Made by a program: the position numbers and the translations under genes. The notes under the pieces are model-generated. The model was not told the DNA's origin, ran no database searches, and saw nothing but the letters and a program-made list of their open reading frames with translations. This document shows, one piece after another, positions 1 through 64,000 of a stretch of 64,000 nucleotides of DNA (the first letter of the stretch is position 1; every line of letters begins with the position of its first letter). Source of the DNA: a bacterium (lineage in GTDB: Bacteria > Patescibacteriota > Minisyncoccia > Portnoybacterales > GWB1-42-6); the NCBI GenBank assembly GCA_043800535.1, contig JAZDMV010000008.1, positions 9,251 to 73,250 of the forward strand. The letters are read 5' to 3'.

Positions 1-270
1 TTGCAAATTAGCATTATTGACTTATCCACAATTGGCATGGACAGGATTTGCGGGCGTGAGATAATAGAAGTGATGGATAAAGATGTCTTATCCTGCAAAG
101 TGCTTATATTTTGACTACCCGTAACTCCTTCCCTGAGGGGGCGGGTATTTATTTTAGTAAAAATTTTAAAAAGGTCGGTCCGCCTTCGCCCTAACGGGCT
201 TCGGCGCGACACTGAATTTTCTGACAAAATCATAGATTTTGAGAAAATTCGTGAAAGGAGGTGAGAAGTA

Positions 271-942
271 ATGGAAAATTTAGTAGAAGCAACAAGGTTG
301 GCGTTTACCAACCTTTGGGAAGGATTTTTTGCCACGTTGCTTAACATCTTGGGCGCGTTAATAGTTTTCTTTATCGGCTGGGCGATTGCCGTAGGATTGC
401 AGAAGTTGGTGGTTCAGATATTAAGAGCGATAAAGATTGACCAGCTCCTGGAGAAAGTCGGAGCCGGTGAGGCGTTGCAAAAAGCGGGGTTAAAGTTGGA
501 TGTGGCAAACTGGATCGGATTTTTGGTGAAATGGTTCCTGATTTTTGGCTTTTTGCTGGCGGCAGTTGATATTTTGGGCCTGACGGGCGTCAGTAACTTT
601 TTAGGAGCGGTGCTTGCGTTTATCCCAAACATTATCGTTGCGGCTGTTATTTTGGTGGTTGGCGTCTGGGGTGCGGGCGTGTTGCAAAAATTGGTTTTGG
701 CCAGCATAGCGGCCAGCCACATAAAATCAGCAGCGTTTGTGGGGACGTTGGTAAAGTGGTCAGTGTTGGTTTTCACTTTTATTGGTGCGATAGACCAATT
801 GAAAATTTTCCCGCTGTTGAATACGCTGATTACCGGGTTGATCGCGATGTTAGCGATTGCCGGCGGTTTGGCATTTGGTTTGGGCGGCAAGGAGCAGGCC
901 TCGCGGATGCTTGGCAAAATGAGAGACGAGATGTTTGAGTAG
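271..942 (+). CDS. Integral membrane protein of the conserved TM-helix repeat family (MscS-like N-terminal domain)
   Basis: 223 aa, about 5 TM helices with repeated GxxxA/LLxxVD helix motifs. Strong RBS GAAAGGAGGTGAG 7 nt upstream of ATG. Terminator follows. Confidence 0.55.
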   Translation: MENLVEATRLAFTNLWEGFFATLLNILGALIVFFIGWAIAVGLQKLVVQILRAIKIDQLLEKVGAGEALQKAGLKLDVANWIGFLVKWFLIFGFLLAAVDILGLTGVSNFLGAVLAFIPNIIVAAVILVVGVWGAGVLQKLVLASIAASHIKSAAFVGTLVKWSVLVFTFIGAIDQLKIFPLLNTLITGLIAMLAIAGGLAFGLGGKEQASRMLGKMRDEMFE

Positions 943-971
943 AAAAATTTAATAGAGCTTTATTAAAACAT

Positions 972-997
972 AAAAGCCCGTCTTCGGGCTTTTATGT
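972..997. terminator. Bidirectional rho-independent terminator between convergent genes
   Basis: Hairpin AAGCCCG-tctt-CGGGCTT flanked by T-runs on both strands. Confidence 0.7.
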
Positions 998-1031
998 TAG
1001 GAAAATTTTTGTTGCGGTGCGAGCTATGACT

Positions 1032-2051
1032 TCATTGCAATATTATGCCAACAATCTCTGGATGGCCGTTCAGAAATTCGCTGGCTGGCATGGGTTTACC
1101 GCCTTCAAGCTGCAATTCCTGAATAATCAATGAGTCATGGCCGGTCTGGACGGCTAAATTTTTATTGTCGGTCAGGAAAACCTGGCCAAGTTCCTTGTCG
1201 GTCTGTGCTTTTGAAGCTGCGGCTTTTAGGATTTTGAGGGTTAATATTTTTTCCTCGTTTTGGGTTTTGGCGCTATTTCTAAAAACTGTAAAACTGCCGG
1301 GCCAGGGAGTGAAAGCGCGGATTTGGCAGTCAATTTCTTTGGCGGTTTTATTCCAGATGATTTTACCGTCCTGTTTTGTCAAAATTTTTGTGTAAGTGGC
1401 TTTTGAGCCGTCTTGCTCCTGTGGATAGATCAGACGCTGGGCGCTTTTGGGCATTTCTTTAAGAACAAGCCACTGATTCATCGTTTTTATCAGAAGTTTA
1501 GCGGACAGTCGTGATAATTTTTCTTCAAGCGTCTCGGCCGTGTCATCAGATTCTATTTTTACAGTTTCCTGAGCCAAAACCGCGCCTTCATCCATCCGTT
1601 CGTTCATCAGCATTATTGTAACACCCGTCTTTGCCTCTCCGCCTAAAATCGCAAACTGGATCGGGGAGGCGCCGCGATATTTTGGAAGAAGCGATGGGTG
1701 CACATTAATGGAACCGTATTTCGGCAAATCAAGGATTTCTTTTGGCAAAATTTTTCCGTAGGCAGCAACAATGATAAGGTCTGGTTTGAGATTTAATGTT
1801 TGAATAGTCAGTTCTTCTTTGGTTTGCGGCTGAAAAACCGGGACGCCATATTTTTGGGCAATTATTTTGACTGGCGGGGGAGTGATTTCCTGGCCGCGGC
1901 CAGCAGGCCTGTCGGGTGCGGTTATGATACTCTTGGGTTTGAAATCGCTCTGGCAAAGCGCTTCCAAAATAGGCACTGAAAAATCAGGAGTGCCCATGAA
2001 AACAATGGAAAGTTCTTTGTAAATTTCTAACAGCTGGGATGCAAGTTTCAT
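1032..2051 (-). CDS. fmt: Methionyl-tRNA formyltransferase
   Basis: IVFMGTPDFSVPILEAL N-terminus, SINVHPSLLPKYRGASPIQ motif and C-terminal Fmt domain. The ORF extends to 2204 but the first in-frame ATG consistent with the Fmt N-terminus is at 2051 (1997 is also possible). Confidence 0.85.
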   Translation of the reverse strand: MKLASQLLEIYKELSIVFMGTPDFSVPILEALCQSDFKPKSIITAPDRPAGRGQEITPPPVKIIAQKYGVPVFQPQTKEELTIQTLNLKPDLIIVAAYGKILPKEILDLPKYGSINVHPSLLPKYRGASPIQFAILGGEAKTGVTIMLMNERMDEGAVLAQETVKIESDDTAETLEEKLSRLSAKLLIKTMNQWLVLKEMPKSAQRLIYPQEQDGSKATYTKILTKQDGKIIWNKTAKEIDCQIRAFTPWPGSFTVFRNSAKTQNEEKILTLKILKAAASKAQTDKELGQVFLTDNKNLAVQTGHDSLIIQELQLEGGKPMPASEFLNGHPEIVGIILQ

Positions 2052-2183
2052 TTGGGGTTTGGCGCCTTTTTTGCTCAAAACCCCCGGGTTGATCTCTATC
2101 TTGACAAATTCTTTTGTTGGTTGTATAATTGGAGGCATAAATGTACTTAAAATTACAAATCTCTGATAGGAAAGGAGCGAGCG

Positions 2184-2672
2184 ATGGCTTGGCCGCAGTG
2201 GCACGTAATACCGACGGCGATGGTAAGCGGAGCATCTTTAATTTTGAATCCTCCGCACGGAGCTTACAGTAGGGACTCATTCGTCTTTTACACGATTTGG
2301 GCTCTCGGCTTTTTCTTGGACTTGGACCATTTATCGGTCCGGCGAATTAAGAGGATAGGCGGTCGTGTCTGGGTCTTATTCCTTCGGAAAATTGGCTCAC
2401 CTAATAAACTTATTACGCATTATGGCAAACCGCAGTACGGTCCGATTGCGGGGTGGGTCAATTATATGCACACAGGTTGGGCATTGGCCGCGGTTCTGAT
2501 TTTTTCTTTCTTCTTGGGGAATTGGTTGTCGTTTGTGTCCTACGTCATTCACATTTTGATCGATGGCGGTGATCGTGAAAATTCATTATATCCTGGGGTG
2601 GCACCGTTGCCGAATTTTATCCACAAATACTATCCGGCGCGGCTAACCTATGTAAGTACAAGAAAAATCTGA
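2184..2672 (+). CDS. Hypothetical polytopic membrane protein (possibly YdjM-like membrane-bound metal-dependent hydrolase)
   Basis: 162 aa, hydrophobic segments, conserved-looking LDLDHL and HILIDGGD motifs. RBS GGAAAGGAG upstream. Confidence 0.45.
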   Translation: MAWPQWHVIPTAMVSGASLILNPPHGAYSRDSFVFYTIWALGFFLDLDHLSVRRIKRIGGRVWVLFLRKIGSPNKLITHYGKPQYGPIAGWVNYMHTGWALAAVLIFSFFLGNWLSFVSYVIHILIDGGDRENSLYPGVAPLPNFIHKYYPARLTYVSTRKI

Positions 2673-2687
2673 CAGAAGGGGTGCAAA

Positions 2688-2834
2688 ATGAAAGTTACAG
2701 TGATGGTTATTTCGTTAGTATACGCGGGGCTAGCCGCAAGGAGCCTGGTAAAGCGCGATAAAGATTCTTTTAGAATTACGTTAATTTGCTGGGCGGCGAT
2801 GATGCCGGTTGTCTATTTTGTCTGTTGGCCTTAA
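2688..2834 (+). CDS. Small membrane protein (48 aa)
   Basis: Unlisted short ORF MKVTVMVISLVYAGLAARS... with RBS GAAGGGGTG 5 nt upstream. Hydrophobic. Confidence 0.3.
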   Translation: MKVTVMVISLVYAGLAARSLVKRDKDSFRITLICWAAMMPVVYFVCWP

Positions 2835-2856
2835 AAAATCTTAAAGGAGGTGGAGA

Positions 2857-3162
2857 ATGAGAGGAATTGTTGCAGCGATGTTGGCGGTATTGGCGGTTGG
2901 GCTTTTCTTAGGGAGCATTACTATGAACTGGCCACAGTCGCCGGACGAATGGAACAGTACCATGTACGAAGTCGGCTGGGGTCGATACGCGATTGCGTTG
3001 ATTATGGCCGTGCTTGCTTTGGCAATCTGGCAGAGCTGTTGGGTGAAAAATGCCTTCAGACATTTAAAGGAGCACAGTGGCGGCGGAGAGTATAAGCGCT
3101 TGATTAGCTGCGGTTTTGGATGGAAGCAGGCGCGAAAGGGGAAACGGCGATGGCAATCATGA
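2857..3162 (+). CDS. Small membrane protein (101 aa, 2 TM)
   Basis: Strong RBS AAAGGAGGTGGAGA before ATG. Two hydrophobic helices and a basic C-terminus. Confidence 0.5.
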   Translation: MRGIVAAMLAVLAVGLFLGSITMNWPQSPDEWNSTMYEVGWGRYAIALIMAVLALAIWQSCWVKNAFRHLKEHSGGGEYKRLISCGFGWKQARKGKRRWQS

Positions 3163-3345
3163 TAAGTTTTGCGGTCTATTTTTTTCTGGCGTTTGCTTTG
3201 CGCCAGAACAATGTCCTGTTTGTGGCATCCATAATTTCCGGATCCATCACAACGGCAGGGCTCGGTGTCCTTTTCGGCGGTTAGCTTCAGGCCTGGTGAA
3301 TCTTTTAAACAAGATGAACCGGGCCTTTTATTTTAGAAAAGTATT

Positions 3346-5361
3346 TTACAAAAGTGTTTGTGGGTCTATATCTATTTCCCAGCCGTGCGGCACAAACATT
3401 AAAAGCTTATTGCGGACACGCAGAAGGTTTTCATGTTCGTCTTGCTTTGCAAGCCAGTAGGGCTTTGCCTTGATGATTATCTGCCAGATGTATCTACTTT
3501 TTTGTCTGGCAATAAACGCGGGAACTGCGTCGCTTATCTCAAACACGGCTTCATTTAGAATCTTACCCCCACACTTTAAATCATGCAACTGCGTAGTCGG
3601 CGGTAAAATTGTTTTTTCATCATTAGATTCAATTGTGGCGGTTTGGTCTAAAAAGTGAGGGGGTTTACTTGTTTTTAGCTGTTGGGTCAATTTGGCAGAC
3701 AGAATTTTTGCCTCGTTAGCGGCTTTTGCCGGGTCGCGGTGGCGGAAAACAAGTTTTATTAACTGTGAGAAGGGCGGATATTTAAGGGCTTGTCTGGTTT
3801 CTATTTCTTGTTTATAAAAAGCGTCCCAGCGGCCGACAGCGGCATATTTTAACGCTGCGGCAGACGGATTATAAGTTTGAATGATAAAGGAACAGCCGGC
3901 TGTTTTTTGACTGACTTGTAATTTATGGTCTGGATTCCCGCTTTCGCGGGAATGACAGAAAAGCAGATTTTTTAATTGCGCTATCGTCTGAAACATTTTT
4001 TCGTCAGACCGAAAATCTGGCAAATGCATTAGGGTGTCAGCGGAAATTATTGCGACAAGCGGCACTTTGGGAATATCCGCATTTAATATCATTTGCGTGC
4101 CGATTAAAATGTCGGCCTTTTTTTGGCGGAATTCTTCAATAATTTTATTCTGCTGGATCGCGTCCGGCGCGGTATCGCTGTCCAGCCGCAAAATTTTGGC
4201 GTCCTTGAATAATTTTTGCGCTTCCTGTTCCACTCGTTGCGTCCCGGTCCCGAATGCCTTAATCCTGGAGCTCTGGCATTTTGGGCAAAGTGATGGTGGC
4301 TGTGATTTTTTTCCGCAGTGGTGGCAGATAAGGATCGGTTTTTGTAATTCACCGGATTTTATCAGGTGATACGTGAGTGGCGCCTCGCAACTGGCACATT
4401 TTTCAACATAGCCGCAGTCGCGGCACAAAACAAAAGTGGCCAATCCTCGGCGGTTGATGAATAGAATTACCTGTTGTTTATTTTTGAGCGTTTGCAGAAT
4501 TTCGTCTTGAAGCTGCCGGCTGAATATGGAAAAATTGCCGTCACGCAGTTCCTGGCGCAGGTCAATAATGGACGGAGCCAGACCAGGTACAGCATACCTT
4601 AGATCGGGGTTCTTCTCCGTCTGAGGGTCAGAAGAAAGATAATGTGATTCAATTGAAGGCACGATACTTTTTAGGATCAGCTTTGCATTAAAAATCTCTG
4701 CCAATTTTTTTGTTATTTCATGCACACGATAGTGGGGGAACATGTCCCATGAGTAATGTACAGGATTGGTTTCGTCTTCAATCGTAATTTTTTTAAGGTT
4801 GCAGAAGGGCGCAAAAACAGCAAGGCGCGTGCCGATAATTATTTGTGCTTGGCCCGAGGCAATCTTTTGCCAGGCCTGGGAAAGGTCTTTTGCTTTGAGG
4901 CCGCTATGGATTAGGACGCGGCGGGCTGGGGAAACCTTTTTTGCAAGTATGTCTATTTGCGACACAGTCGGCACGAGAATTAGTATCTGATTTTTATTTT
5001 CACGGTTTGCTGTTAACTGTTTACTGTTAACTTTTTTTGGCATCATCATTTTCAAAAACGCCCCAGGGGAAACAAAATAATACTCGCCCAGCCACAGGGC
5101 GAGTTCGATCTGCTGTTTTGTGAAAATGGGTGTTTCTGACAGGACTTTTTTTATGGGTCGCAATTCATATTCAGCGTCTTTTATTTCCATTTTGCGGCCC
5201 GCGATTTCGTGATTTGCAACAACTGCTGCTTTTTCCTGGCGGCGGCCAAGCGGCACTAAAACTAGACAGCCCACAGCTAAAACCTGGGCTGAAAAATAGC
5301 TAAGAGTTTGAGATCTCTGGAGGGGGGTTTTCGTTAATGGTACTACCTCGGCGAGATACAT
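3346..5361 (-). CDS. priA: Primosomal protein N' (replication restart helicase PriA)
   Basis: N-terminal 3'BD-like VPLGRR region, DEAH-type helicase core, Cys4 zinc-binding cluster (CRDCG...CASC...CHHCG...CPKC) and C-terminal domain. Carries an in-frame repeat-element insertion at 3929-3958. Confidence 0.9.
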   Translation of the reverse strand: MYLAEVVPLTKTPLQRSQTLSYFSAQVLAVGCLVLVPLGRRQEKAAVVANHEIAGRKMEIKDAEYELRPIKKVLSETPIFTKQQIELALWLGEYYFVSPGAFLKMMMPKKVNSKQLTANRENKNQILILVPTVSQIDILAKKVSPARRVLIHSGLKAKDLSQAWQKIASGQAQIIIGTRLAVFAPFCNLKKITIEDETNPVHYSWDMFPHYRVHEITKKLAEIFNAKLILKSIVPSIESHYLSSDPQTEKNPDLRYAVPGLAPSIIDLRQELRDGNFSIFSRQLQDEILQTLKNKQQVILFINRRGLATFVLCRDCGYVEKCASCEAPLTYHLIKSGELQKPILICHHCGKKSQPPSLCPKCQSSRIKAFGTGTQRVEQEAQKLFKDAKILRLDSDTAPDAIQQNKIIEEFRQKKADILIGTQMILNADIPKVPLVAIISADTLMHLPDFRSDEKMFQTIAQLKNLLFCHSRESGNPDHKLQVSQKTAGCSFIIQTYNPSAAALKYAAVGRWDAFYKQEIETRQALKYPPFSQLIKLVFRHRDPAKAANEAKILSAKLTQQLKTSKPPHFLDQTATIESNDEKTILPPTTQLHDLKCGGKILNEAVFEISDAVPAFIARQKSRYIWQIIIKAKPYWLAKQDEHENLLRVRNKLLMFVPHGWEIDIDPQTLL
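3929..3958. repeat. Copy A of the GGATTCC-hairpin-GGAATGACA element, inserted in frame in priA
   Basis: tctGGATTCCCGCtttcGCGGGAATGACAg; translates on the minus strand as CHSRESGNPD inside PriA. Confidence 0.75.
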
Positions 5362-6172
5362 AAAAATATATAACGAGAATAGTTATGAGAGTAAGTGAAC
5401 CGAGCACATCGTGCATAAGGTCATTTGCCGTATCAAATCCGTCGCCGAGGCGGTGAGAGCCAGTTACCAGGTCTTCAAAATACTCCGCTAATTCGTACAG
5501 CACACCAAAAAAGGCAGTTGTCATCCAGGTAATAAATCCGACACCGATTAATCCGACTTTGATTCTGTGGCTGTCCTCCAGCTTTTTGAAAACCCAGAAA
5601 ATTATTGCGGCGCAAGCGACTCCGCCGGCAAAAAAATGCATTATTTGGTCAAACCAATAAAGCTTGTCAAAAAGTTTATGCATGTCGCCAAGCGCATCGG
5701 CAAAAACAGCGGCGCTGGCCATAAGCATCAATAGTCCGAAAATTACCTGGCCGAAGATTTTCTTAGTATAATATAAAATCATTTCAAGTATAAAGCAAGA
5801 GAAAACGGTAGTTGCGATAAGTCCAGTCCAGGTATAATTAATCTGATGATGGACAAGGCCGACTAAATTTAGAAGTTCATAAAAAAGCAGTCCCCAGAGA
5901 AGGATGCGGCTTAAATAGATGAAGAATTTATCTGTTTGGCTCCAGGAAATAGAAATGGCTGTTGATTTTTCCTCTTGAATCAATTCGTCAATCGGCAGAG
6001 AAATTGGCTGGGCGATTATATTTTCTTGAACAATTTCGTTTTCCGGGGCGGAGGAAACAAACAACGCGGCGGACGTTTTTTCTTTTTCTTCCGGAGGAAT
6101 TAACGGCGGGCATGCCGTTCCGTCAAAGTCCGGAGATTTGTTTGAATTTAACATAAATTTTGATATACTCAA
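5300..6172 (-). CDS. Hypothetical integral membrane protein
   Basis: 290 aa with a low-complexity N-terminus followed by 6-7 TM helices and a C-terminal ELAEYFED...LGDGFDT acidic motif. Overlaps the priA start by about 60 nt. Confidence 0.5.
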   Translation of the reverse strand: MSISKFMLNSNKSPDFDGTACPPLIPPEEKEKTSAALFVSSAPENEIVQENIIAQPISLPIDELIQEEKSTAISISWSQTDKFFIYLSRILLWGLLFYELLNLVGLVHHQINYTWTGLIATTVFSCFILEMILYYTKKIFGQVIFGLLMLMASAAVFADALGDMHKLFDKLYWFDQIMHFFAGGVACAAIIFWVFKKLEDSHRIKVGLIGVGFITWMTTAFFGVLYELAEYFEDLVTGSHRLGDGFDTANDLMHDVLGSLTLITILVIYFYVSRRGSTINENPPPEISNS

Positions 6173-6277
6173 ATTAAGCCCGTATTCTTGTTGCAGACAT
6201 CAAGTTTTATTATTCTACAACAGACAATTTGGCGTTGTAAAGCCCTTTTGTCTTAAGATTTATTTTTTTAATATTTT

Positions 6278-6859
6278 ATGAAGAAGCGAATTTTCATAGC
6301 GATCAACTTGTCCGAGGACCTAAGGAAAAAACTTCTTATATTTAGGGACAAATGGGAGTTTTTACCAGTGCGTTGGACAAAAAAGGACAGCCTGCATTTA
6401 ACGCTGGTTTTTATTGGTTACGTGGACGAAGAGGAAATTTATGAGGCTTGCCGGCTGGCCAGGGGAGTTGCGGCGCGGCACGAGGCGTTTGACATAGGTT
6501 TTGAAAGAATTTTATATGGCCCTCCTGCCCTTCGACAAGCTCAGGGTAAAGCACCGCGGATGATTTGGCTTGAGGGAAAAGCGAATGAAAAGTTATCAAA
6601 ATTAAAACTTGAACTCGATGATGTTTTAGCGTCTTCTGAAAGTTTACGTTCTTTCAGGCCGGAAAGACGTCCGTTTTCGCCGCATATCACTTTGGCCAGA
6701 ATGAATATGGACAAATGGCGTGACCTGTCAGAACAGCCGGCAATTGAGCAGGAATTAAAGGCAATTGTGCCGGTTGCGAGCATAGAAGTAATGGAAAGCG
6801 ATTTGAGATGTGATGGAGCGGAATACACGATATTGGAAAGCTGTCCGCTTGAAGGGTAA
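6278..6859 (+). CDS. thpR: RNA 2',3'-cyclic phosphodiesterase (2H phosphoesterase, LigT/ThpR family)
   Basis: Two H-x-T-x motifs (HLTLVF and HITLAR), about 190 aa. Confidence 0.8.
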   Translation: MKKRIFIAINLSEDLRKKLLIFRDKWEFLPVRWTKKDSLHLTLVFIGYVDEEEIYEACRLARGVAARHEAFDIGFERILYGPPALRQAQGKAPRMIWLEGKANEKLSKLKLELDDVLASSESLRSFRPERRPFSPHITLARMNMDKWRDLSEQPAIEQELKAIVPVASIEVMESDLRCDGAEYTILESCPLEG

Positions 6860-6888
6860 TAAGTCCAAAATCCAAAGTTCAAATATCA

Positions 6889-7054
6889 AGTTCTCGACGC
6901 GTTCCGCACGGTGCGGGGCTTGCTCGAACGATAACTCTTCGACAGGCTCAGGATAAAATTTATTCTTCGAGCCCTTCGACCCATTCGACTGCTGCTCAGA
7001 GTGGTGAGCAAAGTTGAACCATGGGTTCAGGGTAAACTTGAGTCGAGAAGTTGA
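6889..7054. repeat. Intergenic composite inverted-repeat element (TTCTCGAC / GTCGAGAA family), copy 1
   Basis: Shares AGTTCTCGACGCGT..GGGCTTGCTCGAA.GATAA and TTCGAGC...GAGTCGAGAAGTT modules with 56705-56826, in swapped order. Confidence 0.6.
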
Positions 7055-7081
7055 AATTTTGATTTTGACATTCAGATTTTT

Positions 7082-7780
7082 ATGGAATTACTCGGTGTCC
7101 GCATTGATAATGTTACAATGGATGAGGCCCTGCAAAAAATTGAGGGCTTTTTGTCAGATGGCAGACAGCATTATGTTGTGACAATCAATCCGGAATTTCT
7201 TGTGACAGCCCAGAAAGACAAGGAATTCAAAGATATTTTAAATAGAGCAGGATTGGCCATTCCGGATGGCATCGGCGTTGTCTGGGCGTCGAGGTTTTTT
7301 AGCGGCGGATTAAAAGAGAGGGTGGCGGGAATTGATTTAGTTAAAAGTTTAAAGTTAAAAGTGAAAAGTTGCAGAGTCTTTTTGTTGGGTGGGCGAGATG
7401 GCGTGGCAGAGAAGATCGCAGGCGAATGGCCAGAAGTTGTTGCTTTTTCGGAAAATCCAGAAGAAGGAGTTGCGCTTATTAATAAATACGAGCCAAATAT
7501 TTTATTAGTTGCACTTGGCGCGCCCAAGCAGGAAAAATGGATTGTGCAAAATTTGTCAAAAATTCCGAGCGTAAAGGTCGCCATTGGCGTTGGTGGCGCG
7601 TTTGATTTTTTAGCTGGCAAAATCAGCCGTGCGCCAAAAATTTTTCAGTGTCTGGGTTTGGAATGGCTTTGGCGCCTGGCGCAGGAGCCACGAAGGATCG
7701 GCAGGATTTTTAATGCAGTAGTGGTATTTCCGGTTTTGATTTTAATGTGCTATAATAAAAACAGAATACATAAAAATTAA
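7082..7780 (+). CDS. WecB/TagA/CpsF-family glycosyltransferase (N-acetylmannosaminyltransferase-like)
   Basis: 232 aa; INPEF, IPDGIGVVWA and LLGG motifs typical of the family. Confidence 0.8.
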   Translation: MELLGVRIDNVTMDEALQKIEGFLSDGRQHYVVTINPEFLVTAQKDKEFKDILNRAGLAIPDGIGVVWASRFFSGGLKERVAGIDLVKSLKLKVKSCRVFLLGGRDGVAEKIAGEWPEVVAFSENPEEGVALINKYEPNILLVALGAPKQEKWIVQNLSKIPSVKVAIGVGGAFDFLAGKISRAPKIFQCLGLEWLWRLAQEPRRIGRIFNAVVVFPVLILMCYNKNRIHKN

Positions 7781-7789
7781 TCAAACACG

Positions 7790-7948
7790 ATGACGTGGAT
7801 TTATTTGGTTATTGCGGGAGTGCTTGTTGCGGTAGGCATCTGGGTTGCGTTGCGCAAGGAAAGAAAGTCAGATGGAGAGAATCCGCCTGATTCTGGCTTG
7901 CCGCCGCAAAACCCGCCCGCAAATCCGCCGGATAGCCCGGGTTTATAG
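7790..7948 (+). CDS. Small membrane protein with proline-rich tail (52 aa)
   Basis: Unlisted ORF MTWIYLVIAGVLVAVGIWVAL... with a single TM and a PPxNPP tail. Confidence 0.25.
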   Translation: MTWIYLVIAGVLVAVGIWVALRKERKSDGENPPDSGLPPQNPPANPPDSPGL

Positions 7949-8027
7949 AATTTTGTAATAACTCTCTTGAGTGCAAGGTTCAGAAAAAGTGAACTAATTT
8001 TAGTTTTGCGGGCAAAAGAAATATTTT

Positions 8028-8723
8028 ATGGAAGCGCTCGTTCCAAATCGCGGGAAAAATTTAGTGGTTGCGGTAAAAAATGAAAAGTATGCAAGATTGC
8101 CGATAAAAACGCATGTCATTTCAAAAGATGATGATATTTTTAACGTGTGTCAGATATATGCACGGCCGCATTTGAAGGCGGGAGACATTCTGTTTATAAG
8201 CGAAAGAGTTGTAGCAATAACCGAGGGGCGCGCCTTTCCGATAAAAGATATAAAACCATCGAGCCTGGCAAAATTTTTGGTCAAATTCGTGCACAAGTCG
8301 CCATATGGCATAGGCCTGGGCAGTCCCTGGACAATGGAGCTGGCAATAAGAGAGGCAGGGAAATTCAGGATTATCTTGGCGGCCGCGATTGCGGCTTTCA
8401 CAAAACCCTTAGGAATAAAAGGTATTTTTTATAAGGTGGTTGGCAAAAATATAAACGCAATTGACGGACCGTGCGATTATACGCTCCCGCCTTATAACGA
8501 ATACGCAAAGCTCGGGCCGAAAAATCCGCAAAAATCAGCGGTCGAGATTAAGGAAAAGATCGGTTGTGAGGTTGTGATAATTGACGCAAACGATCTGGGC
8601 GTCGCGGTGCTTGGAAAATCAAATTCGCAGATTCAAGACGATTTTTGCCGGCAGGTTTTTTTGGATAATCCGTTGGGCCAGACAAACGAGCAGACGCCTC
8701 TTTGCATTGTCAGAAGAATATAA
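8028..8723 (+). CDS. CofE-like protein (F420-0:gamma-glutamyl ligase family)
   Basis: 231 aa; GDILFISERVVAITEGRAF and SPYGIGLG segments resemble the CofE/FbiB N-terminal domain. Confidence 0.5.
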   Translation: MEALVPNRGKNLVVAVKNEKYARLPIKTHVISKDDDIFNVCQIYARPHLKAGDILFISERVVAITEGRAFPIKDIKPSSLAKFLVKFVHKSPYGIGLGSPWTMELAIREAGKFRIILAAAIAAFTKPLGIKGIFYKVVGKNINAIDGPCDYTLPPYNEYAKLGPKNPQKSAVEIKEKIGCEVVIIDANDLGVAVLGKSNSQIQDDFCRQVFLDNPLGQTNEQTPLCIVRRI

Positions 8724-8727
8724 AAAG

Positions 8728-9363
8728 ATGCATAAGTTTAAGCTTTTATCGCCCGAACACAGAAACAGTGAGCGGGTGACAAATTTTGAGTTGCAGGAAA
8801 AGACGAAAAAACTGCGTTGGCGGAAGGCGGCGTTTCTGGCCGTTTTTTTTGTTTTGGCCGCAATTGTCCCTGTAAATTTAATTTTTCGGTCGGGGCAGGA
8901 CCTGGATATTGCTTATCAGTTGTTGCCTTTTGATGACGCTGTGAAAATTAAAGCGGCTCAGGTGCCTGAAATTGCAAAATTTCAAAAAAGAATTGAAATT
9001 GATTTGTTGGAGCAGCGGATGCGGCTATTTGAAGACGAAAAACAAATAGCAGAATATCCTATATCGAGCGGCAGGCGTGACAAGCAAACAAAGGCGGGCA
9101 GTTTTTCGATCATCAGCAAATATCCGATGGCTTTGGGCGGGATTCCTGGGCAGGCATGGAAGATGCCCTTTTTTATGGGAATTTATACGATAAAAGGCAC
9201 AGAAAATGGAATTCACGAGCTTCCTTTTATCAATGGCATTCGCGAATCAGCGCGCGATTTGGGGCATCCTGTCTCACACGGCTGCGTGAGGCTTGGTATA
9301 GGAGCGGCGGAGAAAGTATATAACTGGGCTGAACTGGGAACGCCCGTAATTATTTCGTATTGA
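8728..9363 (+). CDS. L,D-transpeptidase (YkuD domain) with N-terminal membrane anchor
   Basis: Catalytic HGCVRLG motif and an N-terminal TM. ATG at 8728 avoids overlap with the upstream ORF. Confidence 0.8.
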   Translation: MHKFKLLSPEHRNSERVTNFELQEKTKKLRWRKAAFLAVFFVLAAIVPVNLIFRSGQDLDIAYQLLPFDDAVKIKAAQVPEIAKFQKRIEIDLLEQRMRLFEDEKQIAEYPISSGRRDKQTKAGSFSIISKYPMALGGIPGQAWKMPFFMGIYTIKGTENGIHELPFINGIRESARDLGHPVSHGCVRLGIGAAEKVYNWAELGTPVIISY

Positions 9364-9416
9364 GAGGCGTATTTAAAAGTCATAAGAGCTGTCAGCAAGT
9401 ATCCACATTGCCCCGG

Positions 9417-9445
9417 TTGCCTAAGGCGATTTTTTTTATTATAAT
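9417..9445 (+). promoter_or_regulatory. Sigma-70-like promoter for the long leader of the cell-wall hydrolase gene
   Basis: TTGCCT, 17-bp spacer, then TATAAT. Start codon of the downstream gene is about 330 nt further on. Confidence 0.45.
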
Positions 9446-9559
9446 AGAGACAGACCAGGTAGTGAAAATTCGACTGATTATTGTGATTTATCCCGCACCG
9501 CTGGCCTGCACCCACAGTATTCTGATATAAGGATAAAAAGACGAATCAAATTTCTACTA

Positions 9560-9760
9560 CTTGGCAGGTACAATGGCTAAACCCCCACACCTCGGCCTTG
9601 AGGCCGTGGTGTTCCCAGGGAGTTAATTTTTAAAATCCATCCACATTTAACCAAAAGGAGCGAAACTTCCTGGTGTGGGGGTGAATTTATGAACCCCGTT
9701 AGAAATTTCGTTTAAAAAAACGATGTTTGTATCGGGGTCAAAACTAAAACACTTCATATT
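9560..9760 (+). promoter_or_regulatory. Structured 5' leader, candidate riboswitch (possibly c-di-AMP/ydaO-like)
   Basis: IR CCCCCACACC...GGTGTGGGGG, a GGGGGUGAAUUUAUGAACCCCG hairpin resembling the ydaO GGGGUGAAU element, and a CGGGGU segment, all upstream of an amidase-type hydrolase. Confidence 0.25.
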
Positions 9761-9777
9761 TTAATTGTGCAAATAAC

Positions 9778-12564
9778 ATGATTTCTAACGGGGTAAAAAA
9801 CTTTAGCCGAGTTTTATTTTTTGTGCTCACTTTCAGCAGTTTTATTGTTGCTCCCCTGGCAGGCGGGCAGACAGAAAGTGCAGGACTTGTTTATGGCGAT
9901 TCTGATGTTCCGGTAATTCTGCCGCGTTCCGTCTGGGATAATTCGCCAGAGCTCAACGCGCTTTTGAACTGGTTGCCGCAGAACGAAACTTATCCGTCCG
10001 ACTGGCAGCCGATAGAACGGATTGTCGTTCATGATACCGCCACGCCCAATAATGATCCATTTCCGGCGATTGCCAGAATTCAAAGCATTTATCGTTTTCA
10101 TGCGGTCACTAATGGCTGGGGGGACATCGGCTATAATTATTTGATCGACCAGGATGGTAAGATTTATGAAGGCAGGTTTGGCGGCAACGGTTCGCGTGGC
10201 GCTCACGCTTTCAACAGTAAAATGAGCGAAAATTTTAATTATGGAAGCATCGGTATCGCGTTAATTGGCAGTTTTGCTTCAGAGCCGGTTAAGCCAATAA
10301 TGCAGCAGTCGCTGGAACGCCTTATTGGCTGGCTGGCGGCAGCAAACAATCTTGATCCGAGCCAAACGCAAAAAACATTTTCGATCTGGACTCCGTCAAC
10401 TAATAGTTTTAGCTTGTCTTATTCGGGGCCGGTTGTTGTTGGCCACAAAAATATTGACCCGGCAAAATCAGATCCGGGAACGCTGAATTTTGCCGTCGTT
10501 CGCCAGGCGGCTGCTCAATATAAACAGGAATATCTTGGCGTCGTCTATCAGGCACCTAACAGTTCTAAAATTTATCAGCTCGCCAACGGCACGAGCACTG
10601 TTTTTGAAACAGCTGCTGATCTTACAGCGCGGGGAAACACATATCAAAAAATAGCGGCCATAAACCAAAGCCAGCTTAACCTTTTTTCGGCAAGCAGATT
10701 TTTGAAAAATGTTGACGGCAGTTTGCTCAAATTCGCCGGTTCTTCCACAATTTATCTGATTGACGGCGGCAAAAAGCGAAATTTGTCAATCACGGCAAAA
10801 CAATTTAGCGCGCTGGGTTTCGGCTGGGCAAATGTCAAACAGGTGATGGAAAGCGAGCTTGCTTTATATCCAAACGGGTCTCCCATCGTTTATGGTCCTG
10901 ACAAAGAATTGTTGAAAGATGCCAGCGGCCGAGTTTATTATATTGAAAATGGTCGCAAGCGCTGGGTCACTTCCGGCGGGCTGTTTGGAGCACTTGGTTT
11001 GCAGTGGAAAAAAGTTAAAGATAAAACAGACGAATACATGTCTACGGTTTTGGAAGGCGCTAACATGAGCTATCCTTCAGGCACGCTCGCCAAAGCATCC
11101 GGGCCGACGATCTACCTGATAGAAGACGGCGTTAAGCGTGAATTTTTATCCGATAGATCATTTTCGGCGCTGGGTTATCAGAAGAGTAAAATTATCAGCG
11201 TCACAGACGATGAATTATCATTGTATCCCAGCGGCTCTTTTGTTCCGTATAAGAGTGGGACGCTGGCGAGGAGCCAGAATGAAAGCACGATTTGGCGATT
11301 AAGCGGGAACGAAAAGCAGTCATTTGTCTCTGCTGAAGAATTTTTAAATCTCGGATATCAGTGGAAAAATGTGATTTTTGTTTCCGGCGAAGAACTGGTG
11401 CGTTACGCGTCTGGCGGCGATGTAAAATATCCTGACGGCACATTGGTGCAGAAAAAGGGCGATTACAATGTATATCAGATAAAAAGCGGAATAGCCAGTT
11501 TGATTCCTGATGCGGCCACCTTTAAGAAATTGAAATTGTCCTGGGCCAAGGTTCTAAAAATAAGCGCCGATGATTTTGGCAAGCTTTTTGGTTCAATAGC
11601 ATTGGCGGTGCCCAGTGTTCTACCGCCGCAACCGGTGTCACCAGCAACTCCGACGCCAGCTGCCACGCAGCCTGCCTTTCCGGCAGGCGGGCCAAACATC
11701 CGCGTTGCCATTTGGAATGTGCCGTCAAGCCAAACAGAAGTTGTTTTTAGCGCAGGTGGTCCTTATGACGTTTTTGATAAAAACGGAAATTTAATTGCGA
11801 GCAAAGCCGCCGGCGAGCAGTATTCGGTAAACACGGCAAACCCGACCAATACCTTTGTCCGGCTTACTCCAAAATCAGGGACAATTCTTGAAGCGGTTTC
11901 TTATCAGGATATCGCTTCGTGGAAAACCGGTTTAAACTACAATAAATTCCGGGGCAATCTTGAATTGGTTTATTCGAATAAATCAGGCAAGCTCTGGATG
12001 GTCAACGAGTTGCCGCTTGAAGAGTACTTGAAAGGCGTGGCAGAAACAAATCAGGGGCTGGCAGTGGAGTATTTAAAAACAATGGCCGTGGCAGCGCGTA
12101 CTTACGCCTTGTTCTATTACAATCAGGGCGGCAAGTACGGCAGTGATCAAGTTTATCATATAACTAATACAACCTCTGACCAACTATACAAAGGATATGG
12201 CCGCGAGCCGTATGCTTCCGACATTGTGACAGCCGCGCAGGCAACCTTGGGCGAGATCGTGTCTTACAATAACGGGCCCGTTGTCACAGCTTATAGCTCC
12301 GGCGCCGCGGAGCTTATGTCCGCTGGTTCCAGGTCCGCCTGTTCTGTCTGGGGCGGCAAATACTGCCAGGCGGGATTTGAATATTTAAAGGGCGGGGTTA
12401 AAGACCCCGAAGGCACAACATACAGCTATGACGTTTGTGGAAGCGGCAATCATTGTGTCGGGTTGTCGGGCGCCGGAACTCGGCGATTCGCCGCCCTCGG
12501 CAAAACATACAAAGAAATTTTGACGTATTATTATTTGGGGACGGAGGTTAAGAAAATCTATTAG
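9778..12564 (+). CDS. Secreted multidomain peptidoglycan hydrolase: N-acetylmuramoyl-L-alanine amidase (Amidase_2/PGRP) + 5 tandem ~70-aa repeats + SpoIID/LytB domain
   Basis: Signal peptide; amidase_2 segment (HDTATPNN...GWGDIGYNYLID). Five internal repeats (TIYLIDGGKKRNLS...LALYPNGS). C-terminal SpoIID-like region (AVAARTYALFYY...GYG...). Confidence 0.8.
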   Translation: MISNGVKNFSRVLFFVLTFSSFIVAPLAGGQTESAGLVYGDSDVPVILPRSVWDNSPELNALLNWLPQNETYPSDWQPIERIVVHDTATPNNDPFPAIARIQSIYRFHAVTNGWGDIGYNYLIDQDGKIYEGRFGGNGSRGAHAFNSKMSENFNYGSIGIALIGSFASEPVKPIMQQSLERLIGWLAAANNLDPSQTQKTFSIWTPSTNSFSLSYSGPVVVGHKNIDPAKSDPGTLNFAVVRQAAAQYKQEYLGVVYQAPNSSKIYQLANGTSTVFETAADLTARGNTYQKIAAINQSQLNLFSASRFLKNVDGSLLKFAGSSTIYLIDGGKKRNLSITAKQFSALGFGWANVKQVMESELALYPNGSPIVYGPDKELLKDASGRVYYIENGRKRWVTSGGLFGALGLQWKKVKDKTDEYMSTVLEGANMSYPSGTLAKASGPTIYLIEDGVKREFLSDRSFSALGYQKSKIISVTDDELSLYPSGSFVPYKSGTLARSQNESTIWRLSGNEKQSFVSAEEFLNLGYQWKNVIFVSGEELVRYASGGDVKYPDGTLVQKKGDYNVYQIKSGIASLIPDAATFKKLKLSWAKVLKISADDFGKLFGSIALAVPSVLPPQPVSPATPTPAATQPAFPAGGPNIRVAIWNVPSSQTEVVFSAGGPYDVFDKNGNLIASKAAGEQYSVNTANPTNTFVRLTPKSGTILEAVSYQDIASWKTGLNYNKFRGNLELVYSNKSGKLWMVNELPLEEYLKGVAETNQGLAVEYLKTMAVAARTYALFYYNQGGKYGSDQVYHITNTTSDQLYKGYGREPYASDIVTAAQATLGEIVSYNNGPVVTAYSSGAAELMSAGSRSACSVWGGKYCQAGFEYLKGGVKDPEGTTYSYDVCGSGNHCVGLSGAGTRRFAALGKTYKEILTYYYLGTEVKKIY

Positions 12565-12577
12565 GCCCACTAATAGC

Positions 12578-13000
12578 ATGGCTTATTATAACAAAATTGG
12601 GTTATTAATAATGAACCAAGACAATACCGCTTTTTTAGTTTGTGAGCCAGGAGAAAAATATACAGTGAAAAGCGTAACACAATATTTAATGCCTGGGGGC
12701 AAGCTGATGGAAGATTCTGATATAGAATGTTTGAAAGCTGAGATAAAAGAAGAATTGGATTGTGATGTTGATGAAAATTCCCTTGAACTTATCAGTGAAT
12801 ATATTGATGTCGCGGCGACTCCTGGCAGAGACGTGATGATTCGTCTTTATAAAGGCAAACTACTGGGAGAACCCAAGCCGAGTACCGAAATTGGCGCACT
12901 TCATTGGATCGGAAAAAAAGACGCCGATAATTCAAAAGTGTCTTCTATTATTAGGAATAAAATAATCCCGGACATAATTGAGAAGAACATACTTAAGTAA
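12578..13000 (+). CDS. NUDIX hydrolase
   Basis: Nudix box GGKLMEDSDIECLKAEIKEELDC. Confidence 0.75.
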   Translation: MAYYNKIGLLIMNQDNTAFLVCEPGEKYTVKSVTQYLMPGGKLMEDSDIECLKAEIKEELDCDVDENSLELISEYIDVAATPGRDVMIRLYKGKLLGEPKPSTEIGALHWIGKKDADNSKVSSIIRNKIIPDIIEKNILK

Positions 13001-13025
13001 TTTTTATAAGTACGTATTATAATTT

Positions 13026-13949
13026 ATGCCAAAAGTTTTTATCATTGTGCTTAACTGGAACGGTTTGAAAGATACGGAAGAGTGCATTGAATCGCTGAAG
13101 AAAATCGACTACCCTGACTATAAAATTGTGGTTGTTGATAACGGCTCAACCGATGGTTCGGACGAAATTATTCCAAAAAAGCATTTTCAGGACGTCGCTT
13201 TCATTGAAACAAAAAGCAACCTTGGCTTTGCCGGCGGCAATAACATCGGAATAAAACATGCGCTTGATAACGGCGCCGATTATATCCTTCTTTTAAATAA
13301 TGATACAACGGTTGAGCCGGATTTTTTGTCAAAATTAGTTAAAGCAGCGGAAGGTGATAAAAAAATTGGGATTGTCGGGCCGATGATATTTTTTTATGAC
13401 GAGCCGGATAGGGTCTGGTTCGGCGGCGGAAAGATCAACTGGTCAAAAATCCGCGGCTCGCACCTTGATTACAATACAGTGAAAAAAAGAGACCATGCCT
13501 TGAGCGATGAAGAGATGGAAAAAGAAAAGAACAAGGTTGTGGATTACATAACTGGCTGTTGCTTGCTTATAAAGAGAGAAGTGGTTGAAAAGATCGGATA
13601 TCTGAATGACGACTACTTTTTATATTATGAGGATGCGGATTGGTGCATGCGTGCTAAAAAAGCCGGCTGGCAGTCGGTCGTGGTGCCCGCCTCATATATC
13701 TATCACAAACAGTCAAAAAGTACGGTTGAATTTTCTTATCCTTATATTTATTATCATTCCCGCAACGGACTTTTATTTGCTTCGCGTTTTGGCTCAAAGC
13801 CGCTGGCTTATTTAATAAGTTTTTGGATTTTTGGAAAACAAATTATTAAGCTCGTCTTTAGTTACCATAAGGCCTGGGCAAAGGCGGCTTTGAGAGGAGT
13901 GCTGGATTTTTGGATGGGGAACAAGGGAAAGCTGGGAGGATACTATTAG
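13026..13949 (+). CDS. Glycosyltransferase family 2
   Basis: VVDNGSTDGS, LLLNNDT (DxD) and YYEDADWCMR motifs. Confidence 0.8.
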   Translation: MPKVFIIVLNWNGLKDTEECIESLKKIDYPDYKIVVVDNGSTDGSDEIIPKKHFQDVAFIETKSNLGFAGGNNIGIKHALDNGADYILLLNNDTTVEPDFLSKLVKAAEGDKKIGIVGPMIFFYDEPDRVWFGGGKINWSKIRGSHLDYNTVKKRDHALSDEEMEKEKNKVVDYITGCCLLIKREVVEKIGYLNDDYFLYYEDADWCMRAKKAGWQSVVVPASYIYHKQSKSTVEFSYPYIYYHSRNGLLFASRFGSKPLAYLISFWIFGKQIIKLVFSYHKAWAKAALRGVLDFWMGNKGKLGGYY

Positions 13950-14070
13950 ATAAATTTAAAGTTAAAAGTGCAAAATTTTTGTATCCCACGGGGGGATGAT
14001 TATATAATTGTGTGTTTTTTGTAGCAAGAAAAAACGTGCACCTAAATTTTTCATTTTTCATTTTTAACTT

Positions 14071-15228
14071 ATGTTGATCGGCATTGATGCACACTGGCTG
14101 GAGGGGAATCGCACCGGCGTTGGCCGGTACCTTTTTAATTTACTCAAAGCTTGGTCCCGTTCCGAATCTGACATACTCTCCCGTGCTCCCGAGCACGGGA
14201 GAGTATGTCAGGTAAAGTTTGTATTGTATTTTAAGGACGAGATACCGAAAGATTTGCCGCAGTCGTCTTTGTTTAAGGTAATGCTTCTAAATGTGAAAAG
14301 CACGGCTAAATTCATCCATTGGGACTTGTGCCGGGCGGCTTGCAAGGATAAGGTGGATGTCCTGTTTTGTCCCGCATATATTGCGCCGCTATTTTATAGC
14401 GGTAAAATCGCGTTAACGCTCCATGACATAATCTATGAAACGCATCCGGAATGGTTTGAATGGAAAAGCTGGGCAGATAAGATTTTGCTCAAATGGGTTT
14501 CAAAGATCTCGGCGCGCAAGGCGGCTTTAATTTTTACCATTTCTGATTTTTCGCGGCAGGAAATTATCGAATATTTTAGGATCAAAGCAGAAAAAATAAA
14601 GGCAATCCCTTTGGCAGGAGACATCGGGGAGGTAGCGGAAGGGGGAAGCGATGAGATACTGAAAAATCAATTCGGCATCAAAGACCGGTTCGGATTTTAT
14701 GTCGGCTCGATTTTTAACCGGCGGCATTTGTCCGAAATAATTGACGCGTTTTCCAGAATTGCGCAGGAAAGATCAGATTTTCAGCTGTTGCTGGCTGGTA
14801 AAGACCATACAAAGCCCGCACAGGACATAAGAGGCAAGGCCGAAAAGGTAAATAAAAAATTGGAGCGGCATGCGATTTTAAGGGTTGATTTTGTGAACGA
14901 TCATGAGTTAAAATTATTGTATAACGCATGTGCGTTTTTTATTTACCTTTCCGATTACGAAGGGTTTGGATTGCCACCCTTGGAAGCGATGGCCTTGGGC
15001 GCGCCAACCATAACCAGCGATGCAACTTCGCTAAAAGAAGTGGCTGGTTCGGCCGCGCTGTTGGTGAAAGAAAATTCAGATACAGAAGAAATTTATCAGG
15101 CGATGAAGAAGATTATAGACGAGGAAGCATTGCGGTCGCGGCTGATAGAAAAAGGCAAGGAGCAAGCGGCGAAATTTTCCTGGAAAAAATGTGCGGAGGA
15201 GACATTATCAGAATTATTAAACGCGTGA
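14071..15228 (+). CDS. Glycosyltransferase family 4 carrying an in-frame palindromic-repeat insertion
   Basis: GT4 N-terminus MLIGIDAHWLEGNRTGVGRY and C-terminal EGFGLPPLEAMALGAP motif. The 42-nt palindrome at 14169-14210 is translated as DILSRAPEHGRVCQ. Confidence 0.8.
   Translation: MLIGIDAHWLEGNRTGVGRYLFNLLKAWSRSESDILSRAPEHGRVCQVKFVLYFKDEIPKDLPQSSLFKVMLLNVKSTAKFIHWDLCRAACKDKVDVLFCPAYIAPLFYSGKIALTLHDIIYETHPEWFEWKSWADKILLKWVSKISARKAALIFTISDFSRQEIIEYFRIKAEKIKAIPLAGDIGEVAEGGSDEILKNQFGIKDRFGFYVGSIFNRRHLSEIIDAFSRIAQERSDFQLLLAGKDHTKPAQDIRGKAEKVNKKLERHAILRVDFVNDHELKLLYNACAFFIYLSDYEGFGLPPLEAMALGAPTITSDATSLKEVAGSAALLVKENSDTEEIYQAMKKIIDEEALRSRLIEKGKEQAAKFSWKKCAEETLSELLNA
14169..14210. repeat. 42-nt perfect palindrome (CATACTCTCCCGTGCTCC family), copy 1, in-frame within the GT4 gene
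   Basis: TGACATACTCTCCCGTGCTC-CC-GAGCACGGGAGAGTATGTCA; 20+2+20 nt, 14 codons. Confidence 0.9.
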
Positions 15229-15267
15229 TAAGCTGGATATCCTAGTTTTCTCATTTCTTTATTTCCT

Positions 15268-15318
15268 AATTTCTAGGTGATGGAAATCAGGAAACTGAGA
15301 AATTAGGAAATTATCAGG
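15268..15318 (+). terminator. AT-rich 14-bp stem hairpin after the GT4 gene (terminator/attenuator-like)
   Basis: ATTTCCTAATTTCT...AGAAATTAGGAAAT perfect inverted repeat. Confidence 0.35.
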
Positions 15319-15331
15319 GTAAATTAAAATT

Positions 15332-16900
15332 TTGAAAAAATACTTTGTTCCGTTAAATATAATTTTTGCTGTTGAGGTGATAATAGTGATATTGGCTTCA
15401 CTCGGAATTATTCCCCGCGAGGCGGTTTTAGCGCTGACGGGCTTGATGATTTTTTACATGATCTTTTCGCCGGTGGAAGATTCTCTTTATCTTGTTGTTG
15501 CATCAATCCCGCTTTTTGTCGCTTTGCCGATAAGCGGTAATTTTGATTCAATGGCTAATTGGCGGATCTTGATTACCGTCTTGTTTTTATGCCTGTTTTT
15601 TAAGCGTGGGATTTTAAGTGTGCTGTTGAAAGACGAGAAAGGTCGTTGGCAGTTGAAAGAAAAGTATGGCTGCTATTTAGCTGAATACCTGATTTTGCCG
15701 TTTTTGGGCATAGCGGCATTGTCTATTTTTGTGGCTGACTACAAAATTTTAGGGGTGAAGAAATTGTTATTTCTAATTAATATTTTTCTGTTGTTTCTTA
15801 TTATACGAAACTTAGCGGGAAGAAAAGAGGTTTTTTTAAATATTCTGAAAGCGGCCGCCACGGGTGCTTCTGTTGTCGTTTTGGGAGGCGCGGTGCAGTT
15901 TATTGCTATTTTATTTTTGCCTTTGTACAATTTCTGGCAATTTTGGGCAAATAGCGTGATTGGCGTTTTTTATGGGCAAGGCCTTGCCAAACTTTTGTCT
16001 ATCAGTAATACCTGGTTTGCCTATTATGTGAACAGGCCACCGACATTAAGGATTTTTTCTTTGTTTCCCGATTCTCATTCTTCAGCGATGTTTTTAATTC
16101 TGGCGACGCCGGTATTTTTGGCTTTGGCCGTGTTTTTTGAAAAAGAGCGGGGCAAAAAAATATTTTTTTGGGTAATGGTTGGGTTGTCGCTGTTTTTTGT
16201 CATTATGTCCGGCTCGCGGGGCGCCTGGCTTAGTTTTATCCCGGTTTTTATAGTTGCTTTATATATTTTTATCAAAAAGACGGATCGGCAGTTAAACAGA
16301 AAGATCATTGTAACGGCGGCGATTTTTGGGATTCTTTTTTTTGCATCGTCTTTTTATCCATTCGTTTTTTATAAAGTGCAATCGTGGTTGGGCTACGGCA
16401 GTTCCTATGATGTCTCGTTTTTTGAGCGGGCAAAATCAATTTCTGACCTGGACGAAATTTCCAATAAAAGCCGGCTACAGATATGGCGGGCGAGTATAAG
16501 CTCTTTAGCGCAGCATCCGATGCTTGGTGTTGGCCTGGGCAATTATATAACAGTGCTGAATGAAGACGTTTCGGCAGTAAAAAAAGGCGCCTCGGCTCAT
16601 AATTTGTATCTTGATTTTGCGGCGGAAATAGGGATCTTAGGCGTTTTGATTCTTTTGGCGATTTTTGTTGAAATCCTGCGCACTTGCTGGCTGGTTTTTG
16701 GGCAGGCGGAGGAGCCATATTTTAAAATTTTTGGTCTGGCGTTCGGTCTTTACTTTTTGTGGGCGCTGGTTTATAGTTTATTTGATGTGGTGCTTTTAAA
16801 CGACAAAGTGTTTCTGTTTTTCATGGTTGCAACCGGCGCGCTTTATTCCATAAGAGCACTGACGGAAGATAAGCGAAAGAAAGCAGCAATAATTCAGTAG
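15332..16900 (+). CDS. O-antigen ligase/polymerase-like (Wzy_C domain) polytopic membrane protein
   Basis: 522 aa, more than 10 TM, with SGSRGAW motif and a periplasmic loop typical of the O-antigen ligase family. Confidence 0.7.
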   Translation: MKKYFVPLNIIFAVEVIIVILASLGIIPREAVLALTGLMIFYMIFSPVEDSLYLVVASIPLFVALPISGNFDSMANWRILITVLFLCLFFKRGILSVLLKDEKGRWQLKEKYGCYLAEYLILPFLGIAALSIFVADYKILGVKKLLFLINIFLLFLIIRNLAGRKEVFLNILKAAATGASVVVLGGAVQFIAILFLPLYNFWQFWANSVIGVFYGQGLAKLLSISNTWFAYYVNRPPTLRIFSLFPDSHSSAMFLILATPVFLALAVFFEKERGKKIFFWVMVGLSLFFVIMSGSRGAWLSFIPVFIVALYIFIKKTDRQLNRKIIVTAAIFGILFFASSFYPFVFYKVQSWLGYGSSYDVSFFERAKSISDLDEISNKSRLQIWRASISSLAQHPMLGVGLGNYITVLNEDVSAVKKGASAHNLYLDFAAEIGILGVLILLAIFVEILRTCWLVFGQAEEPYFKIFGLAFGLYFLWALVYSLFDVVLLNDKVFLFFMVATGALYSIRALTEDKRKKAAIIQ

Positions 16901-16912
16901 CAAAAAATTTTC

Positions 16913-17965
16913 ATGCTATCGGTTTCTGTCAATTTGGTTACATACAATGGCCGGCGATTTATTGAAAATTGTTTAAAGTCTGTTTTGCGGCAGACATACC
17001 CGAAAGTTGAGATTTTGATAATTGATAACGCGTCTCAAGATAATACAGTGTTGATGGCGCAGGAAATTATCGGCAAAGAAAATCCTAAATTTCCAGTGCG
17101 TATAATTAAAAATGAAAAAAATCTCGGTTTCTCAGCTGGCCATAATTTGGGGATAAAGGAAAGCAGGGGAGAATTGGTTGTCTGTTTGAATCAGGACGTG
17201 GTGCTGGTACCGGATTTTATTGAAAAAGCTGTTGAGTTTTTTGAAAAAAATGGCCAAACTGAAATTGCAGCGCTTCAGCCAAAGCTTTTACGGCTTGATA
17301 AGGAGTTGCAGCCGTCCAGCATTATTGATACGACAGGTTTGGTAATGTTAAAAAACCGGCGGATTATTAGTCGCGGTCAGGGGCAGAAAGACGAAGGGCA
17401 GTATGGTAATATAGAAGAAGTATTTGGCGCGGATGGAGCCGCGCCGGTCTATAAAAGAGACGCGTTGGAAGACGTGAAAATAAATGTCAAATGTCAAATG
17501 TCAAATGTCAAAACCGCGGATGGCGAATACTTTGATGAGGACTTCTTTGCTTATAAAGAAGACGTTGATTTATCGTGGCGTTTACGTCTAGCCGGTTGGA
17601 AAATTTTTTATGTTCCCAAAGTCATAGCCTGGCATGGTCGTAGCGCCGGAGACAGTACAGCCACTAATTATTTTGCCATTATCAGAGAAAGATTAAAAAT
17701 TAGTAAATTTGCCAAATACGTAGCTTTTAAAAACCAAAGATTGATGCAGATAAAAAATGAGCAGCTATTTCTTTTATTAAAACACTTACCGCGATTTTTG
17801 GTTAAAGAAATCAGTTCTTGGACATATGTAATTTTATTTGAGCGATTTACGTGGTCGGCAATTAGAGACCTATTTAGGCAGGCACCGCGCGCTTTTCAAA
17901 AACGTAAAATAATTATGGAGAGCAGAAGAGCCAGCGTAAACGAAATGGGAAAGTGGTTTATTTAA
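16913..17965 (+). CDS. Glycosyltransferase family 2 containing an internal heptanucleotide repeat
   Basis: IIDNASQDNT, LNQDVVL and YKEDVDLSWR motifs. (AAATGTC)x4 at 17482-17509 encodes INVKCQMSNVKT. Confidence 0.8.
   Translation: MLSVSVNLVTYNGRRFIENCLKSVLRQTYPKVEILIIDNASQDNTVLMAQEIIGKENPKFPVRIIKNEKNLGFSAGHNLGIKESRGELVVCLNQDVVLVPDFIEKAVEFFEKNGQTEIAALQPKLLRLDKELQPSSIIDTTGLVMLKNRRIISRGQGQKDEGQYGNIEEVFGADGAAPVYKRDALEDVKINVKCQMSNVKTADGEYFDEDFFAYKEDVDLSWRLRLAGWKIFYVPKVIAWHGRSAGDSTATNYFAIIRERLKISKFAKYVAFKNQRLMQIKNEQLFLLLKHLPRFLVKEISSWTYVILFERFTWSAIRDLFRQAPRAFQKRKIIMESRRASVNEMGKWFI
17482..17509 (+). repeat. Heptanucleotide tandem repeat (AAATGTC)x4 inside the GT2 CDS
   Basis: Four perfect 7-nt units followed by AAA; the unit length is not a multiple of 3. 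Confidence 0.9.
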
Positions 17966-17990
17966 AAAATTTCAGTTAGCGCAAAAAATA

Positions 17991-19040
17991 ATGGTAATAC
18001 AAAATGATCTTTCGGAATTAAATAAACCGGATGCGGAGCAAAAGCCTTACAGAAAGAGACGGTTTTGGCTGTGGACTTTAATTATTATTGCAGTTCTGGC
18101 AGGATTGTCCGGCGTAATGTTTTATAAGGCAGGATTCACTTTCTCGCAGATGAATGTCAATGCGGGCGGAAGCATCCTGCCAGTTTTGGAAGACGCGCCT
18201 AAAGCTGAGAAAGACGAGGACAGAATAAATATTCTCATGCTTGGTCTGCGCGGACCGGAAGACCCGAATGGTGGGTTGCTGACGGATACTATAATAGTTT
18301 TGAGCGTCAAAAAATCTACCGGTCAGGTGGCGATGATATCAGTTCCGCGCGACCTTTATGTTAAAATGCCGACGGTCAATGGTCAGAATAAGTCGCCAGC
18401 CATTAAAGAGAAAATCAATTTTGCCTATGCATTGGGCGAAGAAACAAAGCAGGGGGCGGGCCTGGCATTCAGTAAGGCGGTAATATCAAACGTGACAGGC
18501 CTATATATTGACCACGTTGCTTCTGTTGATTTTATGGCTTTTAAAGATGTTGTTGATATTCTGGGAGGAATTGATGTTTATCTTGATAAGCCATTCCGCG
18601 AAACTGCTCAGTTTGCCAAAGAAATTCTGCTTGAGCTACCTGAAGGCAAAAATCATCTAGACGGCGACACAGCATTGTATTTTGTGCGCTCACGTTATTC
18701 AACGAGCGATTTTGACAGGGCGCGCCGCCAGCAGCAGGCTCTTGTGGCAATGAAAGACAAAGCGCTTTCGGCCGGGATTTTGCTTAATCCCTTAAAAGTT
18801 TTTGAGTTGTTGAGCGCTATGGGCAAGCATGTACGCACCGATATGGGAGTGGGAGATATAAATAATTTGTTAAGCTTGGCGGGCAATTTTAATTCCAAAA
18901 ATATTACGCATAAGATTTTTGATACAACCGAGGAGGGCTTGCTTTACGCCACAACGAGCGATAGCGGCGCCTACATTCTGCTGCCGGTCGGGGACAATTT
19001 TGAGAAGATGCGAGAGGCGAGCAAGAATATATTTCAGTAA
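17991..19040 (+). CDS. LytR-CpsA-Psr (LCP) family cell-envelope polymer transferase
   Basis: N-terminal TM; LGLRGPED...DTIIVLSV...ISVPRDLYV and ALYFVRSRYS...RARRQQ motifs. Confidence 0.8.
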   Translation: MVIQNDLSELNKPDAEQKPYRKRRFWLWTLIIIAVLAGLSGVMFYKAGFTFSQMNVNAGGSILPVLEDAPKAEKDEDRINILMLGLRGPEDPNGGLLTDTIIVLSVKKSTGQVAMISVPRDLYVKMPTVNGQNKSPAIKEKINFAYALGEETKQGAGLAFSKAVISNVTGLYIDHVASVDFMAFKDVVDILGGIDVYLDKPFRETAQFAKEILLELPEGKNHLDGDTALYFVRSRYSTSDFDRARRQQQALVAMKDKALSAGILLNPLKVFELLSAMGKHVRTDMGVGDINNLLSLAGNFNSKNITHKIFDTTEEGLLYATTSDSGAYILLPVGDNFEKMREASKNIFQ

Positions 19041-19108
19041 ATTTTCAATTATCAATTTACAATTCTCAATAAATGTCCCACAAAGCGGGACAAGTTTGAA
19101 AATTAGTT

Positions 19109-19924
19109 ATGGATTTATCCGTCATCGTCACTAATTACAAAACACCCGAACTGCTTAAGCTGTGCTTAAAGTCGCTCAAGCAGTTTTTGCCAAATATTAA
19201 GCATGAGGTTTTTGTTATGGATTCGCAATCGGACGAAGATACAGAATTCGTGGTGAAAGAAAATTTTCCCGAATTCCATCTTGTCGCTTTTGAAAAAAAT
19301 ATGGGTTTCCGTGCCCTGGTCAACAACGGCCTGTTTCTGGCAAAAGGCAGATATATTCTCGTTCTCAATTCAGATATTATCTTAACCAAGGGCTCGGTTG
19401 AAACAATGATGCAATATCTTGAAGAAAACGAGGGAGCGGGAATGGTCGGGCCGCAGCTTCTGAGCCTTGACGGCAGCATTCAGGATTCCTGCTTAAGATT
19501 TTTTGGGCCGTTAACGATTTTGGCCAGAAGGACGATTTTTGGCAGAACGAGAACCGGAAAAAAACTGCTGGATAATTTTGTGATGCGCGACTATGATCAT
19601 CAAGCCCCGCGTCAGGCGGACTGGATGCTTGGTTCGGCTTTGCTTGTGTCAAGAACCGCAGTTGAACGAGTGGGCCTGATGGATGACAGATTTTTTATGT
19701 ATTTTGAGGACGTTGACTGGTGCCGCCGTTTCTGGCAGGCCGGCTATAAAGTCGTCTATCTGCCAGGCGCTAAAATGTTTCATTATCATCTGCGGGTCAG
19801 CAAAAAAGTGGGTGGAGTTTTTGATTTATTTATTAACAAATACACCTGGATTCATATTGTAAGCGCGGTGAAGTATTACACAAAATACAAGCATAATTGG
19901 GTCCCAAATTTTTCTAATTTATAA
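19109..19924 (+). CDS. Glycosyltransferase family 2
   Basis: LSVIVTNYKT, VLNSDI and YFEDVDWCRR motifs. Confidence 0.8.
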   Translation: MDLSVIVTNYKTPELLKLCLKSLKQFLPNIKHEVFVMDSQSDEDTEFVVKENFPEFHLVAFEKNMGFRALVNNGLFLAKGRYILVLNSDIILTKGSVETMMQYLEENEGAGMVGPQLLSLDGSIQDSCLRFFGPLTILARRTIFGRTRTGKKLLDNFVMRDYDHQAPRQADWMLGSALLVSRTAVERVGLMDDRFFMYFEDVDWCRRFWQAGYKVVYLPGAKMFHYHLRVSKKVGGVFDLFINKYTWIHIVSAVKYYTKYKHNWVPNFSNL

Positions 19925-19977
19925 TTTTCGAATTTCCTGCCGGAATTAAGAAATTAAGACATTGGTGGATTAATAAA

Positions 19978-21183
19978 ATGCAGAAAAAGATTTTTAGTGC
20001 GTTTGTCATAATTATTTTATTAGCAGGCAGTTTCTACGCCGGTTTCTGGTATGGCCAGAATTTCAGGCCTTCAATAGAAAAAGTCGGCGGTATTTTTAAT
20101 ATGGAAACGGGCAAGCCCGAAAATGTTGACTTCAGTTTATTCTGGGACGCGTGGGCTAAGCTCGAAGAAAAATATGTAAATAGAGCTAAAGTTGATTATC
20201 AAAAAATGGTTTTTGGCGCGATAGACGGCATGGTTAAATCGTTGGGGGATCCATACACGGTCTTTATGCCGCCGGAAGAGGCAAAAAAATTCGGTGAAGA
20301 CATTAAAGGTAGCTTTGACGGCATTGGCGTGGAAATCGGGATGCGTAACAATATCTTAACGGTTGTGGCACCGCTGGAAAATTCACCGGGCAAACGGGCG
20401 GGCCTGCAGGCAGGAGACAAAATTTTAAAAATTGATGATAAAATGACCACTGACCTATCGGTTGATGAAGCGGTCAATCTGATACGCGGGCCAAAGGGAA
20501 CACAGGTGACGCTTACAATTTCGCGGGAGAGTGTAAGGGAACCTAAAGAATTTAAAATCACGCGCGATACAATTCAGGTGCCGATTTTAAAGTATGAAAT
20601 AAAAGATGCGGGCAATAAAAAGATCGCCTATGTGCAGCTTTATCAGTTTACCGAAAATGCGGGGGCTGAATTCAGAAAAGTTGTGAATGAGATACTGGGC
20701 TCTTCAGCAGACGGGATTGTGCTGGATTTGCGCGATAATCCTGGCGGATATCTTGAGGTGGCAGTTGATATAGCCAGCTGGTTTACTGACCGCGGCCAGC
20801 TTATTGTCAGCGAGGATTTTGGAAACGGAAACAAAGACGAGCATAACAGTTTCGGCTACGCTAAATTGAAATCTTATCCGACGGTTGTATTGATAAATCA
20901 GGGTTCTGCTTCGGCTTCGGAGATTCTGGCAGGCGCCCTGCGCGACGACAGGGGCATAAAACTGGTCGGCCAAAAATCATTTGGCAAAGGGTCGGTGCAG
21001 GAATTGGAAGAAATGAGAGGCGGCAGTTCGCTTAAATTAACAGTTGCCAAATGGCTGACGCCTTCCGGTCATTCCATCATGGAGCAGGGGCTTGAGCCGG
21101 ACGAAAAAGTTGATCTGACGCAAGCTGACTTTGACGCGGGCAAAGATCCGCAGCTGGATAAGGCGTTGGAGATGTTGAAATGA
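19978..21183 (+). CDS. ctpA: Carboxy-terminal processing peptidase (S41, CtpA/Prc)
   Basis: PDZ segment GLQAGDKILKIDD and S41 catalytic region VVLINQGSASASEILAGAL...GQKSFGKGSVQ. Confidence 0.85.
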   Translation: MQKKIFSAFVIIILLAGSFYAGFWYGQNFRPSIEKVGGIFNMETGKPENVDFSLFWDAWAKLEEKYVNRAKVDYQKMVFGAIDGMVKSLGDPYTVFMPPEEAKKFGEDIKGSFDGIGVEIGMRNNILTVVAPLENSPGKRAGLQAGDKILKIDDKMTTDLSVDEAVNLIRGPKGTQVTLTISRESVREPKEFKITRDTIQVPILKYEIKDAGNKKIAYVQLYQFTENAGAEFRKVVNEILGSSADGIVLDLRDNPGGYLEVAVDIASWFTDRGQLIVSEDFGNGNKDEHNSFGYAKLKSYPTVVLINQGSASASEILAGALRDDRGIKLVGQKSFGKGSVQELEEMRGGSSLKLTVAKWLTPSGHSIMEQGLEPDEKVDLTQADFDAGKDPQLDKALEMLK

Positions 21184-21452
21184 TAAGGTCCGCGGCAATA
21201 CAGATTTTTGGCGAAGTACAGGGTGTTTTTTTTCGGGCGTTTGTTAAAGAAAGAGCCGATGAATTGGGCCTATCTGGTTGGGCGCGCAATGCGGCGGGCG
21301 GGATAGTGGAAATTGTGGCCGAGGGCAAGGAAGAAAATTTAAAAAAATTGATTGAGTATTGCAAAGAAGGCCCGAAATTTGCTAAAGTAGATAGAGTTGA
21401 AGTAAAATGGATTGAAGCGGAAGGAAAACTCAAGACATTTGAAATAAAATGA
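21180..21452 (+). CDS. acyP: Acylphosphatase
   Basis: VQGVFFRAF...GWARN..G.VE motifs; start overlaps the ctpA stop (ATGA). Confidence 0.8.
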   Translation: MIRSAAIQIFGEVQGVFFRAFVKERADELGLSGWARNAAGGIVEIVAEGKEENLKKLIEYCKEGPKFAKVDRVEVKWIEAEGKLKTFEIK

Positions 21453-21461
21453 CGCAGTAGC

Positions 21462-21556
21462 GTCATCCAGAGGCGCGCAGCGCCGAAGGATCCCGCGCGA
21501 TGACAGTTATTGACTTAGCGGACGGGATTGCTTCGTCGTTTCACTCCTCGCAATGA
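21462..21556. repeat. Hairpin repeat related to the AATGACA family (GGATCCCGCGCGATGACAG...CTCCTCGCAATGACAAA)
   Basis: Shares the tail GATTGC..CG.CG.TTC.CTCCTC.CAATGACA with 35930-36002. Confidence 0.6.
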
Positions 21557-21568
21557 CAAAAATGAGCT

Positions 21569-22033
21569 ATGAAAATTATTCTCTTAAAGGACGTAGAAAA
21601 ATTAGGAAAGAGATTTGACGTTAAAGACGTGGCAGACGGATTTGCCCGGAATTTTTTGCTGCCAAAAGGTTTGGCAAAACCGGCAACCGGATCCGCTCTC
21701 AAGAGCTTAGAGGCAGAGAAGGCGGCAGCGGAAACGGCGGCTGAAATGGATTTGAAAGTGGCGGAAGAGGCAGTGGCCGGGCTGGATGGCCAGGAAATAG
21801 AAATAAAAGCAAAAGCAGGCGAAGACGGCAAATTATACGGCGCAATAACGCCAGTCAAAATCGTAAAAATTTTAAAAGACAAAGGATTTAATGTAAAAAA
21901 GAATCAGGTCAAGCTGGCGTTGCCCATCAAAGAAATAGGGGAGTATGATATTGTTTTGGAACTGTCACACGGGCTGGAGGCAAAAGTCAAAATTATTGTT
22001 ACAGAAGAAGAACGCGCCCCGGAAGAAATTTAA
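21569..22033 (+). CDS. rplI: 50S ribosomal protein L9
   Basis: MKIILLKDVEKLGKRFDVKDVADGFARNFLLPKGLA N-terminus. Confidence 0.9.
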   Translation: MKIILLKDVEKLGKRFDVKDVADGFARNFLLPKGLAKPATGSALKSLEAEKAAAETAAEMDLKVAEEAVAGLDGQEIEIKAKAGEDGKLYGAITPVKIVKILKDKGFNVKKNQVKLALPIKEIGEYDIVLELSHGLEAKVKIIVTEEERAPEEI

Positions 22034-22117
22034 TTGCATCAGGAATCATGAATCAAGAGCCGTGAATTTTAAGATATAATTCTTAATTTACGATTCTTAA
22101 TTCATGATTCAAGTTTT

Positions 22118-23746
22118 GTGGCCAAATATATTTTTGTCGCAGGAGGGGTCATGTCTGGCGTGGGCAAAGGAGTCGCAACCGCTTCCATCGGCAAAATCAT
22201 CCAGGCGCGCGGTTTTTCCGTTACCGCCATAAAAATTGACCCATATGTAAACGTTGACGCGGGCACAATGAACCCCACCGAACACGGTGAGGTTTTTGTT
22301 TTGGATGAGGGAACGGAATGCGACCAGGACATGGGAAATTATGAGCGGTTTTTAGGCGTTGATCTACCTGCGGCAAATTATATGACAACGGGCAGTATTT
22401 ATGAAACGGTTATCAGGCGCGAGCGCAATATGGGATATGAAGGGAAATGTGTTGAAGTTGTGCCGCATATTCCGCTGGAAGTGATAGACAGGATAGAAAA
22501 AGCTGTCAAAAGATCCAAGGCAGACTTTATTATGATTGAAATTGGCGGAACGGTCGGCGAATACCAAAATGTTTTGTTCCTGGAGGCGGCAAGGATGTTA
22601 AAATTAAAAAAGCCAAAAGACGTGCTTTTTGTTTTGGTGAGCTACCTGCCTATACCGAGCAAAATCGGCGAGATGAAGACAAAGCCGACGCAATACGCGG
22701 TGCGTACGCTAAATTCTGCAGGCATCCAGCCGGATTTTATTCTTGCGCGCGCGGCCGTTCCTTTGGACAAAAAAAGAAAAGAGAAGATCGCGTTAAATTG
22801 CAATATGCACGAACAGGATGTTATTTCTGCGCCAGACATAGAAACAATTTATGAGGTGCCGACAAATTTTGAAAAAGACAAACTGAGCGATTTGATTCTT
22901 GAAAAACTGGAAATTAAATCAAGGCAGTCGGATTTAAAAGAATGGAAAGAATTGACCAGGATTGTCAGGAACGCAAAAAAGCCAGTGAAAATTGGAATCG
23001 TGGGAAAATATTTTGGCACGGGTGATTTTATTTTATCTGACGCCTACCTTTCCGTTATTGAGGCGATTAAACACGCGGCGTTTTTCCACAAAAGAAAACC
23101 TGTGGCTGAGTGGATAAATGCGGAAAAATTTGAGCAAGACCTAAGGTCAGTAAAAGAGTTGAAACAGTATGACGGCATTATTGTGCCGGGCGGTTTTGGT
23201 TCGCGGGGCATTGAAGGAAAAATTAAAGCAATTGAATTTTGCCGCAAAAATAAAATTCCATTTCTGGGACTATGCTATGGCATGCAATTGGCCGTAATTG
23301 AATTTGCGCGGCACGTCTGCGGGCTGAAAGGCGCGCACACGACCGAAATTGACAGAGAGACAAAAAATCCGGTGGTTGATATAATGCCTGAACAGAAGAA
23401 AAATCTTGAAGATAAAAATTACGGTGCCACAATGCGGCTGGGCGCGTATCCGGCGGCTCTAGCAATGCGCACGCAGGCATTCGCCGCGTATAAAAAGCAT
23501 TTGATTTCCGAACGCCACCGCCACCGATGGGAAGTGAATCCGGAATATATAGAGACGCTTGAGAAAAATGGACTTGTGTTTTCTGGTAAATCGCCTGACG
23601 GAAGATTAATGGAAATCGCCGAGCTACCGGCAAGGGAACATCCGTTTTTTCTTGGCACGCAGTTTCATCCGGAATTTAAATCGCGGCCGCTTGACCCACA
23701 TCCGTTGTTTAGGGAGTTTATAGGGGCAGCAATTTCGCGGAAATAA
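22118..23746 (+). CDS. pyrG: CTP synthase
   Basis: GTG start; KYIFVAGGVMSGVGKG N-terminus and C-terminal glutamine amidotransferase domain (GLCYGMQL, HRHRWEVN). Confidence 0.95.
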   Translation: MAKYIFVAGGVMSGVGKGVATASIGKIIQARGFSVTAIKIDPYVNVDAGTMNPTEHGEVFVLDEGTECDQDMGNYERFLGVDLPAANYMTTGSIYETVIRRERNMGYEGKCVEVVPHIPLEVIDRIEKAVKRSKADFIMIEIGGTVGEYQNVLFLEAARMLKLKKPKDVLFVLVSYLPIPSKIGEMKTKPTQYAVRTLNSAGIQPDFILARAAVPLDKKRKEKIALNCNMHEQDVISAPDIETIYEVPTNFEKDKLSDLILEKLEIKSRQSDLKEWKELTRIVRNAKKPVKIGIVGKYFGTGDFILSDAYLSVIEAIKHAAFFHKRKPVAEWINAEKFEQDLRSVKELKQYDGIIVPGGFGSRGIEGKIKAIEFCRKNKIPFLGLCYGMQLAVIEFARHVCGLKGAHTTEIDRETKNPVVDIMPEQKKNLEDKNYGATMRLGAYPAALAMRTQAFAAYKKHLISERHRHRWEVNPEYIETLEKNGLVFSGKSPDGRLMEIAELPAREHPFFLGTQFHPEFKSRPLDPHPLFREFIGAAISRK

Positions 23747-23748
23747 AG

Positions 23749-23778
23749 CACCCCTCTTTTGTGAAGAGGGGGCAAGGA
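23749..23778. terminator. Bidirectional terminator between pyrG and rpmA
   Basis: CCCCTCTTTT-gtg-AAGAGGGG hairpin. Confidence 0.55.
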
Positions 23779-23796
23779 GATATGTGGCAGAGCGGA

Positions 23797-24078
23797 TTAC
23801 TTTTTCGCGATTACATTAACAATTTTTGCTTCTCGTCTGTTCCCGTCAAATCTTGTGACATTTTTTGTTTTAAATTCCACAACGCCTTCTTTTAAAGAAT
23901 AAATCGTGTCGTCTGAGCCATATTTTGTGTTTTTGCCGGCAATGAATTTTGTGCCTCGCTGGCGGACGATAATAGAGCCGGGCTTGGCTTTTTCGCCGGC
24001 AAAGAGCTTAACGCCTAAGTATTTAGGTTGGGAATCGCGGCCAAGACGAGATGTGCCGGCCGCCTTTGTATGCGCCAT
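23797..24078 (-). CDS. rpmA: 50S ribosomal protein L27
   Basis: [24 protein letters not shown]... conserved L27 sequence. Confidence 0.9.
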
Positions 24079-24158
24079 ATTATAGTTATATGTTTAAAGT
24101 TAAAAGTGTAAAATTGCAGAAAAATATAACAAATAAAGCATAGCAAATAAAAAGTGCG

Positions 24159-24593
24159 ATGTCAACGTCAGAAAAAGCAATTAAAATAGGGGAGTGGGCA
24201 AAGAAAAATCAGGGCGATATAGCGCTTGTGGCGGGATTTGTTTTAGTTGCCCTGATAAGCTTTGGGCTCGGTTATCTTAGCGCCCCCGGTGTTTCAAAAA
24301 GCGAACTTAAAATACAGGATTTGCAGTCCGACATCAGCCAGACGGCGGTGGACGCGGTAGTGGGGGACGGTGCGGCGGTTAACATGGGCAATTCGCAGCC
24401 GAGCACGGAAAAAGGCACTATTGTTGCGTCAAAATACGGCACAAAATATCACTGGCCCTGGTGTAGTTTTGCAAAAAATATAAAACCGGAAAATGAAGTT
24501 TGGTTCAAGACCGAGGCCGAAGCGAAGGCAGCAGGGTATTCGGCCTGTGGCTGTATCAAAAGCAAAGCGCCGGCAGGATACACGGCGCAATGA
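24159..24593 (+). CDS. Membrane-anchored protein with C-terminal Ada-type zinc-binding motif
   Basis: N-terminal TM. C-terminus YHWPWCSFAKNIKPENEVWFKTEAEAKAAGYSACGC matches the Ada N-terminal metal-binding pattern (C...ikpeN.v.F...EA..AGy.pC..C). Confidence 0.55.
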   Translation: MSTSEKAIKIGEWAKKNQGDIALVAGFVLVALISFGLGYLSAPGVSKSELKIQDLQSDISQTAVDAVVGDGAAVNMGNSQPSTEKGTIVASKYGTKYHWPWCSFAKNIKPENEVWFKTEAEAKAAGYSACGCIKSKAPAGYTAQ

Positions 24594-24613
24594 AATCCTT
24601 AGAAGCTTACTAG

Positions 24614-24651
24614 ACATACACTCCCGTGCTCCCGAGCACGGGAGTGTATGT
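24614..24651. repeat. 38-nt perfect palindrome, copy 2 of the CATAC(T/A)CTCCCGTGCTCC family
   Basis: ACATACACTCCCGTGCTCCCGAGCACGGGAGTGTATGT, 21 nt after the stop of the upstream gene. Confidence 0.9.
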
Positions 24652-24689
24652 GCGATTGGTGTTTTGATGGGAAATAGGGAAAAAATCGT

Positions 24690-24791
24690 GCATGTAATTC
24701 TTTCATACTTGCAAGCAGGAAAGAATTACAGGAAGTATGCATAATGTAAGAATTTTAAAGACCCTGCGGTTTGGCAGGGTCTTTTTTGCGT
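24690..24791 (+). ncRNA. Candidate small RNA: 11-bp perfect hairpin followed by an intrinsic terminator
   Basis: GTAATTCTTTC-14 nt-GAAAGAATTAC, then GACCCTGC-ggtttg-GCAGGGTC TTTTTTG. No convincing ORF. Confidence 0.25.
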
Positions 24792-24870
24792 ATTGCGGGA
24801 ATGGCGGAGAAAAAAGAAAAATGGCTGACGAAATAAGCTTGTCAGCCATTGGATTTGGGTGCGTTAGTAT

Positions 24871-25161
24871 TCAGGTTTGCGCGGAAAATTTTCGCTCGAG
24901 TCGCTCAGTCAGACAATAAGACAATACTGCGATTGCAGAACAAAGGAGCCCAAGGATGTATATGGTTACGTAGAATTGGGTAGAAAAGCATACATTCCAA
25001 ATTTGCTTGAGGATCGTGGTTCTGTCAAATAGAAATATTGCAGAACCCGCTCCGATGAGCCAGCAGGCCGCAAGCCCAAAAAAGAACATAGACAGACGCG
25101 CAAGCGCCAGGGGCCAATATACTGATATGCGATAATGCGGATAAGTTCGAACACTTGCCAT
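24871..25161 (-). CDS. Small membrane protein (96 aa, 3 TM)
   Basis: RBS ACGGAGGTG 4 nt upstream of ATG; hydrophobic. Confidence 0.45.
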   Translation of the reverse strand: MASVRTYPHYRISVYWPLALARLSMFFFGLAACWLIGAGSAIFLFDRTTILKQIWNVCFSTQFYVTIYILGLLCSAIAVLSYCLTERLERKFSAQT

Positions 25162-25329
25162 AGCGCACCTCCGTGAGTTTATTTTTGAAGAACTTGGAGG
25201 GGAACCGTTTTGGTTCCCCTCGGGCAGAAAAGGGGCGGGAAGGAGTCGAACGATCCGCCACGTAAACTTAAGTGGTTATGCCAGATCACCCCTGCCTTAG
25301 AGTCACTTTATTAGAAGCGAAGCCAAAAG

Positions 25330-26490
25330 TCAATTTTTTGACCTTTTATTTTTTGTCGGCGTCAAGGCCTTGAACTCTTTGTGTATTTTTTTTGCCTTTT
25401 CTGCTTTTTGCCGCAGATCAGGCGGCAGTTCTTTTATCACTTTTTTCAATTTTATCTCATCAAGCTTCAGAACATCGTTCAAGCGCCCGAGCGGCTCAAG
25501 GATGTCTTTTATCATCTGCCAGTCATATTTGAAGCGTTGGATCGTCTGGCGAGTGATGTAACCGTCATCGCCGAACAGCCGTTCCAGGCCTTCCTGGTCC
25601 ATGAATTTTGAAAAATCTGATTTTATCTGGCCTATTTTTTTGTCGCGTTCATCAATTTCGTCTTTAAGCTGGAAATATTCGCCAATTAGCGCTTTGACGT
25701 CCTGGTCGTTGAAAATTATTTTTTCTTCTTTGAATTTATGTTTGAAAAGGGGACACCATCGCTGATAGGCGCACCAGTCGCAAAGAGGATTCGGCACGGG
25801 CGGGAATTTTTCTTCAGAATGTGCTTTTTTGATCTTTTCCAGCATTCCGATAGCTCCTTCTTGTGTCTGTGTCAAATCATTAGCCGAGCGCAGGGAAGAA
25901 AGTTTCTCGCCGTGCTTCAAATAATATAAGCTGACTTTTACCGGCCGATCTTCTTCTTTTATTTTCGGCCAGCGGTTGGCGAGGCCCAGGTGATATAGAG
26001 AAAGCTGCAGATCCGTGTCCACGTTTTTTTGCGCGGGCATTTTTTTTGTCGTTTTATAATCAATTACCTCAAACGCATCATTTTCTATTTTATCAATGCG
26101 GTCAATTTTGCCCGTGATAAAATGGGTTTCTTGGCCTATGGACATAGGCACCTCAAAAGGCGTCTCTAGTGCCAATATATCAAATTGTTGTCCGGAATTT
26201 TTTGCAAAATAATTTTTTAAGATCTGGACGCCTTGCGCAAAAGCCGCGGCTTCCTGCCGCGGATCTGGAAATATATCTGGCTGCCAGTTCTGGCTCCAAA
26301 AACTGAGCAGGTCCTCTTCAGTAGGGGAGAAAGGCCGGCCGGGGTCGTGAAAATGCTTGAGGGCAGAATGAATTAAGGTTCCAAAAATCGCGTCGCCGGA
26401 TTTTGGGACTTTTATTTTATCAATATATTGAAATTTATATTTTGCCGGACACAATTTAAAAGTGTCCAAAGCGGAGTAGGAGAGGCGCAT
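25330..26490 (-). CDS. PD-(D/E)XK nuclease (RecB/Cas4-like) with C-terminal Cys cluster
   Basis: MRLSYSALDTFKLCPAKYKFQYI start typical of the PDDEXK_1 family, EVIDYKT catalytic motif and C-terminal CDWCAYQRWC. The ORF extends to 26568 but the family-consistent ATG is at 26490. Confidence 0.75.
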   Translation of the reverse strand: MRLSYSALDTFKLCPAKYKFQYIDKIKVPKSGDAIFGTLIHSALKHFHDPGRPFSPTEEDLLSFWSQNWQPDIFPDPRQEAAAFAQGVQILKNYFAKNSGQQFDILALETPFEVPMSIGQETHFITGKIDRIDKIENDAFEVIDYKTTKKMPAQKNVDTDLQLSLYHLGLANRWPKIKEEDRPVKVSLYYLKHGEKLSSLRSANDLTQTQEGAIGMLEKIKKAHSEEKFPPVPNPLCDWCAYQRWCPLFKHKFKEEKIIFNDQDVKALIGEYFQLKDEIDERDKKIGQIKSDFSKFMDQEGLERLFGDDGYITRQTIQRFKYDWQMIKDILEPLGRLNDVLKLDEIKLKKVIKELPPDLRQKAEKAKKIHKEFKALTPTKNKRSKN

Positions 26491-26634
26491 AAAAGATGTT
26501 TCACCACCTAGAGGGGATATGAAGGTTTTGCCTATATAGGACGTCGCACAACATTCCTTTTGCGACACATTATATTAAGAAAGCGGAGAGGGGGCTGGCT
26601 ATATTGTTCGGGCTTAGCGATAGCTACTCTTAAA

Positions 26635-27024
26635 TTATTTTATCAATTCCCCTATTTGTTTGAATATATTTTTTCCTAACGCAATTATATTATCTATTAC
26701 CTCCCCTGAAAAACGGATAAAATCAGAAAAAATACTTTTTATGTTTTTGTCGCCGTTTTGCTCTTTAAATTGATTTATAAGGTCTTTGACCGCCGGCTGG
26801 CCTGCCTGGTCTGTTGCCGAGGCATATATGGCGGCCTGGCCCCAGGCCTCCCCAGCCGATAAGGCCCGAAAAGACGGGCTCAAACCCAGCTCCCCAGGCA
26901 CATTTTTGACCCAAACCAGCCTCTGAGCCAGCCCCTGGCCCAAAAGCCCTTCCTGGGCCAAAATAAGGCCTTCTGAGCCGAACATAACGATTAAAAAGGC
27001 GATGACCATGAGTCTTTTAGGCAT
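26635..27024 (-). CDS. Small secreted protein with amphipathic C-terminal helix
   Basis: Signal-peptide-like MPKRLMVIAFLIVMFGSEG; C-terminus IFSDFIRFSGEVIDNIIALGKNIFKQIGELIK. Starts 40 nt after the radical SAM stop on the same strand. The ORF opens at a GTG at 27054; first ATG is at 27024. Confidence 0.45.
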   Translation of the reverse strand: MPKRLMVIAFLIVMFGSEGLILAQEGLLGQGLAQRLVWVKNVPGELGLSPSFRALSAGEAWGQAAIYASATDQAGQPAVKDLINQFKEQNGDKNIKSIFSDFIRFSGEVIDNIIALGKNIFKQIGELIK

Positions 27025-27064
27025 ATATTTGAGATGGTTAGTATTATGTCGCACAATAATATGA

Positions 27065-27931
27065 CTAAGCTTCTACTCGCCACATGTTATTTGAAGTTGT
27101 CTGCCAAAGCATGCTCTCGCCTATCAGGTTCATAAACTTCTGTTTTGAGATATTTTTGAAATCGCCGCAGTCAAAATATTGATTGCCTTTTGATTTTAAT
27201 ATCCGCGACCGGGCGCTGATTATAAGATATACAGAATTTGTGCGGCTTACGTTATGTCTGCGGCTGACATTTGATAGGTTGCTAAACTTTTTGATAGTTT
27301 GGCTGGCAATCTGGCTGAATTCTTTTTCGGAAATAAAAAATTTTTTCTTATTTTTTTTCCCCTGCCCCAAGTCAAGGAATTTTAGCAGTCGCCAGGCGTC
27401 CGGCTGATATAAATTTCTCGCCTGAAAAAGCACTTTTCCAATATCTATGATATTATTTTTATTTATTTTGGAAACGAGAGTGGAAATCTTTATTTTAAAA
27501 TTAGGCTTGTGTTTCTTAAAATATTTTAAAAGATTGACGGTAGTCTTGAATTGGTCAAACGAAGATCTGATTTTGGCGCTGTCTTTTGGAGTTGCACCGT
27601 CCAAAGGCAGGCCGAGCCACTGTATGCATTTATTCAATATATCAATTCTCTTTGGCGTAAAGGCTAGTCCGTTGGTAGCAAAAGAGATTTTAAACTTTTT
27701 TTTATGCGCGTATTCAAAGATTTGTGGCGCGTCTGGCCGTAAAAAAACTTCGCCGCCAAGAATTCCCAAGCGTTCAAACCCAAAATTTTTTATTTTATCT
27801 ATTATTTTTTTGACAGTTTTAAGATCCTCTCCATATACATCGCGCGAATCCCGGTAACAAAATTCACAGTTTGAATTGCAAAGGCCGGTGACGCGCAAAT
27901 AAATTGTTGTATTTTTTACCAAATCCAGCAT
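27065..27931 (-). CDS. Radical SAM enzyme (MoaA/PqqE-like core, no SPASM cysteine cluster)
   Basis: CNSNCEFC (CxxxCxxC), GGEVFL SAM-binding motif and a TNG motif. Confidence 0.8.
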   Translation of the reverse strand: MLDLVKNTTIYLRVTGLCNSNCEFCYRDSRDVYGEDLKTVKKIIDKIKNFGFERLGILGGEVFLRPDAPQIFEYAHKKKFKISFATNGLAFTPKRIDILNKCIQWLGLPLDGATPKDSAKIRSSFDQFKTTVNLLKYFKKHKPNFKIKISTLVSKINKNNIIDIGKVLFQARNLYQPDAWRLLKFLDLGQGKKNKKKFFISEKEFSQIASQTIKKFSNLSNVSRRHNVSRTNSVYLIISARSRILKSKGNQYFDCGDFKNISKQKFMNLIGESMLWQTTSNNMWRVEA

Positions 27932-27956
27932 GCAAAAAGAAAACTGGCCGGTTTGT

Positions 27957-29186
27957 TTACAAATAATTCATCGGATTAACCGAGCCGCCGAGCGGCAAGA
28001 GACCATACCATTTGCTTTCAACTGAAAAAGTATTTGTGGCGTAAACCGTAAAATGCAGATGCGGGCCGGTGGAAAATCCCGTGTTGCCCGAATAGCCGAT
28101 GGTCTGACCGCGCGTCACCTTCTGGCCAACCGATACCGCGTAGCCGGAAAAGTGGGCGTATAAGGTTATCAAGCCGTTCTGGTGGTCAATGGCAATCCAC
28201 TTGCCATATGCGTATTTTCCGTTGTCCCCCATTGCCTTGACAACGCCGCTATCCGCGGCCTTGACAGGCGTTCCGGATTTTACCGCAAAATCAACGCCGT
28301 TGTGAAAACTGTAGGCGCTATTTATAAAACCGGTCTGGGAAGTCGCGCCGTAACCTTGGCTGATGCTGCCGGATACCGGCCAAAGCAGGAGCCCCGAATG
28401 AGAACCGGGCAGGGAGTTTGGATTGACAAGCAGGCGGAGTTTTTCTTCAAGCGCGAATATCTCTTTCTCGATCGCTTCCTGTTTTTTCTCAAGGTCGGTT
28501 TTTATCTGCTGGTATTTTTTTTCCTGATTTTTTGTTTCGGTGAGCAGATTCGTTTTTTTGTCTTTCTGGCTGTCCAGCGCCAGGTTTTTGCCGGAGAGCT
28601 GGTCGCGCAGGTCTTCCAGTGAATCTTTTTGCGCCTGCCAGTCGCTCTTTTCGCCTTCAAGCTGTCCTTTCAGCGCTTTTATTTCATCAAGCTTTTCTTT
28701 GAGGCCCTGCTGGAGATTATCTGTAAATTGCACCTGATTTAAAATTGCTGAAAAATTGGCGCTGGCCATGACCATATGCAGAGGCGTGGTTTGGTCGTAT
28801 TCGTTGATTAATCTTATTGTTTCGGCCAGATTGGTTTTTTGTTTCTGGATTTGGGCTTCCTGGACAGTGATATCGGCGGAAAGACCCTGGATTTTTAAAG
28901 TGGTGGCGGAAATTTTGGTTTTAGTGAGCTTAATTTCTGCTTCCAGCTGCTTTATCTGGGTTTCCATACTCTTTATTTGTTTTGAGAGCGAGCTTTCCAG
29001 CGATTTTTGGTTTTTTATTTCTTCGTTATAGGCAGCTATTTGTTTTTCAAGCTCCTGGATCTGGGCTTGCTTATCCTGGATCTGTCGTTGAAGCTCTTCC
29101 TGGGTTTCGGCCAATGCTAAGACAGGCGCACCAACAAGCACCGTCAGAACGATAAACGTGATAATCCGTAAGAATCCTTTTTGCAT
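27957..29186 (-). CDS. M23 family murein endopeptidase with N-terminal coiled-coil region
   Basis: Signal/TM, long coiled coil, C-terminal HNGVDFA...DHQNGLITLYAHF...GPHLHF LytM motifs. Confidence 0.85.
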   Translation of the reverse strand: MQKGFLRIITFIVLTVLVGAPVLALAETQEELQRQIQDKQAQIQELEKQIAAYNEEIKNQKSLESSLSKQIKSMETQIKQLEAEIKLTKTKISATTLKIQGLSADITVQEAQIQKQKTNLAETIRLINEYDQTTPLHMVMASANFSAILNQVQFTDNLQQGLKEKLDEIKALKGQLEGEKSDWQAQKDSLEDLRDQLSGKNLALDSQKDKKTNLLTETKNQEKKYQQIKTDLEKKQEAIEKEIFALEEKLRLLVNPNSLPGSHSGLLLWPVSGSISQGYGATSQTGFINSAYSFHNGVDFAVKSGTPVKAADSGVVKAMGDNGKYAYGKWIAIDHQNGLITLYAHFSGYAVSVGQKVTRGQTIGYSGNTGFSTGPHLHFTVYATNTFSVESKWYGLLPLGGSVNPMNYL

Positions 29187-29191
29187 TATTT

Positions 29192-30736
29192 TTAAACTTT
29201 TTTTATCGCCTTATTAATCCTTGCCAGCGTCTTTTCTTTGCCCAGCGCCGCAGCGATCTCAAACGGCCCGGGCGATGCGGTTTGGCCTGATAAAGCCGCG
29301 CGCATAGGCCAAAGCATCAATCCCCTGTTTGGCAGTTTTTGGGCTTCGGGCATGATTACTTGTTCAAGATTTTCTTTTTTAAAATCTTTTTCGGAAATAT
29401 TTTGCAAAACTTCCTGAAGTTTTTTGAGAGCATTCAATGTTTGTTCGTCATCCGTGTCTTTCCAGCGCAGGAGTTCTTTTCCATATTCGGGCAGGACAAA
29501 GAAAAAAGCGACGCTCTCCCCTATCTCGGATAATGTCCTGGCGCGTTCTCTTTCAAGCGCCACGGCTTTTTTTATGAATTCAAAAGAAATTTTTTCTTTT
29601 GTGGCATTAATTTCGTAATCTTTGACGACGAATGGGCCTTTCATGGCGGCGATATCAAAATCGTGGTCAAAAATAGGCACAAGCAGGCCGTTTCCTGTCA
29701 AATACGGAATTAACATCTTCGCCAGCTTGTTTAGATCCAGCTGGCGCATGTAATATTGGTTGTACCAATTCAGTTTTTCCAGATTAAATACGGCGCCGGC
29801 TTTGTGGACTTTCTCAAGTGAAAAATCTTTTAGCAATTCTTCCATGGAATAAATTTCTTTTTCTAAGCCGGGATTCCAGCCCAAAAATGCCAGAAAATTT
29901 ATCATAGCTTGGGGCAGATACCCTTTTTCAATATAATTTTCAAGGGCCATGTCGCCTTTGCGTTTGCTCATTTTTGACTTGTCCTGGTTCAATAAAAGGG
30001 GCAGATGCGCCCAGCGAGGCGGCTCCCAGCCAAAATATTCGTAAAGCAAAATATGTTTTGGCGTTGAGGGCAGCCACTCTTCTGTACGCGTGACGTGGGA
30101 GATTTGCATCAAATGGTCGTCAACCACAACCGCCAAGTGATACGTCGGATAGCCGTCTGATTTTAAAAGCACCTGGTCGTCAAGTTCGTTTGTGTTATAT
30201 TTTACGTCCCCTCGCACTAGGTCATTGAATTCTATAACTCGGTTTTCGGGAATTTTCATGCGGATGACGTGCGGCTCATTGTTTTTAAGACGCGATTGAA
30301 TTTCGTCCGCGGACAAACCCAAACAGCGCCGGTCATATTTTGGCGCCTGTTTGGCGGCAGTCTGTTCTGCCCGCATTTGCTCAAGGGTTTCGGGCGTACA
30401 GAAGCAGTAATAAGCATGGCCGTCTTTGACCAATTGGTCAGCGTATTTTTTGTATAGTTCCAGCCGTTGCGACTGGACATAAGGCCCAAAAGGTCCGTCT
30501 ACGTCCGGGCCTTCATCATAATTAAGCCCGGCCCATTTTAAGCCGCTATAGATCGCTTCGGCCGCGCCTTCAACAAATCTTTCAATGTCAGTGTCTTCCA
30601 GGCGTAACACAAATTGCCCGCCTGCTTGTTTGGCAAGCAGATAAGAATACAGCGCGGTGCGCAAGCCGCCGATATGCAGATAACCGGTGGGGCTGGGGGC
30701 AAAGCGTGTGCGGATTGGAGAATTCGGTTTTTTCAT
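29192..30736 (-). CDS. gltX: Glutamyl-tRNA synthetase
   Basis: PSPTGYLHIGG (HIGH) and KMSKRKG (KMSKS) motifs. Confidence 0.95.
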   Translation of the reverse strand: MKKPNSPIRTRFAPSPTGYLHIGGLRTALYSYLLAKQAGGQFVLRLEDTDIERFVEGAAEAIYSGLKWAGLNYDEGPDVDGPFGPYVQSQRLELYKKYADQLVKDGHAYYCFCTPETLEQMRAEQTAAKQAPKYDRRCLGLSADEIQSRLKNNEPHVIRMKIPENRVIEFNDLVRGDVKYNTNELDDQVLLKSDGYPTYHLAVVVDDHLMQISHVTRTEEWLPSTPKHILLYEYFGWEPPRWAHLPLLLNQDKSKMSKRKGDMALENYIEKGYLPQAMINFLAFLGWNPGLEKEIYSMEELLKDFSLEKVHKAGAVFNLEKLNWYNQYYMRQLDLNKLAKMLIPYLTGNGLLVPIFDHDFDIAAMKGPFVVKDYEINATKEKISFEFIKKAVALERERARTLSEIGESVAFFFVLPEYGKELLRWKDTDDEQTLNALKKLQEVLQNISEKDFKKENLEQVIMPEAQKLPNRGLMLWPMRAALSGQTASPGPFEIAAALGKEKTLARINKAIKKV

Positions 30737-30744
30737 TATTGAGA

Positions 30745-31230
30745 TTATAAATAATTATTCGCGAGAAGAGTAAATGGATTTAAAATTCCGAATCCCTTCA
30801 GGTCATCTAAATTAAGTAAAAATGCAAGCGGTAATAAAATTAAAAAGCTTAATATTAAAAAATATTTATCGAATTTGTCTAATTTTCTAAATTTCAAAAA
30901 AGCAAATAGAATATAAATAAAGATTATTGCAGTAAAAACAAAAGCATAAATAGTAAAGGAATCTGGCGGGTTGATTGGAAAAGATTCTGCCCCGCCTTTA
31001 TTGATGAATTCAGACCAGTTAATGCCGTTTTGATAAATAAAATAACTGGAAACAAAAATATAAAATAAAAAAGAAAATAAATGTCCTAGGCCAATTATTT
31101 TTAAAATTCTATTATGCCCCCAATTAATCGGCCAGAGTTTGTTTTTGGACGGTTGTTCGGGCGCGGATTGCCCGCTCGGCTGACTAGATTGTGGCGGCTG
31201 GTTATAAAGATTGTATTGTTGGTTATCCAT
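30745..31230 (-). CDS. Hypothetical membrane protein with Q/P/S-rich N-terminus
   Basis: 161 aa, 3-4 TM; 8 nt upstream of gltX on the same strand. Confidence 0.5.
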   Translation of the reverse strand: MDNQQYNLYNQPPQSSQPSGQSAPEQPSKNKLWPINWGHNRILKIIGLGHLFSFLFYIFVSSYFIYQNGINWSEFINKGGAESFPINPPDSFTIYAFVFTAIIFIYILFAFLKFRKLDKFDKYFLILSFLILLPLAFLLNLDDLKGFGILNPFTLLANNYL

Positions 31231-31241
31231 ATTCTCTTTCT

Positions 31242-31309
31242 GTCATTCCGTGCCTGACACGGAATCCAGGTTTGTGGGCCTGGATTCCGGCTTTCGCCGG
31301 AATGACAAC
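31242..31309. repeat. Copy B of the modular AATGACA element (TIR TGTCATTCC...GGAATGACA)
   Basis: TGTCATTCCGTG-cctga-CACGGAATCCAGG-tttgtgg-GCCTGGATTCC-GGCtttcGCC-GGAATGACA; sits between murG and the next gene. Confidence 0.8.
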
Positions 31310-31316
31310 TTTAGTA

Positions 31317-32423
31317 TTATTTTTTCGCGATATTTAAAACTTCCTGCGCGATTTGTTTATCGGCGTCCGGCCTAGCAAAGGCACGGGCGGCTTCTGCCAT
31401 TTTTTTGAGCAGTTCAGGATTATCAAGAAAGTGGAAAACGCGGTCTTTTAAAAAATTTGGCGTCAGATTTTCCTGGACGAGCGCCAACGTTGCTCCGGTC
31501 TTTGCATAGTCAAACGCATTAAGCTTCTGGTGGTCGTTGGCTGACTGCGGCAGAGGGATAAGAATGCTTGGTTTGCCCGCTGCGGCAATCTCAAAAATGC
31601 TGCCTGCGCCGGCGCGCGAAATGACAATGTCGGCGGCGGCCAGCGCCTGCTTCATTTGCTCTTCTGTCAGAAATGGAAAAAGATGATAGCCGGGCGGATT
31701 TGTAGAGCCGATAAGCATTTTAAGTTCGTCAAAATTTTCCTGGCCGCACTGATGAATTATTTCGCATTTTTGTATTAAAGAAGGCATTGCCAAAAAAATA
31801 ATTTCATTTATGGCTTTTGCGCCCTGGCTGCCGCCCAAAACAAGCACGAGCGGTTTTTGGCCGTCCAGGCCGAAAATAGTTTTTGCCTGTTCTTTTGAGC
31901 CGCCAAGCAATTCGGCGCGGATGGGATTGCCGGTCAGAGCCGTTTTTTTGGTCGGAAAATAAGCGGCCGTGCGCTCAAAAGAAATAGCGACGCGCTTGGA
32001 AAGTTTGGCAGTCAGGCGGACAGACAGGCCGGGAGTCGTGTCTGACTCATGAACCAGAACAGGAATGCGGTATATCCAGGCGGCTATAACGACGGGAACA
32101 GAGCCAAAACCGCCTTTTGAAAAAATGACATTGGGCATATATGAAAAAAGGATCCAGAGCGATTCAAAAAATCCGATGACAACACGAAAAGTATCAAGCA
32201 GGTTGTGGCCTGAAAAATAGCGGCGCAATTTGCCGGCAGAGATCAGATGTTTTTGGATCCCTTCATTTTGTAAAACATTATCGCCGACAGTTTCTGGGCC
32301 GACAAAAAGCATTTCCAGCGCCGAGCCGTCGGAAGACTGATAGGTTTTTTTAATTTCTCTTGCTACAGCGACAATCGGAAAGAGGTGTCCGCCCGTGCCG
32401 CCGCCGGTGAAAACGATTCTCAT
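31317..32423 (-). CDS. murG: UDP-N-acetylglucosamine--N-acetylmuramyl-(pentapeptide) pyrophosphoryl-undecaprenol N-acetylglucosamine transferase
   Basis: MRIVFTGGGTGGHLFP N-terminus; GT28 fold motifs. Confidence 0.9.
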   Translation of the reverse strand: MRIVFTGGGTGGHLFPIVAVAREIKKTYQSSDGSALEMLFVGPETVGDNVLQNEGIQKHLISAGKLRRYFSGHNLLDTFRVVIGFFESLWILFSYMPNVIFSKGGFGSVPVVIAAWIYRIPVLVHESDTTPGLSVRLTAKLSKRVAISFERTAAYFPTKKTALTGNPIRAELLGGSKEQAKTIFGLDGQKPLVLVLGGSQGAKAINEIIFLAMPSLIQKCEIIHQCGQENFDELKMLIGSTNPPGYHLFPFLTEEQMKQALAAADIVISRAGAGSIFEIAAAGKPSILIPLPQSANDHQKLNAFDYAKTGATLALVQENLTPNFLKDRVFHFLDNPELLKKMAEAARAFARPDADKQIAQEVLNIAKK

Positions 32424-32506
32424 TGGAAGATTTAAGAATTTAGATTTTAGATTTAAGAATTTTGTCCGTTGTTCTTAAATCATGAATCTTAAATCTTAAT
32501 TCTAGA

Positions 32507-33610
32507 TTATTTTATGGAGTGCTTTGATATATTCAGCAGTATTCCCACTGCCACTAATGATACCACAAGTGATGTGCCGCCGTAGGAAACAAAAGGCAGA
32601 GGTATGCCGGTCAAAGGAATAAGTCCGCTGATCGCCAGGATATTAATAAATGCCTGGATCACCAGAAGACTGGTCAGGCCGGCGGCCAAAAGGCGCGAAA
32701 ATTCATCAGGCGCGTGACGGGCTATCTTTAAGCCGTGCAAAGCCAAAGTGGCAAACAAGCTGATAAGGAAAATCATGCCAAGAAACCCGAGTTCCTCTCC
32801 GATAACCGCCGCGATAGAATCGCCTGCCGGCTGGGGCAGGTAAAGAAATTTTTGTTTTCCCTGGGCCAGACCCTGGCCGAATATGCCGCCCGAACCCAGG
32901 CCTATAGTTATCTGGTCCATCTGATAAGTTATGCTTTTGTCTGCCAGTTCCGGATGAAAAAGCACCTGAACCCTCTGCATGGCGTGCGGGAAAATTTTTA
33001 CAAGAGCGAACAGGGCGCCAAAGCCAAGCGGTGCCATTATAAACAAATGGCTGATGGGTGTTTGGGCGACAACGTACATGGCCAGAGCCGTTAAAGCGAA
33101 GACGCCCAAAGTTCCGATATCCGGTTCAAGACCGATCAGCACACCGACAGCCGCAAGAATTGCGAGAAAAGGAACAAGCCGTTTATGGCGCAGGGAGCGT
33201 TTGAGGTCACGTGACTTTTCAAGAAAGGCGGCCAGATAAACAACAAAAGCGATCTTAAAAACTTCGCTTGGCTGGAAATTGACTATACGCAGGTCAAGCC
33301 AGCGCTTGGCGCCACCCAGTTCCATGCTAAGGCCCGGCACGAAAACGAGGATAAGCAAAATTATGCCGATGACGAAAAAAGTTGATGCAAAGCGGCGCAG
33401 ATAGTGATAAGGGAGGTGGAAGAAAAAATATGCAAGGATCAGGCCTGGCAGGAGCCCTTTTAATAATTGGTTTTTTGCAAAATAAAACGACTGACCGAAT
33501 TTTTCCTGCGAAATAACACCACCGGCGCTGGTCACCATGAAAAGGCCAAAAATCACCAGAATTCCCGTTACGATTAGAATGACTAAGTTTGGCTTGCCGG
33601 CTTTGGGCAT
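32507..33610 (-). CDS. ftsW: SEDS-family peptidoglycan glycosyltransferase / lipid II flippase (FtsW/RodA)
   Basis: 10-TM SEDS protein, 367 aa, in dcw context between murD and murG. Confidence 0.85.
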   Translation of the reverse strand: MPKAGKPNLVILIVTGILVIFGLFMVTSAGGVISQEKFGQSFYFAKNQLLKGLLPGLILAYFFFHLPYHYLRRFASTFFVIGIILLILVFVPGLSMELGGAKRWLDLRIVNFQPSEVFKIAFVVYLAAFLEKSRDLKRSLRHKRLVPFLAILAAVGVLIGLEPDIGTLGVFALTALAMYVVAQTPISHLFIMAPLGFGALFALVKIFPHAMQRVQVLFHPELADKSITYQMDQITIGLGSGGIFGQGLAQGKQKFLYLPQPAGDSIAAVIGEELGFLGMIFLISLFATLALHGLKIARHAPDEFSRLLAAGLTSLLVIQAFINILAISGLIPLTGIPLPFVSYGGTSLVVSLVAVGILLNISKHSIK

Positions 33611-33686
33611 AATTTGCGTTTTAACTTGTAATTGCTCGCGGCTTGTCCCAGGTTTGCCATAGCTTGTCCCAGGTTTACCATATTAT

Positions 33687-33789
33687 CATGCCGGACTTGC
33701 TTGTCCTGCCGCAGCTTTAGCGGAGGCGGAATCCGGCATCCAGAATAAAAAGATGAACCTGGATTCCGGCTTTCGCCGGGGAATGACAA
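33687..33789. repeat. Copy C of the modular AATGACA element (long form)
   Basis: CATGCCGGA-CTTGCTTGTCCTGCCGCAGCTTTAGCGGAGGCGGA-ATCCGGCATCCAG ... CCTGGATTCCGGCTTTCGCCGGGGAATGACA in the ftsW-murD spacer. Confidence 0.8.
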
Positions 33790-33803
33790 CTGACTTTAGA
33801 TGT

Positions 33804-35300
33804 CTATAATTTATTCGCTGCATCATTAAATGCCTCGCCTCTTTCAAATTCGTGGCGAAACAGGCCAAAGCTGGCACAGCCGGGAGAAAGAAGCACAATA
33901 TCTCCTGCTTTGGCCAGGCGTTTGGCAGCATGAACAGCCGATGGCATATTACGGAATTTTTTTACGGTTAGTTTAGGCATTGCGGTTTTTGCGTGGCCTT
34001 TTTTGGCTGGAGGCAGAACTGGTTTTGCCGTCAGCAGCGCTTTCTTTATCGCGTCTTCAAGTTTTGGAGTTGCTGTTCCGTCAAGCAAAAACACGGCTTT
34101 GGCGCGGCCAGGCAGGATTTCTGCGAGCTGCGTAAAATCAAGATTTTTGTCAGCGCCGCCGGCGATGAGAATTAAGCGTCTGGTGTTAGCCGGCAAGTGA
34201 TCAGTCAGGGTGTTGATAGCGGCGATGGTCGCTTCGGGAATTGTAGAAGTGGTGTCATTAATGTATTTTACGCCGTTTATTTCTTTGATAAGTTCCTGGC
34301 GGCCCTGGAGTCCGCTGAATTCCTGAAGGACTTTTTTTATGGTGCGCGAAGGCACATTGAAAAGCTTGGCAACCGTTACTGCGGCAAGGGCATTACTTAG
34401 ATTGTGTTTGCCGGCCAGTTTAATATCGGAAACTTCAGCTATTTTTTCTTTGGAAGCGCCGAAAAACATGCTTTTATCGGCCAAATGCGCGCCGATTCTG
34501 ACCGCTTGATTTGTCTGTGGCATTTTTTCAAGTTCAGCCATGCTCTGGGCGTTTTGGGAAAAATAGTAAGTCCGCGATTTGGCTTCGCCGGCCAGAGGAT
34601 TTAACGTCTCGTCGTCAAAATTGAGCACTAAAAAGTCGCCCTTATTCTGGAATTTATAGATAACTTTTTTATCTTCCAGATAATCGTCCATGGAGGTGTA
34701 GCGGTTCTGGTGGTCTGGCATGATGTTTGTCATCACGGCAACCTGCGGGCTTTTTTGGTGTTTGTTAAGGCCGTTTAGCTGCCACGAAGAAAGCTCGAGC
34801 ACGACCAAAGTCGTCTTTTTAATTTGAGCGAGCTTTTCCAGAACCGACATGCGGATGTTTCCGGCCAGAACCGTATCGGGATGCTTGGGTTTCAGAAATT
34901 GATAGATGAGCGCGGCAGTTGTTGATTTACCGCGTGAACCGGTCACACCGATTATCGTCGCCTGACACAATTCAAAAAAAATCCCGATGTCGGTTTCAAT
35001 TGGTACACCATTGTCCCGGGCAATTTTTAAAAACTTTGAGTCGCTAGGCACGTCCGGATTTTTTATGACCAGGTCTGTATTCTTAAAATCTTCTTCGCGG
35101 TGCTGGCCAAGCATGTAGCGGATGCCGTTAAAATTGCGCAGAGCGTCAAGGGATTCTCTTAGCTCGCGGCGCGACCTCAAATCAGTGGCCAGAACTTTGG
35201 CCCCTGCCTGATAGAAAAAATTTATCACGCCGACTCCTCCGCCATGGAGCCCAATGCCCATGACAGTGACGCGTTTGCCTCTGAAGTCTTCTATTTTCAT
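33804..35300 (-). CDS. murD: UDP-N-acetylmuramoylalanine--D-glutamate ligase
   Basis: Rossmann N-terminus VTVMGIGLHGGG and Mur ligase P-loop GVTGSRGKSTT. Confidence 0.9.
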   Translation of the reverse strand: MKIEDFRGKRVTVMGIGLHGGGVGVINFFYQAGAKVLATDLRSRRELRESLDALRNFNGIRYMLGQHREEDFKNTDLVIKNPDVPSDSKFLKIARDNGVPIETDIGIFFELCQATIIGVTGSRGKSTTAALIYQFLKPKHPDTVLAGNIRMSVLEKLAQIKKTTLVVLELSSWQLNGLNKHQKSPQVAVMTNIMPDHQNRYTSMDDYLEDKKVIYKFQNKGDFLVLNFDDETLNPLAGEAKSRTYYFSQNAQSMAELEKMPQTNQAVRIGAHLADKSMFFGASKEKIAEVSDIKLAGKHNLSNALAAVTVAKLFNVPSRTIKKVLQEFSGLQGRQELIKEINGVKYINDTTSTIPEATIAAINTLTDHLPANTRRLILIAGGADKNLDFTQLAEILPGRAKAVFLLDGTATPKLEDAIKKALLTAKPVLPPAKKGHAKTAMPKLTVKKFRNMPSAVHAAKRLAKAGDIVLLSPGCASFGLFRHEFERGEAFNDAANKL

Positions 35301-35472
35301 ACTGGATAGTAGAAAGGCGACAGGTTAAAATTATTATGCTGTCGGGCAGCAGTCTAATTTTTACTACCCGGCATACAAAAACTCTCCTTTTCCTCCTGCG
35401 AAAAGGGTTTAATGATTTACTTATATTATATCAGCTTATTTCCTTTAATTCCACTTTGTCTTCCACAGATAA

Positions 35473-35510
35473 CAAAGCGCCCTGCACTTTTACAAAAGTG
35501 CAGGGCGCTT
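35473..35510. other. 17-bp perfect stem-loop upstream of murD
   Basis: AAGCGCCCTGCACTTTT-aca-AAAGTGCAGGGCGCTT. Confidence 0.6.
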
Positions 35511-35607
35511 GCCTTAATTCCCTTTTCTGAAACCTCGCAGGAGAGAGCCAAACGAGGTCTCGGAAAAGGGGCCGATGTAATTACCATCGGCCTTTGAGGA
35601 CTGACTG

Positions 35608-35760
35608 TTATCGCTGGCTGGCAATCGCCAAAAAGATACACAGTGTCAGTAGGGCTAGGCTTAGCATGTCTACGTGGATTAAATAACCCGTTACGCATAT
35701 AAGCACTAACCCGCCAAAATATCCAATCCTTCCAATTAGTTGGTCGAGCCATTTATCCAT
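35608..35760 (-). CDS. Small membrane protein (50 aa)
   Basis: Strong RBS GAAAGGAGAAAAAA before ATG at 35760; hairpin terminator GGCCGATG-gtaatta-CATCGGCC just downstream. Confidence 0.45.
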   Translation of the reverse strand: MDKWLDQLIGRIGYFGGLVLICVTGYLIHVDMLSLALLTLCIFLAIASQR

Positions 35761-35929
35761 TTTTTTCTCCTTTCTATCCCGCCGATTCAGGCGGATATTT
35801 GATTTTTTCAAAAGAACACTTCGACAAGCTCAGTGTAAACTCATCTCTTTATAGAGACAGGAATGAAAGGGAGATTGAAAAGCAAAATATTGCCTAACCT
35901 CCCCTCCATACCTGTCGCTACAAGATATT

Positions 35930-36002
35930 ATCGCTGGTTTGTTGCGCTGATCGCGGACTCCCGCGAGATTGCCACGTCGCTTCGCTCCTCACAATGACAG
36001 AC
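35930..36002. repeat. Second copy of the ..CTCCTC.CAATGACA hairpin repeat
   Basis: GATCGCGGACTCCCGCGAGATTGCCACGTCGCTTCGCTCCTCACAATGACAG; related to 21462-21556. Confidence 0.6.
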
Positions 36003-36301
36003 ATTTTATATTTCAAGCAAAAAGCGGCTCCTTTGAGAGAGTCGCTTTTTGCTTGGTCCCACGGCCTAGACGAATCCGGGCTTGGGACTATCCGTTTATA
36101 CGTATAATCAGATAGTAAGTAAAAACGTTTATCCTCACACCTTCAGAATGCCTTGCAAGGTGTGGGGATTTATTTAAGCAGTTTCCCGCCTAAATCTCTC
36201 TCTAAACGCGGTTTAATTTAAATTTGAAAAAACACTAACTTTTCTTTATACCTCTATTATAGCATATCTGGAACTACCTGTCAATGGTTGACTATTTTCT
36301 G

Positions 36302-36393
36302 TAATTCCCGTGCCGCGCCCTTCCGAAGCTTTGAGCAAAGGAGGGAAAACGGGAATCCAGAATCTGGATTCCGGGTCAAGCCCGGAATGACAC
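36302..36393. repeat. Copy D of the modular AATGACA element (long form)
   Basis: AATTCCCGTG...GAAGCTTTGAGCAAAGGAGGGAAAACGGGAATCCAGAATCTGGATTCCGGGTCAAGCCCGGAATGACACA. Confidence 0.8.
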
Positions 36394-36950
36394 AATATTT
36401 TTTGCCCTTCCTCCCCAAATTTCATGAGCCATTCATAAAATCTCGGGTGGAAGGGGCAGGCGTATTTCTAATTTTTACCTGCCCCTTTTTTTTGAAATCT
36501 CTAAGGTACTCATTCGGGGCACAGCCGCCTCTGCCTCACGTGTGTTGGTTTTTTATTTTCGTCTGGACCATGCCCGTGATACAAACCAGACGACCTCATC
36601 CTTGCCATTTAACGGACGTTTTTCGATACGTCCGGGGTGAATGGTCTCAGCTTGCGCTCGAACTTTTGTTCATCGTGAGCTTGCATGCTGGCCAGACACC
36701 TGGATGGATTTCGCTTTTACGCGGAAGGATTTCCCATGCCTTTGGGTTATCCGCAACCTCCTAAGAGGAAAATGTGGCGGGTCTTGCCTAGGGACCCATT
36801 CGTCAATCTTTATCTAATGACTCTCACCTCCCTCTCCTGAAGCGGCGCGAGCTTTGTCGGCCGCTGGCTGAAATTTCCCGATTTCCTACTATATCATAAA
36901 TAAAAAACCTTGTCAAGAGTTGGCAAGGGTTTAGTCGTAACGATGAATTT

Positions 36951-36993
36951 AACTCACCCCACCCCTCTCTTTAAAAAAGAGAGGGAGTTTTTT
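36951..36993. repeat. AACTCACCCCACCCCTCTCTT...AAGAGAGGGAG hairpin repeat, copy 1 (terminator-like)
   Basis: Near-identical to 57711-57747; lies after the mraY stop. Confidence 0.7.
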
Positions 36994-38041
36994 AAATTAC
37001 TTTATCCAGAAACGCAAGGATTAGGCCGACGGCCGCGGTCATGCCGGAAATTATCCAGAAACGCATAGTGACTTTTGTTTCGGGCCAGCCCTTGCCTTCA
37101 AAATGGTGGTGTATCGGCGTTGATAAAAATATCTTTTTGCCGCCTCGCAATTTTTTTGAAATCGTCTGAATGATGACAGAAAGCGATTCTATCATCGGAA
37201 TAAAAGCAATGAGCGGCAGAAGCAGAAATTGGTTTGTTAGCATGGCGATTATGCCAAGCGTGATGCCGAGAGCCACTGCGCCAGTGTCACCCATAAAAAA
37301 ACGGGCCGGGTGGATATTGAACCATAAAAATGCCAGTAGCGCGCCGATAATGACGGCGCAAAAAGCCGTCAGATCATACCGGCCGAGCGAATATGCTATA
37401 GCGCCATAAGCGCCAAAAGCAGCCAGAAGCGTGCCGCCAGCCAGGCCATCAAGGCCGTCGGTTTCGTTAACAGAAAAAGCGGTGGCAACAAGAATGAAAA
37501 TAAAAACGGGGATATACCAGAGTCCAATATTAAAATCACCGACAAAAGGAATATGCACAATGCTCCATTCAAGTTTTGAAAAGAACCACCACGCGCCCAC
37601 CGCGGCTATAGCAGTGTAGACTAAAATTCGGTGGCGCATGCGTAATCCCCCGCCCTTTGGGCCGATGCGAAAGACCCCCAGCAGGTCATCGATTAAACCG
37701 ACCAGAGCCGAGGCGACGAGAGCCCCTAAAGGAAGCAAGGTCTCCGCACGGTTAAAAAAATTCATTCTGCCGATAAAAGAATCAATGCCCAGTTTTGGCA
37801 GAAGCCAGAAAATAAAGATCAAAAGCACGACCGTGAACCAGATCAGAATTCCGCCCATTGTTGGAGTCCCCTCTTTTTTTGCGTGCATGGAAGCAAAAAC
37901 CGGCACGCCTTCTGTGCGGATCTGTTTGCCGAGGCGGTATTTATATAAAAAATGGGTTAAGGCCGGCGTCAGAAAAAAAGCCACCAAAAACGCCAGAGCG
38001 CTTAAGGTTAAAATGCGGGAGATTTGGAAGATGTCGGTCAT
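36992..38041 (-). CDS. mraY: Phospho-N-acetylmuramoyl-pentapeptide transferase
   Basis: 10-TM protein with conserved MraY cytoplasmic loops (DDxxG, HHHFE). Confidence 0.9.
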   Translation of the reverse strand: MTDIFQISRILTLSALAFLVAFFLTPALTHFLYKYRLGKQIRTEGVPVFASMHAKKEGTPTMGGILIWFTVVLLIFIFWLLPKLGIDSFIGRMNFFNRAETLLPLGALVASALVGLIDDLLGVFRIGPKGGGLRMRHRILVYTAIAAVGAWWFFSKLEWSIVHIPFVGDFNIGLWYIPVFIFILVATAFSVNETDGLDGLAGGTLLAAFGAYGAIAYSLGRYDLTAFCAVIIGALLAFLWFNIHPARFFMGDTGAVALGITLGIIAMLTNQFLLLPLIAFIPMIESLSVIIQTISKKLRGGKKIFLSTPIHHHFEGKGWPETKVTMRFWIISGMTAAVGLILAFLDKVI

Positions 38042-38251
38042 GCCAATGTTGTTAAAATTTTTGAGCGAAGCACAATGCGTAGCGATAAAAATTTTATCGC
38101 AACATTGAGCACCCCGCCCTCTATGCGACTTATGTCAGATATATAATAATGGACTAAGAAAATCGGCCGTTTGATATTCTTATTAAATTATACATTAGAT
38201 TAGAGGGCGAGGTAAAGGTTTTGTAATCCCGCTTAGCGGGAACAAAGCCCT

Positions 38252-39262
38252 TTACCACAAAAACCCCTCTTTTTCCCAGCCAAGCAATTTATCCATTTCG
38301 CCGAGCTTATCCTGGCTGCCCAAAATGACGCTGACAATCACACCTCGGCCGTTGGGCGGTTTTGTCGCGACCACCATGCAGTTGCCCGCTTCGTCAATGT
38401 AGCCGGTTTTGCCCGCGATTATTTCCGGATATTTGGCAAGGAGTTTGTTGGTGTTAGCCAGATGGTGCGTAAATTTTCCGTCAGACGAGGCAATGTCGGC
38501 TTCTGGCGTCTGCATGATGTAGTTCAAAAGAGGATATTTTATAACTTCGCGCATGATCCTGGCCACATCCTTGGCGGTTGAAACATTTTCTATTGCCAAA
38601 CCGCTTGGGTCAGAAAAACGCGTGGCTAAAAGGCCGATGTCATCAGCTTTTTTATTCATAAATTCCATAAACCTGCCATTGAATTTTTCGGCCAGCGCCA
38701 CAGCCGCGTCGTTGCTCGATTCGCTTAACATTATCCAAAGAAACGATTCAATTGTCAGAGTTTCGCCGGCCACCAGCCCTCCTGTCTCTCCTTCGGTGTC
38801 CACCGCGTTTTTTGTAATAGTAATTTCGTCTTTTAAATTTGCCCTGTCCATCACAACCAGAGCCGTGACGAGCTTTGATAAACTGGCAATAGGCCGGATA
38901 GCTTGCGGCTCTTTTTGCAAAAGAATTTTATTTGAATCCGTGTCCAGCACATAAACCGACTGCGCGGTCAGCTCTGGCTCAGGAACATTCCATCTGCGGA
39001 TCGGAGAAAACGGATCGCTGACAGGCATAAGAAAGGCGTTTTGCGCCACGGGTAGAACCGCGCCAAGATAAATTGATTGTTCGGGGGCATTGCTTGCCGC
39101 CATTTCGTTTCTGGCAGGTGACGCATCATCTTTAAAGAGATTGGTGCCAAACCAAACAGCGCCGACGATAACAAGCACACTGGCCAGTTTTAAGAAGTAA
39201 GAAGCGTCGAGTTGATTTTGAGAGGTAGTTTCGTTTTGCAAAGATGTAAATGTTAAATCCAA
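38252..39262 (-). CDS. D-alanyl-D-alanine carboxypeptidase (S11, PBP5-like)
   Basis: SxxK (ASLSKL), SxN (SESSNDAA) and KTG (KTGYIDEAG) motifs; N-terminal anchor. Confidence 0.85.
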   Translation of the reverse strand: MDLTFTSLQNETTSQNQLDASYFLKLASVLVIVGAVWFGTNLFKDDASPARNEMAASNAPEQSIYLGAVLPVAQNAFLMPVSDPFSPIRRWNVPEPELTAQSVYVLDTDSNKILLQKEPQAIRPIASLSKLVTALVVMDRANLKDEITITKNAVDTEGETGGLVAGETLTIESFLWIMLSESSNDAAVALAEKFNGRFMEFMNKKADDIGLLATRFSDPSGLAIENVSTAKDVARIMREVIKYPLLNYIMQTPEADIASSDGKFTHHLANTNKLLAKYPEIIAGKTGYIDEAGNCMVVATKPPNGRGVIVSVILGSQDKLGEMDKLLGWEKEGFLW

Positions 39263-39366
39263 ATTAAATCTCCCCTAACCCCTCCTAAAGGAGGGGAATT
39301 TTATTACTCCCTCCCTTTAGGGAGGGTTGGGGAGGATTTATTTAATAATTTGGACTTTGAGATTTG

Positions 39367-39876
39367 CTATTTCTTCTTCTGGCTGAAGCTTCCTTTTATT
39401 AACGTCGGGTCAAGCTTTGATAAAACTGCTGGCGCGATTTTAAGAGAGTTCTGATAATCCCCCGCGCTGACTATAATTTTTGATGGTTTGATAAGCGCGT
39501 TGTCAATGAATGTCGGCAGTTTGTAGAAAATTCCGAAAGCGGGCGTGGCGCCGACTTTGATGCCTTTGAGCGATTTTTTCATCCACTGTTCTTTGGCAAA
39601 ATCAATTTTTTTGAATGGTGCGAGCTTTGTTTTCTGCCTTTGTTTGTTTACGAGCGCGAGCAATTTTTTCTTGTCAAGATTTTTGCTGGCCGGGATCAAG
39701 GATAGCATATGATATTTGACGTCCAGGCTGACGACCACGCTTTTGGCCACTTCCTGCGGTTTTAATTTAAGCGTAGCTGCTTTATCAAGGGCGGTGTAAA
39801 CAACTCGGTGTTTTACGATTTCGTATTTGACTTTGTTTTTATCTAAAAAGTTAAGAAGGGACTTTGGGATAGGCAT
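39367..39876 (-). CDS. YbaK/ProX-type aminoacyl-tRNA deacylase domain protein
   Basis: 169 aa; N-terminal LNFLDKNKVKYEIVKH and YbaK fold pattern. Confidence 0.7.
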   Translation of the reverse strand: MPIPKSLLNFLDKNKVKYEIVKHRVVYTALDKAATLKLKPQEVAKSVVVSLDVKYHMLSLIPASKNLDKKKLLALVNKQRQKTKLAPFKKIDFAKEQWMKKSLKGIKVGATPAFGIFYKLPTFIDNALIKPSKIIVSAGDYQNSLKIAPAVLSKLDPTLIKGSFSQKKK

Positions 39877-39883
39877 GGTGGCA

Positions 39884-39994
39884 TGTCATTCCGTGCTTGC
39901 TTGCCCGTCCGTAGCTTTAGCGAAGGAGGGACACGGAATCCAGCCAGCCTGTTGCGGCAGATGGATCCCGCATCAAGTGCGGGATGACAGGAAT
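39884..39994. repeat. Copy E of the modular AATGACA element (longest form, about 110 nt)
   Basis: TGTCATTCCGTG-CTTGCTTGCCCGTCCGTAGCTTTAGCGAAGGAGGGA-CACGGAATCCAG...GGATCCCGCAtcaagTGCGGGATGACAGGAAT; begins 8 nt upstream of the ybaK-like start codon. Confidence 0.85.
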
Positions 39995-40198
39995 ATAAAT
40001 TTAAATTTCTCTTCCTGTCAGTTTATCACAACTTCTGAAATTTTCAAATAAATTCCGTTGATCCGCGCTAAAAGGCGGAGCATCCAAAAAAGTATCTTTT
40101 TATACTTTCCATTTAACCTCTGCCTGAAAGTAAAGGATCTCTGGATGTAACGGGATAAAAAAATGGCCTGCTTGATAAGCAGGCCACATGGCAATTTT

Positions 40199-40567
40199 TT
40201 ATCCGGCGCGAAAGTATGGCAGCGCCTGGAAAAGGAACAATTTAATCTCGTCAAGTAATACGGGAAATCCATCGTCAGAGATGAGAACTTTTTGCAGCCG
40301 CAGCGTGGCGATGGGAAGGATGAATAGGCAATTCCAGAATTTGCTGCAGACAAGGGAATAATGGACAGTTTGGACAAAACAGGAAAGGTCTTCGAGTTCC
40401 TGGGCGTATTGCTCTGCAATATCAATTTGTGCCTGGAATTTGGCCCGTGCCTGAATGCCGCTGTGGTCAAGGGGTTCGTGTTCCTGCTTCTTTTGTGTGG
40501 CCGTCGCAAAGATTAAAAGTTCTTCTCGCCGTTTTTCCAGAATATCACACAGCGAGAAGACACTCAT
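40199..40567 (-). CDS. Hypothetical protein (about 123 aa)
   Basis: ORF overlaps the upstream 387-aa gene; internal ATG at 40567 chosen to limit the overlap to about 22 nt. Q/E/A/L-rich helical sequence with no motif. Confidence 0.3.
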   Translation of the reverse strand: MSVFSLCDILEKRREELLIFATATQKKQEHEPLDHSGIQARAKFQAQIDIAEQYAQELEDLSCFVQTVHYSLVCSKFWNCLFILPIATLRLQKVLISDDGFPVLLDEIKLFLFQALPYFRAG

Positions 40568-41708
40568 CTGCGCTTTCGCTGACATCATTTGGCATAACAT
40601 ATTCGGCCTCCTTTCCTGCGCTTGGCATAACTTCAAAGACAATGTGGTCTTTTTGGCGGCCAGATCTATCACGGCTTTTTTTGTCGGACAATCCAGTGGT
40701 TATTCGAAGCTGAACATCCCCTATTCTTTTTTTTGGCTTTGGCAGGACAAGGTTTGCGAGTTTTCTTTCTTTTGTCGGTTCTCCGTTCCAGCCAAAGAGG
40801 TCAACGTAGTTTTTCCACAAAGGATTATGGTTGCCTTTTGGCAGATATCTGTTGAGCATTTCTATCTTGAGATATTTTGGAAGCTTTCTAAATGAGCGCG
40901 TTCGTCCGATGAAGCCGACCCGATTGAGGTTTTGGAAACTGCGGGAAAAGCTTTTTTTGTAGATATCCAGATACAGGTCAGAAAACCTCATGAGCCCCCT
41001 AAGATGGTTTTGCAGGCGGTCGTTGAGTTCCAGTTCCGCGAAAAAGACATCGTTTAATAAGTTCCGGTCAACTAACGAAACAACGAACCGTGCTCCATTA
41101 AGAGCGGGTTTGTATGACACTGAACTGAAAACGGTCTTGTGTTTTCGCGAATAATAGTTTCTTTCCGTGGGAACGAGAAAAGGATTTTCTGAATATGCGC
41201 CTTTCTTTCTTAACTTTACAGCGATGTCGGTAAAAATTTGGAGCATGTCAAAGATTATTGGAGAGGCCACCATATATTGCTGGTCGGTCATGGAAAACCA
41301 TTCTCTTCTTCTCTCGATCGCACGGTGTTTGATCCCGTTATTCTTTAACGCCGCACCGAAATTATTGACAAGATATTCGGAAATCAGAATAAACCATTCA
41401 CGTCTGTATCTTTTGCGGTTTTCGTTTTTTATCGGCCTTTCTCTCCTGATGGATTTGGGCATAAGGGCCCGATGATAAGGACGGGATTCGCCAAGGCCAA
41501 TCTCACAAAGGACAGCTTCTTCGTATTTTTTTGATTGGAATTCGCCGGGGCCAATGACGGCCAGCACTCCGAGCCCCGGCGTCGGGTTTACGGTAATCCC
41601 AGGATGCGAAATATCAATGACCACTGCCGCAAATTGTTTTACTCGCTCTACGTCTTTTGCGATCAAGATAGGAATTTCAGCCGGGCTTATCCCGTTCATT
41701 TTTATCAC
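40545..41708 (-). CDS. Hypothetical protein, 387 aa, no recognisable family
   Basis: RBS GAGGTGATAAAA before ATG. Own promoter region with a 13-bp IR (TCCCTCACATGGG...CCCATGTGAGGGA) upstream. No motif matches from sequence inspection. Confidence 0.6.
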   Translation of the reverse strand: MIKMNGISPAEIPILIAKDVERVKQFAAVVIDISHPGITVNPTPGLGVLAVIGPGEFQSKKYEEAVLCEIGLGESRPYHRALMPKSIRRERPIKNENRKRYRREWFILISEYLVNNFGAALKNNGIKHRAIERRREWFSMTDQQYMVASPIIFDMLQIFTDIAVKLRKKGAYSENPFLVPTERNYYSRKHKTVFSSVSYKPALNGARFVVSLVDRNLLNDVFFAELELNDRLQNHLRGLMRFSDLYLDIYKKSFSRSFQNLNRVGFIGRTRSFRKLPKYLKIEMLNRYLPKGNHNPLWKNYVDLFGWNGEPTKERKLANLVLPKPKKRIGDVQLRITTGLSDKKSRDRSGRQKDHIVFEVMPSAGKEAEYVMPNDVSESADECLLAV

Positions 41709-41896
41709 CTCGCTTTCTTTATTAAGTTTTTAAGTTTCTGATTGAATTCTATCAAGCACTGGCGCGTTGGACAAACAGCGCTTGTGGATAAATCCCTCAC
41801 ATGGGGTGCATATCTTTTTTTGGTGTCTGTCCCATGTGAGGGAGAAAAAGCGGGTTTGCTGGGAATAAATTCCTACACCAGGTTTTTTGGTGTGGG

Positions 41897-41935
41897 AATA
41901 AAAAACCCTGACGCTTGAGGCGTCAGGGCGGATGA
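41897..41935 (-). terminator. Rho-independent terminator after the AsnB-like gene
   Basis: CCCTGACGC-ctcaa-GCGTCAGGG followed by TTTTTTATTCC on the minus strand. Confidence 0.7.
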
Positions 41936-41946
41936 CTGAAAAGGTG

Positions 41947-42765
41947 CTAGAACTTATCTAATCCCGAGCAAAATCCGACTTTTTTCCGCTCAATAATTTC
42001 GAGCAGAAGGTATTTTCGCGCGATATTGCGCAAAGGGATTTTGCTTTCTTCGTGCGAGGTGCGTTCGTGGACCGGAATGCCGGCTATATATTTGACAGCC
42101 GGCAGCTGGAGGTAAGGCAAAAGGAGCTTGATTTTGAAATGGTCTGCATCCCTTTGCAACGGCTTGAGGTGTTTAGGGACGAGTTGTCTCCAAAAATCCC
42201 TAAAAGCTTCCTCCTGGTTCAATCCGACATTTCCGCGGTGCGGCCAGTAGCCGCCTAATAGCTCGTCAATGCCATCGTGGGCAATCACTGCGTTGGCGCC
42301 GTTTAAGGCCATTGTGCGATATACCGTGAATACGGCGATATCACCGCCTGTTGGCGTCTGGACTTTAGGAAAAGCGTTTTGAAACGCTTTTTTCCAGTAG
42401 ATTTCTTCGTTGTTTTTGTCATATCCTGTCGGCACTATTTCCACATGGTTGGCTCCAAAAATTTTGGAAATAGTGCGAGCGTACATGATATCTGGATGCT
42501 CTTTATTCCCCCCTATTGTATAGGTGGAAATGACTGCCTTTGGAAAAAGCTGGCGTATGATAGCAAGGCAGAACGAAGAGTCAAGGCCGCCAGACAATGT
42601 CATAAATATCCAGCCGTCCTTATTGCAGGACATACACCATTCGGCACATGTTTTGATGGCCGCTTTAAGGATTTTTTCAAGCTCGGGTTCATTCCAATTT
42701 GGATTCGCCGCCGAAATGACTTCTTGCGTTACAGCTGTTTGCCAATCGTTTAATATGTTCGGCAT
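41947..42765 (-). CDS. Stand-alone asparagine-synthetase-type ATP pyrophosphatase (PP-loop) domain protein
   Basis: SGGLDSS PP-loop, TYTIGG and DGIDELLGGYWPHRG matching the AsnB C-terminal domain. RBS AGGAGGTG before ATG at 42765; no glutaminase domain. Confidence 0.75.
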   Translation of the reverse strand: MPNILNDWQTAVTQEVISAANPNWNEPELEKILKAAIKTCAEWCMSCNKDGWIFMTLSGGLDSSFCLAIIRQLFPKAVISTYTIGGNKEHPDIMYARTISKIFGANHVEIVPTGYDKNNEEIYWKKAFQNAFPKVQTPTGGDIAVFTVYRTMALNGANAVIAHDGIDELLGGYWPHRGNVGLNQEEAFRDFWRQLVPKHLKPLQRDADHFKIKLLLPYLQLPAVKYIAGIPVHERTSHEESKIPLRNIARKYLLLEIIERKKVGFCSGLDKF

Positions 42766-42877
42766 ATTTACACCTCCTAATTTTGATTTTTTGTTGGTTT
42801 TTAGGTACAAAAATAATCACCGGAGTGATTATTTATATTAGCATAAAGAATGCTCTGTGTCAAGTTGTTAATTCGCA

Positions 42878-43174
42878 TTATTCAAAAACCGCCTCGGTTT
42901 TACCAAAAGTTCTTTTTTTGACAATTTTAAAAGCCCGGTTTTGGTGGTCGTAAAGCTTGCCAGAAAAAGTTCTATCCAGGACATGAGATAATTTGTTACC
43001 AGAAAGCAGATGCTTTATTTGATATCTTTCCCCCTTCATGTTTTTTTGCGAAAACAAAAAACAGTGATGCAGCTCATGCCGCGCGTTTTGTCGCGATTTT
43101 AAATGATGCATGTGGTGGACAAAATAAAGACGCGTCTGCTCTTTTTCGCTTAATAAATTTTTGTGGTTTTTCAT
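42878..43174 (-). CDS. Small His-rich protein, possible degenerate HNH-like fold
   Basis: 98 aa; VHHMHHL...QNAR..HELHHC. 24 nt downstream of ychF on the same strand. Confidence 0.4.
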   Translation of the reverse strand: MKNHKNLLSEKEQTRLYFVHHMHHLKSRQNARHELHHCFLFSQKNMKGERYQIKHLLSGNKLSHVLDRTFSGKLYDHQNRAFKIVKKRTFGKTEAVFE

Positions 43175-43198
43175 GTTTTTTAAATTACCAGAAAATAT

Positions 43199-44272
43199 TT
43201 AAACGCCGACGTGGAAATAAATTACGTCGCCGTCCTGCACAATATATTCTTTTCCTTCAAGGCGCATACGCCCGGATTCTTTCAAATGTGGCCAGCCGCC
43301 GAGCGTCACAAAATCTTGCCAGTTAACCACGTCGGCTTTGATAAAACCTTTAATAAAATCAGTGTGGATGACACCGGCCGCCTGAGGGGCCTTGGCGCCG
43401 CGCCGGACTGTCCAGGCGCGGGTTTCGGGCTCGCCGCTGGTCAGAAAAGTTATTAAGTCCAGCAGTTTATAGCTTTTGGCAATTAGTTTATCCAGGCCGG
43501 TTTCTTCTATGTTGAGCGACTTTAGATATTCTCTGGCTTCGTTCTCTGGCAGGTCAGCTAATTCCGCTTCTAGCTTTGCGCAAATTTCAATTTGCTCGGT
43601 GCCCTCCTCAATTTTTGGCGTCTCGGCCGGTTTGTTTTCATCGCTGTTTATAACATAGAGGACCGGCTTCATGGTCAACAAGTTGAGGTCAGCTACAAGT
43701 TTCTTTTCGTCTTGGTCCAGACCAGCGTCTCTGGCAGGTTTACCCTGTTCTAAAACTGCATAGATCTTTTCGCAGACAGCCAGTTGTTTTGGCGCCAGTT
43801 TGTCCGAGGGGTTTTTGGCGGCGCTCCGCAGGTTTTCCAGCCGCTTCTGCACTGTGGCCAGGTCCGCCAAAGCCAGTTCCAGGCCTATTATTTGGGTATC
43901 GGATACTGGGTCAATTTTGCTTTGAGTATTGATGATTTTGGTATCGGAGAAAGCCCGGACAACCTCAACTATGGCATCCACCTCGCGGATGTGGGAAAGG
44001 AATTTATTGCCAAGACCCTCCCCCTTTGAGGCGCCGGCCACTAGGCCGGCAATGTCCACAAATTCTATTACCGTCGGGATGATCTTTTTTGACCTTGAAA
44101 CCTCGGCGAGTTTAGCCAGGCGGCCGTCAGGGACCTCAACAACGCCCACGTTGGGGTCTATGGTGCAGAAAGGATAATTTGCTACGTTGGCCTGCTTTGA
44201 ACGTGTTAAGGCGTTAAACAGCGTTGACTTTCCGACATTTGGCAGGCCGACGATGCCGACTGATAAAGGCAT
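43199..44272 (-). CDS. ychF: Ribosome-binding ATPase YchF (Obg-family GTPase)
   Basis: [19 protein letters not shown]1 motif, [13 protein letters not shown] motif and C-terminal TGS domain. Confidence 0.9.
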
Positions 44273-44397
44273 AAATTTGCTGCGGTGCGCACTTAAACAA
44301 TTCTCATAAAATCCTATCAGATTTTTGGGTTCGGGGCAAATGAAAAGGCCCTTTACGAGAAAGGGCCTGGCGACCTTTGTGGTCAGGATTGGTGTTT

Positions 44398-44829
44398 TTA
44401 TGCACCGGCAATCGTCTGAACCGGAGCAATCAGTTCTTTTAGCGTTAGCGTTTGAGTTGTCGCGTCTGACACTTTTTTGTTGGCTTTCAAAAGAGCTGAT
44501 TTCAGCTCGGACAGAAAAATGTAGAAACGCGGATTTGTGGGGTTATCAGCGAACTCCCTGATGAATGCAGTGGCAAATTCCTCTCCGGACTCCTGATATA
44601 CCCGGTCGAGCACCGCACCGCAACATTCCTCCACAACTTGTCTGCCAAGAAATCGACTGACTACATAGGTTTCGTCAGTTCGTCTGGGATGGGTCCGGCC
44701 GCAGACTTCGCAGAGTATGGGGCCGTCGGTACCCCAGCTTTCGTTATTCCATTGTGTTCTGAAGCATACCCCAAGCTTGCTTGGGCCGTAAGGTTTTGGG
44801 TGTTTCCGTTTTTTCTTGTTCATTGTCAT
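44398..44829 (-). CDS. Hypothetical Cys-containing small protein (143 aa)
   Basis: RBS AAGGGGGTT before ATG. Lys-rich N-terminus; CxxC (CEVC) and CC pairs. Confidence 0.55.
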   Translation of the reverse strand: MTMNKKKRKHPKPYGPSKLGVCFRTQWNNESWGTDGPILCEVCGRTHPRRTDETYVVSRFLGRQVVEECCGAVLDRVYQESGEEFATAFIREFADNPTNPRFYIFLSELKSALLKANKKVSDATTQTLTLKELIAPVQTIAGA

Positions 44830-44939
44830 AACCCCCTTATTTGGATTTTAAGTTACAAATTCTACTAAAGTTAGCAGACGATCGTCCTATAACTTTAGTA
44901 GCTGGCGAAATTGCATCAATTGCTTGATACCTTATCGTA

Positions 44940-45533
44940 TCAGAAGAATTTGAAAGTCACAAGTATCTGGTTTAAGGCGTCGAAGACTTTATTTTTATCA
45001 ACCTCTTTGACCGTGCCTTCAGGATAATTGCCGATGTTGCCGGTGTGGACGGTCAGATTAAGCTCATAGCACCAGTTGTTGCGGACTGTCCGATAGACCT
45101 GTGAGTCGTATAAATTTCCAGCTGCCGCGCCGGTGGTCGTGTCTTTATAGAACGTTACGCCGTTTATCACTTGAGTTTCGGTCAGAGCCACTTTGTCATT
45201 TTCGCTCTTTAAGCAGTCAGGGAAATTATACTGGTTGCTGACTGAAAAAGCGTAATCACCAAGATTGGTGCCTGGAAAATTTGTAGCGTCGGCCTGGATC
45301 TGGACTAATGGATTTTCGAGAAACGAATAGCCGGTCGGCTCCACAAAATAAAATTCGGCAGGATATTGGAATTGAAAATTATCGGTTCCGTTCTTGTAGG
45401 TCTGAAGATTATTTGATGGTTGGTTTTGGATGGGCGGCGCGGCGGGCGTTTTGTGGAAAATAAAATATCCTAATATTCCTGCAAGAATTAAGGTGGTAAT
45501 TATAAAAAATATTGTGGAGGCCTTATAGTTCAT
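44940..45533 (-). CDS. Hypothetical secreted/membrane-anchored protein
   Basis: N-terminal TM, 197 aa, N/T/Y-rich beta-like sequence. Confidence 0.5.
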   Translation of the reverse strand: MNYKASTIFFIITTLILAGILGYFIFHKTPAAPPIQNQPSNNLQTYKNGTDNFQFQYPAEFYFVEPTGYSFLENPLVQIQADATNFPGTNLGDYAFSVSNQYNFPDCLKSENDKVALTETQVINGVTFYKDTTTGAAAGNLYDSQVYRTVRNNWCYELNLTVHTGNIGNYPEGTVKEVDKNKVFDALNQILVTFKFF

Positions 45534-45748
45534 AAATTTAAATACGAATAAGAGGGCGGATTTGTTTTCGGCAGCCCCGAGTGAGGCGACAAATCAAATT
45601 TGGTGGGCTATTCTTAAAATAGTTCGGACGCAATTCGCCCCGCCGTGGCGGGGTATATTCCCTTGTTTGATAATTAGCAGAATAGATAGAGGGTCAACTT
45701 TTTTGTAAAATTAACTATATAGAGGACATAGGGTTTAATAATTTTAAT

Positions 45749-46231
45749 TTATGGAGTGTCCCAACATCCGGGGTGGTCGTAATAGTAGAGTGGGTATTCC
45801 CCTTTAGCCCCGCTACTTATGCAATACCAATTGCCATTATTAAGCGGGACCATCCACGACCAAGTAGTGTCACAACCGATAGTTGTCCCGCCTGTATAGA
45901 TACGATAGCCTGGGTCGTAGTTGACATTATTGTATATCGCTTTACAAATTTGGCGGGCTTTATCGGCATAAGTTCCAGAAAATGCAGTATCACAAGTGGG
46001 ACCGCTGGCAGTAATCCATCCCGCCTGCAAGTTGCAATAATTTCCGTAATCATCGTAGTTGAATTGCATCAAGGTAGCAACTTGATCAAGTTCTGCCTTA
46101 ATACTGGCATCTCTCGCTTTAGTCCTCGCGCTATTTAAACTTACCAAAACAATCGTCGCCAAAACCCCAATAATAGCAATGACCACCAAAAGTTCAATAA
46201 GTGTAAAACCTTTATTATTTCTCAAATACAT
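45749..46231 (-). CDS. Type IV pilin-like protein (prepilin N-terminal methylation motif)
   Basis: [19 protein letters not shown] class III signal peptide. Confidence 0.75.
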   Translation of the reverse strand: MYLRNNKGFTLIELLVVIAIIGVLATIVLVSLNSARTKARDASIKAELDQVATLMQFNYDDYGNYCNLQAGWITASGPTCDTAFSGTYADKARQICKAIYNNVNYDPGYRIYTGGTTIGCDTTWSWMVPLNNGNWYCISSGAKGEYPLYYYDHPGCWDTP

Positions 46232-46484
46232 TTACATTTTCTTAATACTAATAATACCCTGCTTATTTACGGGCATTTGTTTTATTTTCCCTGATCCATA
46301 GAAAAATTAGATTTAAAATTTATTATGAAAAATTTTCTTTCCCCAAAATTAAAATGCAGTTCGAGCCGATATTTTCCGGTTCTTTGGCAGTTTTTACGAA
46401 AGAACGCGGCGAGCCCCGCGGGCGAGCCGCAAATTAAGGGGGCTTTTCCTCGCCGCCTGTGGCGGCGAAAAATGTTCGAGCTAA

Positions 46485-46555
46485 TTCACGAATGTGGACC
46501 TAGGCAGAATCGAACTGCCATCTCCTCATTGCAAATGAGGTGTTCTACCACTAAA
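46485..46555 (-). tRNA. tRNA-Ala (anticodon UGC)
   Basis: Folded by hand: acceptor GGGCCUA/UAGGUCC with G3:U70, D-arm GUUU-AGUGGUA-GAAC, anticodon loop UUUGCAA, T-arm GGCAG-UUCGAUU-CUGCC, discriminator A; CCA not encoded. Confidence 0.85.
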
Positions 46556-46690
46556 CTATAGGCCCGTATAAATTTAACGGGGCAGGCTGAGCTATGGGTC
46601 CACCCAAATTATCAATCTCATTGTCTCGTTTCGCGAGATGTCCCGTAGGGAAACAAATGTGGTGCTCTACCGACTGAGCTATCGGCCCTT
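46556..46690 (-). pseudogene. tRNA-like 5' fragments (acceptor + D-arm only), no complete cloverleaf
   Basis: GGGCCGATAGCTCAGTCGGTAGAGCACC (perfect acceptor/D-arm) and GGACCCATAGCTCAGCCTG lack matching anticodon, T-arm and 3' acceptor. Confidence 0.3.
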
Positions 46691-46875
46691 AATTTGTTCA
46701 TAATCTAACACAAATACGCATTTTTTTCAAATTAAGTGTTGCGGGGATTGTTTTATTGGGGTATAATAAAAAGAATGTTTTTAAAAAATTATTTACTCCC
46801 TTCTTTGAAAAAGGAGGGGTGGGGTGGATTTAAATCTCCCTTACCCCCTCTTTACGAAAGAGGGGAATTTTTCAG

Positions 46876-48015
46876 ATGAAAAAAAATTACGCAAAGCTAG
46901 GGATTGAGGTGCATAAAAAGATGCACGGAAAAATTTCCGTTGTTTCCAAAAAGCCGGTAAAGACGATGGACGACTTAAGCATTCTTTATACGCCCGGCGT
47001 TGGCGCGGCTTCTTCATATCTTGCGGCACACAAAAACGAAATTCGCGCAATGACGATAAAAAACAATACGGTTGCCGTTGTTTCTGACGGTTCGGCGGTT
47101 CTGGGGCTGGGAAATCTTGGGCCGGAGGGCGCAATTCCCGTTATGGAAGGCAAATGCGTTCTATTCAAGGAGTTTGGCGGGGTTGACGCGTTCCCAATTG
47201 TTTTAGATACACAGAACCCCGACGAAATTGTGGAAACAGTCAAAAACATTGCGCCGATCTTTGGCGGAATTAACCTGGAAGATATTTCGGCGCCGCGATG
47301 TTTTGAAATTGAAGAACGGCTTGAAAAGCTTTTGGATATTCCTCTGATGCACGACGACCAACATGGCACGGCAATAGTGGTGCTGGCTGGGTTGATAAAC
47401 GCTTTAAAGGTTACCGGCAAAAAAGTGTCGCAAAGCAAATTTGTGATTGTCGGCGCGGGCGCGGCCGGAAATGCGACAGCTAAACTTTTGCACGGGATCG
47501 GCGCCGAAGACATTATTGTTTGTGACAGTAAAGGAATAATCGACCGGCGCAGAAAGGATCTAGACCCGTATAAAAAAGCACTGGCAAAAATTACGAATAA
47601 AGATAATGTGTATGGCGGCGTGGCAGTGGCGGCTGAAGGCGCGGACGCGATAATCGGCGTTTCAAAACCGGGTTCTATAACGGCCGAGCACATAAAGTTA
47701 ATGGCAAAAAAACCGATTGTTTTCGCCCTGGCCAATCCGATTCCTGAAATTATGCCGGATGTTGCAAAAAAGGCGGGTGCTTTTATCATTGCCACAGGCC
47801 GTTCCGATTTTCCTAATCAAATCAACAATGTTTTGGGGTTTCCTGGAATTTTCCGCGGGGCGCTTGACCACAATGTCAAAAAAATAACGCCTGGAATAAA
47901 ATTAAAAGCGGCAAAAGCATTAGCCGCCTTGGTAAAGAAACCGAGCCGGACAAATATTGTGCCAAACGTCTTTGACAAACGCGTAGCAAAAGCAGTCGCT
48001 AACGCGGTAAGGTAA
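46876..48015 (+). CDS. NAD(P)-dependent malic enzyme (short form, MaeB-like)
   Basis: LSILYTPGVG..., GAGAAG Rossmann motif and malic enzyme domains; 379 aa. Confidence 0.9.
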   Translation: MKKNYAKLGIEVHKKMHGKISVVSKKPVKTMDDLSILYTPGVGAASSYLAAHKNEIRAMTIKNNTVAVVSDGSAVLGLGNLGPEGAIPVMEGKCVLFKEFGGVDAFPIVLDTQNPDEIVETVKNIAPIFGGINLEDISAPRCFEIEERLEKLLDIPLMHDDQHGTAIVVLAGLINALKVTGKKVSQSKFVIVGAGAAGNATAKLLHGIGAEDIIVCDSKGIIDRRRKDLDPYKKALAKITNKDNVYGGVAVAAEGADAIIGVSKPGSITAEHIKLMAKKPIVFALANPIPEIMPDVAKKAGAFIIATGRSDFPNQINNVLGFPGIFRGALDHNVKKITPGIKLKAAKALAALVKKPSRTNIVPNVFDKRVAKAVANAVR

Positions 48016-48044
48016 CGGGCTGTAGGCGATCGTGAAATGCTATA

Positions 48045-48086
48045 GTGCATACACTCCCGTGCTCCCGAGCACGGGAGTGTATGCAC
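48045..48086. repeat. 42-nt perfect palindrome, copy 3
   Basis: GTGCATACACTCCCGTGCTC-CC-GAGCACGGGAGTGTATGCAC, 30 nt after the malic enzyme stop. Confidence 0.9.
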
Positions 48087-48098
48087 GAATAGAAACAT

Positions 48099-48125
48099 AA
48101 AGACCCCGCACAATGCGGGGTCTTT
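48099..48125. terminator. Hairpin terminator between malic enzyme and tRNA-Ile
   Basis: AAAGACCCCGCA-caa-TGCGGGGTCTTT. Confidence 0.5.
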
Positions 48126-48158
48126 ATGGCTTCGCCATTCCGAAGCCTTGGCGAAGGA

Positions 48159-48235
48159 TGGTGGGCGACCCAGGAATCGAACCTGGCACCTCGTCATTAT
48201 CAGTGACGCGCTCTAACCAACTGAGCTAGTCGCCC
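48159..48235 (-). tRNA. tRNA-Ile (anticodon GAU), CCA encoded
   Basis: GGGCGAC-UA-GCUC-AGUUGGUU-AGAGC-G-CGUCA-CUGAUAA-UGACG-AGGUG-CCAGG-UUCGAUU-CCUGG-GUCGCCC-A-CCA. Confidence 0.9.
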
Positions 48236-48286
48236 ATAATTGTGCATTTTAACATTAAAAAATGCTTCTGTCAAAGCAGCTTTTGG

Positions 48287-49039
48287 CTAGTTTGACACTT
48301 GATAGTATTTGTTTGTTCCATTCCATCCCTGTTGGTTGGCCTGCAGGACGCCGGTTCCGCCGCCAGGAGTTGGGGCTGATAGATTAGGCAGGGTGACGCC
48401 TTCGCTGTCATTCTCCAGATTAACATAAAGCGCGCATTTGGAGTTTTCGTCGGCCATGTAATGGTAGTTTGACTGGGTTTCTGTGCCTGTTTGCGGGTCT
48501 TTTGGCACCTGCGAAATATAATTTTGGACCTGCGGGTATTTTATTTTTATTTCATCAAATAATTGGGCGATATCATAATCCCCTGTTCCTTGGTTCGGCA
48601 TATAGCAGGTTGAGCCCGAAAGAAATCTGCCGATCTGAGAAATTTCTGTTTTGCGCCTGACGTCCCTTGCTTTGGCGCGGGCCGGGCCGGTCGCAACAAT
48701 TATAACGCCGGCCAGAACCCCGATAATGGCCATAACTATAAGAAGTTCAATTAGCGTGAAGCCGCGTTTTTTAAAAAAGCCGCGGTATCTCTTTTGGACA
48801 TAAATAATTTGCCACCATCTTTGTCCCAAAAAATAACCGCCCAAAATTCCCGCGGCAAGAAGCACAATCGTGCCAAGCGTATGTATAAAAAACCAATCAG
48901 ACCAGGAAAGGCCAAGGCCGTATGTCGCAAAATTGTTTGAAAGCAGAACGATGACGAAAATTTCAATAAGGCCGTGGAGAATAAAACTTAAAAGACCGCC
49001 CAAAATTACGCAAAAAAATATATAGACGATTTTTTTCAT
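48287..49039 (-). CDS. Fusion protein: N-terminal ~100-aa polytopic membrane domain + type IV pilin-like domain
   Basis: [24 protein letters not shown] prepilin motif occurs at residue ~101 with no in-frame start codon before it. The preceding 100 aa are 3 TM helices. Confidence 0.55.
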
Positions 49040-49436
49040 ATTTTGATTATATCACAGCGTTTCATTTTTGCGTATGCACAAAATCCCCAGCCTTGAGGTA
49101 CTGGGGGCTTTATTAAAAGAGCGTGGGCATAATTTTAATAATATTTGCGACCGCACAGAGCGCTTCGCATCTGTGCGCCGAAGTGCATGACGGCGTCCAG
49201 GCGAGGCGCTCTGTGCGGGCACGAACAAACTGAATTTATAAGGGGGATGTTATTGTCCGTGCCGCGTATTAAAATCAATTTAATCATATCCCGCAAAGAT
49301 TAAATTCTTATTAAGGTTGATTCATAAGTTTATTACGAATATGGCTTGAAAAAGTTTCAATAAGTCTGCTTGTATAAGCACAAAAAAATGCCCGGAAGCA
49401 AAAGTTCCGGGCTAAGTTTGACGATAAAGGTCTGAT

Positions 49437-49805
49437 CTAATTGCCGTGGCCGTTCGACAAAAGCCACTGCCAGACAATACGGATATAGAAGGATTTTGGT
49501 CTTTCTTGAAACGGAATAAGGCGTTCAATCTCATCGTGGCATGGTCGGCAAACTTCAAAGGTCAGCTTATTGATATTGCCATTGCCGAAAAATCTTTTTG
49601 GAAAAATGTGATGGGTGGTGCGCGATTCCGAACGGCGGCATTTTATGCATCGTTTTTTCTTTTTTGACGCGGCGGCCTCCTTTTCAATTGCTTGTAGCGT
49701 AAAAATGTCGTCCTTGGTTAATATTTGATTTGGTTCAAGGCTGGCTGATGACCGCAGATTAGTGACCTGAGTTGCCAATTCGTTGCAGGCGATGCTCGTT
49801 TGCAT
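49437..49805 (-). CDS. HNH endonuclease
   Basis: CIKCRRSE...HHIFPKRFFGNGNINKL...CRPCHDEIE HNH/zinc-ribbon motif. Confidence 0.75.
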   Translation of the reverse strand: MQTSIACNELATQVTNLRSSASLEPNQILTKDDIFTLQAIEKEAAASKKKKRCIKCRRSESRTTHHIFPKRFFGNGNINKLTFEVCRPCHDEIERLIPFQERPKSFYIRIVWQWLLSNGHGN

Positions 49806-49936
49806 TTAGCGGCTCCTCTCTGGACCTCATAATTTTTTAAAGTTCTATCCTCCTTTCTTTTCCTGCGTGCGTATAATACGCTCTAATTATATTTTAACAA
49901 TTTTTTATCCCAAGGCAAACTGAGTTATTAACAGGA

Positions 49937-49980
49937 ATCGAAAAAAATGCGCATTATCGCGCTATAGCGCCATAATGCGC
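49937..49980 (-). terminator. Terminator after the P-type ATPase gene
   Basis: 32-nt near-palindrome GCGCATTATCGCGCTATAGCGCCATAATGCGC followed by ATTTTTTTCG on the minus strand. Confidence 0.65.
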
Positions 49981-50013
49981 AGAATAATCAGAAAAATGCG
50001 TACGTGCCTTTAT

Positions 50014-51867
50014 CTATTTTTTCAGATGCAGGCGGAAAAGTTTCATTGAATTTAAAAGAGGGATAAAGTCGGTGATGAAGTTATAGGCAGCGGCGCGGGC
50101 AGGCGGGAAAAACCCAAAAAACACCAGGACAAGACCTAAAACATTAACCAATCCCCATATCCAAAAATTTTGTCGCGCGACAGAAACGGAATATTTTGAA
50201 AGCTTTATTATTTCCGGCACTTTTGTCAGGTCGTCTTTCATGAGCGCGATATCCGCCGTTTCAATAGCGACGTCCGAGCCAATTGCGCCCATAGCAATAC
50301 CGATGTCAGCCAAAGCCAAAACCGCCGCGTCATTTACGCCGTCGCCTATCATGGCGACTTTGTATTTTTTGTTGAGGTAGGTTTTTAGATACCGGATCTT
50401 ATCTTCAGGGAGAAGATTGGCGTGGAATTCGCTGATGCCTGCCTGGCTGGCTACCCGGCGGGCAATTTTTTCATTATCGCCTGTCAGCATGACTATTTTT
50501 TCAATGCCGGTTGCTTTTAGTTCTGTGATCGCTTGTTTTGTTTGCGGCCGCAGTTCGTCAGCCAGAGCGGTAAAACAGATCATTTTGCCGTCTGCGGCGA
50601 AAAGAGTAATGTTGAAGCCACGGTTTTTGGCTTCGGTTATTTGGGCCATCTGGGCGTCAGTTATCTGAACATTCTGTTCTTGGAAAAATTGTAATTTGCC
50701 CGAAAGGATTTTTTTATTATGCCAAAGAGCTTGGGCGCCCTTGCCCGAATGTTCATGAAAATCCTGGGGCTCGCTTGGCACAATGTGATTTTCTTTGACA
50801 TATTCAATTACCGCCTTGGCCGACGGATGGCTGGAGAGCACGCAAACCGCACCGGCCAGTTGCAGCGCCTCGTCAGGGTCGACGCCGTTGAACGTGAAAA
50901 ATTCTTCAACTTTGAGCCGGCCGCGGGTCAGGGTTCCGGTCTTGTCAACCACGACAACTTTTAATTTGGATAATCCTTCAAGAATGTTATTTCCTTTTAT
51001 GATTATGCCCCGTTTTGCCGCGTATCCTATGGCTGCTAAAAATGCCAGGGGAATAGCCACGGCTATGTCGTCGGCGCAGGTCACAAGCAAAACAGAAAGC
51101 ACTAGGTCAAGATTAGCTGAAAAAAAATACAGAATTATGGCGCCGGCAATGGTTATAAAAATATACCAGCGCGTAAATCTTTCAGAAATGCCGTGGATGG
51201 CGGCTTTGTTTTGCTGGGATTTTTCCACCAGCTCAATAATGCGTTCAAGCGTTGTTTCGGGACCGATTTTTTCGGCGCGCACGACGATATTGCCATCAGT
51301 TACAATGGTTGAGCTGAGAACTATTTCACCGACAGATTTTGATACAGGCAGGGATTCGCCGGTCAAAGATGACTGGTCAACGCTGGCTTCGCCCTTGATT
51401 ATTGTGCCGTCAACTGGGATGCGTTCGCCAAGCTCCACCACGACCGAATCCCCTTTCTTGATCTGTTCAAGCGGGATTTCCTTAAGCTCTCCGTTTTCGT
51501 TAATTTTGGCGGTTTTTGGTTTAAGTTTAAGAAGCGAGGCGATGGCGCGCCGGGCGCGGGAGTCGGTGTAACGGGCAAAGAGCCGGGCTGATGCCAACAT
51601 CATGTTTATGAAAACGGCGGATGTCCATTCTTGTGCCAATAACGAAACTATTAAAGCGATGCTAGCCAGAAGATCAATCGAAATCGATTTTGCCTTCAGC
51701 GCGCGGAGAGCGCTTAGAATAACAGGCAGTGTGCCCAAACCAGCCAGGATGACCATAAGCGCGCTATCCACGTCAAGTGGCACAAGGCCCGAATAATGAA
51801 GCGCAAGCGATACCGCCAAGAGACACACAAGGACGGTATCTCTGTATATAAAAAATTTTTTCTTCAT
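50014..51867 (-). CDS. P-type ATPase (P1B-like heavy-metal transporter lacking N-terminal metal-binding domain)
   Basis: DKTGTLT phosphorylation motif, GDGVNDA hinge, TGES-like actuator. No HMA domain; TM6 has TCADD instead of the canonical CPC. Confidence 0.85.
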   Translation of the reverse strand: MKKKFFIYRDTVLVCLLAVSLALHYSGLVPLDVDSALMVILAGLGTLPVILSALRALKAKSISIDLLASIALIVSLLAQEWTSAVFINMMLASARLFARYTDSRARRAIASLLKLKPKTAKINENGELKEIPLEQIKKGDSVVVELGERIPVDGTIIKGEASVDQSSLTGESLPVSKSVGEIVLSSTIVTDGNIVVRAEKIGPETTLERIIELVEKSQQNKAAIHGISERFTRWYIFITIAGAIILYFFSANLDLVLSVLLVTCADDIAVAIPLAFLAAIGYAAKRGIIIKGNNILEGLSKLKVVVVDKTGTLTRGRLKVEEFFTFNGVDPDEALQLAGAVCVLSSHPSAKAVIEYVKENHIVPSEPQDFHEHSGKGAQALWHNKKILSGKLQFFQEQNVQITDAQMAQITEAKNRGFNITLFAADGKMICFTALADELRPQTKQAITELKATGIEKIVMLTGDNEKIARRVASQAGISEFHANLLPEDKIRYLKTYLNKKYKVAMIGDGVNDAAVLALADIGIAMGAIGSDVAIETADIALMKDDLTKVPEIIKLSKYSVSVARQNFWIWGLVNVLGLVLVFFGFFPPARAAAYNFITDFIPLLNSMKLFRLHLKK

Positions 51868-51985
51868 TTTTAATTTGTTTTACTTGGGCTATAATATGCT
51901 TGCAGTAAAGCACATTATATTGTATTATTATAATTCTGATTATATCATAAAAAGAGTAACAAATCAGCCAAAAGAACGTATAAAT

Positions 51986-52525
51986 ATGTCAGATAAGTTT
52001 AACAAATTAGCGCGAGAATTAAAAAACGGAGATCGCCGGGCCGGCGAACAGATCTTTGGCAGTTTCAGCGCTCCGATATTCCGATTCTTTCTGGTGAAGA
52101 CTTCAAGCCGCGAGACGGCTGAGGACCTGACCCAGGAAGTTTTTTTGAAATTAATTGATAAAATAGACACATTTGACGAGAATTTAGGTAGCTTTTCGGG
52201 ATGGTTTTGGCAGATAGCAAAGAATACTGTCAAGGATTATTACCGCAAAAAGAAATCGTTTCCCCTTTCGGATATGGCGTTGCAGGCGAAAGAAAAAAAT
52301 GATTATGCAGAGCAGAAGAATGACTTGAGGAATGAAATAAAAATGACGGAAATTCTGGAATTAATAAAGGAGCTTAATGAGGACGAACAGGAAGTATTTT
52401 CGCTGCACTATCTTTCTGACTTGGCTTATCGGGATATAAGCCGGGCGCTGGGAAGATCGGAAAGTTCGCTTAGGGTTCTGGTCCACAGGATAAATAAAAA
52501 AATAAGAAAACTTTTAGAGCAATGA
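51986..52525 (+). CDS. ECF-type RNA polymerase sigma factor
   Basis: Region 2 (DLTQEVFLKL...FSGWFWQIAKN) and region 4 (YRDISRALGRSESSLRVLVHRINKKIRK). ATG at 51986. Confidence 0.85.
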   Translation: MSDKFNKLARELKNGDRRAGEQIFGSFSAPIFRFFLVKTSSRETAEDLTQEVFLKLIDKIDTFDENLGSFSGWFWQIAKNTVKDYYRKKKSFPLSDMALQAKEKNDYAEQKNDLRNEIKMTEILELIKELNEDEQEVFSLHYLSDLAYRDISRALGRSESSLRVLVHRINKKIRKLLEQ

Positions 52526-53283
52526 TAGGATTTTTTAAAAAAAAGGCAATAGAATGGCGCCTGCGCGCAAAACTGCGTAAACAGTTTAGCCCGCGGCCCG
52601 AATTTCTGGCTTATTGCCGGGCTATTTTTCTCGAAAAAGCGGCGCAGAGGAATCCGGCCGGGCAGACCAAGCTGGCAGGCGGTTTTTATTTTGCCAGTTT
52701 TGCTAGATACAGTTTAGTTTCGTTTTTTGTTCTGTTGTTTTTGGGCAGCGGCGCGGCTGTCTATGCAGACGCGACAAACGTCAGCTACGGCCATCCGCTT
52801 TACAATTTTAAACTGGCAGTTGAGACAGTGCGCGTCAAAGTGGCGCCAGGCGGAAAAGCCGCAGTTTTGCGCACCGAATTTGCCGAGCGCCGCGTACAGG
52901 AAATAAAAATAGTCACAACGCAGAAACCAATGGCCGAGGCCGCTGAAAGCACAAAAGCTGAAAATGTAAAGGATGGCGTGCAAACAAAGGCAGGAGCAAA
53001 AGAACAGGAACACCAGCAAAAGATGGCTGATCTGCGCAGTCACTTAAAGAAGCAGGTTGATCTGGTCGTTGAGGAAATAGAAGAAAAGAAAGCAAAAAGC
53101 GCCAGCGCGGCAGAATTATGCGATTCTATGTCGCGGGTGATGAAGGAAGATGAAGAAATTGACAGAGAAGAGACAAAGGAGGAGCACGAACAGAGCTGGG
53201 CTCGCTTCAAAAAAAATTGCAGCGAATTTATGAATGACAAAGATAGCGGCAAGGTTAAAAACCGCGAAAGCAGCAATGACTGA
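52522..53283 (+). CDS. Putative anti-sigma factor (single TM, E/K-rich extracytoplasmic domain)
   Basis: Translationally coupled to the sigma gene (ATGA overlap). One TM at residues about 55-78. Confidence 0.5.
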   Translation: MIGFFKKKAIEWRLRAKLRKQFSPRPEFLAYCRAIFLEKAAQRNPAGQTKLAGGFYFASFARYSLVSFFVLLFLGSGAAVYADATNVSYGHPLYNFKLAVETVRVKVAPGGKAAVLRTEFAERRVQEIKIVTTQKPMAEAAESTKAENVKDGVQTKAGAKEQEHQQKMADLRSHLKKQVDLVVEEIEEKKAKSASAAELCDSMSRVMKEDEEIDREETKEEHEQSWARFKKNCSEFMNDKDSGKVKNRESSND

Positions 53284-53473
53284 ACAATAACGAGCTGGGC
53301 GTCAACAAGGCCTCTTTTCGCGGGGCTTTTTTATTTGCTTTAAGATAACAGAAGAATAATTTTTGTAACAAAGGCAATTTTTGAGCGTATTGATAAACAG
53401 ACAAGCAGAGGTTTTTATTTTATTTAATTTTTGTAAAGGTCGAACTTTAAACAATTAAGACAAATTCCAGCTT

Positions 53474-54055
53474 ATGAAAAAATTAGCAGCTAGATTAGCC
53501 ATGTTTCTGGGAGTTTTTACGCTTGCCTTGAGCCCGGTGCTGGCTGTCGCCACATACGCGGCGACAACGCATGCCTGGCTTGTTTCGGGCACCGCCACAG
53601 AAATTACAAGCACCAGCTTAAAGCTGACGCGCGGCAACAAGGTCTATACTGTGAATGTTTCCTCTTCTGCGACCGTGGTTGATAATGACTGGCAGGATAT
53701 CTCTTTAAACGAAATCCACACGGGTGACCGAGTTTTTGTTTTTGGCAAGGTTAATGATGTGACGATTGAGGCGATTTACGTCAAAGACAGGTCTGTGCCG
53801 GTTAAAATAGATGTCAGGGAAATGTCAGGAACGGCATCAAGCGTCTCTTCCGCTTCGTTTAGCTTAAAACGGGGAAGCAAGACGTCAACCATCAATATCG
53901 GCTCGCACACCATGCTGTTTGACAAGAACTGGGGAAATATAAGCTTGAGCGATATAAAAGACGGGCATCGGGTGACGGTTTACGGCCGGACCACTGATAA
54001 CGGCGCGACAGTTAACGCGGTATATGTAAAGGACAAAGATCTGCCTGCGTCTTAA
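53474..54055 (+). CDS. Secreted protein with two ~60-aa tandem beta-rich repeats
   Basis: Signal peptide; repeats LKLTRGNKVYTVNV...VTIEAIYVKD and FSLKRGSKTSTINI...ATVNAVYVKD. Downstream of the sigma/anti-sigma pair. Confidence 0.6.
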   Translation: MKKLAARLAMFLGVFTLALSPVLAVATYAATTHAWLVSGTATEITSTSLKLTRGNKVYTVNVSSSATVVDNDWQDISLNEIHTGDRVFVFGKVNDVTIEAIYVKDRSVPVKIDVREMSGTASSVSSASFSLKRGSKTSTINIGSHTMLFDKNWGNISLSDIKDGHRVTVYGRTTDNGATVNAVYVKDKDLPAS

Positions 54056-54101
54056 AAGGCGCAATAAAACAGTTCTTTTTCTTGCAAGACTAAAATAATT
54101 G

Positions 54102-54140
54102 ATAAGCAAAAATCCCCCGCACGGTGCGGGGGATTTTTGC
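54102..54140. terminator. Bidirectional terminator
   Basis: AAAAATCCCCCGCA-cggt-GCGGGGGATTTTTGC. Confidence 0.8.
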
Positions 54141-54160
54141 TTTAAACTAGTTAAATGTTT

Positions 54161-54943
54161 TTAACTTTTTCTGTTAAATGCAAGCACCGCCGCAGATATC
54201 ATGACAACAGAAAACCCGATAAGAAAAAGCAGGTTTACCATTAGCGGAAAAACGACAAGGCTGCTTAATACCTTTTGGGAAACGACATTATCCAAAATAA
54301 CGCGGCGCATGGCATCCACGCCGTAAGTCAAAGGATTTATGCGGGAAATCACTGTCATCCAGGTCGGCACGTTTGTCAGCGGGAAAAACGCGCCTGAAAG
54401 AAAGAACATGGGAAAAACCAGCACCTGCATGACCAAACCGAAAGTTTCGGTCGTTTTCATAAGCGAAGCGATAAGCAGACCAATGCCGGCGATGGCAAAG
54501 GAAAGGATTATCATCAGACCGAACAACTGGATGATCGTGAAAATATGCAGCTGCACGCCGATAAAAGGCGCGATGATAAGCAGGATCAGGCCCTGGAGCG
54601 AAGCGATGGTGGCGGCGCCCAGCGCCTTGCCGATGGAAATGGAAGTGCGCGGAATAGGCGCCACTAAAATTTCTTTTAAGAAACCAAACTCTCTGTCCCA
54701 GACGGTTGAAACGGTTGAAAAAAAGGCAATACCCATGACATTCATGGCGATTATGCCCGGGTACATGAATTTTATAAAATCAACGCCAAAATTGCCCTGC
54801 GTTAGGGTTTGGCTCAGGCCCGCGCCGAAAATGAACAGAAACATTATTGGCTGGAAAAACGAAGAAACGATCCTTGTTTTATCGCGCCAATATCTGATTA
54901 TTTCGCGCCGCCAGATTGTAATGATGGGCTGGATCAGGTTCAT
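54161..54943 (-). CDS. ABC-2 type transporter permease
   Basis: 260 aa, 6 TM, ABC-2 family pattern. Downstream of the ATPase gene. Confidence 0.8.
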   Translation of the reverse strand: MNLIQPIITIWRREIIRYWRDKTRIVSSFFQPIMFLFIFGAGLSQTLTQGNFGVDFIKFMYPGIIAMNVMGIAFFSTVSTVWDREFGFLKEILVAPIPRTSISIGKALGAATIASLQGLILLIIAPFIGVQLHIFTIIQLFGLMIILSFAIAGIGLLIASLMKTTETFGLVMQVLVFPMFFLSGAFFPLTNVPTWMTVISRINPLTYGVDAMRRVILDNVVSQKVLSSLVVFPLMVNLLFLIGFSVVMISAAVLAFNRKS

Positions 54944-54962
54944 ATTATTGCAAAATGTAATT

Positions 54963-55004
54963 TGACATACTCTCCCGCGCTCCCGAGCGCGGGAGAGTAT
55001 GTCA
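54963..55004. repeat. 42-nt perfect palindrome, copy 4
   Basis: TGACATACTCTCCCGCGCTC-CC-GAGCGCGGGAGAGTATGTCA between the ABC ATPase and permease genes. T/A to C/G compensatory pair relative to copy 1. Confidence 0.9.
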
Positions 55005-55017
55005 TGTTTGAGTTTAT

Positions 55018-55992
55018 CTACCTTCGCATCCTCATGCCGAACCGCTGTTTCATAAAATCTTTTCCGTCGGCTTCTTCTTCGCGGATCTTGCGTCCCGTCA
55101 AATGCAAAAACACGTCATCAAGAGTCGGCTTGCGAAGCTCTATTGAATCAATTTTTGTTTTTAGATCGTTGAACAGCCGCGGCAGGAATTTTTCGCCGTC
55201 CGGCACTTCTATGCGCAGGCCGCTCCCCTGCTCTTTTACCTCTTTGGCATAGAGAGCGCTTAATTCTTTTTTAAGGTTTTCTTTGTCAGCAGTTTCCATA
55301 TAGATTATGTCGCCGCCGAGCATCTTTTTTAAGTTTGCAGGCGTGTCCAGGGCCACAATTTTTCCGTTATCAATTATTCCGATGCGGTCGCAGTGTTCAG
55401 CTTCGTTCATATAATGCGTGGTCATAAAAATAGTCATTTGCTTTTCGCGCTTGAGTTTTATTACATATTCCCAGATATGGGCACGGGTCTGGGGGTCAAG
55501 TCCGAGCGTGGGTTCGTCCAAAAACAGGACAGCCGGATAATGGGTCAGCCCGCGGGCAATTTCAAGGCGTCTCTTCATGCCGCCGGAAAATGTTTTAACA
55601 ATGTCGTCTTTTCGGTCCCATAAGTCAACAAGCCGCATAACTTCTTCAATTCTGGCGTTGTATTGGTCTTTTGGCACGCCGTAAAGCTCAACATGGAAAC
55701 AGAGGTTTTCTTCGGCAGTCAGGCGGTCGTCAAGCGAAGGGTCCTGGAACACAAGGCCGATGGATTTGCGTACTTCGTTCTGCTGGTTGGTTATGTCAAA
55801 GTTATTGACCGTGGCAATGCCACTGGTCGGGGTTGTTATGGTTGCGAGCATATTTGTCGTGGTTGATTTACCCGCGCCATTTGGCCCGAGGAAACCAAAA
55901 ATTTCCCCTTTTTTTACGTCAAAGGAAACTGAATCAACGGCCGTGCGGCCGTTAAATTTTTTTGTCAGATTTTTTACCTCAATGATATCCAT
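55018..55992 (-). CDS. ABC transporter ATP-binding protein
   Basis: Walker A GPNGAGKST, signature LSGGMKRRLEIA, Walker B LFLDEPT. Confidence 0.9.
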   Translation of the reverse strand: MDIIEVKNLTKKFNGRTAVDSVSFDVKKGEIFGFLGPNGAGKSTTTNMLATITTPTSGIATVNNFDITNQQNEVRKSIGLVFQDPSLDDRLTAEENLCFHVELYGVPKDQYNARIEEVMRLVDLWDRKDDIVKTFSGGMKRRLEIARGLTHYPAVLFLDEPTLGLDPQTRAHIWEYVIKLKREKQMTIFMTTHYMNEAEHCDRIGIIDNGKIVALDTPANLKKMLGGDIIYMETADKENLKKELSALYAKEVKEQGSGLRIEVPDGEKFLPRLFNDLKTKIDSIELRKPTLDDVFLHLTGRKIREEEADGKDFMKQRFGMRMRR

Positions 55993-56096
55993 AGCAGGAT
56001 TTAATTATATGACATTTTGAAATTTGGCGCAATATATCGAGCGTTAAATAGGATACACGCCAAAGTTTTCTGATGGTAATGTATTTTGTCAAATAA

Positions 56097-56130
56097 AAAG
56101 ACCCCGCCTTGGGCGGGGTCTTTTTAAAAT
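56097..56130 (-). terminator. Terminator after the RRM gene
   Basis: AAAAGACCCCGCC-ttgg-GCGGGGTCTTTTT. Confidence 0.75.
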
Positions 56131-56142
56131 CTCGTGAAAGAT

Positions 56143-56463
56143 TTAGTAGCGGTCTCTGCCGCCGCCGAATCCACCGCGTCTTTCGCGGAAGCCGCCTTCA
56201 CGGCGGGGCGGGCGGGATTCTAAAGGTCGCGCTTCATTAACTGTCAGGTTGCGGCCTTCGAATTCTTTGCCGTTCCACATTTCGATCGCCTTTGTCGCAT
56301 CTTCATCGGAAGTCATCTCAACGAAGCCGAAGCCCCGTGAGCGGCCGGACATTTTGTCAACAATGATTGTTGCTGACTCAACTGCGCCGGCTTGCGAAAA
56401 AGCTTCTTTCAAAGAATCTTCAGTGGTGCTGTATGAGAGACCACCGATATATAACTTTTTTGC
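56143..56463 (-). CDS. RRM-domain RNA-binding protein with RGG/Gly-rich tail
   Basis: KLYIGGLSYSTT (RNP2) and RGFGFVEM (RNP1). Confidence 0.8.
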   Translation of the reverse strand, partial: AKKLYIGGLSYSTTEDSLKEAFSQAGAVESATIIVDKMSGRSRGFGFVEMTSDEDATKAIEMWNGKEFEGRNLTVNEARPLESRPPRREGGFRERRGGFGGGRDRY

Positions 56464-56704
56464 CATTTGATTTGATTTTGGGTGATAAACACCCTGCTTA
56501 ATTATTTCAGTAGGACGACCCCTCACTTAGCTTGCCCTAGTACCATTAATAGGTACGGGGTTGAAATTTCAAGATTGTGGCTTATCGCCCTATCTGAAAT
56601 TATGACTAACTGAGAAACCTACGATAAATCCATTATAGCGCAAAACAAACTTAAAGTCAAGCTTTGGCTTGGTTTGCGCGCAATAAACATTTATCCTTCG
56701 AGCG

Positions 56705-56826
56705 GAGCCCCGATGTTGCGTTGGGGCGAAGTCGAGAAGTTTACATCATAAGGAATAGTTCTCGACGCGTCCTGCACTCCGCCTGCTGGCGGGGTGCAGG
56801 GCTTGCTCGAAGAATAAAATAATAGT
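56705..56826. repeat. Intergenic composite inverted-repeat element (TTCTCGAC / GTCGAGAA family), copy 2
   Basis: TTCGAGCGGAGCCCC...GAAGTCGAGAAGTTT + AGTTCTCGACGCGTCCTGCACTCCGCCtgctGGCGGGGTGCAGGGCTTGCTCGAAGAATAA. Confidence 0.6.
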
Positions 56827-56841
56827 TTAGAACTCCTTCGT

Positions 56842-57036
56842 TCATTCCTCCTTTATCTGCTCCTTCATTTTCTCTTCCATCTCTTCTTTTGACATTTCTG
56901 CCATCATTTCTTTGACTTTTTCTTTGTGGACCTCGCTTGCGTGATCCGTCGCTTTTTTCATGACTTCCTCCTCGGTTTCGTCTTTGGCCACGTAATCGCA
57001 GGCCACTCCCATGTCTTTGCAAGCTAATGTTTTCAT
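56842..57036 (-). CDS. DUF1059-like small metal-binding protein
   Basis: MKTLACKDMGVACDYV...TEEE..H..H pattern and acidic tail. Confidence 0.6.
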   Translation of the reverse strand: MKTLACKDMGVACDYVAKDETEEEVMKKATDHASEVHKEKVKEMMAEMSKEEMEEKMKEQIKEE

Positions 57037-57208
57037 GTTTTTTTGACTGTTTTAATTAGCCAATGATTCGACCTTTACAAATACCTTACATTATTGCAGT
57101 GAAGATTTAATTAAATACGCCGCAGCTGCGCTTAATGTTGCGCCAAGCAATTGATTTCCAGAGGCAAATATATTATACTGGAAAAAACATAATTTTTTTC
57201 TAAACGCA

Positions 57209-57634
57209 ATGGACACTCGTCAGGATAAAAACAAGGCCTTCTGGAACTTCTTTTTTTCCGTTGTATTTGCGGCGCTTTTAGCCGCCTCTCTCTGGTTTTT
57301 GCGAAAGAACGGCCTGCCGCGCGCAATCCCGATCTTTGATTTTATTCTTTTGGGGCTGGCTGTTTTCCGCCTGACCCACCTTTTTGTCTATGATCATATA
57401 ACCGGCTGGCTCCGCGAATTTTTTGAGCGTTTCCAAACTGGGCCGGGCAAAACAATTTCCAATCTTTTATCCTGCCCCTGGTGCACGGGCATCTGGGTGG
57501 CTTTATTTGTCAGTTTCGCTTATTTTGCCACGCCTTATGCCTGGTATGTGATTTTGGTCTTTGCCCTGGCGGGCGCGGGCACACTCGTTGAAATTATTGC
57601 CGGCCACATTATGAGCCATTCGCACAGCGAATAG
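57209..57634 (+). CDS. DUF1360-like membrane protein
   Basis: CPWCTGIW motif within a TM segment; 141 aa. Confidence 0.65.
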   Translation: MDTRQDKNKAFWNFFFSVVFAALLAASLWFLRKNGLPRAIPIFDFILLGLAVFRLTHLFVYDHITGWLREFFERFQTGPGKTISNLLSCPWCTGIWVALFVSFAYFATPYAWYVILVFALAGAGTLVEIIAGHIMSHSHSE

Positions 57635-57659
57635 CGAGCTTTAAGCCCCCTGTCTAATT

Positions 57660-57697
57660 CAAAAAGGCCTCGTAATATAAGAGGCCTTTTTTTGTCA
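57660..57697. terminator. Terminator
   Basis: AAAAAGGCCTC-gtaatataa-GAGGCCTTTTTTTG. Confidence 0.8.
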
Positions 57698-57710
57698 GTA
57701 TTTAAATTAT

Positions 57711-57747
57711 AACTCACCCCACCCCTCTCTTAAATTAAGAGAGGGAG
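57711..57747. repeat. AACTCACCCCACCCCTCTCTT...AAGAGAGGGAG hairpin repeat, copy 2
   Basis: Matches 36951-36993; between convergent gene ends. Confidence 0.7.
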
Positions 57748-57757
57748 AAGAGTAAAA

Positions 57758-58720
57758 TTATTTCACCACCGAATTGATAATGCTTTTGACCGCGTTTACG
57801 GGAATTGAAAAACTGATGTTGTTTGAGCCAACAACCGTGGCCACATTGACGCCCACAACCCTGCCCTGCAGATCAACCAGCGGGCCGCCTGAATTGCCGG
57901 GGTTAATGGCCGCGTCGGTCTGAATGACGCCTGACAATGTTTCGGTGCCACTGGCGGTGGCGGCCTGAATGGTTCGGTTAAGCCCGGAGATTATGCCGAC
58001 AGAAACCGAATTGCTGTATTCGCCAAGCGCGTTGCCAACGGCAAAGACCGTCTGGCCAAGCGCCAGCGCGCCTGAATTGCCCAGCTCCTCGCTTGCATAA
58101 CCGCTGCCCGGAATTTTAATTATGGCAATGTCGTTTGAAGGGTCCCGATACACGACCTGGGCTGTTTTCTGCGCGCCGCTGGCCAGAAGCACAGTATAAT
58201 CGGCGGCGGTATCTTCAACCACGTGGCGGTTGGTTAGAATATAACCGGTTGAACGGATTAAAAATCCTGTGCCGGCGCCGACTTTTTGCCGCTCTGTGCC
58301 GGTTTGCCGATAAACCGGCACGCGGAAGTTAAAATCCTTAAAAAACGGGTCGTTGCCGAACGGATTTTCATAGACAATTTCCAGCTTTGGCACGTCTTTG
58401 GAAATAACAATTGAAACAACCGAAGGCGAGGCTTTGGCCACGGCGGCGGTAAGCAATTCTTCCTGGGATTTTTGCTTGACTTCCTCGCGCCGCGCCAGCT
58501 CATCCTTGACCACAGAGCTTTCTTTGGCCACGTCTTCTATTCGCTGGCCAAGCGCATCAAATTGCTTATTCTGCATTTGGAGCGCGCTTACCTGATTTTC
58601 CAAACTTGCTAAACGCCCATTCTGGTAGCTCAACTTTTTATTCATAATAAAAGCAGTCGTGGCGGCGGTCAGCACGATTACCATAAAAGAGAAAGTAATG
58701 ATTTTGCCGATCTGCGACAT
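57758..58720 (-). CDS. Trypsin-like serine protease (S1C/HtrA-like, no PDZ) with N-terminal TM and coiled coil
   Basis: Catalytic-triad segments TNRHVV, DIAI and NPGNSGGPL. Confidence 0.85.
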   Translation of the reverse strand: MSQIGKIITFSFMVIVLTAATTAFIMNKKLSYQNGRLASLENQVSALQMQNKQFDALGQRIEDVAKESSVVKDELARREEVKQKSQEELLTAAVAKASPSVVSIVISKDVPKLEIVYENPFGNDPFFKDFNFRVPVYRQTGTERQKVGAGTGFLIRSTGYILTNRHVVEDTAADYTVLLASGAQKTAQVVYRDPSNDIAIIKIPGSGYASEELGNSGALALGQTVFAVGNALGEYSNSVSVGIISGLNRTIQAATASGTETLSGVIQTDAAINPGNSGGPLVDLQGRVVGVNVATVVGSNNISFSIPVNAVKSIINSVVK

Positions 58721-58759
58721 AAATGGTATCTCCCCCGTTTAACCGAAGGGGGAGATAAA

Positions 58760-58999
58760 TTATGATACGATCTGTTTGCGGCTTTGTTTCAATATCAGGG
58801 CGCTTAGAACAAACGCGGCGGTGAAAAAAATCGCGCCAAAAAAGCAGGGAGCGTAGAAGGGATTAACGAGGCCGACGGCGCATCCCGTTGTGCAGGCCCG
58901 CTTATTAAACCAGTTGACCAGCTCAATTACAAAATTGGTCCAGGCAAAAAGCGTGCCGGCCAGCAGAACAAAAAATTGGGTTAAAATAAGTTTTTTCAT
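58760..58999 (-). CDS. Small membrane protein with CxxC motif
   Basis: 79 aa, 2-3 TM, with CTTGC and PC motifs. Confidence 0.45.
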   Translation of the reverse strand: MKKLILTQFFVLLAGTLFAWTNFVIELVNWFNKRACTTGCAVGLVNPFYAPCFFGAIFFTAAFVLSALILKQSRKQIVS

Positions 59000-59125
59000 A
59001 TTGATTATATTTTACGCAAAGCGCAAGATCATGTCAATCAAAATTTTTGTTGACAAGATAGCTTAAATATGATATCATTTTTTATTCTTTAACAACCGAA
59101 AAATCCCGAATTAAGGAGGCAAAAT

Positions 59126-59557
59126 ATGAAATCGATCATTTACGCATGCGTAGCACTCGTGCTTTATGCAACGCAAAATGTTGTTTTGGAACAGAAACTG
59201 GCAAAATGCAACACCTTTTCGTTGCTCGTTCTGCTTTATTCAGCAATGCTGCCGCTGGCGATTGCCGGATACTGGTTTTTTGCAAGGCGCCAGGGAGCCT
59301 TTCTTCCGCCAGGGAATCTTTTATGGATCACTCTTTTGGTGGGCGTGGTTTACTTCTTCGCGGATGCGTTTTTTATCAGCGCCTACACTAGCGGAGGAAA
59401 TCTGATCGCGATAGCCACGATCGCGGCTTTATTTCCGGTGTTTGCGTCTGTTGTGAAATATCTCTGGGTTGGCGGCTTGCCCAACAGATACCAGATTATT
59501 GGGTATCTATTTGCGGCAATAGCGGTCATTTTTATGGCAAAGGGGCAGACCAATTGA
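59126..59557 (+). CDS. EamA/DMT-superfamily-like 4-TM membrane protein
   Basis: RBS TTAAGGAGG before ATG; 143 aa, four TM helices. Confidence 0.55.
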   Translation: MKSIIYACVALVLYATQNVVLEQKLAKCNTFSLLVLLYSAMLPLAIAGYWFFARRQGAFLPPGNLLWITLLVGVVYFFADAFFISAYTSGGNLIAIATIAALFPVFASVVKYLWVGGLPNRYQIIGYLFAAIAVIFMAKGQTN

Positions 59558-59571
59558 AAGGAGGGAAAGAG

Positions 59572-59787
59572 ATGGCACGGGTTGTCAAGAAAGAGATTGT
59601 TAAATGTCCAGGTTGTGGCAGTGAGTCGCGCTTTGCGGTTTATGACTGCGGGTGCGTAATATTTGAGAGAGGAGGTGTGCATAGGGGAGATAAGTGCCCT
59701 GGCCGGAAGAAAGATTTCTTTCAGAACCAGCAAATGCGCTGCGGGCAGAAAGGAGATTCGGAGACCCACGAGGCAAAAATGTCTTAG
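59572..59787 (+). CDS. Small zinc-ribbon-like Cys-rich protein
   Basis: RBS AAAGGAGGGAAAGAG before ATG; CPGCGS...CGC...CPG cysteines. Confidence 0.5.
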   Translation: MARVVKKEIVKCPGCGSESRFAVYDCGCVIFERGGVHRGDKCPGRKKDFFQNQQMRCGQKGDSETHEAKMS

Positions 59788-59804
59788 GTTAAAAAGTCGG
59801 GAAA

Positions 59805-59850
59805 TAAAAAACCCATCAGGCATCATCTTGGTGGGTTTTCTTTTCTTCTT
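59805..59850 (+). terminator. Terminator
   Basis: AAACCCA-tcaggcatcatcttgg-TGGGTTT followed by TCTTTTCTTCTT. Confidence 0.6.
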
Positions 59851-59860
59851 GGCAATAATA

Positions 59861-59892
59861 AATCTGGATTCCCGCTTTCGCGGGAATGACAG
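59861..59892. repeat. Copy F of the GGATTCC-hairpin-GGAATGACA element (short form)
   Basis: AATCTGGATTCCCGCtttcGCGGGAATGACAG; identical core to the priA-internal copy. Confidence 0.8.
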
Positions 59893-59926
59893 ATTGGAGG
59901 GGTAATGGCAAAATATCATTGGATAT

Positions 59927-61135
59927 CTAAAACGGCTGGCGGAATTCGGTTTCGCCGAGGCGGTTAAGCGCCCTGTTTTTTTCCGAAAATGGCAATTTGG
60001 CGCGGCTGACGTATTTTTTCATTGTTTCTATTGTTTGGTCATAGGTTTTGCGGTCAACCGGATAAGGCGTGCCGTCTTTGCCGCCGTGGGCGAAGCTGTA
60101 GCGCGCCGGGTCTTCATAAGAAGGTTTCGCGCCATAAAGGACTTCAGCCACCAAAGCGAGCGCCCGGATTGTTTTTGGGCCGACGCCCTCGCGCGAAAGC
60201 AATTTTTCAAAATTTTCCGGCTTTTCATCACAAAGCCGCCAGAGAATTTTTTGCAGGTATTTGCTTCTTGAAAAATCTTCGGTCACGACCGGATGCCATT
60301 TAAATTCCTTTGTTTCAAGGTTCATAAATTTAAGGCGCTGCTGGCCGCTCATATCGGAAATTTCAAACGTCTGCGAAACGGGAGTTATATGTTTGCTTAA
60401 AATTATCAAGTCCTTCATTAACGTGTTAAACCCCTGCGAAGAAACCAGATCTTTACTTGTTTCCCGGTTTTTTGTGCTGGCGCTGGCGGTTAAGTCAAGC
60501 GTGTGGGCCAAACGTGTTTGCGAAGCGATGCCTGAATGCGGCTCGCAGACAAGGTCTTTGACGCTTTTTGAATGCCAATGATATCGCCGGGCGGTTTGGT
60601 TTTGCGTATTCATTCCCTGCTGGACAACTGTCCAGGCGCCATTGCGGGTGAAAAAGAAAGCATGGTGATAAATTGCAAAGCCATCCTGCAGGAGCGCGCT
60701 GTCAACTTTGGCCGCCATTCTGGAATTGTAGACAAGGGCGCGTGAACTTTCATTGGCCAGATTTATGCGCTCGCTCCATGTTTTTATTTCTTCCGGTGTT
60801 TTCAAAGATGTTTTGCCTTTACCGCCGCAGATAAAAATGCCAAGGTCTTTTTCGTTGTCTCTTATCGCCTCTTTTAAAGCCGCGGTCAAAATTGTCGTGA
60901 GCCCTGAAGCGTTCCAGTCAAATGCCAAAACAGTGCCGAGCGTTTGAAACCAGGCCGGGTCCGCCAGCCGGCGGATAAATTCGTCGGGCCCTTCTTCGGC
61001 GGCGATGGCAAAAATCATTTCCTTGCCCAAAGCAACCATTCGTTCAAAAAGCCATCGCGGGCATTTGCCAAAATCCAGCCCGAAAGTTGCGATGCCGCGT
61101 TGGATCATAATTTTCTCTAAAATTTCAAGCCGCAA
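59927..61135 (-). CDS. DUF763-like protein
   Basis: 402 aa soluble protein; conserved-looking segments (GVGPKTIRALALVAEVLYG). Family assignment from memory only. Confidence 0.5.
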   Translation of the reverse strand: MRLEILEKIMIQRGIATFGLDFGKCPRWLFERMVALGKEMIFAIAAEEGPDEFIRRLADPAWFQTLGTVLAFDWNASGLTTILTAALKEAIRDNEKDLGIFICGGKGKTSLKTPEEIKTWSERINLANESSRALVYNSRMAAKVDSALLQDGFAIYHHAFFFTRNGAWTVVQQGMNTQNQTARRYHWHSKSVKDLVCEPHSGIASQTRLAHTLDLTASASTKNRETSKDLVSSQGFNTLMKDLIILSKHITPVSQTFEISDMSGQQRLKFMNLETKEFKWHPVVTEDFSRSKYLQKILWRLCDEKPENFEKLLSREGVGPKTIRALALVAEVLYGAKPSYEDPARYSFAHGGKDGTPYPVDRKTYDQTIETMKKYVSRAKLPFSEKNRALNRLGETEFRQPF

Positions 61136-61392
61136 GGCGCAAAAATTTTAGCCAGAAAATATGAACCCCGCATTAATTTTGCCATTTTTTACGCATTTAT
61201 TGTTAGAAATCAATAAAGTCGTTTTTTATTTTACGGCATGCGTGGCCGAATAGGCCATCCCGTTTTGGGCGAAGCGTGCCGCCTCTCGCATACCTGCAAA
61301 ATTAGTGCGTGGGTCATACCATAGATATATTTTTTAACAAAAATAATCTTCTATATCATATCATATGTGCTAGAGACAAAACTGTCCACAAA

Positions 61393-61437
61393 AAGAAAAG
61401 CCCGTTTGGCAGTTTGGCTGCGGCGGGCTTGGGTATG
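61393..61437 (-). terminator. Terminator
   Basis: AAGCCCG-19 nt loop-CGGGCTT followed by TTCTTTTTGTGG on the minus strand. Confidence 0.5.
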
Positions 61438-61454
61438 GGTTGATCGGTGAGGAG

Positions 61455-62003
61455 TTAAATGATGGTATTGGTAAAAAGAACAGGGTAAATCACGCCTTTG
61501 ACAGAGACAACGTTAAACGAGACATTTTGGTTTACAATTTTTGCGCGAACTTTGTTCAGAAAATAGCGGATACGGCAATTTTTCGGAGCGGGCAAATTTT
61601 GATCGTTCAGCACGCAGGCGCCGTTGTTCTTGTCGTTGCGATCTACCTTTGCGCAGGTAAAGTGGTACAAACCGCTGACTTTCATGAACCGGCAAGGCGG
61701 CAACTGAATAATATATCTGCTTTGGTCGATCCAGAAAATTTTTTCCTCGCCCGCGTCTCCGCCGATGCCAGCGCCTAAAAAATCGTTCATAAATTTAGCA
61801 ATAGCTTCTTCCGGGGTCTGCGCCGCAATAACGCATGAACGCGGGCTGACGCTGGGCTGGTGCCGGAGCACAAATTTCTCTTCCAGCTGGCATAGTTCGT
61901 CATATCTGACGAGAATGCCTATGTTATCAATTACGATTGGCGCGGAATTCAGTCCTTTTCCTATTTTGACCCACCTCATGAGAATTGGAATTTGCCATAA
62001 CAT
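61455..62003 (-). CDS. Hypothetical protein (182 aa)
   Basis: RBS AAGGGGGTGAG before ATG at 62003; no recognisable motif. Confidence 0.5.
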   Translation of the reverse strand: MLWQIPILMRWVKIGKGLNSAPIVIDNIGILVRYDELCQLEEKFVLRHQPSVSPRSCVIAAQTPEEAIAKFMNDFLGAGIGGDAGEEKIFWIDQSRYIIQLPPCRFMKVSGLYHFTCAKVDRNDKNNGACVLNDQNLPAPKNCRIRYFLNKVRAKIVNQNVSFNVVSVKGVIYPVLFTNTII

Positions 62004-62086
62004 TATTCTCACCCCCTTTGATAGTATTACGAACTGTCCTTTTGGTAGATATTAGCGGACGGTTTATTTGGTGTCAATGGCGGGAA

Positions 62087-62128
62087 TGAAAAAGCGGTTC
62101 GCGAGAATTTTTCTCGCGAACCGCTGTG
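62087..62128 (-). terminator. Strong rho-independent terminator
   Basis: AAGCGGTTCGCGAGA-atttt-TCTCGCGAACCGCT followed by TTTTTCATTCC on the minus strand. Confidence 0.85.
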
Positions 62129-62140
62129 AGAACAGTAGAC

Positions 62141-62854
62141 TTAAGGAGCGTAGATGCCAAAGCCCGGACTGAGAGCGCTTTTTATAGACAGACCTTTTTT
62201 ACCAGCGCAGGGGTCATTGTAAACTTCCTGGATAACAGCAAAGGCTTCCCATATTTGTGGGCCGATCTCGGTACCATCTGCAGCATACCAGGTTTGTTCG
62301 CCGTAATACGCATCTGTAGGTGGACCTTCATAGGCATCAGCCGGGGCCGCGACAATTTTTACAAAATCAAACCATGAGCACTCAATGCCAGCTTCGGTAT
62401 ACTCGCCGCTATTGTGGTTTGTGAGCCATGCACCAGAGCCGATATACGGGGAACTCCTGTCAAGCAAGCCATCGCCATCGCAATCCATATTTGACAGCCA
62501 GGCATCATTCCACTTCATCATTACGCGGTCGTGGCGATAGGGCCAGTACCATTTAGTGGCGGCAGTAGGATTCTGAGTCAGGTAGGATGCATCGTCTCCG
62601 TTATAAGGAGGCAAACCGTCTTTGCCAACGTAAGCATTTGCATACGAACCGATGAAAGAATGGGCTTGATAGTTGTAGCCGAAAACGTCATATCCGGGCG
62701 TGATCGGCTGTCCAGCCAGATAATGGCCGACAGAGTACGTAATCAATCCGTCCTTTAGGGTCGTGCAGGATGATTTTAATCCTGCAAAGGCGATTGAGGA
62801 CATCAACGACATAGCAATCAACGCAGTCAGTAGCAGAAATATCCATTTCTTCAT
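62141..62854 (-). CDS. Secreted protein with calcium-binding-type D-x-D-x-D-G motif
   Basis: Signal peptide MKKWIFLLLTALIAMSLMSSIAFA; DCDGDGLLDR motif; W/Y/G-rich. Confidence 0.6.
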   Translation of the reverse strand: MKKWIFLLLTALIAMSLMSSIAFAGLKSSCTTLKDGLITYSVGHYLAGQPITPGYDVFGYNYQAHSFIGSYANAYVGKDGLPPYNGDDASYLTQNPTAATKWYWPYRHDRVMMKWNDAWLSNMDCDGDGLLDRSSPYIGSGAWLTNHNSGEYTEAGIECSWFDFVKIVAAPADAYEGPPTDAYYGEQTWYAADGTEIGPQIWEAFAVIQEVYNDPCAGKKGLSIKSALSPGFGIYAP

Positions 62855-62916
62855 TCTTTTCCCTCCTTTTTTGAATTTGGTCTTACGTTTAAGAAACTTT
62901 ATTCACCTCCTCTCTT

Positions 62917-63120
62917 CTAGAATGGTGGCTTGCATGGCTTGTCAGAAAAAAGGTCAACGAACGCGGCAATCAGGCCGATTAAAACGACAGCGGAAATCAC
63001 AGCCAGGACGGCGTTAGGCAGGATCTTTATGATTGCCACAAGAGCAATAAGAACTGCACCCATCTTTGCTGAAAAACGCAGGTCCCCTTTTGTGAAAACC
63101 GGTTGCGGCTTGAATGGCAT
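62917..63120 (-). CDS. Small membrane protein (67 aa)
   Basis: RBS AAAGGGGGTG before ATG; one or two TM helices. Confidence 0.5.
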   Translation of the reverse strand: MPFKPQPVFTKGDLRFSAKMGAVLIALVAIIKILPNAVLAVISAVVLIGLIAAFVDLFSDKPCKPPF

Positions 63121-63287
63121 TTTGCACCCCCTTTAAAAGATTTTGAAAAGAACGGCTGAAATATAAAGAGTAATATGCTTTTTGTTTTACTCGCTATCTT
63201 CAATAATAAAACACTGACACGGAAATGTCAATGTTTTTGGTACAAAAATTTTCTCGCGCAAATAAACAACATTCGCCCATTTGGGCG

Positions 63288-63324
63288 GGATTCCTCCCCC
63301 GCGAATGCGGGGTCGGAATGACAG
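63288..63324. repeat. Copy G of the GGATTCC-hairpin-GGAATGACA element (variant inner hairpin)
   Basis: GGGATTCC-TCCCCCGCgaatGCGGGGTC-GGAATGACAG. Confidence 0.75.
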
Positions 63325-63343
63325 AACAATAGGAATCGTCCTG

Positions 63344-63610
63344 TCAGCTTTTTGGCAGGTCTTTGCGGAATTTTTTATCAATTTCGCGCAGGGCGGCTTT
63401 CATCTCTTGCTCGGATTTTTCCTCTTCTTCCGGCGTAATTTCCACCACTCCCTCTTTTTGGACAGCTTCTGTCGCCTCGCGCATTTTTTGCTGCTGTTTT
63501 GGCAGATCGCCCTGCTTCTTTGCTTTTTCAATTTCTTCGGGCGTCAAACTGAACTGGCCTTTCGTATATTTTGACAGATCCGGCTTTTCTATATTTGGTT
63601 GTTCGTGCAT
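63344..63610 (-). CDS. Hypothetical charged small protein (88 aa)
   Basis: K/E-rich ORF; moderate coding look. Confidence 0.4.
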   Translation of the reverse strand: MHEQPNIEKPDLSKYTKGQFSLTPEEIEKAKKQGDLPKQQQKMREATEAVQKEGVVEITPEEEEKSEQEMKAALREIDKKFRKDLPKS

Positions 63611-63701
63611 AAGTTTGGCCTAAAATAGCCTTCGACTCCGCCCCTCGCCAAGCTCGGGGCTTCGCTCAGGCAATAATAACGCTGGCCTTATTATATCATT
63701 A

Positions 63702-64000
63702 ATTATTCAAACTTTACAACAACGATCTCCGGCGCGGCGCCCACGCGCAGAGGCGGGCCCCAGGTGCCTGTGCCGGAAGAAGTATAAACAAACATGTCCC
63801 CTGTTTTATTCAAGCCGTAATCAAAACCCTTATAGACAAAATGCGTGATAATGCTGTTTGGGAATATCTGGCCTTGATGAGAATGGCCGGAAATTTGGAG
63901 TGATACGCCCGCATTCTTGGCAATATCAATGTCAAAAGGAGAATGTTTAAGAAGGATGCTGGGTTTTGTCGCGTCTATATTTAGCGATTGCAGAATTTGC
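63702..64000 (-). CDS. Metallophosphoesterase (calcineurin-like), C-terminal part; gene continues beyond the window
   Basis: GHSHQGQIFP...GTWGPPLRVG motifs typical of YkuE-like phosphoesterases. No start codon within the window. Confidence 0.6.

Follow-up and report, generated by a model that had tools for sequence, protein, structure and literature searches.

A perfect 42-nucleotide palindrome in frame in a patescibacterial GT4 glycosyltransferase gene: probably a dispersed hairpin repeat in a tolerant loop

How a perfect palindrome came to lie in frame within an intact glycosyltransferase gene, and whether it is translated as a part of the enzyme, are the questions raised by this locus. An earlier note on the window (i.e., the whole 64-kb stretch of DNA that was analysed) had placed a 42-nt palindrome at 14169-14210 in the open reading frame of a GT4 enzyme, and both the sequence and the uninterrupted frame agree with this placement. 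The features concerned are the following:

14071..15228, plus strand: GT4 (GT-B) glycosyltransferase gene, intact, 385 amino acids; the identical 385-aa protein is annotated by NCBI.
14071..14154, plus strand: N-terminal β1–loop–α1 segment of 28 codons, MLIGIDAHWLEGNRTGVGRYLFNLLKAW, upstream of the palindrome and conserved in orthologues.
14168..14211, no strand: perfect palindrome, in its hairpin form a 20-bp stem with a CCCG loop; the 42-nt family core is 14169-14210.
14170..14211, plus strand: 14 added codons D34-Q47, DILSRAPEHGRVCQ, in frame with the GT4 ORF.

The inverted repeat is read directly as CTGACATACTCTCCCGTGCTC-CC-GAGCACGGGAGAGTATGTCAG, with two arms of 21 nt each (14168-14188 and 14191-14211) that are 100% complementary around a 2-nt centre. 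None of 100 dinucleotide shuffles matches the palindrome pattern, and the folded RNA reaches -43.4 kcal/mol (z = -10.3 against 200 shuffles). The GT4 frame is stop-free through the palindrome with all 385 codons open, and its N-terminus as well as the VKFVLYF that follows the palindrome read exactly as had been claimed. The 42 nt amount to 14 codons in the loop between the first β–α unit and the next strand, a proposed position that corresponds to the α1–β2 connection and is also seen in the AF2 model. Since the palindrome splits a would-be TCG serine codon (TC/T...CA/G), the loop without it would read SRSES-VK. In two of the three codon phases (1 and 2) the 42-nt unit is stop-free on both strands. 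A slippery heptamer was not found 5' of the hairpin, which speaks against a -1 frameshift signal. As the frame is open and the sequence on either side is conserved, the ribosome probably reads through the palindrome.

The assignment of the host as a GT4/GT-B glycosyltransferase is borne out by both Pfam domains, namely Glyco_transf_4 (PF13439; aa 16-180, 36.8 bits at a cutoff of 28.5, with the insert spanned) and Glycos_transf_1 (PF00534; aa 200-364, 93.5 bits), by the AF2 model (pLDDT 87, pTM 0.84), which has the two-domain GT-B fold, and by its Foldseek matches to GlgM (6tvp), MshA (3c4q), BshA and WaaG (E 1e-17 to 1e-13, TM ~0.7). The E-x7-E motif (E297-GFGLPPL-E305) and the glycine-rich β1–α1 loop (T15-G16-x-G18-R19) do not vary among 33 orthologues, the window protein being one of them. 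The gene lies in a cell-envelope glycan cluster comprising SpoIID/amidase, GT2, GT4, Wzy_C, GT2, LytR and GT2. According to the model residues 32-37 of the α1–β2 connection form a short helix and residues 38-48 a coil, with pLDDT below 50 only at 42-45, and this loop is located on the side of the N-domain (Rossmann-like) that faces away from the catalytic cleft. The enzyme has presumably kept its function despite the 14-residue insert, and a hairpin of about -40 kcal/mol situated 98 nt into the ORF could have lowered its expression.

The palindrome belongs to a dispersed family with four copies in the window, i.e., the GT4 copy and three others:

24612..24653, no strand: copy B, 18 nt past the stop of the ORF 24159..24593 (plus strand).
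48045..48086, no strand: copy C, 29 nt past the stop of the malic enzyme gene 46876..48015 (plus strand).
54963..55004, no strand: copy D, 13 nt past the stop of an ABC ATPase, in a 74-nt spacer.

Neighbours of copy D are the ABC ATPase 55018..55992 and the ABC-2 permease 54161..54943 (both minus strand). Four more copies were found in related contigs, all of them in three contigs (L083-L085) of one JGI sample, Ga0315277. The site of copy D is also occupied in L084, a contig of ~84% identity, and as these two copies are orthologous the eight copies represent seven independent sites. Five of these sites lie 2-29 nt past a stop codon and a sixth overlaps the stop, so that the GT4 copy is the sole intragenic one (one of the four window copies). 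In the L085 copy the stop codon is supplied by the end of the repeat. Sites orthologous to that of copy B carry unrelated hairpins in L086, L087 and L089, and 10 nt downstream of copy C there is a different hairpin which, with its G+C-rich stem and the TTTAT after it, resembles a terminator (48096-48128). A core of 36 nt is common to the GT4 copy and to copies B, C and D; the flanks that the intergenic copies have in common (AAATGTAATT on the left, GATTGG on the right) are missing from the GT4 one. Neither a target-site duplication nor a direct duplication in the flanks of the eight copies is visible.

Across the copies 93% of the cells of the 20-bp helix are paired and six pairs have changed on both sides, and within the 17-bp core just a single cell is unpaired; both the pairing and the covariation exceed those of all 500 shuffles. 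Window copy D and its L084 orthologue differ by one compensatory double change (T..A to A..T) and one C.A mismatch. Such double substitutions suggest that the two arms change in concert and thereby stay complementary, be it through hairpin-templated correction or through conversion of one copy by another. The exact palindrome pattern has no match in GTDB species genomes, so the family is narrow, and no match in viral contigs, phage records or plasmids, hence nothing points to a phage or plasmid as its source. Among the about 57 ORFs of the window no transposase, RAYT, integrase or Y1_Tnp domain was found; a mobilising activity that spread the copies is presumed. A protein search with all translated palindrome frames and their variants gave no hit at E<=10, as matches of 13 aa are too short to become significant among 5.8 billion sequences.

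With a probability of roughly 0.7 we consider the GT4 palindrome as a selfish or 3'-end hairpin repeat of the REP/RPE kind that came to lie in a tolerant loop and is now read by the ribosome as coding sequence. This family usually resides in the first 0-30 nt past stop codons, where it may act as a transcribed 3' stem-loop or be tolerated as selfish DNA. One copy would have entered the coding stretch of the GT4 α1–β2 loop, or have replaced an older hairpin there. As the unit of 42 nt equals 14 codons the downstream frame was kept, and survival of the gene would have been favoured by the two stop-free phases on either strand and by a tolerant helix-to-strand loop away from the catalytic cleft. 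The ribosome would then pass the hairpin and produce an enzyme with an additional surface loop of 14 residues, in which the insert probably rides along as a passenger with no regulatory role. Events of this kind are known from the RPEs of Rickettsia and from intragenic REPs; new here are the family and the phylum.

The α1–β2 loops of the orthologues are most informative in this respect. None of about 115 orthologues has the insert peptide, and the alignment with these orthologues shows conserved flanks on both sides, in line with a 14-aa insertion as claimed before. Their loops range from 6 to 47 residues with 6-10 aa being most common, and the GT4 loop minus its insert would have 7 aa. In distant orthologues the loop comprises 6-10 aa and is hairpin-free, whereas in closer ones it contains 7-nt tandem arrays (about 24 of 115 orthologues), nested GC hairpins or other palindrome families. 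In the 49 orthologue loci for which DNA was folded, loops of <=11 aa have z-scores near 0 (lowest -3.1, in L019), while among the 15 loops of >=13 aa hairpins occur in 12 and 7-nt tandem arrays in two. The repeat families differ from genome to genome, and further copies of the loop inserts of L005 and L009 are found elsewhere in the same loci. Since the loop is short and bare in distant orthologues and filled with repeats in closer ones, it is, judged from these sequences, a permissive hot spot for repeats. Such recurrent hairpins and arrays could even reflect selection at the level of the nucleic acid, beyond mere tolerance. The nearest orthologue is 67% identical to the window GT4, and in the absence of a closely related allele with an empty site the insertion event itself is not directly seen.

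The loop of this nearest orthologue (L001) already has a degenerate hairpin (CAAACTC/GAGTATG versus CATACTC/GAGTATG in the window), so “inserted” may also stand for re-invasion or conversion of an older hairpin. It is possible, albeit rather unlikely, that a hairpin predating the split from the L001 lineage was overwritten by conversion, or that its apex gained the GC-rich inner hairpin CTCCCGTGCTCCCGAGCACGGGAG; the GT4 loop may then even be the birthplace of the composite. In the neighbour-joining tree the window protein is sister to P0002/L001, and the same-site hairpins of L001, L086 and L087 are built on CA[TA]ACT..AGTATG, which is the outer part of the window arms. Elsewhere in the fetched loci, CATACT-N4-AGTATG occurs only in the GT4 loops of L086 and L087 and in an unrelated short hairpin of L034. 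GC hairpins nested centrally in older repeats are found in L004, L010, L088 and L089, such nesting can be followed in protein pairs (e.g., P0031 to P0050 and P0070 to P0024), and the double change between copy D and L084 demonstrates that concerted change occurs. On the other hand the shared 7-mer has another codon phase in the window than in L001, L086 and L087, so that simple descent needs extra indels, and a 7-nt match may arise by chance (rough estimate 0.003 per comparison). Moreover, copies B, C and D share the entire core and not just its inner part, and the tree is star-like with HTTEYD-type inserts scattered across it.

Phase-variable LOS glycosyltransferase genes are contingency loci in Haemophilus, Neisseria and Campylobacter. 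The GT4 family resembles them in having repeats near the 5' end of the ORF of a surface-glycan glycosyltransferase, and in the orthologues with 7-nt arrays slippage of a unit would shift the frame; the window copy differs in being a palindrome of 3n length instead of a tandem array. A functional device, in which the loop-coding stretch is kept for a role of the nucleic acid, with arrays as ON/OFF switches by slippage, hairpins modulating elongation, mRNA decay or transcription, and the window palindrome as this genome's own version, appears doubtful to us. It would suit the occurrence of arrays and, in many other orthologues, hairpins in one and the same loop, their location ~90-140 nt into the gene, which is typical of contingency loci, and the maintained base pairing. 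The apex CATACT-ACAG-AGTATG is moreover identical in L086 and L087 although each of these proteins is only 55-59% identical to that of the window. Against it, the device is dispensable since many orthologue loops are short and without structure, a unit of 42 nt is unable to switch the frame, the hairpin has neither a slippery site before it nor a T-run after it, and the palindrome also follows unrelated genes. Within clusters of 90% identity no polymorphism in the number of 7-nt units was found, and length differences result from start-codon or truncated gene calls and not from the loop.

That the palindrome is untranslated, because the true start is downstream and the repeat part of the 5' UTR or because the gene is a pseudogene or split, is very improbable. 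Such a stable hairpin is unusual early in an ORF, no Shine-Dalgarno sequence is evident ahead of the ATG at 14071, and the orthologues P0090 and P0151 are annotated with a start after the loop. These “short” orthologues are artefacts: in one the W28 codon has become TAG, the N-terminal codons being still present ahead of it, and the other (P0151) ends with its contig inside the repeat. The pattern MLIGIDAH.LEG.RTGVGRY..LL..W is kept in >100 syntenic orthologues (about 115 overall), and E11, G12, T15, G16, G18, R19, L24 and W28 ahead of the palindrome are invariant in 33 aligned orthologues. Codon differences from L001 in the N-terminal 28 codons are mostly synonymous (seven against five non-synonymous). 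The next in-frame ATG is only at residue 71, with a TTG codon at L52 in β2; the Pfam Glyco_transf_4 alignment runs from residue 16 across the insert, and the 385 codons have no stop. Considering the fold and the AF2 model the N-domain needs β1–α1, and to our knowledge a GT-B N-domain without it cannot fold. As the N-terminus before the palindrome is conserved and the genes are syntenic, the start is placed upstream of the palindrome and the downstream start, which the earlier note had named as the alternative, is rejected.

Least probable of all are a protein-binding operator, a DNA-uptake signal, an intrinsic terminator or an assembly artefact, which would go with the perfect symmetry and with several copies near gene ends, but paired changes among the copies of one genome suit a hairpin or templated process better than two half-sites, no T-run follows the stem (tails GGTAAAG, GATTGG, GAATAG and TGTTTG), the terminator scan did not call it, copy C has its own terminator-like hairpin, and the copies recur in independent contigs with the same 385-aa protein in NCBI. 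At the Rfam gathering threshold only two tRNAs were detected; generic sub-threshold hairpin matches in a local E-value search (miRNA precursor families, mraW RNA) were rejected, as was a promoter reading of TTGACA...TATGTC because of its spacing of about 30 nt.

The window contains another in-frame repeat family, as had been stated, with a hairpin repeat in the gene of PriA:

3346..5361, minus strand: PriA gene with in-frame repeat; FCHSRESGNPD is encoded by the hairpin repeat 3929-3959.

A LigT-like ORF and a GT2 gene are two more such cases, and this presence of several families in one genome, with in-frame repeats in PriA, LigT, GT2 and GT4, recalls the RPEs. Further similarities are dispersed palindromes in a reduced genome, located in frame in unrelated housekeeping genes and adding a peptide compatible with the fold. 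RPEs, as summarised in PMC10969869 from Ogata et al. 2000, 2002, have ~100-150 bp, encode conserved peptides characteristic of each family and, in some families, lie within genes in nearly half of the copies, whereas the unit described here has 42 nt, forms a single perfect hairpin of 20 bp and is intragenic at one of seven independent sites. Being a 42-nt unit from a Patescibacteria MAG it would, according to that description of RPEs, fall outside the Rickettsia families RPE-1 to RPE-10. With REPs it shares the small size (~20-40 bp; here 42-44 nt, repeated), the position mainly just 3' of coding regions and between co-directional genes, ends that serve as stop codons (L085) and occasional intragenic copies, notably in replication or repair genes (here PriA, with another family). 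Intragenic REPs and RPEs, including REP ends used as stop codons, are documented (PMC3733652, PMC10969869). REP stems have 5-13 bp (GTAG) or 8-9 bp (CGTC) and an unpaired GTAG/CGTC tag (Di Nocera et al. 2013, PMC3733652); in contrast, the stem here is perfect over 20 bp and untagged, with no GTAG/CGTC in or beside the unit. Its units are single instead of head-to-head dimers, the copy number appears modest, and a RAYT gene is lacking among the ORFs of the window. MITEs (ERIC, BOX and Correia among others), for which intragenic in-frame copies are described (PMC10969869, PMC2759123), are likewise small non-autonomous repeats able to fuse in frame with host ORFs. They differ in having terminal inverted repeats around an internal segment, a target-site duplication and a cognate IS, whereas here the whole unit is one palindrome with no visible duplication and no known IS.

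Several consequences emerge for annotation and evolution. Gene callers and assemblers break at the loop repeats (P0090, P0151), and the peptides that such repeats yield on translation (e.g., CHSRESGNP, LRQAQGK and DILSRAPEHGRVC) may wrongly be taken for protein motifs. The about 115 orthologues provide a series from the bare loop via 7-nt arrays to nested hairpins and thus a natural record of selfish or structural DNA turning into the sequence of a protein loop. Rickettsia offers the best-known example of palindromic repeats that colonise genes in frame, and such colonisation occurs also in ultra-small Patescibacteria. Only tentatively, and as an unlikely extension, we suggest that the loop-coding segment is a maintained landing pad or contingency site and that in-frame repeats in housekeeping genes are possibly a general, undescribed feature of CPR bacteria similar to that of Rickettsia. 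Hairpins and arrays might be targeted there, e.g., by inserting at the apex of hairpins that already exist in single-stranded DNA, or alternatively be favoured there by selection as a means of varying or switching a surface glycosyltransferase, and the arms might be kept perfect by hairpin-templated repair. If the loop indeed acts as a switch, it would be the first contingency locus in CPR bacteria.

The earlier note had reported a 42-nt palindrome placed in frame within the glycosyltransferase (GT4) gene and read as 14 codons. This observation is confirmed and its interpretation supported. At 14168-14211 we find CTGACATACTCTCCCGTGCTC-CC-GAGCACGGGAGAGTATGTCAG, in which a 2-nt centre separates two arms of 21 nt with 100% complementarity; the 42-nt core is at 14169-14210. 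Matches to the palindrome pattern never arise in dinucleotide shuffles of the window, and the RNA of this region folds with -43.4 kcal/mol (z = -10.3). The 385-aa ORF (14071..15228, forward strand) is stop-free across the palindrome, and the added codons (14170-14211, residues 34-47) encode the peptide DILSRAPEHGRVCQ. The unit splits a would-be TCG serine codon; without it the loop reads SRSES-VK. Phases 1 and 2 of the 14-codon unit are open on both strands and phase 0 alone starts with TGA, so that a unit landing at random in coding DNA would be read through in about two of three cases. Survival of the gene would rest on this conservation of the frame, and selection on the protein would decide the remaining cases. 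Neither a slippery site before the GT4 hairpin nor a T-run after it is present, and the terminator scan did not call an intrinsic terminator here. Translation through the palindrome, function of the enzyme and mobility of the repeat are predictions.

The assignment of the host to GT4 holds as well. Pfam detects Glyco_transf_4 at residues 16-180, spanning the insert, and Glycos_transf_1 at residues 200-364, and an AF2 model based on 33 orthologues (pLDDT 87, pTM 0.84) matches the GT4 enzymes GlgM, MshA, BshA and WaaG. In this model strand b1 (2-6), helix a1 (16-30) and a short helix (32-37) are followed by coil (38-48) and strand b2 (49-54), which puts the insert between the first beta-alpha unit and the next strand, as had been proposed; pLDDT is below 50 at residues 42-45 only. 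Database search with the protein returned 5543 relatives. An identical 385-aa protein in NCBI is annotated as family 1 glycosyltransferase of a MAG, and the best other match shows 67% identity. The gene order around GT4 is the same as in the orthologue loci (SpoIID/amidase, GT2, GT4, Wzy_C, GT2, LytR, GT2, S41 protease).

A start codon downstream of the palindrome can be dismissed. Across 33 aligned orthologues, the stretch upstream of the palindrome, described as family-typical, contains the invariant residues E11, G12, T15, G16, G18, R19, L24 and W28, and the protein has an intact E-x7-E motif. Compared with the sister orthologue L001, the first 28 codons show seven synonymous and five non-synonymous changes, and therefore the upstream start is real. 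Two apparently short orthologues are artefacts: P0151 starts at a contig end inside a repeat, and in locus L090 a TAG (880-882) replaces the invariant W28 codon while the conserved N-terminal 27 codons are still found upstream, hence the database protein P0090 begins with MTNVKF, past the loop. This TAG could mark a pseudogene or an OFF variant, or it could be a sequencing error. AT-rich repeats with a period of 7-8 nt flank the GT4 gene (14040-14070 and 15240-15311), with TTCATTT x2 upstream and inverted arrays TTTCTCA/TTTCCTAA...GGAAATCA/GAAATTAG forming a long AT-rich hairpin downstream; similar repeats occur upstream of the L001 gene.

Four palindrome copies are present in the window (14169, 24612, 48045 and 54963), and a JGI metagenome scan revealed four further ones, all from a single sample, where they lie on three short contigs. 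One of these contigs, L084, about 84% identical to window 52103-55605, has the palindrome in the orthologous spacer.

Positions of palindrome copies relative to genes
Copy B, 24612: 18 nt past a stop
Copy C, 48045: 29 nt past a stop
Copy D, 54963: 13 nt past an ABC ATPase stop, 19 nt ahead of a permease start
Contig L083: 2 nt past a stop
Contig L085, first copy: 22 nt past a stop
Contig L085, second copy: provides the TAA stop itself

Gene 3' ends account for six of the seven independent sites, the GT4 copy being the exception. The intergenic copies have additional flanks in common (AAATGTAATT left, GATTGG right), which the GT4 copy lacks. Copy C is followed by a separate terminator-like hairpin at 48096-48128 (G+C-rich stem, then TTTAT). 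Sites orthologous to copy B in other genomes contain unrelated hairpins; thus the 3' stem-loop is constant there and the filling sequence lineage-specific. On L085 the two copies (2574-2615 and 1974-2015) have opposite orientation and bracket, about 560 nt apart, a 180-aa ORF that takes its TAA stop from one of them.

Over the eight copies the 20-bp helix has 93% of its cells paired; six pairs are altered on both sides, and the 17-bp core contains a single unpaired cell. Of 500 shuffles none attained this degree of pairing or covariation, and slid registers drop to 26-59% pairing. Between copy D and its L084 orthologue, whose flanks are about 89% identical, the palindrome shows one double change (T..A to A..T) and a single change making a C.A mismatch. 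Since one mismatch in 20 bp hardly lowers stability, we infer that a concerted mechanism keeps the arms complementary, through correction templated by the hairpin or conversion among copies, rather than selection on each pair.

For the a1-b2 loop, 80 orthologue loci were fetched from GTDB genomes and several more via protein identity. Among 49 loci with clear anchors the loop has 6-11 aa in 38, and the DNA of these short loops folds no better than shuffles (exception L019, z = -3.1). Loops of at least 13 aa contain hairpins in 12 of 15 cases and 7-nt tandem arrays in two.

Inserts in the a1-b2 loop of individual loci
Window: 21+21 nt palindrome
L002: 10+10 perfect repeat within a 19-bp stem
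L087: perfect 20-bp hairpin
L086: 16-bp hairpin
L001: degenerate hairpin
L008: AT-rich hairpin
L004, L010, L088, L089: GC-rich hairpins nested between 7-nt repeats
L005, L009: 93-114-nt TGTCATT..GATGACA elements, peptide CHSEAEGRR...SLKMT, with more copies elsewhere in the same loci
L003, L007: GTTCAAA x4

Loop length in 115 orthologue proteins varies between 6 and 47 aa, and some pairs resemble successive steps: SKFNIK to SKFNIKAQVPNVK, SKLANSEWLIANSK to SKLANSEW-PASLSNRGE-LIANS, and SRLNFQFPISNFQ to SKLNFQFP-RQRRGSPGA-AISNFQ. The insert types are scattered over a neighbour-joining tree, and therefore different repeat families have colonised the loop on repeated occasions. In general Rossmann topology the helix-to-strand connections are on the side facing away from the catalytic cleft, and this position would explain the tolerance of inserts. 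In about 24 of the 115 orthologues (among P0004-P0070) the loop has 13 aa and is encoded by 7-nt tandem arrays, with differing heptamers; several longer loops resemble arrays of this type that have a GC-rich hairpin of 27-36 nt nested at their centre, and in L004 the loop heptamer also fills the intergenic DNA directly upstream of the GT4 gene.

The loop may have held a hairpin already before the palindrome. In L001 the degenerate hairpin is built on CAAACTC..GAGTATG, and L086 (4969-4984) and L087 (4220-4235) have an identical apex, CATACT-ACAG-AGTATG (peptide HTTEYD/E), in proteins each only 55-59% identical to the window GT4; their lower stems differ and are still complementary. No further copies of this apex were found in these two 15-16-kb loci, and the HT[TP]EY motif occurs in eleven orthologue proteins. 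The window arms hold CATACTC/GAGTATG in another codon phase, as part of the outer stem. Besides a fresh insertion, the palindrome may have re-invaded an old hairpin site, other palindrome copies may have converted the old hairpin, or a GC-rich inner hairpin may have been nested into the older apex.

Further genes of the window contain repeats read in frame.

3346..5361, reverse strand: PriA, hairpin repeat at 3929-3959 read as FCHSRESGNPD
6278..6859, forward strand: LigT-like ORF (2'-5' RNA ligase-like), repeat CTTCGACAAGCTCAGGGTAAA at 6530-6550 read as ALRQAQGK
16913..17965, forward strand: GT2 gene, (AATGTCA)x4-5 array at 17476-17511 read as INVKCQMSNVK

From these cases in-frame repeats look common in this genome. 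The PriA repeat is an insertion of about 16 extra residues relative to E. coli PriA (alignment to 6dcr_A) and belongs to the hairpin repeat TCTGGATTCCCGCTTTCGCGGGAATGACAGA (3926-3959, 31279-31309, 33758-33788, 59863-59893). It is presumably the first of the two in-frame families counted by the earlier note. Other copies of CTTCGACAAGCTCAGGGTAAA (6937-6957, 35819-35839) lie outside ORFs called as genes. Slippage by 7 nt would shift the GT2 frame, so this array could be a contingency repeat; its peptide also makes up the a1-b2 loop in P0007, a GT4 orthologue. Another, apparently intergenic hairpin family is CCCCTCTC..GAGAGGG(G) (TAACTCACCCCACCCCTCTCTT...AAGAGAGGGAG) at 36950-37008, 57710-57768, 39264-39284 and 46797-46866. 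In a pilin-like ORF (48287..49039, reverse strand) the N-terminal methylation motif comes at residues 90-113, so that translation probably begins further downstream than the first start codon; directly upstream of the longest form of this ORF lies a GC-rich 25-nt inverted repeat (49144-49225).

Pfam scans of about 57 window ORFs yielded no transposase, REP-associated transposase (RAYT) or integrase, and searches of GTDB and of phage, plasmid and viral collections detected no palindrome copy. Rickettsia palindromic elements (RPEs) and intragenic repetitive extragenic palindromes (REPs) are dispersed palindromes that lie mostly 3' of genes, sometimes provide stop codons and sometimes sit in frame within genes, notably those of replication and repair (PMC10969869, PMC3733652). 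They represent the same phenomenon, but the window palindrome is not a member of the REP, RPE or MITE families: REPs have a GTAG or CGTC tag and a stem of 5-13 bp whereas its stem of 20 bp is without tag, RPE units have 100-150 nt instead of 42 nt, and the terminal repeats and duplication of MITEs are missing. Literature search, dominated by CRISPR and general MITE/REP papers, returned no account of such elements in Patescibacteria. The GT4 case adds a new example to a kind of event already known; the phylum is new, and the perfect stem of 20 bp is unusual. That one and the same loop was colonised recurrently among the orthologues is a more interesting result than the GT4 copy itself.

What the first reader, a model, noticed from the sequence alone, without database searches (positions are those of the whole stretch)
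17482..17509. Heptanucleotide tract (AAATGTC)x4 inside a GT2 glycosyltransferase: candidate phase-variation switch
Four perfect 7-nt units lie in frame within the catalytic domain. They fall between the DxD-containing region and the ED.DLSWR motif, encoding a low-complexity INVKCQMSNVKT segment. The unit length is not divisible by 3, so gain or loss of one unit by slipped-strand mispairing would frameshift and truncate the enzyme before its acceptor-side motif. The gene sits in a wall-glycan cluster of GT2, GT4, O-antigen-ligase-like and LCP genes. Contingency loci of this kind are known in pathogens but are not, to my knowledge, described for small-genome uncultured lineages.
Basis: partly seen in the sequence, partly recalled or inferred. 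Interest (0 to 1): 0.55.

Follow-up and report, generated by a model that had tools for sequence, protein, structure and literature searches.

The report
Seven-base repeat inside a glycosyltransferase loop
A perfect four-copy, seven-base repeat sits in a floppy, insertion-tolerant loop of a cell-wall sugar-transferase gene of an uncultured ultra-small bacterium; relatives carry other seven-base repeats at the same spot, so it is a replication-slippage hot spot that could switch the gene off, but no switching was seen.

Summary
(AAATGTC)x4.4 is perfect at 17482-17512, inside a 350-aa GT2 gene in a GT2-GT4-Wzy-GT2-LCP-GT2 wall-glycan cluster of a Portnoybacteria-like Patescibacterium. It is the only long simple repeat in 64 kb and is not chance. 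One, 4 or 7 units keep the frame; other counts stop the protein at aa 202-230.

New findings:
- The tract fills a disordered loop whose length ranges from 3 to 55 residues among homologues.
- At least six clades of orthologues carry different perfect heptanucleotide arrays (2-5 units) at this same site.
- Relatives differ by exactly three units (2 versus 5), and unit changes are concerted. The loop is therefore an evolutionary slippage hot spot.
- Heptamers dominate tandem repeats throughout these genomes. This matches a published general bacterial bias that has been attributed to polymerase slippage.

No length polymorphism and no frameshifted allele was found. I checked six contigs of one array-bearing species, the 90% protein clusters, about 15 array-bearing species and 278 homologues.

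Verdict: this is a slippage-born, "mutable"-class repeat in an insertion-tolerant loop. It is a plausible low-frequency off-switch, but an evolved phase-variation function is unproven (about 0.3). It is a new member of a known kind, of moderate interest.

The parts
17482..17512 (+). Perfect heptanucleotide SSR (AAATGTC)x4.4, read in all three phases as NVKCQMSNVK
17480..17524 (+). Variable loop I190-G204 of the GT2, between conserved ALEDVK and EYFDEDFF. Disordered in the model and hypervariable in length among homologues.
   Evidence: pLDDT<50 for residues 195-202
16913..17965 (+). GT2 (GT-A fold) glycosyltransferase, 350 aa, conserved across Patescibacteria; donor and acceptor unknown
13026..13949 (+). 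GT2 glycosyltransferase, first gene of the cluster
14071..15228 (+). GT4 glycosyltransferase. Orthologues carry heptamer arrays at aa 30-45.
15332..16900 (+). Wzy_C / O-antigen-ligase-like membrane protein
17991..19040 (+). LytR-CpsA-Psr (LCP) glycopolymer transferase
19109..19924 (+). Second small GT2. Orthologues carry heptamer arrays.

Best explanation
The tract is a young product of replication slippage. An ancestral single AAATGTC in a loop of about 8 residues (KINVKTADGEYF) gained three more units (+21 nt). The site is a disordered surface loop of a conserved envelope-glycan GT2 that tolerates almost any in-frame insertion.

Heptanucleotides are the unit these genomes, and bacteria generally, slip on most readily. 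Purifying selection on the enzyme passes only in-frame outcomes, so 1, 4 or 7 units survive.

As a by-product, the four-unit array is a 'mutable'-class hot spot. It will throw off null alleles truncated at aa 209 or 223, and will revert them, faster than ordinary mutation. The ON state is what populations keep, and an evolved, frequently used ON/OFF switch is not required to explain it.

Shown: the repeat, the frame arithmetic, loop disorder and hypervariability, recurrence of heptamer arrays at the site, 3-unit differences between relatives, and the absence of polymorphism or OFF alleles in available assemblies. Inferred: the 1-to-4 history, the slippage rate class, and the lack of adaptive switching.
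For: 1. Loop tolerance.
- Loop length runs from 3 to 55 residues across 148 unique orthologues.
- Residues 195-202 have pLDDT<50 in an otherwise confident GT-A model (mean pLDDT 81).
- The same loop also holds 9-mer, 16-mer and 24-nt duplications and GC-rich palindromic in-frame insertions.

2. Slippage at the site.
- Perfect heptamer arrays with other units occur in at least 6 clades.
- L173 (AAAATTC)x2 and L175 (AAAATCC)x2 compare with L039 x5.1, a difference of exactly 21 nt with concerted unit change.
- Sister species carry AATTCCC x4.6 versus AAAGTTC x5.

3. General heptamer bias.
- Period 7 gave 36 runs, against 12 or fewer for any period that is not a multiple of 7 (periods 14 and 21 gave 15 and 10) and about 0.3 expected.
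- The bias holds in coding DNA (41) and non-coding DNA (25).
- Arrays also occur in housekeeping genes: degenerate in PriA in the window, perfect in Fpg and TpiA in loci.
- This is the published bias attributed to polymerase slippage (PMC4692102, PMC4679880, citing Mrazek 2007).

4. No switching seen.
- Six contigs of the L096 species at 99.5-100% identity all have five units.
- Cluster members have identical length.
- Searches with N-terminal-only queries, which score truncated proteins equally, found no slippage-type OFF allele.

5. Selection on the enzyme. The gene is under purifying selection: 84% aa identity, against 70% codon identity at conserved residues, between L163 and L165.

6. Rate class. 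Four units falls in the 'mutable' rather than the clearly 'hypermutable' range of the classification in PMC4235727. That table has no heptamer row, so this is by analogy.
Against: - Array density in the loop is 2.46 per kb, against 0.20 per kb in non-coding DNA. About 9% of loci have an array at this one site. That is more than simple tolerance predicts, although the per-kb figure is inflated because arrays create their own length.
- The array is perfect, whereas those in PriA and the TagA-like GT are decayed.
- The 31-nt array of L163 and L165 is identical between species that are 82% identical in DNA. This suggests homogenisation or constraint, though other equally long identical runs exist in the gene.
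- Going from 1 to 4 units by single steps needs viable out-of-frame intermediates.
- Other coding arrays cluster in glycan genes (GT4, small GT2, Wzy, TagA-like), as in classical phasomes. The sampled loci are themselves glycan clusters, however.
- Consensus assemblies cannot see minority alleles.
Confidence: 0.55

Rival explanations
1. This is an evolved contingency locus. The heptanucleotide array is maintained by selection because reversible gain or loss of one unit switches the GT2 OFF and ON. Switching would vary a wall glycan that serves as a phage receptor or host-attachment determinant in an episymbiotic Patescibacterium.
For: - The SSR has a non-triplet unit, is uninterrupted, and sits mid-gene in a surface-glycan glycosyltransferase, so +/-1 unit gives a null.
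- It passes the 3-unit heptamer threshold used for H. influenzae (PMC2651432).
- There is a direct precedent: heptanucleotide phase variation of the Neisseria glycosyltransferase pglE (PMC7157529).
- Perfect heptamer arrays recur at the same site in at least 6 clades, at a density 12 times that of non-coding DNA.
- Concerted evolution of units implies continuing turnover.
- Further arrays occur in the neighbouring GT4, small GT2 and TagA-like genes.
Against: - No length polymorphism and no OFF allele was found in any array-bearing relative. In characterised phasomes OFF alleles are common among genomes (my knowledge).
- There are only 4 units.
- The position is explained by insertion tolerance.
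- The unit length is explained by a general mutational bias.
- Arrays also occur in housekeeping genes.
Confidence: 0.3
2. The array provides in-frame loop-length variation. The relevant variation would be steps of +/-3 units (7 residues) that lengthen or shorten a lid-like loop next to the acceptor side of the active site, tuning activity, specificity or antigenicity without switching the gene off.
For: The observed differences between relatives are in-frame 21-nt steps (2 versus 5 units). Loop length varies widely while the flanking motifs are invariant. The loop lies between the nucleotide-sugar-binding half and the YKEDVD motif.
Against: In-frame states are the only ones that selection lets through, so seeing them is not evidence of function. 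The loop is predicted disordered and its sequence is unconstrained; even palindromic elements are tolerated. Orthologues with a 3-residue loop are the majority.
Confidence: 0.1
3. The repeat is a chance occurrence or an assembly artefact.
For: The window comes from a single MAG contig with no independent copy.
Against: The expectation is about 3e-10 (my calculation) and no such run appears in simulations. A 31-nt array is spanned by single short reads. Equivalent arrays at the same site are reproduced in independent assemblies of other species.
Confidence: 0.02

Closest known systems
Neisseria meningitidis/gonorrhoeae pglE (protein-glycosylation galactosyltransferase) phase variation by a coding heptanucleotide repeat (PMC7157529)
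   Same: A heptanucleotide SSR lies inside the ORF of a surface-glycan glycosyltransferase, and unit gain or loss shifts the frame and abolishes the enzyme. It works like this if it switches at all.
   Different: pglE switching is demonstrated in isolates and carriers, with both ON and OFF alleles. Here there are only 4 units, no polymorphism and no OFF allele in any relative. The organism is an environmental Patescibacterium, and the proteins are not shown to be related beyond being glycosyltransferases.
Haemophilus influenzae heptanucleotide SSRs: (AACAACC)1-13 at a TonB-dependent receptor, (AATTTTG)14 in hmw1A, (TGAAAGA)n in hmw promoters (PMC2651432)
   Same: These are short-copy heptamer tracts (1-7 units) that differ between strains and can truncate ORFs. 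The 3-unit threshold for calling an SSR is met here.
   Different: In H. influenzae, inter-strain length differences and frameshifted alleles were actually observed. The genes are adhesins and receptors, not a GT2 loop.
General over-representation of heptanucleotide long SSRs in prokaryotic genomes (Mrazek et al. 2007, as summarised in PMC4692102 and PMC4679880); cyanobacterial, Xanthomonas and Beggiatoaceae heptamer repeats
   Same: Period 7 is the dominant tandem-repeat period and occurs with many different unit sequences. It has been attributed to the DNA length contacted by the polymerase, which favours slippage.
   Different: Those repeats are mostly intergenic, and the cited generalisation is that coding repeats are mostly multiples of three. 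In the loci sampled here period 7 also dominates inside coding sequence (41 runs, against 6 for period 6 and 6 for period 9).
'Mutable' versus 'hypermutable' SSR classes (PMC4235727)
   Same: The tract fits the description of an intermediate-length SSR that arises from genome composition and slippage and only occasionally yields adaptive, reversible mutations.
   Different: No rate has been measured for any heptamer in this lineage. For pentamers, 3 or more units is already listed as hypermutable, so the class assignment is uncertain.

Membership tests
SSR-mediated phase-variable (contingency) locus | Uninterrupted tandem repeat with a non-triplet unit inside an ORF (or in a promoter), so that unit changes alter expression | tested here: met
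   (AAATGTC)x4.4 is perfect. 0, 2, 3, 5, 6 and 8 units give premature stops; 1, 4 and 7 units are in frame.
SSR-mediated phase-variable (contingency) locus | Repeat number high enough for hypermutability | tested here: inconclusive
   The tract passes the 3-unit heptamer threshold of PMC2651432. By analogy with PMC4235727 it falls in or near the 'mutable' class. No rate data exist for this lineage.
SSR-mediated phase-variable (contingency) locus | Repeat-number polymorphism within a population or among closely related strains | not testable with these tools
   For this organism only one contig exists and no reads are available. For related arrays the test was run and not met. Six contigs of the L096 species all have 5 units. 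Cluster members have equal length. P0042 (3 contigs) and P0062 (2 contigs) are each invariant.
SSR-mediated phase-variable (contingency) locus | Both ON and OFF (out-of-frame) alleles found in nature | tested here: not met
   There is no slippage-type frameshift among about 160 loci, 278 homologues with the loop motif, or about 15 array-bearing species. This includes searches with N-terminal-only queries that would score truncated products equally. The one truncated gene (P0215) is a rearrangement.
SSR-mediated phase-variable (contingency) locus | The gene encodes a surface or envelope determinant | tested here: met
   The GT2 lies in a conserved GT2-GT4-Wzy_C-GT2-LCP-GT2 cluster.
SSR-mediated phase-variable (contingency) locus | Reversible, heritable phenotypic switching at high frequency | not testable with these tools
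   This needs culture, reporter assays or deep read data.
GT2 (GT-A fold) glycosyltransferase | Match to GT2 family models with conserved Asp motifs and a GT-A fold | tested here: met
   PF00535 3e-28 and PF13641 1e-18. D38/N39, N93-Q94-D95 and E216-D217 are invariant. The AF2 model has pTM 0.81 with Foldseek best hits to GT-A enzymes (ppGalNAc-T, SpsA; E about 1e-13). No NCBIfam equivalog reaches its cut-off, so specificity is unknown.

The most novel reading that the evidence does not exclude
The variable loop of this phylum-wide envelope GT2, together with loops of the neighbouring GT4 and small GT2, is an ancient, selectively maintained heptanucleotide contingency system. Under this reading Patescibacteria switch wall-glycan biosynthesis on and off by slippage, giving these episymbionts a phasome comparable to that of host-adapted pathogens.
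Probability: 0.2. Interest if true: 0.75.

Novelty: new member of a known kind. Interest (0 to 1): 0.4.

Why it matters
Patescibacteria (CPR) are ultra-small, mostly uncultured episymbionts whose surface glycans are presumed to mediate host attachment and phage recognition. I found no paper in the searchable library that describes SSR-mediated phase variation in them.

If the arrays do switch, this would extend contingency-locus biology beyond pathogens. It would also give a read-level assay for population heterogeneity in CPR envelopes.

Even under the conservative reading, the comparative result is useful. One defined loop of a conserved enzyme has repeatedly been rebuilt by heptanucleotide slippage across a phylum. 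That makes it a clean natural system for studying how non-triplet slippage, frame selection and loop tolerance interact, and it supplies about 15 loci where public reads can test for switching.

Tried and rejected
- Strain-level variants of the window's own gene: none exist. The exact product is absent from the contig index, it forms a one-member cluster, the next relative is 76% identical, and the genome is not among the GTDB representatives returned.
- OFF alleles:
  - I checked loci that failed my loop regex; all are intact with variant motifs.
  - I ran two N-terminal-only protein searches.
  - The single promising truncated protein (P0215, 246 aa) proved to be a gene cut at the loop and joined to unrelated sequence, not a unit slip.
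- 90% cluster members of 13 array-bearing or related proteins: no length variants.
- Specific function: NCBIfam and PDB sequence searches give only generic N-terminal GT2 matches. Foldseek gives generic GT-A hits.
- I considered that the recurring units (AAAATTC, AAAGTTC, AATTCCC and others) mark a mobile element or a binding motif. I rejected this. The units differ between loci, and their shared shape (A-rich, ending in TC or CC) is what AT-rich sequence needs in order to avoid stop codons in all three phases.
- I considered programmed ribosomal frameshifting and rejected it. No unit fits an X XXY YYZ slippery heptamer, and the downstream frame is the zero frame.
- Decayed heptamer periodicity in long array-less loops is only weak: the lag-7 match fraction is 0.30 against 0.27-0.29 for neighbouring lags.
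- My first period count used thresholds that favoured period 7. I redid it with a uniform matched-base criterion.

Full report
**The observation**

Window 17482-17512 reads (AAATGTC)x4.4 with no mismatch. It lies in the + strand ORF 16913-17965 (350 aa).

Pfam identifies the protein as a family-2 glycosyltransferase (PF00535, 3e-28). Its neighbours are:
- GT4 (14071-15228)
- a Wzy_C/O-antigen-ligase-like protein (15332-16900)
- an LCP protein (17991-19040)
- a second GT2 (19109-19924)
- a further GT2 at 13026-13949 and a WecG/TagA-type transferase at 7082-7780

Replacing the tract in silico gives full-length proteins for 1, 4 and 7 units. It gives stops at residues 202-230 for 0, 2, 3, 5, 6 and 8 units, upstream of the invariant YKEDVD...WR motif.

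The tract is the only long simple repeat in the window; the next longest perfect SSR is 12 nt. A run of 24 lag-7 matches is expected about 3e-10 times in 64 kb. Markov simulations of 2.8 Mb produced no period-7 run with 12 or more matches.

**Where the tract sits**

I aligned 35 homologues (60-76% identical; the closest named ones are Candidatus Portnoybacteria). The repeat-encoded residues I190-G204 fall between two conserved anchors, ALEDVK and EYFDEDFF. In that interval the family varies from 3 to more than 50 residues with no sequence conservation.

An AlphaFold2 model built on that alignment is confident overall (mean pLDDT 81, pTM 0.81, GT-A fold). It drops below pLDDT 50 at residues 195-202. 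Foldseek finds only generic GT-A enzymes. No NCBIfam equivalog or solved close relative gives the specificity.

So the tract is inside the catalytic domain in the linear sense. Structurally it is in a disordered, insertion-tolerant surface loop.

**The same loop in relatives**

I fetched orthologous loci from species-representative genomes, JGI metagenomes and individual contigs. The gene order GT4-Wzy-GT2-LCP-GT2-CtpB is conserved.

In the loop, perfect tandem repeats of period 7 and essentially no other period recur with different units:

| Locus | Array(s) |
|---|---|
| L096 | (AAAGTTC)x5.0 |
| L163, L165 | (AATTCCC)x4.6 |
| L039 | (AAAATTC)x5.1 |
| L162 | (AAAATTC)x4.7 |
| L053 | (AAAATTC)x3.1 |
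| L156 | (AATTCAC)x4.7 |
| L158 | two arrays of 4.1 units |
| L029, L045, L049, L145, L146, L161 | further arrays |

On a neighbour-joining tree of 148 unique proteins with the loop removed, the arrays fall in at least six clades. The window is the only array-bearer in its own clade.

Arrays usually start at the conserved Lys codon and may fill the whole loop. Three comparisons show the dynamics:
- L173 has (AAAATTC)x2 and L175 has (AAAATCC)x2, whereas L039 has 5.1 units. The length difference is exactly 21 nt, and in L175 both units carry the same substitution.
- Sister species carry AATTCCC and AAAGTTC arrays respectively.
- L163 and L165, only 82% identical in DNA, share an identical 31-nt array. 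Comparably long identical runs occur elsewhere in the gene.

The loop is therefore a long-standing slippage hot spot with concerted evolution of units. The states that survive are in frame.

**Heptamers are a general feature here**

Across the window and the first 82 loci (928 kb), perfect tandem runs with 12 or more matched bases number:

| Period | Runs |
|---|---|
| 7 | 36 |
| 14 | 15 |
| 21 | 10 |
| 8 | 12 |
| any other period | 7 or fewer |

About 0.3 per period is expected.

In 153 non-redundant loci, period 7 dominates both in coding DNA (41 runs, against 6 each for periods 6 and 9) and in non-coding DNA (25). Coding arrays outside the loop lie in other variable segments of the same GT2, in the GT4 (aa 30-45), the small GT2 and Wzy-like genes. 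They also occur in Fpg and TpiA.

In the window itself there are degenerate heptamer arrays in the TagA-like transferase (7339-7370) and in PriA (5005-5036). Several intergenic spacers are heptamer-periodic.

This matches a published generalisation. Heptanucleotide repeats are the most abundant class of long SSRs in many bacterial genomes, possibly because 7 nt is the length that interacts with the polymerase. Coding repeats are usually multiples of three (Mrazek et al. 2007, as summarised in PMC4692102 and PMC4679880). A unit length of 7 is therefore best read as a mutational bias, not as evidence of selection for frameshifting.

The shared A-rich, TC/CC-ending shape of the coding units follows from the need to avoid stop codons in all three phases (my inference).

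**Is the loop merely tolerant?**

The same loop also holds 9-, 16- and 24-nt duplications and GC-rich palindromic in-frame insertions. That argues for tolerance.

However, perfect heptamer arrays are denser in the loop than anywhere else:

| Region | Arrays per kb |
|---|---|
| Loop | 2.46 |
| Non-coding DNA | 0.20 |
| Rest of the GT2 | 0.064 |
| Other coding sequence | 0.016 |

The per-kb figure is inflated because arrays create their own length. Per site, about 9% of loci carry an array here, against my rough estimate of 2-3% per intergenic spacer. This excess is the main quantitative argument that something more than tolerance operates.

**Direct tests for switching**

For the window's organism nothing can be tested. 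Its protein is a singleton from one NCBI MAG contig.

For related arrays the tests are negative:
- Six independently assembled contigs of the L096 species (99.5-100% identical, different samples) all have five units.
- All members of the 90% clusters of array-bearing proteins have equal length.
- P0042 (3 contigs) and P0062 (2 contigs) are each invariant.
- No slippage-type out-of-frame allele was found among about 160 loci, 278 homologues with the loop motif or about 15 array-bearing species. This holds even though two protein searches used N-terminal-only queries, which score truncated products as well as full-length ones.
- The one truncated candidate, P0215, is a rearrangement at the loop.

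Consensus assemblies cannot reveal minority alleles. These results therefore argue against frequent domination by OFF states, not against rare switching.

**Interpretation**

The best-supported account (0.55) has these steps:
- An 8-residue ancestral loop contained one AAATGTC. With one unit the protein reads KINVKTADGEYF, close in length to the 7-residue loops of L001 and L007.
- The loop gained three units by slippage.
- The insertion persists because the loop tolerates it.
- Purifying selection on a conserved enzyme keeps the in-frame state.

The array is then a 'mutable'-class SSR in the sense of PMC4235727: an elevated source of reversible null alleles, but not demonstrably an evolved switch.

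The main rival (0.30) is a true contingency locus, working like the heptanucleotide-controlled Neisseria glycosyltransferase pglE (PMC7157529) or the short heptamer tracts of H. influenzae (PMC2651432, whose 3-unit threshold this tract passes). Its support comes from:
- the glycan context
- the purity of the array
- the excess density at the site
- the concerted turnover of units
- the need for viable out-of-frame intermediates if expansion was stepwise

Minor rivals are functional in-frame loop-length variation (0.10) and artefact (0.02).

**Novelty and score**

Heptanucleotide coding SSRs in glycosyltransferases and the bacterial heptamer bias are both known, so this is a new member of a known kind. 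What appears undescribed is two things. First, heptamer arrays recur at one defined loop of a phylum-wide Patescibacteria envelope enzyme. Second, I found no paper in the searchable library on SSR-based phase variation in this phylum.

Interest is 0.4. If read-level data showed switching, the finding would rise to about 0.75.

Noticed in passing
window 14046-14065: A perfect (ATTTTTC)x2.9 lies 6 nt upstream of the ATG of the GT4 gene (14071). This is a promoter or 5'-UTR heptamer tract at the head of the same glycan cluster. The related unit AATTTTC recurs intergenically in L031, L032 and L081.
   Followed up: partly
window 32428-32462 and 32473-32503: The spacer between the GT28 (MurG-like, 31317-32423) and FtsW/RodA (32507-33610) genes is almost entirely two imperfect heptamer arrays, (AGATTTT)x5 and (TCTTAAA)x4.4. 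They are inverted copies of each other, forming a long hairpin with 7-nt periodic arms.
   Followed up: partly
window 7339-7370 and 5005-5036: Degenerate heptamer arrays lie inside coding sequence. (AGTTAAA)x4.6, 84% matches, is in a WecG/TagA-family glycosyltransferase (7082-7780). A period 7/14 array is in PriA (3346-5361, minus strand). Both look like decayed slippage insertions.
   Followed up: partly
window 19040-19070; 33641-33682; 22079-22110: Further intergenic repeats have periods that are multiples of seven: an imperfect (AATTTTC)x4.4 between the LCP gene and the second GT2, a 21-nt x2 repeat, and a 14-nt x2.3 repeat.
   Followed up: no
L034, L044, L112, L032, L031, L078, L100, L104 (GT2 loop region): In these orthologues the same loop holds GC-rich palindromic (hairpin-forming) sequences inserted in frame. 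For example, L034 has GAGGTTGAGCCTC...GAGGCTCAACCTC. This recalls the in-frame palindromic elements of Rickettsia (my recollection).
   Followed up: partly
L167 935-1077 versus L096 and L168: A 143-nt insertion with two GC-rich terminal hairpins (CCCCGCGC...GCGCGGGG and CCCCGCCG...CGGCGGGG) is present in some contigs of one species and absent from others, between the GT4 and Wzy genes. It looks like a small mobile (MITE-like) element polymorphism and changes the called Wzy start (504 versus 557 aa).
   Followed up: partly
L036 4633-4660, L042 1329-1408, L045 63-83, L053 5264-5289, L044 3969-4002: Period-8 perfect arrays occur only in non-coding DNA (14 non-coding, 0 coding). Several share an ATGTTA/TAACAT core within one clade, which suggests a specific tandem binding-site motif rather than generic slippage.
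   Followed up: no
L172 1381-1413 (protein P0215): This GT2 orthologue is truncated exactly at the end of the variable loop and followed by unrelated sequence. It is a rearrangement or a chimeric assembly at the loop's palindromic insertion.
   Followed up: partly
L084 383-412, L095 217-249, L123 204-225: The neighbouring GT4 has its own heptamer-array hot spot at residues 30-45: (AAATCCC)x4.3, (AAGTTAC)x4.7 and (TCCAATT)x3.1. The window's GT4 has an 18-residue non-repetitive insertion at the same place.
   Followed up: partly
L053 GT2, N-terminal variable region: A tandem peptide duplication, KGSTALQDYGAN x2, lies in a second hypervariable segment (about residues 60-110) of the GT2. Several orthologues (L031, L034, L050, L123, L136) have heptamer arrays in that segment.
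   Followed up: no

Follow-up and report, generated by a model that had tools for sequence, protein, structure and literature searches.

A small histidine-rich protein and a truncated AsnB-like enzyme form an undescribed gene pair in Patescibacteria and in uncultivated phages

RESULTS

Organization of the Locus

The window is a 64,000-nt stretch of a Patescibacteria contig. In the region downstream of ychF, all features were called on the minus strand. A sequence-only reading had placed a small His-rich gene, an AsnB-like gene, a 387-aa orphan, and an overlapping ORF there; all described features were present on this strand, and their coordinates were confirmed. The gene ychF (43199–44272; Pfam YchF-GTPase_C and MMR_HSR1) is followed, 24 nt after its stop codon, by the gene for the small His-rich protein (98 aa, 42878–43174), an order that recurs in the related loci L008 and L026. 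The AsnB-like ORF spans 41947–42810. Translation probably begins at ATG 42765, which is preceded by a GGAGG; the resulting gene (41947–42765) encodes 272 aa, the same sequence as that of deposited protein P0016. A promoter-like site (TTGACA-17-TAATAT with a TG extension, 42835–42863), a match to the consensus only, lies between the two genes. The two-gene module is closed by an intrinsic terminator (41905–41929) with a 10-bp stem containing 7 GC pairs and the T-tract TTTTTTAT, and a homologous hairpin of the same shape occupies the same place behind the AsnB-like gene of the syntenic locus L008.

The 250-nt intergenic region 41700–41950 is strongly structured (folding z = −7.1) and contains a perfect 13-bp inverted repeat (41793–41805/41831–41843, 25-nt spacer) upstream of the next gene. 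The 387-aa ORF proposed for that gene (40545–41708) was found, but translation probably starts at the ATG at 41699 behind a GAGGTG, yielding 384 aa (40545–41699) in agreement with the deposited protein P0001. The overlapping ORF (40199–40672) was likewise found; with the likely start at ATG 40600 behind a GGAGG it encodes 133 aa (40199–40600) and not the ∼123 aa first estimated. A second terminator (40163–40187; 11-bp stem followed by TTTTTTTAT) and a YbaK-like tRNA_edit gene (39367–39876, Pfam PF04073) complete the region. In a generic promoter and terminator scan such sites were no more common than in shuffled sequence, so that single sites are weak evidence. An Rfam scan of 36–46 kb gave only a chance miRNA-like match on a hairpin. 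When all five proteins were searched against Pfam, NCBIfam, PHROGs, and PADLOC, Asn_synthase was the only match; in PADLOC-DB, LmuB reached an E value of 0.035 on the PP-loop of the enzyme only, and the other four proteins gave nothing. The genes flanking the module are housekeeping genes. The suggested association with a defense island thus found neither a PADLOC signal nor fitting neighbors.

The 384-aa Protein Is Encoded by a Lineage-specific Insertion

The 384-aa protein, termed protein X here, was confirmed as an orphan. Its family comprises 15 Patescibacteria members with pI values of 9.8–10.3, and Pfam scans of all 15 returned noise only. Foldseek searches of the AF2 model (pLDDT 76) against PDB and BFVD found nothing at E ≤ 0.001, and PDB sequence searches with the profile of protein X and with its neighbor Y gave nothing useful. 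The syntenic loci L008, L059, L026, L012, and L018 lack the gene and have the YbaK-like gene after the AsnB-like gene with no copy of it in between, and the DNA diverges right after the shared terminator of the AsnB-like gene. Elsewhere, homologs of protein X adjoin RecO plus a ligase, a primase, or an RNase J-like gene, and none lies beside an AsnB-like gene. The gene for protein X is therefore an insertion, present in this lineage only, between the terminator of the module and a pre-existing small ORF. Terminal repeats, as a sign of a transposon, were not found around it. Protein X is probably nucleic acid-associated, and its gene is very likely unrelated to the two genes upstream.

Two further elements of the proposed cassette did not hold up in this comparison. 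The 13-bp inverted repeat, read before as operator-like, is not conserved upstream of the homologs, and the 133-aa ORF is not conserved as a partner of protein X. A non-conserved C-terminal tail of protein X extends 56 nt into this ORF. Over its N-terminal 59 residues the 133-aa ORF aligned with a 131-aa ORF of L008 (pairwise BLASTP, E = 0.033), and it is a weak, fast-evolving positional ortholog of the latter. Family searches with the 133-aa ORF in Pfam, NCBIfam, PHROGs, and PADLOC were without match.

The Small Protein Has a Conserved His/Cys Pattern

More than 324 homologs of the small protein were collected, with lengths of 86–137 aa and no Pfam domain in any of them. The domain occurs in three types: type A, to which the protein of the window belongs, is encoded upstream of the enzyme, type B downstream, and the third is a phage type. 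Eight His and one Cys are universally conserved in the domain. The residues kept in all three types are His-20, His-21, His-23, His-36, His-37, Cys-38, His-55, and His-64, and His-24 and His-33 are additional conserved histidines in Patescibacteria. The universally conserved residues are of the metal ligand type only. No invariant acidic residue or Lys was found across the three subtypes, so that the domain offers no obvious single conserved site for modification. Within the subtypes the protein is conserved over its full length, with no hypervariable core.

The AF2 model of the small protein (pLDDT 88.7) consists of an N-terminal helix and a nine-strand β meander. The conserved His and Cys residues alternate on adjacent predicted strands, and their pattern would fit two tetrahedral metal sites; the protein presumably binds zinc. 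A Foldseek search of the model against PDB returned nothing at E ≤ 0.001, Pfam yielded nothing above noise for any of the 115 family members scanned, and the phage-type domain had no match in PHROGs. The domain is confidently predicted to adopt a new fold. The sole PDB sequence match of the small-protein profile was the TAZ1 zinc finger of CBP/p300 (E about 0.01, not significant). The spacing of His and Cys is similar in the two, but TAZ is all-helical whereas the small-protein model is all-β, and no homology is claimed.

Two known metal-site families were considered for the small protein and rejected. The label HNH-like had been attached to it; however, the protein of the window had no match to HNH, its Asn-30 is variable in the family, and the all-β model has no helix after the His hairpin, as a His-Me finger (ββα-metal) would require. 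The only trace of HNH was a sub-threshold match in one of the 115 family members (E = 0.0076). The HELHH segment of the window protein resembles the HExxH motif of zincins, but type B has Lys, Ser, or Asn in place of its Glu, the phage type has the Glu at a shifted position, and the segment is predicted as a β strand where a helix is required. DUF5700 and DUF2268 appeared as sub-threshold matches only, in 11 of the 115 members.

The Enzyme Is a Truncated AsnB-type PP-loop Protein

The 272-aa enzyme matched Pfam Asn_synthase (PF00733) with 71.3 bits against a cut-off of 21 and contains the motifs SGGLDSS, TYTIGG, and DGIDELLGGYWPHRG, which bears out the earlier assignment: the enzyme is a PP-loop protein of the AsnB type, stands alone, and has no glutaminase domain. 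Its homologs in Patescibacteria number more than 159, with lengths of about 265 aa. The enzyme profile aligned to residues 225–474 of human ASNS and 229–456 of Escherichia coli AsnB, so that, relative to AsnB, the glutaminase domain at the N terminus and some 80–100 residues at the C terminus are missing; the protein ends in a conserved GFC(S/D)(A/G)L. The PP-loop SGGLDSS (residues 58–64) is invariant in alignment A4. Invariant Asp-164, Asp-167, Glu-168, and Lys-242 aligned with Glu-364, Asp-367, Glu-368, and Lys-466 of human ASNS in the profile alignment. In the human enzyme this acidic cluster and Lys-466 have roles in the synthetase site, where the cluster holds the protonated amine beside the activated carboxylate (PMC6748925). 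The cluster as preserved also fits a free amino acid as substrate, for example aspartate, an observation that counts against the idea of an amide formed on a partner domain.

Other conserved synthetase-site residues are not kept. Human Asp-400 and Arg-403 aligned with His-199 and Pro-202 of the enzyme, and the ASNS segment TTVR aligned with a non-conserved xxGD; mutagenesis of E. coli AsnB has reportedly implicated this segment in aspartate binding. The scores for specific families were low: 58.5 versus 267.1 bits for the asparagine synthetase equivalog TIGR01536, 40.3 versus 499 bits for PRK09431, and 13 bits against a cut-off of 300 for the lasso/macrolactam cyclase NF033561. Matches to QueC (TIGR00364, 20.6 versus 150.3 bits) and PF06508 (16.2 versus 22 bits) covered the PP-loop region only. 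Roles of the tRNA lysidine, NAD synthetase, or LarE type were also considered, and no family model supported them. In Patescibacteria a nearly invariant His-163, absent from the phage enzymes described below, directly precedes the catalytic DGIDE loop. Its occurrence largely coincides with the pair His-24/His-33 of the small protein, although imperfectly, as a fourth His is kept in some phage domains.

The Two Genes Are Linked across Patescibacteria

Of 21 informative Patescibacteria loci, 20 have a member of the small-protein family beside the AsnB-like gene and in the same orientation. This count is composed of the window, 17 of 18 other informative loci from a scan for the motif HH.H[HY]x3-16 H..HHC on the same strand directly beside the AsnB-like gene, and L058 and L059, which were reached from the small-protein side; three additional loci are truncated at the ends of their contigs and lie outside the motif-scan count. 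Control loci contained no match to the motif in 346 kb. In the exception, L018, one partner is present without the other adjoining. By manual comparison, ∼30 contigs were apparently common to the two independent lists of homologs of the small protein and the enzyme. Both gene order (small gene upstream in type A, downstream in type B) and genomic context differ between loci, and the linkage is therefore not mere synteny. The pair is kept in hundreds of Patescibacteria, among them Parcubacteria-type groups, Shapirobacteria, and others.

The surroundings of the module were compared as well. The YbaK-like gene lies directly behind the AsnB-like gene in L012, L018, L026, and L059; in L008 the 131-aa ORF stands between them, and in L027 the gap is larger. 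In seven Patescibacteria loci, some of them distant (36–46% identity), the module is part of a block with genes for the YbaK-like protein, D-Ala-D-Ala carboxypeptidase, and MraY, to which L059 adds MurD. Taken for itself, this block could indicate a substrate linked to the cell wall or to tRNA, a counterpoint to a tag domain as the substrate. Other loci have the module beside SerRS, RF-1, or RsgA, and in L058 the two genes overlap and follow SerRS. A Peptidase_C39-like gene occurs just upstream of the module in L010, and the Patescibacteria loci compared share no conserved leader peptidase, RRE, or exporter near the module. No fusion of the small domain with the enzyme was found among the sequences listed with their lengths, roughly 190 for the small domain and 120 for the enzyme.

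It is highly probable that the small protein and the AsnB-like enzyme form a functional unit. The comparison of neighborhoods around the AsnB-like gene, proposed together with the sequence-only reading, thus yielded a strongly conserved neighbor, and the pairing noticed there as unfamiliar is not a described system. Literature searches turned up no relevant account of the pair, either for Patescibacteria or for phage head modules; this is an undescribed gene pair.

Uncultivated Phages Carry the Domain on Virion Proteins

A whole-library HMM search recovered the small domain in uncultivated phages, where it is fused after the Peptidase_S78 prohead protease, at the C terminus of portal proteins, and between portal and MuF. 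Among the alignments used to search viral contigs, A6 of the phage type alone gave matches, and the Patescibacteria-type profiles A1, A4, and A5 gave none. An AsnB-like gene of the same subfamily lies directly 3′ of the phage small domain in seven of nine loci (seven of the eight from IMG/VR), the exceptions being L065 and L070 with one partner but not the other adjoining. The phage enzymes matched the Patescibacteria profile with E values of 1e-31 to 1e-52, compared with only 1e-22 for human ASNS, a value that comes from a different search. They share the motifs HPD, DGIDE..GGYW.H, and GFCDAL and the same truncation with the Patescibacteria enzymes. The copy in L061 carries a GATase_7 glutaminase domain, which points to amide formation. 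GenBank phage genomes contained no match to the phage-type domain or to the AsnB-like proteins of the phages.

DISCUSSION

There is roughly an even chance that the locus as a whole holds two independent things, an amidoligase-type pair and a separately inserted gene for protein X. The pair is best read as an ATP-dependent amidoligase of two components that adenylates a carboxylate and acts on or with a zinc-binding domain. The enzyme retains the full kit for carboxylate adenylation with ATP (PP-loop, catalytic Lys, and acidic cluster) and would activate a carboxylate as the acyl-adenylate before transferring it to an amine. Ammonia may be the acceptor, as the glutaminase domain kept in one phage copy implies, or else an amine of a protein or ligand. 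We infer that the two proteins interact physically. The folded zinc domain would be the obligatory partner of the enzyme, most likely as the modified protein or as a carrier of the substrate. Such a carrier- or tag-like domain would stand alone in Patescibacteria and be fused to virion proteins in phages, with the enzyme remaining a separate gene.

Known AsnB-type enzymes provide a partial precedent. The present enzyme resembles the synthetase domain of AsnB and human ASNS in its PP-loop, its Asp164-Gly-Ile-Asp167-Glu168 loop, and its Lys, but differs in the lost termini and synthetase-site residues described above and in its obligate small partner gene. With carbapenam synthetase CarA (E = 2.6e-10) and β-lactam synthetase (4e-4) it shares the common synthetase fold. 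CarA, β-lactam synthetase, and the lasso cyclases are AsnB-type enzymes in which an amine of the substrate replaces ammonia; however, these intramolecular amide-forming enzymes keep a degenerate N-terminal domain, are 500–620 aa long, and have no zinc protein as partner. In QueC-like Cap9 (type IV CBASS “deazaguanylation”), LarE, and Dph6, a small PP-loop enzyme adenylates a carboxylate that is then joined to a protein-linked amine or thiol. The likeness to these enzymes lies in the outline of the mechanism, and family scans, by which alone they were compared, place them in other PP-loop subfamilies (QueC, 20.6 against a 150-bit cut-off); their partner proteins are unrelated. The phage arrangement recalls the polymorphic effector fusions at the C termini of MuF and portal proteins, in which a variable domain is appended and a dedicated gene follows directly downstream. 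Unlike in those systems, the downstream gene here encodes a conserved enzyme and not an immunity protein, and the appended domain has no toxin signature.

That the small protein is a substrate or carrier rather than an adaptor has somewhat less than an even chance. It is possible, if rather doubtful, that the pair represents a new protein modification or ligation system, in which the AsnB-type enzyme makes an amide on a dedicated, zinc-stabilized tag domain. Phages would then place the domain on portal, scaffold, and MuF proteins so that the modified domain comes to lie inside the capsid, and Patescibacteria would have retained an ancient stand-alone system.

Alternatively, the small zinc protein may be a subunit that is not itself a substrate, namely an adaptor, a specificity factor, or a co-catalytic metal site. 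In this role it would make up for the N- and C-terminal parts that are missing relative to AsnB and steer the enzyme toward a third substrate, for example a carboxylate of a peptidoglycan precursor, a tRNA or nucleic acid modification, or a small molecule. This is consistent with the restriction of universal conservation to metal ligand-type residues, with the largely, though imperfectly, shared occurrence of His-24/His-33 and His-163 of the enzyme, and with the gene contexts, both the seven cell-wall blocks (with MurD in L059) and the loci beside SerRS, RF-1, and RsgA. However, Patescibacteria genomes are rich in translation and cell-wall genes, which makes the evidence from context weak. Obligate subunits are usually fused at least now and then, and no such fusion was seen; the fusions to portal, protease-scaffold, and MuF proteins fit a tag or substrate domain more readily than an enzyme subunit. 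We regard a subunit role as a somewhat unlikely alternative.

It is improbable that the enzyme is an ammonia-dependent asparagine synthetase or a close amidating variant, with the small protein as a regulator or an unrelated conserved neighbor. Pfam and NCBIfam do place the enzyme nearest to asparagine synthase, and the sources annotate it likewise; E. coli AsnB can use ammonia, and asparagine synthase is a common viral auxiliary gene. Against this stand the score of 58 bits versus the 267-bit equivalog cut-off, the replacement of Asp-400/Arg-403 by His-199/Pro-202 and of TTVR by a non-conserved xxGD, and the missing C-terminal part. Nor would one expect the gene of a metabolic enzyme to be strictly paired with a domain that phages fuse to portal and prohead protease proteins.

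A RiPP-like system, in which the small protein would be a precursor peptide that the enzyme cyclizes or amidates into a secreted natural product, is very improbable. AsnB homologs do act in RiPP pathways, forming macrolactams (lasso peptide cyclase) or C-terminal amides (thiopeptides), and here too a small ORF adjoins the enzyme, with the Peptidase_C39-like gene of L010 as a further hint. However, the small protein is confidently predicted as a folded domain of 90–100 aa with no hypervariable core, no conserved leader peptidase, RRE, or exporter was found nearby, the cyclase model scored 13 bits against a cut-off of 300, and fusion inside virion proteins is at odds with a secreted peptide. The single four-gene cassette first proposed (HNH-like nuclease, PP-loop enzyme, 387-aa effector, and partner) for defense or nucleic acid modification has in its favor the adjacency of the genes on one strand, the occurrence of PP-loop enzymes in some defense and DNA modification systems, and the one sub-threshold HNH match, but is extremely improbable, being already contradicted by the neighborhood comparison, in which the 384-aa gene is missing from syntenic relatives and never linked to AsnB-like genes elsewhere, and at variance with the separate terminators that split the region, the housekeeping genes on both flanks, the small-protein model without a ββα-metal fold, and PADLOC results that did not rise above noise.

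The genomes of Patescibacteria are very small, and yet the pair is retained across many of their lineages; it therefore likely has an important role, hidden so far under the label “asparagine synthase.” Its presence in phage head morphogenesis clusters hints at an unrecognized enzymatic step in virion assembly or host takeover. The unusual signature of eight His and one Cys is a simple handle for finding the system elsewhere.

Genes and elements of the region

All genes of the region lie on the minus strand, and the genes and elements that a sequence-only reading had described at 40199-43174 were found there as noted. To judge from the nearest relatives, the organism belongs to the Patescibacteria (CPR). 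The ychF gene (43199-44272) is followed after 24 nt by a small ORF for a 98-aa His-rich protein (42878-43174) and then by the gene for a 272-aa AsnB-like enzyme, identical to a deposited protein of a metagenome-assembled genome. A promoter-like sequence, TTGACA-17-TAATAT (42863..42835), is located between the two, and GGAGG precedes the ATG start of the enzyme gene at 42765. After a strong terminator (41929..41905), an intergenic region of 250 nt with a perfect 13-bp inverted repeat leads to a 384-aa ORF (40545-41699), whose last 56 nt overlap a 133-aa ORF (40199-40600). The latter has a GGAGG ribosome-binding site and ends at a second terminator, beyond which a YbaK-like tRNA_edit gene, a D-Ala-D-Ala carboxypeptidase gene and MraY are encoded.

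Further features were recorded around these genes. The intergenic stretch 41700-41950 gave -81.6 kcal/mol (z = -7.1 versus shuffled sequences), with several hairpins besides the 13-bp repeat, and had no Rfam match. A palindromic, GC-rich element, TGTCATCCCGCACTTGATGCGGGATCC, occupies 39963-39989, in the gap that separates the 133-aa ORF from the YbaK-like gene; this 27-mer has a single exact or near-exact copy in the window. A spurious-looking ORF at ~36.3 kb (36246-36425) encodes a similar 'HSGLDPESR'-type peptide, typical of repeat elements. Upstream of ychF, a 143-aa ORF (44398-44829) with several Cys residues (CEVCGRTH...ECCG) had no family match in the four libraries scanned. At 46494-48235, a malic-enzyme gene is placed on the opposite strand between tRNA-Ala(TGC) and tRNA-Ile(GAT). 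The usual home of these two tRNAs is in rRNA spacers.

The AsnB-like enzyme and the small His-rich protein

The enzyme scored 71 bits against Pfam Asn_synthase and far under the cut-offs of the NCBIfam asparagine-synthase equivalogs, and QueC and lasso-cyclase models gave noise-level scores. A profile built from 35 family members aligned to residues 225-474 of human ASNS, 229-456 of E. coli AsnB and 240-448 of CarA. The synthetase domain is therefore present without the glutaminase domain and without the last 80-100 residues; the Pfam score and this alignment bear out the description as a stand-alone AsnB-type enzyme lacking a glutaminase domain. Its adenylation site is intact. Whereas human ASNS has the conserved residues D400 and R403, the enzyme family has an invariant H199 and, at the second position, P202, and its C-terminal end is conserved as GFC(S/D)(A/G)L. 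The family comprises >159 members of ~265 aa with 40-78% identity, and its named sources include Wolfe-, Nealson-, Moran-, Vogel-, Jorgensen- and Falkowbacteria.

For the small protein, library scans of the window protein and of family members yielded no significant family match. A profile search recovered >324 homologues of 86-137 aa, all devoid of Pfam domains, which form two subtypes, type A of ~98 aa (including the window copy) and type B of ~88 aa with extra Cys residues. Residues H20, H21, H23, H33, H36, H37, C38, H55 and H64 were invariant in 120 sequences, and H24 was present in 119. In the AlphaFold model (115 sequences, pLDDT 88.7), one helix is followed by nine strands, and the HHxHH and HxxHHC motifs are on neighboring strands. 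A Foldseek search of the model against the PDB gave no match, and the sole match in a PDB sequence search was a marginal one to a TAZ1 zinc finger. The protein had been called HNH-like, a classification that is not supported, since the HNH membership test failed. A reading as HExxH peptidase failed its membership test as well.

Linkage of the two genes in Patescibacteria

In the first four loci compared, the two genes were neighbors, each time in another context. A regular-expression motif scan was then applied to the window and 21 Patescibacteria loci, three of them cut by contig ends. The small-protein motif directly adjoined the enzyme gene on the same strand in the window and in 17 of the 18 other loci, while the rest of the window and 346 kb of unrelated loci had no copy of it. 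The small gene is upstream of the enzyme gene in type A loci and downstream in type B loci. Two further loci were reached from the side of the small protein, and both had the enzyme gene next door. In one of these two, a Shapirobacteria locus, the genes for SerRS, the small protein and the enzyme overlap or abut. The only recurrent extra neighbors, the YbaK-like gene, the carboxypeptidase gene and MraY, belong to one set of seven loci. The proposed pairing of the His-rich protein with the AsnB-like enzyme is thus borne out by adjacency across loci, the small gene being the conserved neighbor of the enzyme gene. Three loci (L021, L018 and L024) carry the Parcubacteria-type module and synteny despite 'Micavibrio sp.' or 'Candidatus Saccharibacteria' labels, which may be unreliable.

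Phage and fusion versions

When 1.8 billion cluster representatives were searched exhaustively with an HMM of the small protein, 73 proteins were recovered, fusions among them. Five proteins carry the domain after a Peptidase_S78 prohead protease; it also forms the C-terminus of an SPP1-type portal and lies between portal and MuF domains in one 816-aa protein. It is the small domain, never the enzyme, that is fused to virion proteins. Type B domains occurred after a SET domain combined with the catalytic core of a eukaryotic-type topoisomerase IB and next to MYND-like Cys/His zinc fingers, the latter judged by eye from the sequences (P0303, P0323, P0325 and P0299 for both cases); these fusions suggest that the family extends to giant viruses or to organisms associated with eukaryotes. 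In phage-type domains H24 is mostly lost and Glu stands at the position aligned by eye with H33, so that eight His and one Cys are common to all types. Domains at a protein end (alignment A6; e.g. P0275, P0284, P0285, P0288 and P0294) often have a conserved tail, K-W-S-x-(Q/A)-(D/E), which versions embedded between protease and scaffold lack.

With the phage-type alignment, eight IMG/VR loci were found, whose GC content ranges between 25% and 68%, and in seven of them the AsnB-like gene is directly 3' of the domain. The pair is strictly linked across bacteria and phages. The phage enzymes matched the Patescibacteria enzyme profile with E values of 1e-31 to 1e-52 and have its specific motifs and truncation in common. 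Terminase, portal with domain, AsnB-like enzyme and MuF head-morphogenesis protein follow one another in L060 and L064; in L062 a head-maturation protease comes after the pair, and the pair is flanked by HNH endonuclease genes in L063 and by DNA-metabolism genes in L066. No enzyme gene adjoins the domain in the degraded phage locus L065 or in L070, where an HNH gene comes after the protease fusion, at the end of the contig. A glutaminase-bearing relative exists: the L061 enzyme still has this domain and branched closest to the outgroup in a rough neighbor-joining tree without support values, in which the Patescibacteria enzymes formed one clade beyond the phage branches.

Two phage loci had additional features. 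In L067 (4888-7424), PHROG family 3313 is split: the N-terminal half is joined to the His-rich domain, and the gene that follows the AsnB-like one encodes the C-terminal half. The arrangement resembles a single gene interrupted by insertion of the two-gene module. The domain-bearing portal of L060 (2948-6088) also has a LAGLIDADG_3 domain (residues 612-692), which may be an intein or homing-endonuclease insertion.

The 384-aa protein and the 133-aa ORF

The 384-aa protein, earlier described as a 387-aa protein with no recognizable motif, is indeed an orphan. Its homologues number only 15, at 33-45% identity and none with a Pfam match, and its model (pLDDT 76, pTM 0.75) had no match in the PDB or BFVD. 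Invariant motifs of the family, whose pI is 9.8-10.3, include GPGE, SRPYH, R.KWF...QY and DHIVFE; in the window copy, ~35 aa of disordered basic sequence are inserted and the C-terminal tail is unique. The genes of its relatives are flanked by RecO and DNA ligase in the vicinity of dnaA, or have a large primase gene upstream or an RNase J-like gene downstream; in the loci compared none is near an AsnB-like gene. In two unrelated contexts, homologues are preceded by a protein of 377-403 aa (L001:6648-7859, L005:6498-7709, L068:3626-4759 and L069:2600-3733) that is 47% identical between contexts, absent from the window, and without match in Pfam or PDB sequence searches. Its C-terminal Cys cluster and PIPVDFH..R motif are, we presume, reminiscent of HhH-GPD Fe-S DNA glycosylases. 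A nucleic-acid-related role of the 384-aa protein, from charge and neighbors, is only a guess.

In five syntenic loci (L008, L059, L026, L012 and L018), the 384-aa gene is missing from the interval between the AsnB-like and YbaK-like genes. The window and L008 have the terminator in common and diverge directly after it, and the N-terminal part of the 133-aa ORF weakly resembles a 131-aa ORF in the corresponding position of L008 (E 0.033). On this evidence, the 384-aa gene is taken to have been inserted in this lineage such that its stop codon fell within a small gene already present. The idea of one cassette including this gene was not sustained, given the syntenic loci without it and its relatives away from AsnB-like genes. 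Nor is the 133-aa ORF, proposed at ~123 aa as its partner, related to the genes after 384-aa homologues elsewhere.

Proposed mechanism of the pair and its meaning

The enzyme would form an acyl-adenylate and then an amide, and the small domain would bind about two zinc ions. Our tentative preference is that the small domain is a modified or carrier protein, although the subtypes taken together have no invariant Lys or acidic residue, which speaks against it as substrate. That it serves instead as an adaptor subunit is considered somewhat less likely. A plain asparagine synthetase is quite improbable, and a RiPP or defence cassette is less likely still.

The finding itself is real. In interest, the unrelated orphan insertion that makes up its second half ranks below the estimate of the sequence-only reading. 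The first half ranks above that estimate, as a widespread, undescribed enzyme-partner module that phages also carry.
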